Shown here in pieces: positions 1 to 32,000 of a stretch of DNA of 32,000 bases. The notes under the pieces were generated by a model. It ran no database searches, had not been told where the DNA came from, and saw only the letters and a list, made by a program, of their open reading frames with translations. Position 1 is the stretch's first letter. Every line of letters starts with the position of its first letter. Both the position numbers and the translations under genes were made by a program. Source of the stretch: Deinococcus radiodurans R1 = ATCC 13939 = DSM 20539 (GTDB lineage Bacteria; Deinococcota; Deinococci; Deinococcales; Deinococcaceae); contig NC_001264.1 in NCBI RefSeq assembly GCF_000008565.1, positions 373,338 to 405,337 of the forward strand. Reading direction: 5' to 3'.

Positions 1-210
1 ACGACATACGAACAATCTGTAAAAATGGACCGAGTGTAGACTTTATAGGCAAACCTGACACTCCCTGTTTCTTTAAGAAAAATTAGGATAGGTTAAGACC
101 AACGCAAGAGGCTTGTGTAAGAGAAGAAAAAGATGTGACTTCGTTCTGCCTCTGTGTGCCCGCTGCAGCTCCGTCGGCTTTCCGTCCTTCATCCCACAAG
201 AGGTCCTCAC

Positions 211-1518
211 ATGTCGAAGCTCTCCCTCACCCTCCTGGCTTCCCTCACTTCCGCCCTGCTGCTTGCCGGGTGCGGACAGGTCGCTCCGACCATCGCCCGC
301 CCTGTTGCCACGCAGGCTGCCACTGTGGCGACGGTCAGCATCAAGCCGGGCGATACGCCCGCAGCTGTGGAGGCCATGACCGGGGGCAAGGTCCTGCTAT
401 GGAACGCCGAGGGCTGCGACGATCACTGCACCGCTGTGGTCAGCCTGACTCAGTCAAAGTTGATGGCGCAGGGCCTTAACGTGGGCCGCCACATTTCTGT
501 CGAAGCCAACCACAACCGAGTCAAGAACCTGGGTGCCCGGCCCATCTGGATCTGGTCGGTAGGGATGCAGTCAGCCGAGCCCATGCGGGGCTTGGGCGCC
601 CGGCCCATCTGGATCTGGGGGGGCAACCTCTGGCAAGACGGGCAGTACCAGCCCTTGCCGGAAAATACGGCGGCGTGGCAGCAGATCGGTTTGCCCGCCG
701 CGCAGGCCAGTGCCCCCAATGCGGGCAAATCGCAGGTCATCGCCGTGATCGACACTGGCGTCGACCTGGAGCACCCCGCTCTCAAGGGCGCCCTGACCCC
801 CGCCTCGACCTGGCTCGATCTGGTTGACGGCGACACGCTGCCGCAAGACGACGGGGAACTCGGCACGGGCGGCGTGGGCCACGGTACGGCGGTCGCCGGC
901 ATCGCGACCCAGGTGGCTCCGATGGTCCAGATCATGCCTGTTCGTGCGCTGGGGACCGACGGCTCGGGCGACATCAGCGCGGTGGTGCAGGCGATCGTGT
1001 GGGCGGTCGATCACGGCGCCAACATCATCAACTTGAGCCTGGGCAGCAATGAAGCCTCGGAAGCCCTGCAAAGTGCCGTGCGCTACGCCGACGAAAAGGG
1101 AGTCGCTGTGGTCGCCGCCGCAGGAAATGCGGGCAATAATGAACTGACCTACCCCGCCGCTTATGCCCGCACGAGTGCTGGCCTGCTGAGCGTCGGCAGT
1201 GTCTCAGACAGTGACGTGAAGTCGGGCTTTTCCAACTACGCCGCCTCGCTGGAGGTGCTGGCACCCGGTGAACGGATCGCGACCTACGCGCCGAACAATA
1301 AGCTCGCCCTGTGGACTGGAACGTCCATGTCGGCTCCAGTCGTTGCCGGGCTGCTGGCCCTGATGCAGGGCGAAAGACAGGCGGCCGGCGGGGAGAACGC
1401 TGTCACCGCACACGCACATGACATTTCCGGTATTGCCCTGAACCAGCCCTTTACCGGTGGCCTGGGCTACGGACGAATTGACGCGGCCGCCACTGTGCTG
1501 GGGTGGAAACAGCAGTAA
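211..1518 (+). CDS. Secreted subtilisin-like (S8) serine protease, probable lipoprotein
   Basis: The catalytic triad motifs are visible: VIAVIDTGVD (Asp), HGTAVAGI (His) and GTSMSAPVVAG (Ser). The N-terminus MSKLSLTLLASLTSALLLAGC looks like a lipobox signal peptide. The ATG at 211 is preceded by AAGAGG at about 196-201. The ORF track start at 154 lies upstream of that signal peptide and seems less likely. Confidence 0.85.
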   Translation: MSKLSLTLLASLTSALLLAGCGQVAPTIARPVATQAATVATVSIKPGDTPAAVEAMTGGKVLLWNAEGCDDHCTAVVSLTQSKLMAQGLNVGRHISVEANHNRVKNLGARPIWIWSVGMQSAEPMRGLGARPIWIWGGNLWQDGQYQPLPENTAAWQQIGLPAAQASAPNAGKSQVIAVIDTGVDLEHPALKGALTPASTWLDLVDGDTLPQDDGELGTGGVGHGTAVAGIATQVAPMVQIMPVRALGTDGSGDISAVVQAIVWAVDHGANIINLSLGSNEASEALQSAVRYADEKGVAVVAAAGNAGNNELTYPAAYARTSAGLLSVGSVSDSDVKSGFSNYAASLEVLAPGERIATYAPNNKLALWTGTSMSAPVVAGLLALMQGERQAAGGENAVTAHAHDISGIALNQPFTGGLGYGRIDAAATVLGWKQQ

Positions 1519-1530
1519 GGACAGTAGGGT

Positions 1531-4113
1531 ATGTTGCTCAGGCTCCCTCTCCTGGACCTCACGCCCTTGCCCGCTCCCTTTTACGAACTGGCAAAGGACG
1601 TCGAGCAGTCCCTGATCACTGATCCTGAAAAAGCCAGAGAAGTCGCCGCCAAACTCCACGCCGCTACCGATACTGCTCAGGGACTGCACCGGGCCTACGC
1701 TGAACTGCTGCTGGCCCGGACCCTGCTGTCGACCCGGCAATGGCAGGCGGCGCTGGAAAGTTTTGAGAAGGCGCGGAAAAGTCTTCTCGCTCTTGAGCGC
1801 GCAGCACTCGTGGCACATGCCGTACTGGGCCGCGTTTATATTTTGCTCGGAACCGGACAGTACGCGGAGGCGAGTGCAGAAGCGGCAGAGCTCGAAGCCC
1901 AGCTTGCCAACGGACCCGTTCAGGCTATGGAAATCCGTGCTTTGGCTCTCAATGCCATCGCTTACGCTGAATACGCTCAGGGACGACCTGTTCAGGCAAT
2001 CAATCATCTGAAAGAGGCCCTGAAACTTCGTGAGCAACTCAGCCCCATTATCATTGCGGCGTGCCTCTGTAACCTTGGCATCAGCAACATTGAACAGGGC
2101 AACTACCGCGAGGCGATCTACTGGTTGATGGAAGCCTACCGGGCACATCCGGATTCCAACGAAGATCGCCAGCTCGAACTCGCCACGCTGACGAATCTGG
2201 CCTATGCGCACTACCTCGCGGGGGACCTGTCGCTGGCGACAGAAATTACCCAGAAAGCCTATGCTGCCGCCGGCGAATGGCAAAGCTACAAGGTACGCGC
2301 CTACTCCGCGCTTAATCTGGGAACCTACAACACAGAACTTCAGCAGACCGGGCGCGCGCGCTCCTACCTGCAAGAAGCCCTGGTGCTTTCACAGACCCAG
2401 CCTGAGCTGACCGCCGACGCTGTTTTACGTGCCAGCATTCTGGACAGTTTGGGCACCCTGGAACATCAGGACGGCAACAGTGAAAGCGCCCTGGAGCTGT
2501 ATACCCGGGCACGGGAGATCGCGCAGAGAGACGAACTGCCCGCAGTAGAAGCCCTGACCCAGCTGAATATTGGGCGGATGCTGGGACAACTGGGAAGACC
2601 GGAGGCCCGGGCAGAACTGGAACGCGCCCTGGAACTGGCCGTGGCGGCGTGCCTATTCAAAGAACAGTTCGAGGCGCACACTGCCCTGGCCGAGCTGACT
2701 GCGGCGGCGGCGGACTGGCGCAGTGCGTACCGGCACCAGCAGGAGCTGACCCGCCTCAAATTGCACCTGCTCGAAGGCGAACACGAGCGGCAGCGCAAGG
2801 AGTTGAGGGCCGAACTCGACCTCGAACAGATGCGCCGTGAGGGTGAGCTATCGCGTGAGCGGCTCAAGATCGAGGTCGCGGCCCGCGAACGCGCCGAAGC
2901 CGAAACGCTGGAACGGACCCAGCAACTGGCGCAGGCGCAGCGGGAAGTGGTGCTGTGCCTCGCACTGGCTGCCGAGTACCGTGACAGTATTACCGGAGAG
3001 CACATCAAGCGGGTGGGCACCTTTGCAGCCCATATTGCGCTGGCGCTGGGCTGGAGCCAGGCTGACGCCGAACTGCTCATGCTTGCCTCAAGGCTGCACG
3101 ACGTGGGCAAGATCGGGATTCCCGACAGCATCCTGCTCAAGCCCGGTAAGCTGACCGAAGTCGAGTACGTGCAGATGCAGGCCCACACATTGATCGGCAG
3201 TCAGATCCTGGGTCAAGGCAATTCGGCGCTGCTCAAACTTGCCCAGACCATTGCCCTGAGCCACCACGAACGCTGGAACGGCGAAGGCTATCCTTACGGT
3301 CTACATGGAGAAGCGATTCCACTGGCGGGGCGTATCGTGGCGGTCGCAGACGTGTACGACGCCCTGATTCAAAGACGTCCTTATAAAGCAGCTTGGACCC
3401 CAGAGCAGGCCGCCGCCGAACTCTCTGCCCAGGCCGGGCGCCACTTTGACCCGGCCCTCGTCGAGGTAGCACTGCGGATTCTCAATGACGTGCATTATTC
3501 GGTGGACGAGCTCAAGGAACTTGGACCCCCGACGGTGGGCCCAGCAGCAGCCTCACTGGAACGCGAACTGGCGCTCAGGACGCAGGAATTGCAGGAAGCC
3601 CGGAAAAATGCCGGGGAGCTCCTGCAACTTGCCCTGTCGGACAGTTTGACCGGCCTGCACAACAGACGGGCGCTCGAACTTGACCTCGAGCAGCGGATTT
3701 ACCCCGGCGCGGTGGACTTCTACATGACGTCGCTCGATCTGGACAGCCTGAAGGAAATCAACGACTCGCAGGGCCACCAGTACGGTGATCAGTTGCTGCG
3801 GCAATTTGCGTTGTGCTTGCGCCAGAGTTGCGCTGCCGGCAAGACTTACCGCATCGGCGGCGACGAGTTCGCCGTTTTGTGGAATCTGGACGTCACCGAG
3901 CAGGACATCGTCCAGGTCCTGCGGCGGTTGCCTCAGAATTTGCGGGTTACTGGACAGCCTGGTATCAGCTTCAGCTATGGGAGCGCCTGCTACAACAGAG
4001 ATGCTGCCACCGCCGGTGACCTGCTGCGCGTCAGCGACGCCCGGATGTACCGCATGAAAGTGGGGCGGCGCGGGGAAGAAACTGATTCTATATGGTTCAA
4101 GGAAGATCACTGA
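1531..4113 (+). CDS. Multidomain c-di-GMP signalling protein: N-terminal TPR-like repeats, coiled coil, HD-GYP phosphodiesterase domain, GGDEF diguanylate cyclase domain
   Basis: The first ~400 aa are Ala/Leu-rich helical repeats of TPR type. A charged coiled coil follows (ELRAELDLEQMRREGELSRERLK). HD-GYP motifs are LHDVGKIGIPDSILLKPGKLT and ERWNGEGYPYGL. GGDEF-domain motifs are DSLTGLHNRRAL and YRIGGDEFAV. The gene starts 12 nt after the protease stop. Confidence 0.8.
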   Translation: MLLRLPLLDLTPLPAPFYELAKDVEQSLITDPEKAREVAAKLHAATDTAQGLHRAYAELLLARTLLSTRQWQAALESFEKARKSLLALERAALVAHAVLGRVYILLGTGQYAEASAEAAELEAQLANGPVQAMEIRALALNAIAYAEYAQGRPVQAINHLKEALKLREQLSPIIIAACLCNLGISNIEQGNYREAIYWLMEAYRAHPDSNEDRQLELATLTNLAYAHYLAGDLSLATEITQKAYAAAGEWQSYKVRAYSALNLGTYNTELQQTGRARSYLQEALVLSQTQPELTADAVLRASILDSLGTLEHQDGNSESALELYTRAREIAQRDELPAVEALTQLNIGRMLGQLGRPEARAELERALELAVAACLFKEQFEAHTALAELTAAAADWRSAYRHQQELTRLKLHLLEGEHERQRKELRAELDLEQMRREGELSRERLKIEVAARERAEAETLERTQQLAQAQREVVLCLALAAEYRDSITGEHIKRVGTFAAHIALALGWSQADAELLMLASRLHDVGKIGIPDSILLKPGKLTEVEYVQMQAHTLIGSQILGQGNSALLKLAQTIALSHHERWNGEGYPYGLHGEAIPLAGRIVAVADVYDALIQRRPYKAAWTPEQAAAELSAQAGRHFDPALVEVALRILNDVHYSVDELKELGPPTVGPAAASLERELALRTQELQEARKNAGELLQLALSDSLTGLHNRRALELDLEQRIYPGAVDFYMTSLDLDSLKEINDSQGHQYGDQLLRQFALCLRQSCAAGKTYRIGGDEFAVLWNLDVTEQDIVQVLRRLPQNLRVTGQPGISFSYGSACYNRDAATAGDLLRVSDARMYRMKVGRRGEETDSIWFKEDH

Positions 4114-4144
4114 GCGGTCAGCAGTTTTCGGAAGAATCAACATC

Positions 4145-4192
4145 AAAAGTGCCGCTGTCATCCAGTCGAACCTGGGACAGCAGCACTTTTTT
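4145..4192. terminator. Bidirectional intrinsic terminator between convergent genes
   Basis: AAAAGTGCCGCTGTCATCCAG-tcgaa-CCTGGGACAGCAGCACTTTTTT forms a long imperfect hairpin. It has an A-tract on the left and a T-tract on the right. It sits between the stop at 4113 (+) and the stop at 4209 (-). Confidence 0.7.
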
Positions 4193-4208
4193 CAACAGGG
4201 GCGCTCGC

Positions 4209-5642
4209 TCAGCCAGCGACCTGCGCGGGCTTTTGCTTGGTCGGGAAAGCGCGCACCAGCTTCTGGTTGGTGAATTCGAGCATTCCCATCGAGGACAGCT
4301 CACGCCCGAAACCCGAGCGTTTGACGCCGCCGAAGGGCAGGTCAGCGGCGGAGGACGTGGGGTGGTTGATCCAGACCATGCCGGTGTCGAGGCGCTCGGC
4401 CACCCGCTGCGCCCGGTCGAGGTCGCTGCTGAACACCGCGCCGCCCAGCCCATAGGTCGAAGCGTTCGCCAGCGCTACGGCTTCGTCCTCGTCGCGCACG
4501 CGGTAGACGACCGCCACCGGGCCGAACAGTTCCTCGTGGTAGGCGCGCATGTCGGGTGTCACGTCGGTGAGCACGGTAGGCTGCACGAAGGCGCCGGGAT
4601 GCTCGGGTCGCTGCCCGCCCGCGACGACGGTCGCACCTTTGTCGATGGCGTCTTGCACCTGCGCCTGCAAGTCACGGGCGGCCTGTTCGGAAGACAGCGG
4701 CCCCAGGCGGGTCGAAGGGTCGGCGGGGTCGCCGGGCACGAAGGCCGAGAAGGTCTGACCCAGCCGGGACACGAACTCGTCGTACAGGTCGTCCACGACC
4801 ATCAGGCGCTTGGCCGCGATGCAGGCCTGCCCGGTGTTGCTCAGGCGCCCCGTGGCCGCCGCCTTGACCGTCGTGTCGAGGTCCTCGGCGTCGAGCACGA
4901 TGAAGGGGTCACTGCCGCCGAGTTCCAGCACGCACTTTTTCAGGTGCCGCCCCGCCAGTTCGGCCACGCTCGCCCCGGCGCGCTCGCTGCCGGTGAGCGA
5001 CACGCCCTGTACGGCGGGGTGCGCGATGACCTGTTCGATGTCGGCAATCCGCAGAAACAGGTTGGTGTAGGCCCCCTGCGGCACGCCCGCGTCATGGAAC
5101 AGTTGTTCGAGGGCGAGCGCCGACTGTGGGCAGAGTTCGGAGTGCTTGAGCAGCACCGTGTTGCCGACGACGAGGTTGGGCGCAGCAAAACGCACGACCT
5201 GATACAGCGGGTAGTTCCACGGCTCGATGCCGAGCAGGACGCCCAGCGGCGCGTGCAGCACGGCGGCTTCACCCTGCGGCACCGGGATGGTCTTGGGTTC
5301 GAGGAAGCTCGGGCCCTGCTCGCCGTAGTAGTTGAGGATGCTGGCGGCGAGCGCGACTTCGCCCTTGGCCTCGCGCAGCAGCTTGCCCATTTCGAGCGTG
5401 ATCAGGCTGGCAAGTTCATCAGTGCGCTCGAGCATCAACTCGGCGGCGCGGCGCATGATCGCGGCCCGCTCCGTCACCGGGCGTTGGCCCCACTCGCGGT
5501 AGGCCTGGTCGGCGCGCTCGATGAGGGCCGGAATTTCGGCGCTCTCCAAAAAGGGAAAGGTCTTGACCGTTTCGCCGGTGTAGGGGTTGACAGTGGCAAA
5601 GGGACGCTCGGGACGGGCGGACGCTTGGGGGGTGGCAGTCAT
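4209..5642 (-). CDS. NAD(P)-dependent aldehyde dehydrogenase, succinate-semialdehyde dehydrogenase-like
   Basis: ALDH family motifs are present: LELGGSDPF (catalytic Glu region), [11 protein letters not shown] (catalytic Cys) and [11 protein letters not shown] near the C-terminus. Length is 477 aa. GAGGAG lies upstream of the ATG at 5642. Confidence 0.85.
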
Positions 5643-5822
5643 GGCTTCTCCTCAGTGCCTGGGGCGCGCCCAGGACAACACCGCGCACTAGACTCCCCCG
5701 GCGCGGCAAGGGTATGAGTGCCGGGTAAAGCCTTGAAGATACTGCTCTCTGTGGCCGCTCCTGGTTGTTGCCGACATTCCCGACAATGACACCTGCCCGA
5801 GCCGTGCGGGACAGTCGAGCTT

Positions 5823-6455
5823 CTACTCGGTCACGCGGTGGCTCACGCGCGGCGCCCCGACCCCGACGCGCCCCACCATTCGCCCCTGCACCTGCACCTG
5901 CTCGGCGGGAAAAGACAGGCGCGGCATGGCGGGGTTCTCGCTCGTCAGGAGGATGTCCTGGCCGAAGTGGTACAGCCGCTTGAGGGTCGCCGCATTGTCG
6001 CCGGGCACGAGGACCACCGCCACCTCGCCGTCGTGGACCTCGGGCGCCGGGCGCACCACCACGTAGTCGCCGTCCATCACGCCGATGCCGGTCATGCTTT
6101 CGCCGCGCACCCGCAGCAAGAAATCGCCCGCTTTCAGGCCGAGCAGCGCCTCGATGCTGGGGGTAAAGTCCTCGGGCGACTGCTCGGCAAGGGCCGGGAT
6201 GCCGGCGGCGATCTGGCCGTAGATCGGCAGCCCTTCGCCCAGCGCCGCCCGCGCCCGGTCCGTGACCTGCAACGGGCCGTAGCGCGTTTCGGCCGGCTGG
6301 AGGTAGCCGAGCTTGCGCAGGATGTTCACCTGCTGGCTGATTGCCTGCTTGGTGATGCCCACTTCCTGCGCCACCTGCCCCGCCGTGGCCCCCGCGCCCA
6401 GACGCAGGGTGGCTTGCAGGATGGAGCGGCGGGTGGGCGTCAGTTCAGGCGGCAT
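5823..6455 (-). CDS. lexA: LexA-type SOS repressor (S24 autopeptidase)
   Basis: The N-terminus is a winged-HTH (AGQVAQEVGITKQAISQQVNILRKLGYL). A candidate Ala-Gly cleavage site is QIAAGIP. The catalytic Ser is in RGESMTGIG and the Lys in ATLKRL. The start is ambiguous: ATG at 6455 (MPPELTPTRR) or in-frame GTG at 6485. Confidence 0.85.
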   Translation of the reverse strand: MPPELTPTRRSILQATLRLGAGATAGQVAQEVGITKQAISQQVNILRKLGYLQPAETRYGPLQVTDRARAALGEGLPIYGQIAAGIPALAEQSPEDFTPSIEALLGLKAGDFLLRVRGESMTGIGVMDGDYVVVRPAPEVHDGEVAVVLVPGDNAATLKRLYHFGQDILLTSENPAMPRLSFPAEQVQVQGRMVGRVGVGAPRVSHRVTE

Positions 6456-6507
6456 GTGCGCGCAGTTTGCCGCACGCCTTGTCACGGGTCAAGCGGCGGC
6501 CCAACCG

Positions 6508-7659
6508 TCAGAATTGGCCTACGAGGAGCGCACCGTTCAGAAACGGGAGGTCAGAGAGTTTGAACGGAAAAGAATAGGGCTGACCGTCGTCCCTGACTGA
6601 CAACTGGGTGGCCGCAGCTTCCGTGAGTTCGGAAGAAGGCACCAGAAAAGTCTCCTCTGCGGCGCCCGGATAACTGGCGATGAAGGCGTAGCGCTCGCCT
6701 AGGCGGCGGCTGACGTGCGCCCCGGCGCCCCACCAGTCGAGCGTCTGAGCCCCTATCTTCTGGGCCCCCATCTTCATACGGCTGAGCGGGCGTTGCAGGT
6801 GCAGGTTGTGGGCGAAGACCAGCGTCGGCCCGCACCGCTGCTCGCGCTCGGCAATGGCGAGCAGGTGCCCGGCCATCAGCAGGTCACGCGCGGCGAGCAT
6901 CCGGGCAATGCGGTCCGGGGCGGGGTCCGCCATCACCGCGTGGTAGCGGAGCAGGCCGGCAGCGGTGCGGGCGGCGAGTTGCGCCTCCCAGAAATCCGGC
7001 TGCTCGGCCAGGCCCGGCGCCCCGGTTTCGAGCCGGTGAAGGAGGTCGTCGGTCAGCACCCGCAATTGCCGCGCCTCGTCGCTGTGGCCGATGGACTGTG
7101 CGGCGTCCATTCCCGCCGCTGGATTGGCCCAGCGGGCGTCGTCTCCGCACAGGCGCTCGATGGTCGCGGCGCTCACAGGCAACGCGGGCACCTGGCGGGC
7201 GAGCAAAGCGTGCAGCGTGAGCAGACTGGCGCGGGGACTCGCCGCCCAGAGGTTTTCCATCGGCGGGTCGAAGCCGTAGAAGTGCACCTGCTCGTCCGCA
7301 GAGCGCCCCGCGTTGAAGTCGCGCAGCCAGCCCACCAGTTCGCGGTTGGCGGCCCGGCGGCCAAAGTCGTGGCTGAAGCCTGTCCGCATGACCTCTTCAA
7401 GGTCGTCCGCGCCGCCCGTCACATAAGCGTTGACCCGCTGCCCCGCCAGGATGTCGCTTTCCAGAGCAATCGAACGAAAGCCGTACTCCTCGACGAGCGT
7501 GCGAAACAGGCGGTTGCGCTGCGCCGGAAAGGCGTCGTCGGTGTGGTTGGGTTCGCCCAATGCCAGCAGTTGGGGGCGCGTCGGGAGAGTGGCGAAGAAG
7601 GACGCGAGCGCCCGACCGGGGTCCGACATGTTCCATTCTTTCGCGAAGATTTTGGTCAT
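6508..7659 (-). CDS. Erythromycin esterase-like (Ere family) protein
   Basis: The pattern LLALGEPNHTDDAFPAQRNRLFRTLVEEYGFRSIALESD resembles the Ere-family N-terminal GE.tHG...GF...E motif. Also present are WLRDFNAGR...VHFYGFD and the later TLVFAHNLHLQR. AAGGAG lies 7 nt upstream of the ATG at 7659. The stop is only 22-52 nt upstream of lexA, so co-transcription is possible. Confidence 0.65.
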   Translation of the reverse strand: MTKIFAKEWNMSDPGRALASFFATLPTRPQLLALGEPNHTDDAFPAQRNRLFRTLVEEYGFRSIALESDILAGQRVNAYVTGGADDLEEVMRTGFSHDFGRRAANRELVGWLRDFNAGRSADEQVHFYGFDPPMENLWAASPRASLLTLHALLARQVPALPVSAATIERLCGDDARWANPAAGMDAAQSIGHSDEARQLRVLTDDLLHRLETGAPGLAEQPDFWEAQLAARTAAGLLRYHAVMADPAPDRIARMLAARDLLMAGHLLAIAEREQRCGPTLVFAHNLHLQRPLSRMKMGAQKIGAQTLDWWGAGAHVSRRLGERYAFIASYPGAAEETFLVPSSELTEAAATQLSVRDDGQPYSFPFKLSDLPFLNGALLVGQF

Positions 7660-7778
7660 GGAAAGACTCCTTTGCCAGAAGGGGGGCCCGCTTTGGCTCG
7701 TTCATCCTTCCTGTGCAACGCCTGAGAAAGCTTACGGAAACATCTTCATGGAGTCTTTACTCAAAGAGATAGCAGCAT

Positions 7779-7812
7779 GAAAAACGGCGCCTGAAAAGGA
7801 CTCCCAGACGCC
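7779..7812 (-). terminator. Probable intrinsic terminator of pprA
   Basis: On the minus strand, GGCGTCTGGG-AGTCCTT-TTCAGGCGCC gives about 8 Watson-Crick/GU pairs followed by GTTTTTC. It begins 15 nt after the pprA stop codon. Confidence 0.5.
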
Positions 7813-7827
7813 TTTGCTTTTCTTGAC

Positions 7828-9909
<2,082 letters not shown>

Positions 9910-10050
9910 CTCCAGCCCAGTTCAGGCCAACCCTGCTAGACTGCGGACGTTCAAACAATCTGATGGCTTTCCTCACGCGGCGGCGTGTCGTCTGGCTGCC
10001 CCGTGGGGACGCGCGGCTTTTCGTTTCCGTCTTCCGCAGGAGGGTTTTCT

Positions 10051-11598
10051 ATGACCGTCGCCGAACAGCAACCGCAGCACCAGGGCTACGCCAACCCCGG
10101 CACGCCCGGCAGTGTCGTCACCTTCAAGAAGCGCTACGACAATTTCATCGGTGGGCAGTGGGTGCCGCCCGTGAAGGGGCAGTATTTCGACAACGCTTCG
10201 CCGGTGGACGGCAAGGTGTTTACCCAGGCCGCCCGCTCGACCGCCGAGGACGTCGAACTCGCGCTCGACGCCGCGCACCGGGCCGCGCCCGCCTGGGGCC
10301 GCACCAGCGTGACCGAACGCAGCAACATTTTGCTCAAGATTGCCGACCGCATGGAGCAGAACCTCGAGATGCTGGCGGTCGCCGAAACCTGGGACAACGG
10401 CAAGCCGGTGCGCGAGACGCTCGCCGCCGACCTGCCGCTCGCCATCGACCATTTCCGCTACTTCGCCGGGTGCATCCGGGCGCAGGAAGGCGGCCTCAGC
10501 CAGATCGACGACAGTACCGTCGCGTACCACTTCCACGAGCCGCTCGGCGTGGTGGGGCAGATTATTCCCTGGAATTTCCCGCTGCTGATGGGCGTTTGGA
10601 AGCTCGCGCCCGCACTCGCGGCGGGCAACGCGGTGGTGCTCAAGCCCGCCGAACAGACCCCCGCCAGCATCATGGTGCTGATGGAACTGATTGCCGACCT
10701 GCTGCCGGAGGGCGTGGTCAACGTGGTCAACGGCTTCGGGCTGGAAGCGGGCAAGCCGCTGGCGAGCAGTCCGCGCATCGCCAAGATCGCCTTTACCGGC
10801 GAGACGAACACCGGGCGGCTGATCATGGGCTACGCCGCGGACAACCTGATTCCGGTGACGCTGGAACTCGGCGGCAAGTCGCCCAACATCTTTTTCGACG
10901 ACGTGATGATGGAAGACGACGCCTTCCTCGATAAAGCGGTCGAGGGCATGGTGATGTTCGCGCTCAACCAGGGCGAGGTCTGCACCTGCCCGAGCCGGGC
11001 GCTGATTCAGGAAAGCATCTACGACCGCTTCATGGAGCGGGCGGTGCAGCGCGTGGAGGCCATTACCATGGGCCACCCGCTCGACCCCGGCACCATGATT
11101 GGCGCGCAGGCGAGCACCGAGCAGCTCGACAAGATTCTGTCCTACCTCGACATTGGCCGCGCCGAGGGCGCCGAAGTGCTGACCGGCGGCGAACGCGGGC
11201 AGCGCGAGGGCCTGGAAGAAGGCTTTTACGTCAAGCCGACCATCTTCAAGGGCCACAACAAGATGAGGATTTTTCAGGAAGAAATCTTCGGGCCGGTGCT
11301 CGCCGCCGCCACCTTCAAGGACGAGGCCGAGGCGCTCGAACTCGCCAACGACACGCTCTACGGTCTGGGCGCTGGCCTGTGGACCCGCGACATCAGCCGC
11401 GCCTACCGCATGGGCCGGGGCATTCAGGCGGGGCGAGTCTGGACCAACTGCTACCACGTCTACCCCGCGCACGCGGCCTTCGGCGGCTACAAGCAGAGCG
11501 GCATCGGGCGCGAAAACCACCGCATGATGCTCGACCACTACCAGCAGACGAAGAACCTGCTGGTGAGCTACAGCCCGAACAAGATGGGGTTCTTCTGA
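10051..11598 (+). CDS. NAD-dependent aldehyde dehydrogenase (AldA/AcoD-like, ~515 aa class)
   Basis: Motifs seen are [40 protein letters not shown] (Glu), [11 protein letters not shown] (Cys) and [17 protein letters not shown] lies at about 10039-10044, 6 nt before the ATG at 10051. The track start at 9985 lacks this RBS. Confidence 0.88.
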
Positions 11599-11628
11599 AC
11601 GGCGGCGGGTAAAAACCGCGAGGGAGGG

Positions 11629-11660
11629 GGCCAGGGCCGCGCTGCTCTGGCCTTTTGCTT
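11629..11660 (+). terminator. Intrinsic terminator after the aldehyde dehydrogenase gene
   Basis: GGCCAGGGC-cgcgct-GCTCTGGCC forms a stem of about 9 pairs, followed by TTTTGCTTTTG. It begins 31 nt after the stop at 11598. Confidence 0.6.
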
Positions 11661-11727
11661 TTGCCTCTGAGAGCCCCTGTAAGCCGCACCGACGTGCCGC
11701 CTCCCCTCTCCTCCTACACTGCTGGGC

Positions 11728-13536
11728 ATGACCCCGCGTTCAGGCCCTCGCCCGGCTGCTTCCGCGCGCCGTGATGCCCGGCAACGCGACCCCCGGCAAT
11801 TGCGCCGCCTGCTCGCCTACGCCCGGCCCTACCGCCTGCCCTTCGTGCTGGGCGTGCTCGCCACCCTGATTTCGAGCGGGCTGGGACTGGTGTTTCCCCG
11901 GCTGTTCGGTACGCTGATCGACGCTTCGTTTCTGAAGGTGGGCAGCACCGACACCGGGCCGCTCGACCGCACCGTGCTGTCGCTGTTGGGCATTTTCGCG
12001 CTCTCGGCGTGCTTCGGGGCGGCGCAGGCGTACCTGCTCGCGCGGGTGGGAGCGGGCGTGGTGGCCGACCTGCGCCGGGCGCTGTTTTCGCATCTGCTGT
12101 CGCTCTCGCCGCGCTTTTTCGGCAACCACCGCACCGGCGACCTGACGAGCCGCCTCACCTCCGACGTGGGCACCGTGCAGGCGGTGACGAGCACGGCGCT
12201 CGCGCAGCTCGCCTCGCAGGGGTTTACCCTCATCGGCTCAGTGCTGCTGCTGGTGCAGACCAGCCCGCGCCTGAGCCTGCTGACCCTCGCCATCATTCCA
12301 CTGGTCATCGGCACGGCGGTGACCATCGGGCGGCGCATCCGGCGGGTCAGCCGCGAGGTGCAGGACGCGGTGGCCGCCGCCAACGGGCAGGCCGAGGAAG
12401 CCATCAGCGGCGTGCGGGTGGTCCAGAGCTTTACCGCCGAGGGGTTGGAGGAGGAGCGCTACGGCCAGGGCGTGCTCGCCAGTTTCCGCGCCGCGCTGCG
12501 CCGGGCCCGTTTGCAGGCGCTGATGACCGGCGTCATGAGCTTCCTGACCTTCGGGGCGCTCGCGCTGGTGCTGTGGTTCGGCGGGCGGCAGGTCATGAGC
12601 GGCGCGCTGACGCCGGGCAACCTCGTCACGTTCCTGTTCTACGCGCTGCAGGTGGGCGGCACGGTGGCGGCGCTGACCGGCGTGTTCAACCAGTTTCAGG
12701 AGGCGCTGGGCGCGTCGAGCCGCATTTTCGAGTTGCTCGACGAGCGCAGCGACCTGCCCGGGCCCGCCGCGCCGCGGCCGCTCTCCCGCGCCGAGGGCCG
12801 GGTGCGCTTCGTGGACGTGGGGTTCACCTATGCCGGGGCGCCCGCCTTGCAGGACATCACCTTCGACGTGCCCGCCGGGCAGGTGGTCGCGCTGGTGGGG
12901 CCGAGCGGCGCGGGCAAAACCACGCTGGTCAACCTGATTCCGCGCTTCTGGGACGTGACGGCGGGCCGGGTGGAGGTGGACGGCCACGACGTGCGCGCCT
13001 ACGCCCTGGCCGACCTGCGCCGTCAGGTGGGGCTGGTGCCGCAAGAAACCCTGCTGTTTTCGGGGACGGTGGCCGAGAACATCCTCTACGGGCGCCCCGG
13101 CGCGTCGCAGGCCGAGGTCGAAGCCGCCGCGCACGCCGCGCACGCCCACGAGTTCATCTGCGAGCTCGAAGGCGGCTACGGCGCGGTGGTCGGCGAACGC
13201 GGCGTCAAGCTCTCGGGCGGGCAGCGCCAGCGCGTCGCCATTGCCCGCGCCATCCTCAAAGACCCGCGCATCCTGATTCTGGACGAGGCGACCAGCGCGC
13301 TCGACAACGAGTCCGAGGCGCTGGTGCAAGCGGCGCTCGAGCGGCTGATGGTGGGCCGCACGACCTTCGTCGTCGCGCACCGCCTGAGCACCATTCGCAG
13401 CGCCGACCGCATTCTGGTGATGGACGCCGGGCGGGTGGTCGCCGACGGCACGCATGAGGGGTTGATGGCGGCAGGCGGCCTCTACCGCGAGTTGTACGAG
13501 TTGCAATTCCGGCAGCAGCAGGAGGCGCGGCGCTAG
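11728..13536 (+). CDS. ABC exporter, fused permease/ATPase (MsbA/multidrug type)
   Basis: The N-terminal half is a six-helix-type hydrophobic region. Walker A is GPSGAGKTTL, the ABC signature is LSGGQRQRVAIARA, Walker B is ILILDEATSALD, and the H-loop is VVAHRLST. Confidence 0.88.
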   Translation: MTPRSGPRPAASARRDARQRDPRQLRRLLAYARPYRLPFVLGVLATLISSGLGLVFPRLFGTLIDASFLKVGSTDTGPLDRTVLSLLGIFALSACFGAAQAYLLARVGAGVVADLRRALFSHLLSLSPRFFGNHRTGDLTSRLTSDVGTVQAVTSTALAQLASQGFTLIGSVLLLVQTSPRLSLLTLAIIPLVIGTAVTIGRRIRRVSREVQDAVAAANGQAEEAISGVRVVQSFTAEGLEEERYGQGVLASFRAALRRARLQALMTGVMSFLTFGALALVLWFGGRQVMSGALTPGNLVTFLFYALQVGGTVAALTGVFNQFQEALGASSRIFELLDERSDLPGPAAPRPLSRAEGRVRFVDVGFTYAGAPALQDITFDVPAGQVVALVGPSGAGKTTLVNLIPRFWDVTAGRVEVDGHDVRAYALADLRRQVGLVPQETLLFSGTVAENILYGRPGASQAEVEAAAHAAHAHEFICELEGGYGAVVGERGVKLSGGQRQRVAIARAILKDPRILILDEATSALDNESEALVQAALERLMVGRTTFVVAHRLSTIRSADRILVMDAGRVVADGTHEGLMAAGGLYRELYELQFRQQQEARR

Positions 13537-13756
13537 GAACTGGGCAACTGTCAGTGTGACAAGTTACCCACTTCTCATTTTCAGCGCAGCCGGCTGTGAA
13601 GTCCTTTACAAAAAGGCCCTGCAGGACGGCAAATCTCCTCTTATAAAACAGCAGAGATGTAAGACTTTTGTCGGATCAGGAACATTAAGGTCCCTTGAGA
13701 CAGCGGGCGTGATTTGCCGGCCCAGGCGCGCCCGCGCTGCAAGGAGAACCCGAAGT

Positions 13757-14116
13757 ATGGCAAAGATTCTGATCATCGACGATTCCCCCGCCGACATCCG
13801 TTTCATGACCGAGGCGCTCCGGCCGACCGGACACGCGGTCGTGAGCATCAGCGATCCGCTGGAAGCAGAGGCGATCGTCGAGCGCGAGCGGCCCGATCTG
13901 GCGCTGCTCGACGTGGTGATGCCGCAGCGCAACGGGTACGAAACCCTGCGCGCACTCAAGAAGTTGCCGGCGGCGGCGGGCCTCAAGATCGTGATCGTGT
14001 CGAGCAAGAGCGCCGAAACCGACGTGAAGTGGGGCATGCGTCAGGGCGCCGCCGACTACCTCGCCAAGCCCTACACCCCCGAACAGGTCGCCGCCCTCGT
14101 GGCGCGGCACATCTGA
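13757..14116 (+). CDS. Single-domain CheY-like response regulator (PilG/PilH/PixH-like position)
   Basis: Receiver signatures are KILIIDDS, DLALLDVVMPQRNG (phospho-Asp), IVIVSSKS and DYLAKPY (Lys). AAGGAG lies at 13741-13746. The 67 upstream in-frame codons of the track ORF lie in lower-GC DNA and were rejected. Confidence 0.85.
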   Translation: MAKILIIDDSPADIRFMTEALRPTGHAVVSISDPLEAEAIVERERPDLALLDVVMPQRNGYETLRALKKLPAAAGLKIVIVSSKSAETDVKWGMRQGAADYLAKPYTPEQVAALVARHI

Positions 14117-14554
14117 ATGACCGACTCGCTGCTGCTGTTCCGGGTGGGCGAGCGCGTGCTGGCGTTGCCCGCCGCCGCTGCCCGGCAGGTGCGCCCGCTC
14201 GACATTCTGTCTCCCCTGCCCGGCAGCGGCGGCGCCCTGCTGGGCCTGAGCTCCGCCGCTGGCCGCGTGGTGCCGGTGGCCGACCTGCGCGCCCTGCTCG
14301 ACTGGCCCGCCGACACCAGTGACCAGCACAAGGACCGGCGGGCGCCGCTGCTGCTGCTGCTCGACATCCAGGACCAGACGCTGGGCCTGCCCGTCGACGA
14401 CGTGATCGGGTTTACCGAAGACCCCCAGACCCCCGGTGATGAGCTGCTCTCGTCCGAAACCCTGCTGGGCAGCTTTCAGGACGGGCACCGGGGGCACCTG
14501 CTGCACCCCGAGCTGCTGCTCAGCGCCCTCACCCGGCGCCTGAGCCCGGCCTGA
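14117..14554 (+). CDS. CheW-like coupling protein (PilI/PixI-like)
   Basis: [24 protein letters not shown]...[21 protein letters not shown] is the typical CheW-domain pattern. Its ATG directly abuts the upstream TGA (TGAATG). Confidence 0.75.
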
Positions 14555-14555
14555 C

Positions 14556-14601
14556 CCGGCCCCTCCTGCTTCCGGCCCCTCCTGCTCCGGCCCCCGCCGC
14601 T
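14556..14601 (+). repeat. Three tandem copies of a C-rich 15-mer (CCGGCCCCTCCTGCT) in the cheW-MCP spacer
   Basis: Two identical copies lie at 14556-14570 and 14572-14586. A diverged third copy, CCGGCCCCCGCCGCT, lies at 14587-14601. A TTTTCCCCTTTTCCC tract follows. Confidence 0.8.
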
Positions 14602-14630
14602 TTTCCCCTTTTCCCACAGGTACGCAACCC

Positions 14631-16862
14631 ATGTCGCAACAAGCCGAACTCAACCGTCTCGAGCCTCCTTTTTCCCGTCAGAACCGCAAGTCCAGCGACC
14701 TTTCGCGCGCGCCCCAGCGTTCGGGGCTGCTGGGCCGGCTGGGTATCGGCCAGAAGCTCGGGCTGATGGCGCTGAGCCTGGGCGTGCCGGTGGTGGGCCT
14801 GGCCGCGTGGCAGGCCACCCAGCAGCTGTCGCGCATCAACCACACCGTGACGCAGCTCCACGGCCTTCAGCAGACCGAGCCGCTCGCCGCCGTGCAGTCG
14901 GGCATGTACCTCTACGTGTACGGCCTCACCCACGACGACCCACAGGAACGCGCCAAAGGGGAAAAGGAAGCCTCGCAGGGCTTTGCGACCCTGGCGCCGC
15001 TGCTGCGGGGTCGCCCGGCGCAGCAGCTCAAGGCGACGCAGCAGGACTGGCAGGCGCTGCAACTCACCGCCGATTCCGCCGACAGCCGCGCCATCCTCGG
15101 CGCCTACGAAGCCCTGAGCCGCAACAACCAGCAACTGCTGGTGGACGACATGCTCAGCGCCGCCGGACTCGACAGCGAGCAAGACCCCGCGCTCGGCTCC
15201 TTGATCATGGCCAACCAGCGCCGCATCCCCAAACTGTCGTCCGAGCTTCAGCTGGCCGCCCTGACCGCCGACATGCTCACCCTGACCCCGAACGACGCCG
15301 GGCTGCGCCAGCAACTGCTGCGCCACACCGCGATCATCAGCGACGTGCTCGACGCTTACCGGGGTGACCTGGCGCGCGCCTACTCGCTGCGCCCCGAGCT
15401 GCGGCAGACCCTTCAGGCACCCACCGACAAGATGACCCGCGCCATCGACGACAGCCTTCAGCGCGCGCAGGCCGGGCTCGACAAAGGCACCTACGGCGAC
15501 GCCCTCGCCAAGAGCTACAGCCTCAGCCTCAACAGCCTGCGCGACTCGTACATCGCCACCATCACCTCGGTCGGCCAGGAACTGCTGGGCCGCGCCAAGG
15601 GCGGGTACGTGACGCTGGCCTTGCAGTTCGGCCTGCTGCTGCTGCTGCTCGGGGCCGTCGCCGCGCTGCTGTTTGCCCTGATGCGCGCCATCACGCGGCC
15701 CCTCTCGCAGCTCACCGACGCCTCGCGCCAGCTGTCGGCAGGCGACCTGAACGTAGACGTGCCGGTCACCACTCAGGACGAACTCGCGCTGCTGAGCCGG
15801 TCGTTCAACGACGCCGCCGCCGAGCTGCGCCGCAACCAGTTGCGGGTGGACCAGGAACGCGAGGAAGCCCAGCAGATGCAAAGCAACATCGGGGAGTTCC
15901 TCGACGTGACGATGGACATCGCCGACGGCGACCTCACCCGGCGCGGCAAGGTCACCGACGACGTGCTGGGCAACGTGGTGGACTCGATCAACCTGATGGT
16001 GGGCGAACTCGCCGACACGCTGCGGGAGGTGCAGGGCGCCTCGCAGTCGGTCAACCAGGGCTCGGCGCAGATGCTCACGACCACCGCCCAGATCGGCCAG
16101 GGTTCGCAGCTCACCGCCGAGCAGTCGCGCCGCCTCGCCGAGCGGGCCGCCGAGATCAGCCTGCGGATTCAGGACCTCGCCCGCAGCGCTCAGGACAGCG
16201 CCGCCGCCGCGCAGCAGGCACTTCAGACCTCACAGCAGGGGCAGCAGGCCGTGCAGGGCACCTTGCAGGGGATGGCCGCCATCCGCGAGGGCACCCAGGA
16301 CGTGGCGCAGACGATGCAGGCGCTGAGCGAGCGCTCCGAGCAGATTCAGGGCATCGTGGACACCATCACCCAGATTTCGAGCCAGACCAACTTGCTTTCG
16401 CTGCACGCTTCCATCGAGGCGGCGGGCGCGGGTGAAGCCGGCAGCCGCTTTGCCGTGGTGGCCGACGAAGTGCGCCAGCTCGCCGAGCAGACCAACGAAG
16501 CCACCGGGCGCGTGGCCGCTCTGATCACCACGCTGCAAAGCGACATCGCGCAGGTCCGGCAGGGCGTGCAGAGCAGCGCCGCGCAGGTGGAGAAGGGCTA
16601 CCGGGTGGCCGAGGAAGCCGGGAGCCGCCTGCAAGAACTCGGAGACATCGCGCAGCGGTCTGCGCAGCTCGCCGGGCAGATGTCGGACGTGTCGGGCGCC
16701 CAGGCGCGGGACATCGAGCAGCTCGGGCAGGGCGTGCAGGACATCGCCGCGCTTGCCGAGGGCGCCCAGCAGTCGGTGCAGCGGGGTCGCGGCGCCGCCG
16801 AGCAGCTGCGCGCCCTGGCGACCCAGCTCGATCAGAGCCTCAGCCGTTTCCGCTTGGGCTGA
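14631..16862 (+). CDS. Methyl-accepting chemotaxis protein 1 (two TM segments, HAMP, MCP signalling domain)
   Basis: TM1 is [19 protein letters not shown] periplasmic region of about 290 aa follows, then TM2 [17 protein letters not shown]. The HAMP is [38 protein letters not shown]. The signalling hairpin tip is [35 protein letters not shown]. Confidence 0.85.
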
Positions 16863-16939
16863 ACTTCCCATTCCAGCCTGAGCTGAGCCGCCTGATCCTT
16901 CTCTCCCTTCTTTTTTCTCCGATGTTTGCAGGAGCCGAA

Positions 16940-19210
16940 ATGCTACAGAATGTTCCCAGCACCGAACTTGCCGCGCGGCCTGCACCGGGCCGGCAGGCGG
17001 CTTCCGGTCCTTCCCTTCCCCGCGCGCCCCGCTGGATCGACCGCCTGAGTGTGGCCCAGAAACTGGGGCTGGCCGGCGCTTTGTTTTTCGTGCCGTTGGT
17101 GGTCAACGTGACCGCCGCCGCCTCCACCCTGATGCGCATCGTGCAGCCGGTCGCCGGGGCCGAGCAGATCATGCCGTTCGTCAACGCGACCACCGACTTG
17201 CAGCGCGCCCTCGACGACCTGACGCTCGCAGCGAGCGCCCAGACGAGCCCCGCCGCGGCCCGGCAACGGGCCGAGCAGGCCCTGACGCAGCTCGGCGCTC
17301 TGCTCGACTCCGAGGCCTCGACCAACCCCATCAGCCCCCTGCCCGAGATCCGGCGGGAACTGCGCCAAACGCTGCAGTTCGCCAACTTCAGGGCGCAGGT
17401 GGAGCGTTACCTCGCCCTGCCCCCCAGCGGGGACCGGGTGAGCAGCTACGGCACGGTGAACAGCGCCGTGCAAAATGTGCTCAAAAACATCACGCAGGCG
17501 AGTTCGCTCGACCTCGGCGGGGGCCAGCACACCATGTACCTGTTGCAGCGCGCCGCGCTGGGTGACGGCCTGATGGGGCTGCGCAGCAACCTCGTGCAGG
17601 CCGAGCTGCTCAACGACCGCCTGCGCCGCGGCGCTCCCAACGCCAGCGCCGACCGCACCCGGCTTTCGGCGCTCGTGACCCATATGAGCACGGAGGTGGG
17701 GCAGACCCAGGAGGCGCTGAACGACGCCGTGCGGGAGCGCCCCGAACAGGCCCGGGCACTGAGCAGCGAGATGCAGCAGCTGAGCAACATGATGTCGCTG
17801 GTCCTGGGCAACCTGCGCGCCGCGGCGTCCGGCGCCGGGGGCAGCACCTCACAGGCCCTGATCGACCGCAACCTGCAGAAGATCGACCGGCTCTACGCCC
17901 AGACGAGCGCGGCCCTGTCGCAAGAAGGGAAAAACTTCCAGGACGAATACGTCCGCAAGGGGATCGTCAACGGCCTGATCACTTTGCTCATCACTGCTCT
18001 GGCGACCTGGTTGCTGGTCTACATCCTGCAGCGCATCGTGCGCCAGCTGCGGCAGCTGACCACCAACGCGCAGGCGCTCACCGACGGGAACCTCAACATT
18101 CACCTGCCGGTCACGACCTCCGACGAGCTCGGCGTCCTGACCAGCTCCTTCAACGAGGCGGCGGCGCAGTTGCGGACCAACGCCGAGCGCGTCGAGCAGG
18201 AACGTCTCGAATCCCAGCGCCTCCAAGACCACATCGGCCAGTTCCTCGACGTCACCATGGACATCGCCGAAGGTGACCTCACCAAGCGCGGCGTCGTCAC
18301 CGAGGACATCCTCGGCAACGTCGTCGATTCCATCAACCTCATGACCGACGAACTCGCCACCACCCTGCAGCAGGTTCAGGCCGCCTCCGCCTCCGTCTCC
18401 GGAGGCTCAAAGCAAATGCTCGGCACCACCGAGGCCATCCAGCAGGGCGCGCAGCTCACCGCCGCCGAGGCCCAGCGGGTGGCCGAGCAGGTCAGCCAGA
18501 TCACCGCCGGGATTCGCCAGATGGCGCACAACGCCCAGACCTCGGCGCAGACGGCGCGTGAGGCGCTGCTCGCCTCACAGCAGGGGCAAGAGGCGCTGCA
18601 AGAGACGTTGGGGGGGATGCAGAACATCCGGCGGGAAGTGCAGCAGGTGTCCAAGCGCATCAAGACATTGGGCGACCGCTCGCTCGAGATTCAGGAAATC
18701 GTCGATACCATCTCCCAGATCGCCGAACAGACCCACCTGCTTGCCGTGAACGCCTCCATCGAGGCGGCGGGCGCCGGGGAGGCCGGGGGCCGCTTCGGGA
18801 TCGTCGCGGACTCGGTGCGCAAACTGGCGAACACTTCCGCGCAGGCAACCACCCGTATTGCGGGCCTGATCAAGAGCGTGCAGGCCGAGGTGCAGGACGT
18901 GATCGTGGAGGCCGAGGAAGGCACCCGTGAGGTGGAGCAGGGCTACCGCATCGCCGGCAGCGCCGGTCAGCGTCTCCAGGACATTGGTGAGCTCACCGAG
19001 CGCTCGGCGCAGCTTGCCGAAAGCATCGCGGCCTCGACCCAGGAGCAGGTGCAGAGCGTGGAGCGGGTGAACGCGGCGGTGCAGCAGATCGCCGAAGTGG
19101 CGCAGCGTTCGGAAAGCGCGGTGCAGCAGGGGCGCACAGCGGCGCAGCAACTCGAAGACCTCGCCCGGCAACTCGACACCAGTCTCGCCCGCTTCCGTCT
19201 GCCGGGCTAA
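16940..19210 (+). CDS. Methyl-accepting chemotaxis protein 2
   Basis: The architecture is the same as MCP 1. The tip is [36 protein letters not shown] prefer the ATG at 16940 (GGAG at 16931-16934, 5-nt spacer) over the track start at 16922. Confidence 0.85.
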   Translation: MLQNVPSTELAARPAPGRQAASGPSLPRAPRWIDRLSVAQKLGLAGALFFVPLVVNVTAAASTLMRIVQPVAGAEQIMPFVNATTDLQRALDDLTLAASAQTSPAAARQRAEQALTQLGALLDSEASTNPISPLPEIRRELRQTLQFANFRAQVERYLALPPSGDRVSSYGTVNSAVQNVLKNITQASSLDLGGGQHTMYLLQRAALGDGLMGLRSNLVQAELLNDRLRRGAPNASADRTRLSALVTHMSTEVGQTQEALNDAVRERPEQARALSSEMQQLSNMMSLVLGNLRAAASGAGGSTSQALIDRNLQKIDRLYAQTSAALSQEGKNFQDEYVRKGIVNGLITLLITALATWLLVYILQRIVRQLRQLTTNAQALTDGNLNIHLPVTTSDELGVLTSSFNEAAAQLRTNAERVEQERLESQRLQDHIGQFLDVTMDIAEGDLTKRGVVTEDILGNVVDSINLMTDELATTLQQVQAASASVSGGSKQMLGTTEAIQQGAQLTAAEAQRVAEQVSQITAGIRQMAHNAQTSAQTAREALLASQQGQEALQETLGGMQNIRREVQQVSKRIKTLGDRSLEIQEIVDTISQIAEQTHLLAVNASIEAAGAGEAGGRFGIVADSVRKLANTSAQATTRIAGLIKSVQAEVQDVIVEAEEGTREVEQGYRIAGSAGQRLQDIGELTERSAQLAESIAASTQEQVQSVERVNAAVQQIAEVAQRSESAVQQGRTAAQQLEDLARQLDTSLARFRLPG
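18232..19203 (+). repeat. Copy A of a ~970-bp near-identical duplicated segment (C-terminal half of MCP 2)
   Basis: It aligns without indels to 20699..21670 at a constant offset of 2467 nt. Long blocks are 100 percent identical, for example the ~113-nt run starting GGGGGGATGCAGAACATCCGGCGGG. Confidence 0.9.
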
Positions 19211-19412
19211 GGCGCTCCTTTTCGCGTCTCCCCTCCTCTCCTTTCCCATACGGACTGCGCTCCATTCCAGCACAGGCAGAAAAGCGCCGCCTGCGCTTCC
19301 ATACCGCGAAACCCGTCTTTTTCCTACTCGCATCCGCTCGGATTGAATCCGAAACAACAGGATTCACTCGGAATCCGTATCCCTTATTTCCGACCCTGCC
19401 AGGAGGCTGCCC

Positions 19413-21689
19413 ATGACCTACGCTCCCGATCCCGCTGCCGCGCATCCGGCGGCCCCCGCACGGCGCGATCAGCCGTCTCCCTCCTCACGTTCCCCGCGCG
19501 CCGGTTTTCTCAGCCGCCTCAGCGTGGGCCAGAAGCTGCTGCTCAGCAGCCTGACCCTGGGCCTGCCGCTGCTCGGCACCGGCCTGGCGCTCGCCAACGG
19601 CGCCCGGCAACAACAGCAACTCGCCGTGCGGGCCGCCGAAACGACCCAGTACTACGACCAGTTGCTGAAAGTGCAGCGCGACCTGACCGCCCTGCGCGCA
19701 GCGAGCAATGTCCGGCCCAGCCCCGCCGTCTTGAATGAACTCGAACAGGCCGCGAACGGGCTGGCTGCGGCCCCCACCCTGACCCCGGAAAGCCGGACGG
19801 TCGCCACCGCCGTCGGTCAGCAGGTCATGTCGGTGGCCGAGCAGCTGCGCGAGCACAGGCTCAACCCGGCCCAGCTCGACCACCTGACGACCAACATTCT
19901 GTCCGGTGACCTGCGCGACCTGTTTCGTCGGCCCGCCCGCGACGGGGGGCTGCTGACCGGCGGGTCCTTCGAGTCGCAGGCGCTCGCCACCATGATTTCC
20001 GTACGCTTGCCCAGCGACTTTTTGAACCTCAACACGACGACGGGCGACCTGTCGCGCTTGCTGACCCAGGAGCGCGCCGCCCAGGGCAAAACCCTCAGCG
20101 CGGAGCAGCGACTTCAGGCCCAGCGGCTGCTGCTGCAAGGACAAAGCGAAAGCGGGGTGCTGGAGCGCGATATCGAGGAACTGTTCAGCAACGTGCCCCA
20201 GGCCGGCGTTGACCTGAGTCCGGCCCTGACTGCGGCCCTCAACACTTCCCGGCAGATGCTCGCCGCCGCCGAAGCGCAGCTGGGCCAGCCCCTTACCCCC
20301 CAGACGGTCAACACGCTGCGCCGCGCCGACGAAGCCCAGGTGGAGGCCCAGTACGCCGCGCTCCGGGCCATCAACGACAGCATGAGCCAGAGCTTCGGGC
20401 AGCTGCAACAGCAGGCCACCCGGCGCCTCGCCCTGCTGCTCGGCGGCCTGGCGCTGCTGCTCGCGCTGGTGCTGCTCGTCAACCGCGCCCTGCTGCGCTC
20501 GATTCTGCGCCCGCTGGAACAGCTTACCTCGGCGTCCAAGCAGCTCGCCAGCGGCAACCTCGCCGTCAAGCTGCCGGTGACCTCCAACGACGAGTTCGGC
20601 ACCCTGGCGACGAGCTTCAACGAAGCCGCCACCCAGCTGCGCGCCAGCGCCGAGCGCACTGAGCAGGAGCGCGTGGAAGCCCAGCGGCTCCAGAACAACA
20701 TCGGTCAGTTCCTCGACGTCACCATGGACATCGCTGAAGGCGACCTCACCAAGCGCGGCGTCGTCACCGAGGACATCCTCGGCAACGTCGTCGACTCCAT
20801 CAACCTCATGACCGACGAACTCGCCGCCACCTTGCAGCAGGTTCAGGCCGCGTCCGCCTCCGTGTCCGGAGGCTCAAAGCAAATGCTCGGCACCACCGAA
20901 GCCATTCAGCAGGGCGCGCAGCTCACCGCCGCCGAGGCCCAGCGGGTGGCCGAGCAGGTCAGCCAGATCACCGCGACCATCCGTCAGATGGCGCAGAACG
21001 CCCAGACTTCTGCCCAGACGGCGCGTGAAGCGCTGCTCGCCTCGCAGCAGGGGCAAGAAGCGCTTCAGGAAACGCTGGGGGGGATGCAGAACATCCGGCG
21101 GGAAGTGCAGCAGGTGTCCAAGCGCATCAAGACATTGGGCGACCGCTCGCTCGAGATTCAGGAAATCGTCGATACCATCTCCCAGATCGCGCGGCGCACC
21201 AACCTGCTGGCGCTCAACGCCTCGGTGGAAGCGGCGGGCGCGGGCGACGCGGGCGGACGCTTCGGCGCCGTGGCCGATGAAATTCGTCAGCTCGCCACGA
21301 CCTCAGCGCAGGCGACGACGCGCATCGCGGGGCTGATCAAGAGCGTGCAGGCCGAAGTGCAGGACGTGATCGTGGAAGCCGAAGAAGGCACCCGCGAAGT
21401 GGAGCAGGGCTACCGCATCGCCGGCAGCGCCGGGCAACGCCTACAGGACATCGGTGAACTGACGGAGCGCTCGGCGCAGCTCGCTGAAAGCATCGCGGCC
21501 TCGACCCAGGAGCAGGTGCAGAGCGTGGAGCGGGTGAACGCGGCGGTGCAGCAGATCGCCGAAGTGGCGCAGCGCTCGGAAAGCGCGGTGCAGCAAGGAC
21601 GCAGCACGGCGCAGCAGCTCGAAGACCTCGCCCGTCAACTCGACACCAGCCTCGCCCGCTTCCGCCTGCCAGAGCCGGGCAGCGCGTAA
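19413..21689 (+). CDS. Methyl-accepting chemotaxis protein 3
   Basis: AGGAGG lies at 19401-19406, 6 nt before the ATG. The protein has two TM segments, a HAMP ([38 protein letters not shown]) and the tip [35 protein letters not shown]. Confidence 0.88.
20699..21670 (+). repeat. Copy B of the duplicated MCP C-terminal segment
   Basis: See copy A. By eye, identity outside a ~125-nt central patch is well above 90 percent. Confidence 0.9.
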
Positions 21690-21719
21690 GAAGCCTGCAA
21701 CGAACAGAAAGGTAGCGTG

Positions 21720-22760
21720 ATGGTTATGGCCCACAGCGAACTGCTTGAGAGCTTTAGAGAGGAGGCCGCCGAGGTCCTGAGCGGCCTGGAAGAGGGGGTC
21801 ACCGGCCTGCGGACGCTGAGCGGGGCCGCCGGACACGCCCACGACACGCCGGAACTCGCCGCCCACCTGGGCGACCTGAGTGTGCTCGCCCACCGCCTGC
21901 GCGGGAGCGCCGCCCTGTACGGCTACGCGCAGCTCTCCACCCTGGCCTCGCTGCAAGAGCGGCTGCTCGACGCCCGCCCGCAACTCGACCGCGAGCAGCA
22001 CCAGGAATTCCTGACCCTGCTCGAACAGGTCAACGCGGCGCTGCGCCAGGGCCTGAGCCGCTTGCAGGCCGGGGGCGACGACCACGACCTGGGGCTGCTC
22101 TTCGCCCGCTCGGGCGGGGCCACCACGTTGCAGCGTCTCCTCCAGCAGCGGCCCGACGCCTTCCAGATTCGGGCCTCGCGGCTGCACCATGCGCCGCCCA
22201 GTGATACTCCTTCCGAAACTGCTGAAGACGCCCCGGCGCCCCTCACGGTGGCCCAGGAAGTGCAGGCCTTCGTGCGCGACAACGCCGAGGTCTGGGAGTA
22301 CTTCGCGCCCGAAGTGCACGAGCACCTCGCCAGCCTGCGCGAACAGCTCGGGCGCGGCGAGGACGCCGACCTCCAGGTGATGTTCCGCGCCGCCCACACC
22401 ATCAAGGGCAGTGCGTACATGGTGGGCTTGCCGCCGCTGGGCGACTTCGCGCACGGTATGGAAGACCTGCTGGGCGCCGCCCGCGAGGGAGCGGTCAGCC
22501 TGAGCAGCGACGTGCGCGGCCTGCTCGCCGAGGCCACCGACACCATCGGCGACCTGCTGACGGTGGCCGCTGGCGCCGATGGCGCGGCGCTCCCCGCGCA
22601 ACTCACCGCCGTCACCGCGCGGTGCGCTCGGCCCACAGCGGTGAGCAGACCCCGGTGCCGCCCATGTCGGCGGCGGCTCCGGTTGTGGCTCCTGTCCCGG
22701 CCCCTGCTCCCGCCGCCGCGACCAGCATCCGTGTGCCGGCGGCGCGCCTCGAAGGGCTGA
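21720..22760 (+). CDS. cheA: CheA-like histidine kinase, N-terminal part with two Hpt domains (reading frame breaks near 22600-22660)
   Basis: The Hpt 1 signature is LSVLAHRLRGSAALYGY and the Hpt 2 signature is FRAAHTIKGSAYMVGLPPL. After ...PAQLTAVTAR the frame-0 translation turns into Arg/Cys/Pro-rich junk (CARPTAVSRPRCRPCRRRLRLW), while the +2 frame continues with a typical CheA linker. Confidence 0.7.
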   Translation: MVMAHSELLESFREEAAEVLSGLEEGVTGLRTLSGAAGHAHDTPELAAHLGDLSVLAHRLRGSAALYGYAQLSTLASLQERLLDARPQLDREQHQEFLTLLEQVNAALRQGLSRLQAGGDDHDLGLLFARSGGATTLQRLLQQRPDAFQIRASRLHHAPPSDTPSETAEDAPAPLTVAQEVQAFVRDNAEVWEYFAPEVHEHLASLREQLGRGEDADLQVMFRAAHTIKGSAYMVGLPPLGDFAHGMEDLLGAAREGAVSLSSDVRGLLAEATDTIGDLLTVAAGADGAALPAQLTAVTARCARPTAVSRPRCRPCRRRLRLWLLSRPLLPPPRPASVCRRRASKG

Positions 22761-24559
22761 TGGACCAGCTCGGCGAACTCGTGACCGCCCGCGCCCGCAT
22801 GACGCAGCTCCTGTCACGTCTCGACGAGTTGCAGGGCAGCATGACCGCCAGCCAGGAGCGGTTTCAGCGCACCGTGCGTGACTTCGAGGAGCGTTACCTC
22901 AACCCCGACATGGTGCGCGAGGAAGGCGCGGCCCCCACGACCCGCATGGGCGGCCTTGACCTTTCTCAGCAGTTCGCCGAGCTCGAATTCGACACCTACA
23001 ACGACCTGAACATCCTTTCGCGCTCGATTACCGAGCTGTCCGCCGACTTCGCCGAAGTGCGCCGGCGCCTGAGCGACACCGCGGCCGAGCTGTCCGAGGA
23101 AAACGAGCAGCTCGGCAAACTCGTGCGCCGCCTGCGCCTCGACGTGAACCAGACCAGCCGCGTGGCCTTCTCGCAAACGACCGCCCGCCTGCGGCGCTGG
23201 GCGCGCGAGCAGCAGGCCGACCTGACCCTGCAAGTCGAGGGCGAGGACGTGCTGATCGAAAGCGGCATCCTGCAACGTATCAGCGACCCGCTGCTGCACC
23301 TGCTGACCAACGCCGCGTACCACGGGCTGGCGAGCGAAAGCGCCGAAAGCCGCCGCGCCGCCGGCAAAAACCCCCAGGGCACCGTCTGGATTCGCGCCGC
23401 CGAACAGGGCAACTTTCTGGAAGTCACGGTGGCCGACGACGGGCAGGGCCTGGACTACGCCCGCATCCGCGAGCGGGCGCTGGAGCGCGGGCTGCGTTCG
23501 GCGCAGGAACTCGAACAGCTCAGCAGCGACGAACTCGGGCGCCTGATTCTTCTTCCCGGCTTTTCCACCGCCCGCGAGGTCGGCAACGTGGCCGGGCGTG
23601 GGGTGGGGCTGGACGTGGTCGCCACGGCGGTTCGTCAGCTCGGCGGCGAGCTGCTGATCAGCTCCGAGCGCGGCGTAGGCACAGCGTTTACCCTGCGTGT
23701 GCCGACCACGCAGCGCATCATGGACGTGCTGCACCTCGACCTGGGGGCTGGCCACCACGCCGCCCTGCCGGTGGGCAGCGTCCGCTCGCTGCGCGACGTG
23801 CCGCTCGGCGACCTGCGCCGCGACGACGGGCAACTGTGGCTCGACTTCGGCGGCCAGCCGGTGCCGGTGGTGGACGCCCGGCCCATCTGGGGGCACGCGC
23901 CGCAGGATACGGACACCGAAGCGCACCTCGCCGTGGTGTCGAGCATTTCCGGCCTGCTCGCCCTGCGCGTGCACGACTTCGGGGACATCGAAGAAGTCGC
24001 CGTGACCGCGCCCAGCGGCCTGCTCGCGCCGCTCGACTACCTCGCGGGGATGGCGGTGTCGGGGACCGGACAGGTGCTGGCGATTCTCGACCCGGCGGGC
24101 GTGCTGCGCCTGAGCCGCCGCCCCGCCACCTGGCTGGGTCAGGCCCAGCGGCAAGTCCAGGCGACTGGCAACCAACGTTTGCTGCTGGTGGACGACTCGC
24201 TGAGCGTGCGCCGGCTGGTGGGCCGCATGCTCGAACGCGGCGGTTATCAGGTGGTCACGGCGAGCGACGGCCAGGAAGCGCTCGACCTGCTGCAACAGGA
24301 CGCCGACTTCGGCGCGGTGGTCACCGACCTCGAAATGCCGCGCGTCAACGGCTACGAACTGCTCTCCGCCGTCCGCGCCCGCCCTGCCACCGCCGGGCTT
24401 CCCATGCTGGTCATGACCACCCGCGCCGGGGAAAAACACCAGCGGCTGGCCTTCCAGCTCGGCGCCGACGACTACTTCACCAAGCCGGTCAACGAGGCGC
24501 TGCTGCTGCGCCGCCTGGGCACCTTGCAGCAGGCGCAGCAGGCCGGGGTGAGCGCGTGA
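22622..24559 (+). CDS. cheA: CheA-like histidine kinase, C-terminal part: dimerisation, HATPase, CheW-like and C-terminal receiver domains (ChpA/PixL-like hybrid)
   Basis: After a Pro/Ala linker comes IRVPAARLEGLMDQLGELV (dimerisation). The N box is LLHLLTNAAYHG, G1 is VADDGQGLD and G2 is GRGVGLDVV. A CheW-like domain follows (MDVLHLDLGAGHHAALPVGSV). The REC domain shows RLLLVDDS, AVVTDLEMPRVNG, LVMTTRA and DYFTKP. No SD precedes either GTG 22622 or ATG 22664. Confidence 0.8.
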   Translation: MRSAHSGEQTPVPPMSAAAPVVAPVPAPAPAAATSIRVPAARLEGLMDQLGELVTARARMTQLLSRLDELQGSMTASQERFQRTVRDFEERYLNPDMVREEGAAPTTRMGGLDLSQQFAELEFDTYNDLNILSRSITELSADFAEVRRRLSDTAAELSEENEQLGKLVRRLRLDVNQTSRVAFSQTTARLRRWAREQQADLTLQVEGEDVLIESGILQRISDPLLHLLTNAAYHGLASESAESRRAAGKNPQGTVWIRAAEQGNFLEVTVADDGQGLDYARIRERALERGLRSAQELEQLSSDELGRLILLPGFSTAREVGNVAGRGVGLDVVATAVRQLGGELLISSERGVGTAFTLRVPTTQRIMDVLHLDLGAGHHAALPVGSVRSLRDVPLGDLRRDDGQLWLDFGGQPVPVVDARPIWGHAPQDTDTEAHLAVVSSISGLLALRVHDFGDIEEVAVTAPSGLLAPLDYLAGMAVSGTGQVLAILDPAGVLRLSRRPATWLGQAQRQVQATGNQRLLLVDDSLSVRRLVGRMLERGGYQVVTASDGQEALDLLQQDADFGAVVTDLEMPRVNGYELLSAVRARPATAGLPMLVMTTRAGEKHQRLAFQLGADDYFTKPVNEALLLRRLGTLQQAQQAGVSA

Positions 24560-25347
24560 CCGCCGTCCCCCGTTCTCCGGCCCGGCCCGAACTCGTGTCC
24601 GCCCTGCCGATTCTGACCATCCTCAACGACCCCGACCGGGCGGCGATGTACCGCCACCTCGCCGGGCAGGCGGGGGTGCCGACCATCGAGGCGGAGGGGG
24701 CGCTGCACGCCCTGACGCAGCTCGAGCGTATGCCGGTGGCGGCCATCATCTGCGACGCCCAGATGGAAGACATGAGCGGCGAGGACTTCCGCGAAGTGGT
24801 CACCGCCGAGGAAAGCACCCACGACGTGCCGGTGTACGTGCTGCCGCAGTTGCCGGAAGCTGGAAATGGGGACGCCGGGGCGCTGCCCACCAGCCCGCAG
24901 GTGCTCGGCGAAGTGCTGACCGAACTGGGCCTTTCACCCGCTCAGCTCCCGGTGCCGCTGCGGACAGGCGCCCCGGCGCACCTGCACGGCGACCTCTCGC
25001 AGTTCAGCCTGCCCGAATTCCTGAACTGGGTGGCCGAAATGCGCTTTTCCGGGCACTGGCTGGTCACGGTCAGCAGCCGTCAGGGCGCCGCGCAGCCGCT
25101 GGCCGGACATCTGGTGATGCGCGGGGGCGACCTCGTGTACGCCGAGTGCGGCGGGCACAGTGGCAAGGCCGCCGTCTTCACGTTGCTCCAGGCCATCGAG
25201 GAATACCGCGACGCCATCTTTCACTTCTACCTCGCCGAGGCGCCGGACGACGTGCGCTCGCCCGACCTGCACGCGGCCACGCCCCGGCTGCTGATCGAAC
25301 TGGCGGTGGACCTCGACCACCACGCCGCCGGGCACAGCCTGCACTGA
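24556..25347 (+). CDS. Degenerate receiver-like domain fused to a DUF4388 (PATAN-like) domain
   Basis: The GTG at 24556 overlaps the cheA stop (GTGA). The N-terminal half resembles REC (ILTILND, AAIICDAQMEDMSG) but lacks the usual Thr/Ser and Lys positions. The C-terminal half, LHGDLSQFSLPEFLNWVAEMRFSGHWLVTV...GHLVMRGGDLVYAECGGHSGKAAVFTLLQ, fits the DUF4388 pattern. The longer track ORF from 23836 overlaps cheA and was rejected. Confidence 0.6.
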   Translation: MTAVPRSPARPELVSALPILTILNDPDRAAMYRHLAGQAGVPTIEAEGALHALTQLERMPVAAIICDAQMEDMSGEDFREVVTAEESTHDVPVYVLPQLPEAGNGDAGALPTSPQVLGEVLTELGLSPAQLPVPLRTGAPAHLHGDLSQFSLPEFLNWVAEMRFSGHWLVTVSSRQGAAQPLAGHLVMRGGDLVYAECGGHSGKAAVFTLLQAIEEYRDAIFHFYLAEAPDDVRSPDLHAATPRLLIELAVDLDHHAAGHSLH

Positions 25348-25434
25348 TTGTGTCGCCCGTACGGCGCCTGTTTTTCCACTGAAGCTGCTTTCCCGCCTTC
25401 TTGACGTTTTCTCTTCCGACTGGAGCCCTTTTTC

Positions 25435-26196
25435 ATGCCTGACATCCTCATCGTCGACGACAGCATCAGCGTGCGTAAAGCGCTGGAAATCACCCTTCGC
25501 AACCACAACGTCTCCAGCGCCAGCGCCGTGAGCGCCGAGCAGGCCCTCGAGCGCCTCGCCGAAGACCCCGGCGCCTTCGACCTGCTGATGATCGACGTGA
25601 TCATGCCCGGCAAAAGCGGCGTGGAGCTGTGCGAGGAACTCAAGGCCGACCCGCGCTACGCCGCGCTGCCCGTCATCCTGATGAGCGGCAACGTGGACGA
25701 CGAGGTCAAGGAACAGGCGCAGCAGGTCGGCGCCGAGGGCCTGCTGAAAAAGCCTTTCCGCTCCGAGGAACTCATTCCCCTCGTTCAGAGCACCCTCGAA
25801 GACGCGCGGGAACGCCGCCAGCACGCGGCAGACGCGGTGCAGCCCCCGGCACCCGCCACCGAACAACCGGCAGCCGAGAAGATGGACGACGCGGCGCTCA
25901 CCGCGCTCTCGGACCTGCTCCAGACCTACGAGGACCACCCCCGCGTGCGCGACGTGGTGATGCTCGACCGCCAGGGCCAGCCGCTGCGTCAGACCGGCAA
26001 CGTGCTGCCCGAGAACATCCAGCTGTTCGCCCGTTTCTTCACCAACACGGCGGGTGTGCTGGGCAAGCAGATGCTCGGCGAGGACATTCAGGACGTGACC
26101 ATCCGCTACGGCGGGCACGAGATGGTGATTCACAACCTGCCCGAGCACTTCGTGGTGGTGCTGATGGGCGAGGGGCAGCCCAGCCTGCAAGCCTGA
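25435..26196 (+). CDS. Response regulator receiver fused to a C-terminal Roadblock/LC7 (MglB-like) domain
   Basis: The REC domain is canonical: ILIVDDS, LLMIDVIMPGKSG, VILMSGN and LLKKPF. After a Pro/Ala linker the segment LTALSDLLQTYEDHPRVRDVVMLDRQGQPLRQTGNVLPENIQLFARFFTNTAGVLGKQMLGEDIQDVTIRYGGHEMVIHNLPEHFVVVLMGEG has the Roadblock/LC7 pattern. The Roadblock assignment is by eye. Confidence 0.6.
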   Translation: MPDILIVDDSISVRKALEITLRNHNVSSASAVSAEQALERLAEDPGAFDLLMIDVIMPGKSGVELCEELKADPRYAALPVILMSGNVDDEVKEQAQQVGAEGLLKKPFRSEELIPLVQSTLEDARERRQHAADAVQPPAPATEQPAAEKMDDAALTALSDLLQTYEDHPRVRDVVMLDRQGQPLRQTGNVLPENIQLFARFFTNTAGVLGKQMLGEDIQDVTIRYGGHEMVIHNLPEHFVVVLMGEGQPSLQA

Positions 26197-26202
26197 ATCC
26201 CG

Positions 26203-27102
26203 TCAGGGCTGCGCTCCCGGCAGCCACTCCCACGCCACGCCGAGGCCCCCGAGCAGCCGCTCGACCTCGGCGTGGCGTTCGCCGCTCACCACGTCCCGAA
26301 TGAGAATCCGCTCGACCCGGCCCGGCCAGGCGCGGACGAACGCCGCGTAAATCTCCGGGTCGCGCTCACCGCTGTCGCCGAGCAGGGTGAAGGTGGCCCC
26401 GGTCTGCCGGGCGAGGGTATCGAGCGCCTGTCCCTTGTGCTGGGCGCCGGACACGCTGGGAAAATCGCGCAGCAGCAGCGGCCCGGCGGGAAAGCCACGC
26501 GTGCCCAGCAGCTCCTGCAATGGGGCGCCGAGTCCTTCGGGGCTGTTGCTGAGGTACACCATCGGCCCCCGCGCCGCCTCCGCTTGCAAGAGGGCCTGCA
26601 CCCCCGGAAACACCGGACGCGTCAGCGCGTTTTGCCGCAGGATGCGCGCCGCGCCGCCCTGCCGCACGCCGGTCACGATGACGGTGTCGTCAAGGTCGGT
26701 CACAGTAAGGTGAGCGGCCCTGTTCAACTGCCAGTCGGGCGCCGCCTGTGCCCCGGCGCCCGGCACCTCCACCCGCACCGCTCCGGCCCCCGGCGGCAGC
26801 GTGCAGGCGGCGTGGCCCCGATCATCGGTCTGGGTGTTCACCGTCTCTCCCCTTTCCGGCGTGCAGCGCACCGGCACCCCGGCAAGCGGGTTGGGCAGCA
26901 GTTGCGAGAGGGTCCGCAGCACATTCACCGCCGCGCTGTCTTCTGCCCGCGCCGGGCGCTGGCCCCAGGGGTCGTCCTCGGCGACGCGCACTTCCACCCG
27001 GCCCGGCTGCGGGTGGGCAAGCAGGGTGAGCTGCGCGGCGCTGGCACTGGCGGGAAGCAGGGTGAGGATGGCATAGGTCAGGGCAATGCGGCGCAGCGTC
27101 AT
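26203..27102 (-). CDS. Secreted App1-like phosphatidate phosphatase family protein (DUF2183) with N-terminal beta-sandwich
   Basis: The signal peptide is MTLRRIALTYAILTLLPASASA. The HAD-like DxDxT motif is VTDLDDTV. Also present are YLSNSPEGL, GFPAGPLLLRDF and LLGDSGERDPEIYAAFVRAWPGRVERILIRDV, which is characteristic of the App1 catalytic domain. Confidence 0.7.
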   Translation of the reverse strand: MTLRRIALTYAILTLLPASASAAQLTLLAHPQPGRVEVRVAEDDPWGQRPARAEDSAAVNVLRTLSQLLPNPLAGVPVRCTPERGETVNTQTDDRGHAACTLPPGAGAVRVEVPGAGAQAAPDWQLNRAAHLTVTDLDDTVIVTGVRQGGAARILRQNALTRPVFPGVQALLQAEAARGPMVYLSNSPEGLGAPLQELLGTRGFPAGPLLLRDFPSVSGAQHKGQALDTLARQTGATFTLLGDSGERDPEIYAAFVRAWPGRVERILIRDVVSGERHAEVERLLGGLGVAWEWLPGAQP

Positions 27103-28058
27103 TTCGCCTGACAGGCTGCCATGAAGTCGTCCGGTTCATCCAGATGCAGGCTGACCCGCCGCGCCTCGCGCTCGCTGCCGAAGAGGCCCCAGAGCCGCAC
27201 CGGCTCGGCAAAGGTCAGGGTCACGTTGGGCTTCACGTCAATGGCGATCCTCAGGGCGTCCCCGTCGGTTTCAAGGCAATAGGGCGCGGCCCCGGCTACG
27301 TTCGCCAGCGGGGTGCTGCCGGTCCAGTGCAGGCCACTGCGGAGGTACAGCCGCTGCCCTCCGACTGTCACCGGGCGCAGACTCAGGGCGCGGGCATAGG
27401 CGAGGAGCCAAATGGCGCCCAAGACTTCCAGCACGGTCCAGCCCCACGCTGCCGACTCATTCCAGCGGGCGAGCAGGACGTGGGCCAGCAGGCCTTCCAC
27501 CAGAGTGGCGAACAGCAGCAGCGTGACGGTGGCTGAAGTCGCCGTGCCCCGGCGGGTGCCGAACGGTTGGCCGGTGGGCAGGCGAGGCCGCCGCACGAGA
27601 TGGCTGAGCATCAGCATGTCCTGAAGCACCAGCCGGACCCCGCGTGGCTGCGCCGAAAAGCGCGACCAGTACGCGTAGACCCGTTCCAGGTCATCCAGTT
27701 CGGCGTACCCCTCCGGCAGCGGCGTCCGCAGCCCGCGCCACGCGAACGCCGCGCCCACCAGCAGGCCGAACGCTTCCAACCACAGGGAGTGCCGCAACAA
27801 CGGAAACACCAGACCGGCGAGCGCCACGCCGCGCAGCACGATGCCGAGCAGGGGCCGCCAGTGCCGTTCCTGGCGCGGTGTGACCAGAAAAACGAGGGCG
27901 GCGGTGGTGAGGGTCGCGTCGAAAAGGGCCGCGTGCGCGAGGCGCGGCGTGTCTTGCGGAAAGCGCACGCTCAGGGCCAGCGCCGCTGTCAGGACAAACG
28001 CGGGCCACAGCCAGGCCAGGCGGCGAGGAAAGGGGACCGCACGCAGCGTTTGCACCAT
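27099..28058 (-). CDS. Integral membrane protein of unknown function
   Basis: Several hydrophobic helices are visible (LAWLWPAFVLTAALALSV, LTTAALVFLV, VALAGLVFPLL, AFGLLVGAAFAW, TVTLLLFATLVEGLLAHVLLA, VLEVLGAIWLLAYA). A soluble tail of about 90 aa follows. Its stop overlaps the start of the App1-like gene (ATGA). Confidence 0.55.
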   Translation of the reverse strand: MVQTLRAVPFPRRLAWLWPAFVLTAALALSVRFPQDTPRLAHAALFDATLTTAALVFLVTPRQERHWRPLLGIVLRGVALAGLVFPLLRHSLWLEAFGLLVGAAFAWRGLRTPLPEGYAELDDLERVYAYWSRFSAQPRGVRLVLQDMLMLSHLVRRPRLPTGQPFGTRRGTATSATVTLLLFATLVEGLLAHVLLARWNESAAWGWTVLEVLGAIWLLAYARALSLRPVTVGGQRLYLRSGLHWTGSTPLANVAGAAPYCLETDGDALRIAIDVKPNVTLTFAEPVRLWGLFGSEREARRVSLHLDEPDDFMAACQAK

Positions 28059-28150
28059 GAGTCAGGGTAGATGAAGCGCAACTGACGAAGTGTCCCATCC
28101 ACCCTAGCCCCGTCCTCCAGCCACGCGGCACAGCCCGCTAGATTGACCGC

Positions 28151-29563
28151 ATGAAGTACGTCTCCACCCGCAGCCAGACCGACCTCGGCAGCTTTTGCGA
28201 TGTGCTGCTCTCCGGCCTCGCGCCCGACGGGGGGCTGGCGATGCCCGCTTTCATCCCGACCTTCAGCGCGGCGGAGCTGGAGGCCCTGCGCGGCCTGAGC
28301 TACCCCGACCTCGCCTACGCGGTGATGCGGCCCTTCATCTCCGACATCCCCGAGGCCGACCTGCGGGCGCTGCTGCACGCGACCTACCGCGCCGAGGTGT
28401 TCGGCAGCCCGGACATTACGCCGCTGACACCCCTGGGCGAGTCGGGACTTTACCTGCTCGAACTCTCCAACGGCCCCAGCCTCGCCTTCAAGGACATGGC
28501 GATGCAGTTTATGGGGCACGCCTTCGAGTATGTGCTGGAAAAGCGCGACCAGCGCGTGAATATCCTCGGCGCGACGTCGGGCGACACCGGCAGCGCCGCC
28601 GAGTACGCGATGCTCGGCAAGGCGCGGGTCAACGTCTTCATGCTCTCGCCGCAGGGCCGCATGAGCGCCTTTCAGCAGGCGCAGATGTACAGCCTGAATG
28701 AGCCAAATATTTTCAACATCGCCATCGAGGGCGTGTTCGACGACTGCCAAGACCTCGTGAAAGAGGTGAACGCCGACGCGGAGTTCAAGGCGAAGTACCA
28801 CATCGGCGCCGTCAACTCGATCAACTGGGGCCGGGTGCTCGCGCAGGCGGTGTACTACTTCCGGGCGTACTTTGCGCTGGGACTGCCTGCGGATGCCGAG
28901 GCCGATTTCTCGGTGCCGAGCGGCAATTTCGGCAACGTGTTCGCCGGCTACCTCGCCAAACGGATGGGCCTGCCGGTCGGCCAGCTCATCGTTGCCAGCA
29001 ATGAAAACGACGTGCTGCACGAGTTTTTCACCACCGGCAGCTATCACGTCCGCCCGGCAGCGCGGGTGGCGGTCACGTCGAGCCCCAGCATGGACATCGG
29101 CAAGGCGAGCAACTTCGAGCGCTACCTCTACCTGATTGCCGGGGCCGACGCGGTGCAGACGGCGGGCTGGTGGGACGAAGTCGGCGCGGGCCGCCCGGTG
29201 GAACTGCGCGACACGGCGCACTGGCCGGAGATTCAGAGCAGCGGCTTTCGCGCGGGCAAAAGCACCCACGCCGACCGGCTGGCGACCATCCGGCGGGTGG
29301 ACGAGCAGTTTGGCCGCCTGATCGACCCCCACACCGCCGACGGCGTGCTGGCCGGCGAGGGGTTCCGGCGCAGCGGCGTGCCGATGGTCTGTCTGGAAAC
29401 CGCCCTGCCCGCTAAATTCGAGGAAACGGTGCGCGAGGCGGTGGGCCGCGTGCCCGAGCGCCCCACACGCTTTGTCGGCATCGAAAGCAAGGAGCGCTTC
29501 TGCGACGTGCTGCCCAACGACGCGGCGGCGCTCAAGGCATATCTGGCGGCTAAACTCGGCTGA
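28151..29563 (+). CDS. thrC: Threonine synthase (long form)
   Basis: The N-terminus is MKYVSTRSQ...FCDVLLSGLAPDGGLAMP. The PLP lysine is in GPSLAFKDMAMQF. Also present are ATSGDTGSAA and VPSGNFGN. Length is 470 aa. Confidence 0.88.
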   Translation: MKYVSTRSQTDLGSFCDVLLSGLAPDGGLAMPAFIPTFSAAELEALRGLSYPDLAYAVMRPFISDIPEADLRALLHATYRAEVFGSPDITPLTPLGESGLYLLELSNGPSLAFKDMAMQFMGHAFEYVLEKRDQRVNILGATSGDTGSAAEYAMLGKARVNVFMLSPQGRMSAFQQAQMYSLNEPNIFNIAIEGVFDDCQDLVKEVNADAEFKAKYHIGAVNSINWGRVLAQAVYYFRAYFALGLPADAEADFSVPSGNFGNVFAGYLAKRMGLPVGQLIVASNENDVLHEFFTTGSYHVRPAARVAVTSSPSMDIGKASNFERYLYLIAGADAVQTAGWWDEVGAGRPVELRDTAHWPEIQSSGFRAGKSTHADRLATIRRVDEQFGRLIDPHTADGVLAGEGFRRSGVPMVCLETALPAKFEETVREAVGRVPERPTRFVGIESKERFCDVLPNDAAALKAYLAAKLG

Positions 29564-29586
29564 AGTCAGCGGTTCAAGGCAACGAC

Positions 29587-30702
29587 CTACCCGTCACGCC
29601 CCCAACGCGACACCCGGCGAATGACCCAGGCGATTGCCAGCAGCGACAGCAGATAAGACCCGAAACCCCAGACCCAGAACGCCCGCTCGCTCGCTATCTT
29701 CTGAGTCAGGTACTCGAAGTTCTGACCGAAAAACCCCGTGAGGAAGGTCAGCGGCAGAAAAATGGTGGACACCACCGTGAGCTGCCGCGCCACCTCACTC
29801 TGTTGCTGAGCGGCGAGCGACTGGTACACGTCGAACACCCGCTGACTCAGGTCGCGCTCGGCGCCGAGGCGTTCGACCACCCCTATCGCGTGGTCGTGGA
29901 CATCGCGGTAGTACGGCGCCTGGGCCGGGCCGCCGACAGGCGCCTCCTCCGGCGCGTGCACGAAAGTTGGCAGGGTGTCGCGCAGCGACAGGGCGACGGT
30001 GTAAGCCTCATGGGTGACTTCCTCAAGCGAAAAAATGCGCTGAAGCAGCTCGGGATGCACGACCTGGCTGCGCGTCATCGTCGTGCGGACCTCGCGCAGT
30101 TCGCGCTCAATCTGGTCGGTCAGCTCGCGCAGATTGTCCACGATGGTGTCCAGAATCACGTAGGTCAGCGAACTGGCACTGGAACGCCACGCGGCGGGGA
30201 CAAGTTGCCAGCGCTCCACGATTTCCTCGTCGGCGAACAGCGGCTGATGCTGAATGGTCAGTACGAACCGTTGCCCGATAAACAGCGCCATTTCGTGCAG
30301 TTGCAAGCGGTCCTGCGACGGCAAGGAGGCGCCGTGCAGCACCACGAACCAGAAGGTGTCGTAGGGCTCCACCTTGACCCGCTGCCCACCCACGAGCGCG
30401 TCCTCGATCGCCAGCGGGTGCAGGTCGAACGGCTCGCGCAGGGCTTCGAGGTCGGCGGGGTCCGGGTTGACCAGATCGAACCACACGAACGCCTGCGGGT
30501 CGTCCAGCAGCCCACGCGCGAGGTTCAGGTCCAGCGGAAGGTGCCGCACCTTGCCGTCCCGGAACACATGCGCCTCGGCATGGGGCGCGGGTTGACCACT
30601 TCCATCCAGCAAAGGGTCGCCCGGTCCGGCGTCTGTCGGAGGACGTGGCGGCGCCGACTGGGAAGAAGGAGACGTGGCATCCGCAGCGGGAGAAGCGGCC
30701 AT
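29587..30702 (-). CDS. corA: CorA-family divalent cation transporter with a GQN instead of GMN signature
   Basis: The cytosolic domain shows WFDLVNPDPADLEALREPFDLHPLAIED. Two C-terminal TM helices flank LTGFFGQNFEYL. The start is uncertain: ATG 30702, ATG 30714/30711, or TTG 30762. Confidence 0.75.
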   Translation of the reverse strand: MAASPAADATSPSSQSAPPRPPTDAGPGDPLLDGSGQPAPHAEAHVFRDGKVRHLPLDLNLARGLLDDPQAFVWFDLVNPDPADLEALREPFDLHPLAIEDALVGGQRVKVEPYDTFWFVVLHGASLPSQDRLQLHEMALFIGQRFVLTIQHQPLFADEEIVERWQLVPAAWRSSASSLTYVILDTIVDNLRELTDQIERELREVRTTMTRSQVVHPELLQRIFSLEEVTHEAYTVALSLRDTLPTFVHAPEEAPVGGPAQAPYYRDVHDHAIGVVERLGAERDLSQRVFDVYQSLAAQQQSEVARQLTVVSTIFLPLTFLTGFFGQNFEYLTQKIASERAFWVWGFGSYLLSLLAIAWVIRRVSRWGRDG

Positions 30703-30821
30703 GCGCCACATCATAAGCGCCGCTGTGCTCGCTGCCGACCGAGGAGTCAGGGAAAACGACAAAAGCTGTGTAGGGCTCGCCGACGCTCAGGCCGGCGAAT
30801 CGGCTAGAGTCCGCCTCACTC

Positions 30822-31412
30822 ATGGCCCGGCCCTCCTCTCCCCCCGGCAACGAGCTGTCCACCGACCCCGCTCAGCTCGAAGGGCTGCTGCGCGAAAACG
30901 CCGAAATCAACCGCCTGCTGCGCGAACAGGCCGAGCTGGGGCTCACGCAGCTTCACCGGCCCATCGAGCAACTCGGGGTGCTGCTCAGCCGCCCGGCGGT
31001 GGTCGTCACGGCGTTTGTCCTGTTTCTGCTGTGGATCGTGCTCAACCTCGACATCAAGGTGATCACCCACAAGCCCTGGGACGAGCCGCCGTTTTTCTGG
31101 CTTCAGGGACTGATCGGGCTGCTGAGCCTGATTACCACCGTGACTGTGTTAATTTCACAGGCGCGGCAGGCGCAACTCGCCGAGCAACGGGCGCAACTTC
31201 AGTTGCAGATCGTCCTGCTCACCGAGCAGCGCAGCGCCAAGATCATCGCCCTGCTGGAAGAACTACGCCGCGACCTGCCCAACGTGCGCGACCGCCCCGA
31301 CCCCGAAGCCGAGGCGCTGAAACAGGCGAGCGACCCCGAGGCCATTCTGGAAGCGCTGCAAACCCTGGAAGAAGGCGGCCCGACCAGCCTGCCTGCCAGG
31401 GAAGACGGCTGA
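30822..31412 (+). CDS. DUF1003-like membrane protein
   Basis: Two TM helices are present ([32 protein letters not shown]). The between-helix [10 protein letters not shown] and the following [18 protein letters not shown] coiled segment resemble the DUF1003 layout. The assignment is by eye. Confidence 0.5.
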
Positions 31413-31442
31413 ACAGTGAGCGGTGACCGCAGACGAACCCCT

Positions 31443-32000
31443 ATGCTGCGGGGCATGTCCCCTTCTTCCCTGCTCGACGCCGTGGTGGTCGGCGCCGGTC
31501 CCAACGGTCTCGCGGCGGCGGTCACCCTGGCGCGCGCCGGGCTGCGGGTGCAGGTGCTCGAGGCGCATGAGCGCGTGGGCGGTGGCCTGAGCAGCGCCGA
31601 ACTCACCCTGCCCGGCTTCGTGCATGACGTGGGCTCGGCCATTCACCCGCTCGCCGCCGCCTCGCCCGCATTCCGGGAGTGGCCGCTGCACGCTTTCGGG
31701 CTGCGCTGGATTCACCCGCCGGCACCGCTGGGACAAACGCTCGCGGGCGGCGGCAGCGTGACGCTCGAGCGCGACCTCAGCGCGACTGCTGCGGTCCTGG
31801 GCGCCGACGGCCCCGCCTGGGAACGCCTCTTCGCGCCGCTGGTGCAGGAGTGGGAAGAGCTGCTGGACGATATTTTGCGGCCTCTCCCCCACGTGCCGCG
31901 CCACCCGTTCACGCTCGCCCGCTTCGGCCTGCGGGCGCTGCCTCCGGCTGACCTGCTGGGCCGCACGCTCTTTCGCACGCCGCAGGCCCGCGCCCTGTGG
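31443..32000 (+). CDS. FAD/NAD(P)-binding oxidoreductase, phytoene-desaturase-related, 3'-truncated by the window edge
   Basis: This ORF is not in the track because it has no stop. My hand translation from ATG 31455 (or 31443) gives [44 protein letters not shown]..., a Rossmann GxGxxG dinucleotide fold. The frame stays open to position 32000. Confidence 0.7.

Follow-up and report, generated by a model that had tools for sequence, protein, structure and literature searches.

The one cluster of chemotaxis-like genes in Deinococcus radiodurans R1, which runs from about DR_A0350 to DR_A0357 on chromosome II, is best read as a Tax/Pil-Chp-like pathway without methylation adaptation that steers the activity or placement of type IV pili. 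We put the probability of this reading, in which a PATAN protein would act on a PilB-type ATPase and a Roadblock protein on MglA, at roughly 55%. New here are the assignment of the DNA to D. radiodurans R1 chromosome II, a one-base break in cheA that is probably an error of the 1999 reference sequence, and confirmation of the Roadblock call. The gene module also extends beyond Deinococcus.

Results

The window, by which we mean the whole 32,000-nucleotide stretch that was analysed, belongs by exact sequence match to chromosome II of D. radiodurans R1, the genus that an earlier note on this DNA had suspected as host. Open reading frames and Pfam searches place eight genes on one strand, encoding CheY, CheW, three MCPs, CheA, a pseudo-receiver/PATAN protein and a REC-Roadblock protein. 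This reproduces the tightly packed, co-oriented operon that the note had described. The features, in window coordinates, are as follows.

13757..14116, + strand: CheY/PilH-like single-domain response regulator, DR_A0350, 119 aa (Response_reg 83.9 bits)
14117..14554, + strand: CheW coupling protein, 145 aa (Pfam CheW 66.6 bits; exact match to AAF12507)
14631..16862, + strand: MCP1, 743 aa (Pfam HAMP and MCPsignal)
16922..19210, + strand: MCP2, 762 aa (architecture of MCP1, with another sensor region)
19413..21689, + strand: MCP3, 758 aa (HAMP and MCPsignal)
21720..24559, + strand: cheA, 946 aa when intact (Pfam on both fragments; split into two frames in this sequence)
22621..22624, + strand: site of a one-base deletion in cheA, GCGCGG^TGCGC (three-frame translations)
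24556..25347, + strand: pseudo-receiver and PATAN (DUF4388/PatA_N) protein, DR_A0356, 263 aa (Pfam, AF2)
25350..25377, + strand: terminator-like hairpin with a T-run, within the 87 nt that separate the two final genes
25435-26196, + strand: REC-Roadblock gene, DR_A0357 (ORF, Pfam)
25435..25800, + strand: canonical receiver domain of DR_A0357 (Response_reg 81.8 bits, residues 4-116)
25882..26196, + strand: C-terminal Roadblock/LC7 (MglB-like) domain of DR_A0357 (Robl_LC7, AF2, Foldseek)

The coding frames have a GC3 of 0.81-0.92 and the GC1/GC2 pattern of true genes, and thus represent real genes. A complete chemosensory core is encoded together, comprising MCP, CheW and a CheA with Hpt, dimerisation, HATPase_c and CheW-like domains, with Pfam scores far above the cutoffs. 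The cheW start codon directly abuts the cheY stop codon (TGA|ATG), as had been noticed before. Pfam searches of the window's open reading frames found no CheR, CheB, CheC, CheD, CheZ or flagellar gene, which agrees with the earlier reading, and methylation adaptation enzymes are likewise absent from the neighbourhoods of seven related loci.

The flanks of the operon are unrelated to it (ABC exporter, aldehyde dehydrogenases, LexA, threonine synthase and CorA). Within the window, 10 kb upstream, a TPR-HD-GGDEF protein is encoded. A promoter scan of the window yielded no promoter-like sites and an Rfam search of it no match; terminator-like sites are as numerous in it as shuffling predicts, and the significance of the hairpin at 25350..25377 is doubtful. 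Names such as 'PilH, putative', CheW and MCP have stood in GenBank since 1999, and the protein DR_A0350 is identical to AAF12434, entered as 'response regulator PilH, putative'. In the searched literature the operon features in omics tables and gene lists alone, with no functional study of it, consistent with the earlier note, whose author knew of none.

Receptors, kinase and likeness to known systems

All three proteins previously called MCPs carry HAMP and MCPsignal domains (119-127 bits). MCP1 has two transmembrane segments, about 270 aa of periplasmic sequence, a HAMP domain and a signalling domain of 40-heptad length, with 141 aa between hairpin tip and C-terminus. It aligns nearly end to end with the Pseudomonas aeruginosa MCP CtpM (314 versus 315 residues), and exceeds the aligned stretch in Escherichia coli MCPs by about 27 aa. 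The sensor regions had no Pfam match, even at E up to 10. Between MCP2 and MCP3 the signalling halves are 94-100% identical and the sensor halves about 20% identical. Consensus-like methylation sites occur in MCP2 and MCP3 and not in MCP1, a distribution that is uninformative because the coiled coils are rich in Ala and Gln. The CheY-like DR_A0350 keeps the canonical DD, Asp, Ser and Lys in alignment.

CheA consists of Hpt1, Hpt2, dimerisation, HATPase_c, CheW-like P5 and C-terminal REC domains (Pfam). Both Hpt motifs retain the histidine (AHRLRGSA and AHTIKGSA), the dimerisation region spans about 150 aa (about residues 335-484), an alignment with Thermotoga maritima CheA begins at residue 455, and no P2 domain was matched by Pfam. 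A survey of CheA domains describes such features for Tfp-class kinases, namely two or more Hpt domains, absence of P2, an often extended dimerisation domain and a REC at the C-terminus (PMC10782961), so that by traits, as distinct from class HMMs, the kinase has the predominant architecture of that class. An archaeal CheA labelled 'cheaTfp' shares this domain string and has a dimerisation region of length 132 (PMC10782961 supplement). The nearest homologues bear ChpA and PilH labels in IMG, which are KEGG-derived. Together with the Tfp traits, these labels support the proposal in the earlier note that the order CheY-CheW-MCP-CheA(REC) resembles the PilG/H and Pix systems. NCBIfam gave no class-specific names, and PDB sequence searches with CheY and CheA returned generic matches without a PilH or PilG signal. 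Genomic or functional association with type IV pilus genes is a further mark of the Tfp class; neither the window nor the seven related loci contain a pil gene.

Among the closest known systems is the cyanobacterial Tax/Pix type, as in Synechocystis (PixG-PixH-PixI-PixJ-PixL). The two share the order CheY, CheW, MCP, CheA; a CheA with several Hpt domains, long dimerisation region and C-terminal REC; an operon without CheR or CheB; and one plain CheY plus one PATAN protein per system. They differ in that the Deinococcus PATAN gene follows and overlaps cheA, that Deinococcus has an additional REC-Roadblock protein, and that the Tax/Pix MCPs are GAF photoreceptors, whereas those of Deinococcus are transmembrane proteins with periplasmic sensors of no known domain.

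Similarly, the Pil-Chp system of P. aeruginosa has a CheY-like regulator first, then CheW, an MCP of 40-heptad length and a multi-Hpt CheA with C-terminal REC, and at least two response regulators, possibly antagonistic, as here. In contrast, Pil-Chp carries the dedicated methylation enzymes PilK (CheR) and ChpB (CheB) in its cluster, and neither was found in the window or at the related loci. ChpA has eight or nine Hpt domains against two in Deinococcus CheA, and Deinococcus has no PilG-type partner, no known link to FimL, FimV or CyaB, and outputs of PATAN and Roadblock type.

Two unusual output proteins

The GTG start of DR_A0356 overlaps the cheA stop codon (GTGA). Its C-terminal part matches PATAN/DUF4388 (PF14332) at 33.9 bits, above the cutoff of 25 (residues 144-255, profile positions 1-120 of 122), as do its orthologues, and its REC match lies below the Pfam cutoff (21.2 bits versus 30), in accord with the GTGA-coupled pseudo-REC/DUF4388 protein recognized earlier. 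The AF2 model (pLDDT 87.7) gives the N-terminal domain a CheY fold. In alignment, the DD pair is replaced by LN, the Thr/Ser is missing and the Lys is a Thr; the acceptor Asp is retained in Deinococcus only, its position being Gly, Ala or Ser in the orthologues at loci L011, L009 and L007. With these catalytic residues lost, DR_A0356 cannot be a conventional phospho-effector. A PatA-type regulator of Tax/Pix type, with an N-terminal PATAN domain followed by a phosphorylatable REC, is therefore not what the operon encodes: the order here is REC-like then PATAN, in a receiver without DD, Thr and Lys. Given the reversed order and degenerate receiver, the mode of control must differ from that of cyanobacterial PatA-type regulators.

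The receiver of DR_A0357 has the full set of DD, Asp, Ser and Lys. Its C-terminal domain scores below the Pfam cutoff for Robl_LC7 (PF03259; 17.4 bits versus 23) while covering 4-88 of 91 profile positions, and some relatives found with a DR_A0357 profile exceed that cutoff (26-33 bits, one at 40.7 bits). The AF2 model of the domain (pLDDT 83.8) shows the topology alpha-beta-beta-alpha-beta-beta-beta, which is the fold of the MglB/Roadblock-LC7 family. The best 50 Foldseek matches are all Roadblock/LC7, MglB or LAMTOR proteins (E down to 4.5e-7, probability 1.0). The profile also matches Roadblock chains in the PDB, and the MglB structures 1j3w, 6izw and 6h5b are among the matches. The predicted Roadblock fold, and with it the REC-Roadblock fusion proposed in the earlier note, is confirmed by structure model, profile search and relatives.

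Sequence identity to the MglB family is only 12-20%, an approximate M. xanthus MglB sequence could be aligned over alpha1-beta2 alone, and the domain differs from MglB in lacking the C-terminal helix extension and in being fused to a receiver. The most conserved positions of the REC-Roadblock family (Thr58, Ala59 and Gly63 in alignment A3) fall in the modelled second helix. In MglB, the MglA-binding patch is on the second helix (A68/A72 in T. thermophilus, A64/G68 in M. xanthus; PMC3199381).

Conservation across phyla

The order REC, CheW, MCP (1-3 copies), CheA, REC/PATAN, REC/Roadblock recurs as a six-part module in D. gobiensis, D. aquiradiocola, a Deinococcaceae MAG, a further 3.9-Mb genome and a Methylomirabilota MAG. 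A Gemmatimonadota MAG has the same order with a weak and partial Roadblock match (E 2e-4). The cheA-PATAN overlap is retained in related loci. At the Methylomirabilota locus (L011), genuine mglA (E 9e-68 to M. xanthus MglA) and mglB (E 2e-24) come next after the module and share its strand, all in one co-oriented cluster. Such clustering of mglA-mglB was seen at one of the seven loci; in the 3.9-Mb genome, MglB lies 6 kb from the module.

Word-indexed searches with the two output proteins, in which every named hit was from Deinococcus, had suggested that the pair is restricted to the genus. The neighbourhoods of distant CheA homologues in other phyla refute this, and the apparent restriction is an artefact of the word index. 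Relatives in Nitrospira were rejected as members, having different downstream genes and REC proteins that do not match the Roadblock profile. A single-protein CheA scan of genome contigs returned four loci and missed the source genome itself.

Conservation of the two terminal genes with CheA across phyla fits an effector role for both, as had been proposed, with the correction that the DUF4388 protein cannot be an effector of the conventional, phosphorylated kind.

Discussion

Domain content, conservation and the clustering of mglA-mglB with the module in one genome are the observations from which we infer the following phosphotransfer steps, protein targets and cellular output. The three MCPs, with different sensors and near-identical signalling tips, would form arrays with CheW and CheA. 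CheA would autophosphorylate on its Hpt domains and pass phosphate to three canonical receivers, namely the stand-alone CheY/PilH-like protein, its own C-terminal REC and the receiver half of DR_A0357. Of these, the CheY/PilH-like protein and the REC of CheA would probably serve as sink or antagonist, in place of the absent methylation adaptation. The phosphorylated REC-Roadblock protein may then alter MglB-like engagement of MglA, or of an MglA/MglB pair encoded elsewhere in the genome, and so shift where or whether pili assemble. The pseudo-receiver/PATAN protein, translationally coupled to cheA, would be an adaptor to a PilB-type extension ATPase, like PixG/PixE of Synechocystis, where the pilus motor PilB1 is a binding partner of PATAN response regulators (bioRxiv 10.1101/2021.06.11.447907). 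The predicted output is pilus control, affecting surface motility and possibly DNA uptake, and not flagella.

Published data are consistent with this scheme. That genes for MglB and PATAN proteins neighbour each other is known (PMC4316618), the D. radiodurans genome includes MglA and a partnering MglB, and members of Deinococcus have Tfp genes (PMC3000849). The description of Deinococcus as classically non-motile in the earlier note is out of date, as a 2025 study of strains chosen for T4P and pilT genes reported surface motility of D. radiodurans and attributed it to type IV pili (PMC12393216). Against the scheme stand the lack of pilus genes in the window and at the related loci, the clustering of mglA-mglB at one locus in seven, and the growth of the organism as a coccus in tetrads, in which 'polarity' has no obvious meaning.

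A more specific version is possible, though less likely than not, and we advance it tentatively. In a conserved, minimal circuit from chemosensing to polarity, CheA might directly phosphorylate the receiver that is joined to the MglB-like Roadblock domain, giving phosphorylation-dependent GAP or anti-GAP activity toward MglA, while the PATAN adaptor tethers the pathway to PilB. The MglB-like GAP activity would find its support in the mglA-mglB pair of the Methylomirabilota cluster. In M. xanthus the Frz pathway likewise leads from a chemosensory kinase through receivers to a Roadblock protein regulating a Ras-like GTPase, which in turn places the pilus motors (MglA/MglB/RomR). The receivers (FrzX, FrzZ, RomR) and Roadblock proteins (MglB, MglC) are there separate and encoded elsewhere, whereas Deinococcus has a fused protein. 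Homologues of CheR and CheB, and an MCP that is cytoplasmic, further set Frz apart from the Deinococcus cluster. The likeness is functional only, and we claim no membership. On this same tentative footing, the circuit could condense into one polypeptide what in Myxococcus links Frz to RomR/MglB/MglC, it could be common to Deinococcota and Methylomirabilota, and probably Gemmatimonadota, and it might set where pili or the DNA-uptake machine act in coccoid D. radiodurans.

PatA of Anabaena, a PATAN protein, localises to division sites. The pathway may serve an alternative cellular function (ACF), such as placement of the septum or division plane, biofilm or exopolysaccharide formation or c-di-GMP signalling, with the PATAN and Roadblock proteins targeting the divisome or another NTPase. 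We consider this rather unlikely, although several observations speak for it. Roadblock domains regulate many NTPases, not MglA alone. In D. gobiensis and D. aquiradiocola the module has GGDEF genes at its sides, and the window has the TPR-HD-GGDEF gene 10 kb upstream. DR_A0350 is induced about four-fold during biofilm formation (PMC10778927), which also fits a non-pilus output, and PatA localisation patterns have been cited in support of a role in spatiotemporal protein dynamics (bioRxiv 10.1101/2021.06.11.447907). Multi-Hpt CheA proteins with a REC are found in the ACF class too (PMC10782961), and part of the supplement gives CheAs of other Deinococcus species that MiST classes as ACF; the entries there differ from the present kinase, having no Hpt called, a dimerisation region of about 62 and lengths of 595-679 aa (PMC10782961 supplement). 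Against an ACF role, the flanking GGDEF genes vary in position and strand, the single informative neighbourhood, that of Methylomirabilota, indicates MglA/MglB, and the one partner of a PATAN protein established by experiment is a pilus ATPase (bioRxiv 10.1101/2021.06.11.447907).

In this sequence cheA is not a single open reading frame. The earlier note was right about its two Hpt domains and C-terminal REC, and overlooked the frameshift. The frame switches at about 22622, between frames 21717-22760 and 22622-24559, and adding one C after 22622 restores exactly the 946-aa protein of re-sequenced D. radiodurans genomes (identical to P0358; the intact homologues P0001 and P0358 are both 946 aa). 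The break could be taken as real, and the operon as a decaying relic in a bacterium with no need of taxis; in RefSeq the 412,348-bp record carries the gene as a 344-aa and a 624-aa protein, and the assembly with UTA52298/9 also has it split, at another place. This is very unlikely. An intact 946-aa CheA is present on 151 contigs, among them several other D. radiodurans assemblies with accessions QEM73135, QIP30589 and QIP33497 (ANC72866 has 944 aa), a single inserted base restores the full protein, the remaining operon genes are intact with normal codon bias, and CheA orthologues are intact across the genus. The 1999 R1 sequence carries many single-base errors. Given the intact gene in re-sequenced R1 genomes, the cheA break is probably such an error, and RefSeq would thus annotate a split kinase on account of it.

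To our knowledge, Deinococcus has no flagella. A conventional flagellar chemotaxis system, for which only the MCP-CheW-CheA-CheY core speaks, can be dismissed almost with certainty, as the window holds no flagellar gene, CheR, CheB, CheZ, CheC or CheD, the CheA architecture is atypical of the F classes (PMC10782961) and neither output protein has a flagellar counterpart.

These findings have implications for a model organism whose surface motility was the subject of a 2025 study asking what purpose it serves (PMC12393216), and for which this operon is the obvious candidate controller. A phosphorylatable Roadblock protein and a PATAN protein downstream of CheA, with mglA-mglB clustered alongside in one phylum, suggest a direct route from chemoreceptors to a small GTPase of polarity. 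If true, such a route would be far simpler than the Frz/Mgl network of Myxococcus, and in D. radiodurans, which is genetically tractable and naturally transformable, it is open to testing.

Gene content of the operon

A Tax/Pil-Chp-like pathway controlling type IV pili is the best-supported reading of the chemosensory operon in D. radiodurans, and we give it a probability of roughly 0.55. ORF listing with GC3-based frame selection places eight genes in one orientation at 13757-26196, and their products were named by a Pfam search of the window ORFs.

Genes of the operon besides cheA, in order, all in the same orientation (Pfam scores in brackets)
13757-14116, single-domain receiver (Response_reg, 83.9 bits)
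14117-14554, CheW (66.6 bits); its start abuts the upstream stop, TGA/ATG
14631-16862, MCP1 (HAMP and MCPsignal)
16922-19210, MCP2 (HAMP and MCPsignal)
19413-21689, MCP3 (HAMP and MCPsignal)
24556-25347, REC-like plus DUF4388/PatA_N protein, with a GTGA overlap with cheA (DUF4388 33.9 bits, cutoff 25; REC 21.2 bits, cutoff 30)
25435-26196, REC plus about 110 more residues (Response_reg, 81.8 bits)

The first gene matches AAF12434 ('response regulator PilH, putative') exactly, and is named DR_A0350 and annotated 'response regulator PilH' in published gene tables (PMC10778927, PMC8363230). DR_A0357, which is among the response regulators listed in one of these (PMC8363230), is presumably the last gene of the operon. 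At 25350-25377, within the 87-nt gap between the PATAN and REC-Roadblock genes, a GC-rich hairpin with a T-run behind it could be an internal attenuator; such sites are as frequent in the operon region as chance predicts.

The flanking genes have unrelated functions, with an S8 protease, a TPR-HD-GGDEF protein, aldehyde dehydrogenases, LexA, an erythromycin-esterase-like protein, a metallo-beta-lactamase-fold protein and an ABC exporter upstream, and an APP1-like phosphatase, threonine synthase, CorA, a DUF1003 protein and an FAD oxidoreductase downstream. The LexA repressor (HTH and Peptidase_S24; 5823-6485, minus strand) matches AAF12438 exactly and is encoded ~7 kb upstream of the operon. 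Such exact matches, here and for the first operon gene, assign the window to chromosome II of D. radiodurans R1. Positions 1-4113, possibly acquired horizontally, have a GC content of 0.61 against ~0.68 elsewhere, and code for an S8 subtilase and an 860-aa TPR, HD (HD_5) and GGDEF protein, the latter a possible c-di-GMP signalling gene. Two minus-strand ORFs with good codon bias, 7828-8730 (300 aa) and 27099-28058 (319 aa), have no Pfam assignment at E up to 0.001; for the second there is only a faint Bax1-I match (E 0.036).

Output proteins

DR_A0356, the penultimate gene product, combines a pseudo-receiver with a PATAN (DUF4388/PatA_N) domain. Its structure model is confident (pLDDT 87.7) and the N-terminal half has a CheY fold, but alignment with canonical receivers shows Leu-Asn in place of the acidic pair, Thr in place of Lys, and the Thr/Ser missing. 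Within this family an Asp at the acceptor position is found only in Deinococcus, orthologues elsewhere carrying Gly, Ala or Ser.

DR_A0357 has a canonical receiver and matches the Pfam family Robl_LC7 at just 17.4 bits. The structure model of its last 114 residues, with 25 orthologues as input, is confident (pLDDT 83.8) and has alpha-beta-beta-alpha-beta-beta-beta order. The best 50 Foldseek matches in the PDB are all Roadblock/LC7, MglB (1j3w, 6izw, 6h5b, 6hjm and 3t1r) or LAMTOR/MP1-p14 structures, at probability 1.0, and a PDB search with the domain's sequence profile ranks Roadblock chains first. In an exhaustive search of 1.84 billion representative proteins, relatives at E up to 0.001 numbered just 65. 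As nearly all of these are 230-360 aa long with the Roadblock-like domain C-terminal, and eight of ten sampled have an N-terminal receiver (three of the ten pass the Pfam Roadblock cutoff), we conclude that REC-Roadblock response regulators are a small, distinct family. Both output proteins proposed in an earlier note are therefore borne out: the REC-Roadblock fusion, its weakest call, by model, Foldseek, profile search and relatives, and the pseudo-REC/DUF4388 protein by fold, lost receiver residues and DUF4388 match.

The module in other genomes

Word-indexed searches placed both output proteins in Deinococcus only, which proved to be an index artefact: neighbourhoods of CheA homologues show a wider spread. 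There, the order REC, CheW, one to three MCPs, CheA, REC/PATAN and REC/Roadblock recurs at six related loci.

Loci carrying the module
L005, D. gobiensis plasmid
L006, D. aquiradiocola
L001, Deinococcaceae MAG
L007, 3.9-Mb genome
L009, Gemmatimonadota MAG
L011, Methylomirabilota MAG

The Roadblock profile matches the last module gene strongly at five of these loci and weakly in the Gemmatimonadota MAG. Pairwise similarity of the REC/PATAN partner is full length in L007 and L009, and that of the REC-Roadblock protein is full length in L007 but in L009 takes in the receiver and the first part of the C-terminal domain. Downstream genes differ in the CheA-homologue neighbourhoods of two Nitrospira loci, where the Roadblock profile has no match. 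Here two CheW genes come after CheA, along with a receiver protein of 334-397 aa in which the Roadblock domain is absent, and more unknown proteins (L008 12897-15890; L010 11392-14591); this is a related kinase with a different output set. Neither CheR nor CheB was found in these neighbourhoods.

In the Methylomirabilota MAG (L011 8217-12636), three more genes come after the module in the same orientation. The first encodes a 1107-aa protein with no known domain, which may be part of the module's system, the second a 205-aa GTPase whose entire length matches MglA of M. xanthus and T. thermophilus (E 9e-68), and the third a Roadblock protein of 161 aa matching MglB (E 2e-24). In the 3.9-Mb genome, an MglB (E 3e-32 against the T. 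thermophilus protein) is encoded downstream of the module, at a distance of 6 kb. The genes mglA and mglB are frequent genomic neighbours of PATAN-protein genes (PMC4316618), and MglA with an MglB partner is present in D. radiodurans (PMC3000849). In Synechocystis, the PilB1 motor is bound by the PATAN-domain regulators PixG and PixE (bioRxiv 10.1101/2021.06.11.447907). T. thermophilus is without MCPs and Pil-Chp, and surface motility has been seen in D. radiodurans, its purpose being an open question according to the authors (PMC12393216).

A GAF-GGDEF protein adjoins the D. gobiensis module on the same strand (L005 14571-16088), and a GGDEF-domain protein adjoins that of D. aquiradiocola on the opposite strand (L006 15369-16433).

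The literature searched contains no functional study of the window locus or of any Deinococcus chemosensory system, in agreement with the earlier note, whose author was aware of none in this lineage. The operon's locus tags appear in omics tables and gene lists only, among them a heat-stress transcriptome (PMC6888292), a microgravity proteome (PMC8779699) and an sRNA study (PMC6843392). DR_A0350 is differentially expressed during biofilm formation (PMC10778927), and the GGDEF neighbours of the two Deinococcus modules do not keep their position. We regard a different cellular function, related to the division plane, biofilm or c-di-GMP, as a less likely alternative to pilus control.

Kinase and receptors

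Both Hpt domains of the window CheA have a phosphorylatable His (AHRLRGSA and AHTIKGSA), and no P2 domain was detected in it. Its dimerisation domain starts ~150 aa before the ATP-binding domain, and the T. maritima CheA alignment does not start before residue 455. In a survey of 13,673 CheAs, those bearing a CheY-like domain are mostly without P2, and Tfp-class kinases of Cyanobacteria and Chloroflexota have the longest dimerisation domains (PMC10782961). Entries in its supplement include an archaeal 'cheaTfp' with the domain string of the window CheA and a dimerisation length of 132, and a CheA of another, shorter type (595-679 aa, without a called Hpt; MiST class ACF) in D. grandis, D. indicus and D. 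misasensis (PMC10782961). Thus, chemosensory kinases of at least two kinds exist within Deinococcus.

ORF listing and three-frame translation reveal a frame switch in cheA near 22622: a one-base deletion at 22621-22624 splits the gene in the present assembly, and RefSeq annotates two proteins (344 and 624 aa) on the 412,348-bp record. The closest database protein is an unbroken 946-aa CheA found on 151 contigs, among them several other D. radiodurans assemblies, and one C added after position 22622 gives the 946-aa protein exactly. The simplest explanation for the break is a mistake in the sequence first determined in 1999, and a pathway dead through this frameshift seems very improbable. The single CheA of the earlier note stands as a biological gene, intact elsewhere at 946 aa, but not in the window, where the frameshift was overlooked.

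All three MCPs carry two transmembrane segments and a ~270-aa periplasmic region, for which Pfam gives nothing even with E as high as 10. From hairpin tip to C-terminus they span 141-146 residues, or 20 heptads per arm. Their aligned length nearly equals that of P. aeruginosa CtpM (314 versus 315 residues) and is ~27 residues longer than in E. coli MCPs, which belong to the 36-heptad class. Because the signalling halves of MCP2 and MCP3 (18000-19210 and 20470-21689) share 94-100% protein identity and the sensor halves ~20%, sequence comparison indicates that the output part alone was recently duplicated or underwent gene conversion, the inputs being different. The C-terminal ends of all three lack the CheR-tethering pentapeptide. 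Across the whole window, no ORF encodes CheR, CheB, CheD, CheZ, CheC, CheV or a flagellar protein, so the earlier gene list and its absences (CheR, CheB, CheD, CheZ and flagellar genes) hold under Pfam; a flagellar chemotaxis system is scarcely conceivable.

Implications

The cluster has been annotated since 1999 and is a known kind of system; the conserved output pair of pseudo-receiver/PATAN and REC-Roadblock proteins, and its mglA-mglB link, appear to be undescribed so far. Domain content, synteny and one mglA-mglB neighbourhood are what we observe, and from these we infer the course of a pathway controlling type IV pili. Phosphate would pass from CheA to three canonical receivers, and MglA would be the target of the phospho-regulated Roadblock protein and the pilus ATPase that of the PATAN adaptor.

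Follow-up and report, generated by a model that had tools for sequence, protein, structure and literature searches.

A receiver-Roadblock response regulator closes the chemosensory gene cluster of Deinococcus radiodurans and may act as an adaptor between signaling and cell polarity

To what machinery does a chemosensory pathway report when the last gene of its cluster encodes a response regulator with a receiver (REC) joined to a Roadblock/LC7-like domain? The question is raised by a gene of Deinococcus radiodurans R1 on the second contig of its 3.28-Mb, four-contig genome, within a 32,000-nucleotide stretch of DNA that was analyzed as a whole and is called the window here. A preliminary description of the window had suggested that phosphorylation of this receiver could gate a small-GTPase switch of the MglA/MglB kind. 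We conclude that this protein is best explained as an output response regulator serving the only chemosensory pathway of the Deinococcales; its architecture is suggestive, and some of the evidence points away from a simple analogy with MglB.

The gene lies on the plus strand at 25435..26196 and is an open reading frame of 253 aa plus stop, with GGAG 11 nt upstream of the ATG. Its N-terminus (MPDILIVDDS) aligns with the N-termini of all homologues (MPxI[LF]IVDDS), and the start codon call is therefore right. An AlphaFold2 (AF2) model of the whole protein, built from an alignment of 31 homologues, reached a pLDDT of 88 and comprises a receiver, a long extension of alpha-5 (residues 110-135), a disordered linker, and a C-terminal module with the order alpha-beta-beta-alpha-beta-beta-beta. 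The receiver (residues 4-116; 25444..25782, plus strand) was recognized by Pfam Response_reg (PF00072; E 5e-23, 81.8 bits vs a cut-off of 30.2) and modeled with a pLDDT of 95-98. In the alignment of 31 full-length homologues D8, D9, D54, K106, and P107 never vary, and at least 90% of the sequences retain S84; the predicted phospho-acceptor D54 lies within LLMIDVIMPG, with its codon at 25594-25596. Because the switch residues D8, D9, D54, and K106 are invariant and S84 is so widely kept, the receiver is predicted to be a canonical phospho-acceptor, in line with the DD pair, phospho-Asp, Ser, and Lys named in the preliminary description. The Pro/Ala/Gln linker described there is also present, at residues ~136-151 (QPPAPATEQPAAEKMD; 25840..25887, plus strand); it is disordered in the model, where pLDDT drops below 50 at residues 142-147, and its length differs by tens of residues among the homologues of the 31-sequence alignment. 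This variation in length favors a tethered output domain over rigid coupling to the receiver.

The C-terminal module (residues ~152-244; 25888..26166, plus strand) was examined by several comparisons. Pfam Robl_LC7 (PF03259) aligned to residues 160-242 (model positions 4-88 of 91) with 15.1 bits, below its gathering cut-off of 23, and the same model matched at E up to 1 in 20 of the 31 homologues when these were searched as individual sequences. Foldseek with the whole-protein model returned mainly CheY-type receivers and receiver-containing regulators among the 50 matches listed, with no Roadblock-fold protein among them, and since such receiver structures dominated, the C-terminal domain was modeled alone. 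The resulting model (pLDDT 80.7) again had the order alpha-beta-beta-alpha-beta-beta-beta, and all 50 of the best PDB matches listed by Foldseek had the Roadblock/LC7 fold (TM 0.6-0.73, probability 1.0), including dynein LC7, LAMTOR/MP1-p14, an Asgard Roadblock, a Streptomyces Roadblock/LC7 protein (3kye), and MglB. A profile of 35 C-terminal domains, aligned from the window and from loci of public genomes, matched only Roadblock proteins in the PDB (10 of 10, among them 3leq); the three best were Myxococcus xanthus MglB, with a best E of 9e-5 over the full domain. Comparison by hhalign with four Deinococcota MglB sequences gave a probability of 87.5% and an E of 3.6e-6 over 119 columns. The Roadblock/LC7 module claimed from the letters of the window is thus borne out by profile, AF2 model, Foldseek, and hhalign, the structural and HMM comparisons agreeing on the Roadblock fold, and as a matter of predicted structure and profile similarity the assignment is confirmed, though the Pfam threshold was missed.

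Conservation within this domain is uneven. Its best-conserved elements are alpha-2 and beta-3, which in MglB supply the interface for dimerization and the two-helix face that binds the GTPase (PMC3199381), and their conservation is consistent with a Roadblock dimer. An extra C-terminal helix that aligns with alpha-3 of MglB is present in the copies outside the genus Deinococcus and has been lost from the fused domain within the genus.

The gene closes a run of same-strand genes arranged as CheY-CheW-three MCPs-CheA-(REC-PATAN)-REC-Roadblock. All features of the cluster lie on the plus strand, and its front (13757..21689), supported by Pfam, translation, and synteny in ~30 loci, consists of CheY (13757-14116), CheW (14117-about 14554), and three MCPs (14631-16862, 16922-19210, and 19413-21689). 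A CheA-type kinase in two frames follows (21717..24559; Pfam), with an Hpt part at 21717-22760 and a dimerization/ATPase/CheW/REC part at 22622-24559, and then a gene for a degenerate REC and a DUF4388/PATAN domain (24556..25347; Pfam DUF4388 E 3.7e-8, REC E 3e-4), which is found directly upstream of the REC-Roadblock gene in most related loci. The earlier description of the regulator as the last gene of the operon is true of the gene order; an 87-nt gap precedes it, holding a weak hairpin and a T-run that are not beyond chance. CheA is the sole H-kinase_dim match in the genome, which also has no CheR; the cluster is its sole chemosensory pathway. In this genome cheA is split, its Hpt part and its kinase core standing in different frames, whereas 12 of 13 relatives have both in a single frame; the pathway may therefore be impaired in this strain.

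By domain content, not phylogeny, the predicted pathway resembles type IV pilus (Pil-Chp/Tax-like) systems: it has a CheA with Hpt and a C-terminal REC, CheW, MCPs, CheY, and PATAN, without CheR. Cyanobacterial Tax systems share CheY, CheW, an MCP, a hybrid CheA with a C-terminal REC, a PATAN regulator, and the lack of CheR/CheB, and their PATAN-REC proteins PixG and PilG are output regulators that set type IV pilus polarity by phosphorylation (PMC11181946). They differ in having no Roadblock regulator; in Deinococcus, by contrast, the receiver of the PATAN protein is degenerate and the Roadblock domain sits on another receiver, which is canonical.

Full-length REC-Roadblock homologues, 33-98% identical, occur in Deinococcus and the wider Deinococcales and are limited to the Deinococcota. 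Some 30 loci, drawn from Deinococcus, a Meiothermus MAG, Trueperaceae, and further MAGs of the Deinococcales, retain the order CheY-CheW-MCP(s)-CheA-(REC-PATAN)-REC-Roadblock, while in one MAG group the REC-Roadblock gene lies outside the che cluster, yet convergent with a stand-alone PATAN gene. In a phylum-wide scan many genomes of Deinococcus and of the Meiothermus-like and Trueperaceae-like groups matched strongly, and the Thermus-like genus gave only a weaker match, to a stand-alone Roadblock protein. Thermus has been published as lacking che genes, and the want of a strong REC-Roadblock match in the Thermus-like genus fits that report (PMC12393216).

Beyond the phylum, searching 1.84 billion representatives with the C-terminal domain profile returned 231 cluster representatives, in at least 74 of which a receiver precedes the Roadblock domain. 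Several of the matches are REC-PATAN-Roadblock triple fusions, among them proteins from a Deltaproteobacteria MAG (MBI4772668.1) and a Nitrospirota MAG (RME67523.1). REC-Roadblock and REC-PATAN-Roadblock proteins retrieved in this way score 26-52 bits on Robl_LC7, over the cut-off of 23, and in most of the triple fusions both PATAN and Roadblock exceed their Pfam cut-offs (Robl_LC7 31-52 bits). These fusions hold the same three domains as the Deinococcus gene pair, with a Roadblock domain retrieved by the same profile; they differ in being one chain instead of two genes and in having PAS histidine kinases for neighbors instead of che genes. Small Cys-rich ORFs also adjoin them; those that follow the fusions are not GTPases and are mutually unrelated by BLAST, and neither a GTPase nor che genes were found in the triple-fusion neighborhoods. 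By the Rosetta-stone argument, the triple fusions indicate that the PATAN and Roadblock genes of the Deinococcus operon are functionally linked.

Some of this has precedent. Roadblock-related outputs on receivers are already known from the Thaumarchaeota, where REC-NitrOD3 is such a protein (PMC5847659), and annotation pipelines recognize both domains, one JGI homologue being auto-annotated as 'CheY-like chemotaxis protein/predicted regulator of Ras-like GTPase activity'. In the actinobacterial conservons the Roadblock protein CvnB has a histidine kinase and a GTPase of the MglA family as its working partners (PMC4316618), and two of the structures retrieved here can be set beside it, the profile match 3leq and the fold match 3kye (Roadblock/LC7 protein of Streptomyces avermitilis). 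Both precedents belong to other lineages and lack a che operon, and in CvnB the Roadblock domain has no receiver attached. Our literature search found no description of a bacterial receiver-Roadblock regulator, of its place in a che operon, or of its pairing with PATAN.

The comparison that matters most for function is with MglB, the Roadblock-fold GAP of the Ras-like GTPase MglA in M. xanthus and Thermus thermophilus. The two share the fold, the order of secondary structure, and the alpha-2/beta-3 elements, and MglA and MglB are encoded in the same genome as the fusion: chromosome I carries a canonical mglB-mglA operon, its MglB scoring 269 bits on the NCBIfam equivalog NF052242 (membership threshold 200 bits) and its MglA being a 196-aa protein with an LYTVPGQ motif. 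They differ in that the Deinococcus domain is fused to a receiver, is ~13% identical to MglB, and lies away from mglA; within the genus it also lacks alpha-3 and the C-terminal tail, and the alanine patch that contacts MglA appears not to be kept. A genome-wide scan with NF052242 matched the true MglB and four other Roadblock proteins, with no match to the REC-Roadblock gene at E up to 1. On the genome's own proteome our domain profile gave MglB 15 bits, while a stand-alone Roadblock protein of 116 aa in Thermus-like and Meiothermus-like genomes reached 45 and 43 bits. The gene for the latter is the third of a tandem Roadblock triple that D. radiodurans also possesses, and beside which no small-GTPase gene was recognized by ORF listing and P-loop motif.

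The MglA-binding surface tells a similar story at the level of residues. The MglB patch that touches MglA is A68/A72 in T. thermophilus and A64/G68 in M. xanthus, on alpha-2, and an A68/72R double mutant binds MglA ~10-fold less well (PMC3199381). The equivalent positions of the fused domain are R200/N204 by hhalign or N204/V208 by the PDB profile, two registers one helical turn apart, with small hydrophobic residues preserved by neither pair, and in the hhalign register R200 stands at the site of the A68R substitution. This alignment-based lack of conservation leans against an MglA interface of the MglB type, and by sequence comparison the fused domain is not an MglB orthologue. The MglB-likeness proposed at the outset hence survives in part: the Roadblock fold and MglB as best solved relative stand, kinship with the MglB equivalog does not, and the alanine patch leans against it.

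That the window holds no MglA-like GTPase, as had been noted from its letters, was upheld by tblastn. Queries with MglA, MglB, a second small GTPase, and the Roadblock protein of that GTPase found nothing in the window or in 41 related loci (within 10 kb; 669 kb of flanks). The genome at large does encode small GTPases, and the objection that their absence would have raised to the proposed GTPase link falls away. MglA itself was missed by a Pfam Ras scan and was reached through the NCBIfam MglB model and its neighbor gene; the second, a 184-aa MglA-family-like protein (PF03029), adjoins another Roadblock gene. MglA turned up in 239 of the 251 Deinococcota genomes searched, D. radiodurans among them, and is so nearly universal that its co-occurrence with the fusion is uninformative; we dropped it as evidence of partnership. 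The second GTPase was rejected as a specific partner: it turns up in Thermus-like genomes lacking the fusion, and a search of three fusion-bearing genomes did not find it. A 211-aa ORF upstream of this GTPase was considered as a PATAN candidate, in which case the locus would have been a PATAN-GTPase-Roadblock counterpart of the window operon; Pfam, a PF14332 scan of the genome, BLASTP, and a custom PATAN HMM gave this no support.

We tentatively favor, as a reading that is quite possible though short of probable, a Roadblock adaptor, switched by phosphorylation, that biases type IV pilus activity or polarity jointly with the PATAN protein, possibly via MglA/MglB. The CheA-type kinase would phosphorylate D54, and the Roadblock domain would dimerize through alpha-2 and beta-3, as Roadblock proteins all do, with its two-helix face serving as a docking platform. 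Phosphorylation would then alter the binding partner or the location of this platform, either by relieving occlusion by REC or through REC-REC contacts, and the regulator, paired with the neighboring PATAN protein, would bias the activity or polarity of type IV pili. The likeliest target is the MglA/MglB polarity module, carried by nearly every genome of the phylum, on which the protein would act as an adaptor or modulator like MglC or RomR and not as a catalytic GAP.

The analogy draws on Myxococcus. In M. xanthus, MglC is a Roadblock paralogue that has no GAP activity and serves to bridge partners, RomR combines a receiver with a proline-rich flexible linker and a protein-binding output, and both stand between the Frz Che pathway and MglA/MglB (PMC4719450, PMC3441718, PMC10329633). 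The Deinococcus protein unites both designs in one chain; it differs in showing no sequence orthology to either, in being encoded inside the che operon, and in having its receiver fused straight to the Roadblock domain. Frz reaches MglA/MglB by way of response regulators (PMC3441718, PMC10329633), and its route to the polarity module also uses Roadblock proteins (PMC3441718, PMC4719450, PMC10329633). PATAN genes occur near mglA/mglB in genomes, and a wiring of Che signaling to polarity is consistent with this published linkage and with the conserved PATAN neighbor (PMC4316618). Phosphorylated PixG, a PATAN-REC protein, binds the pilus motor PilB1 (PMC11181946), and surface motility has been reported in D. 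radiodurans itself (PMC12393216).

Several observations count against the adaptor view: the lack of linkage to a GTPase or MglB gene, a stand-alone Roadblock protein closer than MglB (45 vs 15 bits), the missing alpha-3, alanine-patch positions occupied by N or S plus R or V, and the frame-split cheA.

Rather unlikely, in our judgment, is a mode of action independent of any GTPase, in which the Roadblock domain only dimerizes or scaffolds and the regulator, with the PATAN protein, binds PilB, PilT, PilC, or another target directly. The repeated pairing of the REC-Roadblock and PATAN genes, with fusion of their domains in other phyla, speaks for such direct binding, as do the PixG-PilB1 precedent (PMC11181946), the lack of a GTPase gene in the neighborhoods examined, and the use of Roadblock as a plain dimerization module in dynein LC7 and LAMTOR. 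Against this, small GTPases are the partners of most prokaryotic Roadblock proteins that have been characterized (PMC4316618, PMC3747258), and the conservation of the exposed alpha-2 suggests that it offers a surface to a partner in addition to dimerizing.

We hold it improbable that the protein is a phospho-gated GAP of the MglB type, in which a Roadblock dimer would bind MglA-GTP on its two-helix face and stimulate hydrolysis under the control of receiver phosphorylation. MglB is the best solved relative of the profile over its full length (E 9e-5), hhalign relates the domain to Deinococcota MglB (87.5%), MglA is present in this genome and in 239 of the 251 genomes searched, and MglB contributes no catalytic residue, so that any fitting Roadblock dimer could in principle serve (PMC3199381). 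Set against these points are the lack of an equivalog match (E up to 1) at 13% identity, polar or charged residues at the positions equivalent to A68/A72, the loss of alpha-3 in the genus Deinococcus, and a bona fide MglB that already adjoins mglA while the REC-Roadblock gene is unlinked to it. Least probable of all is a role as phosphate sink, or as partner of the stand-alone Roadblock triple in a non-pilus process, with the protein perhaps idle in this strain, where cheA is split: multi-receiver Che pathways often use one receiver as a sink, such as PixH (PMC11181946), and among stand-alone relatives the closest is encoded third in the conserved three-Roadblock operon, but a Roadblock domain kept across the order with well-conserved alpha-2/beta-3 is needless for a mere sink, and the operon already has a single-domain CheY.

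A bolder reading, which we consider doubtful, is a direct wire from the chemosensory kinase to the MglA polarity switch. Phosphorylation of D54 would cause the Roadblock domain to swap partners, for example by pairing with MglB as a heterodimer, by taking the place of MglB, or by joining the PATAN protein in the capture of MglA-GTP, and type IV pili would be re-aimed as a result of this one phosphotransfer step. If true, such a wire would pack into one protein what Myxococcus does with the multi-protein relay Frz-RomR-MglC-MglB, and this in a phylum whose pilus control lacks an explanation.

The routes by which Che pathways reach type IV pili and the polarity machinery are only partly understood: in Myxococcus the path from Frz to MglA/MglB runs through several loosely connected proteins, and in cyanobacteria PATAN regulators touch the pilus motor. 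The REC-Roadblock/PATAN pair offers a compact and genetically tractable system in which to ask whether Roadblock and PATAN proteins bind each other, whether they contact MglA/MglB or the pilus motor, and how phosphorylation controls a Roadblock platform. For Deinococcus, the pathway that ends in this regulator may account for the direction of its surface motility (PMC12393216).

Two operons encoding small GTPases lie on the minus strand of chromosome I of D. radiodurans. The first is a canonical mglB-mglA operon (864117-865377; 792-2055 in fetched locus L115), whose MglB, the Roadblock-fold GAP, scored 269 bits against NF052242, the NCBIfam equivalog model for this protein. Its partner MglA, a Ras-like GTPase of 196 aa with the motif LYTVPGQ, was missed by a Pfam Ras scan of the organism's own genome; it is present in 239 of the 251 genomes of the phylum, at 76-94% identity among the matches listed. 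The second operon (about 2177200-2179300; 428-2510 in locus L010) encodes a 211-aa ORF, a 184-aa small GTPase matching PF03029/Arf/Ras, a 125-aa Roadblock protein and a Cys-rich 154-aa ORF. Two Thermus-like genomes carry two copies each of the 184-aa GTPase, and it was not found in three genomes bearing REC-Roadblock. We dropped a PATAN assignment for the 211-aa ORF, a resemblance seen by eye and unsupported by HMMs.

Within the window, an 87-nt gap precedes the start of the REC-Roadblock gene (25435-26196, plus strand), and in it, directly 3' of the stop codon of the upstream REC-PATAN gene, sits a hairpin with a 6-bp stem followed by TGTTTTTCC (25350-25377). Chance alone predicts 0.8 sites of this hairpin type, and one was found; this candidate may or may not act in read-through attenuation before REC-Roadblock. 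Further upstream, cheA (21717-24559) changes frame near 22575-22665, so that its Hpt ORF and its kinase-core/REC ORF occupy different frames; of 13 related loci, 12 have both parts in a single open frame. The split may reflect a genuine lesion, a functional division of the gene or a fault in the assembly.

REC-Roadblock genes also occur outside any che cluster, in one group of Deinococcales MAGs (L057-L061; 10001-11615 in L061), where the gene faces a stand-alone DUF4388/PATAN gene in convergent orientation and is adjoined by an ABC transporter and Pho-type regulators. Deltaproteobacteria MAGs, Nitrospirota MAGs and metagenome contigs supplied proteins with all three domains, REC-PATAN-Roadblock (L127, 8001-9383; L128, 4884-6167; L130, 3619-4713), whose genes are adjoined by PAS histidine kinases and, in one case, by NiFe-hydrogenase genes. 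Downstream of each lies a small Cys-rich ORF, for which a Pfam search returned no match.

Of the stand-alone Roadblock genes, the third Thermaceae gene of a tandem triple is the closest relative of the REC-fused domain. The triple is conserved in Thermus, where it adjoins recR, and in D. radiodurans (2867-3919 in L112, from a Thermus-like genome; 1011004-1011982 on chromosome I, minus strand). No small-GTPase gene was recognised beside the triple when neighbours were checked by ORF listing and P-loop motif. Comparison of the C-terminal end of REC-Roadblock (window 26167-26193) with loci L047-L072 showed that every copy in the genus Deinococcus stops just past beta-5; copies from Trueperaceae, a Meiothermus MAG and other Deinococcales retain one more helix (..VRYLxxRQMPxLQQAFA), which aligns with alpha-3 of MglB. 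The shorter Roadblock domain of the genus Deinococcus is a lineage-specific truncation.
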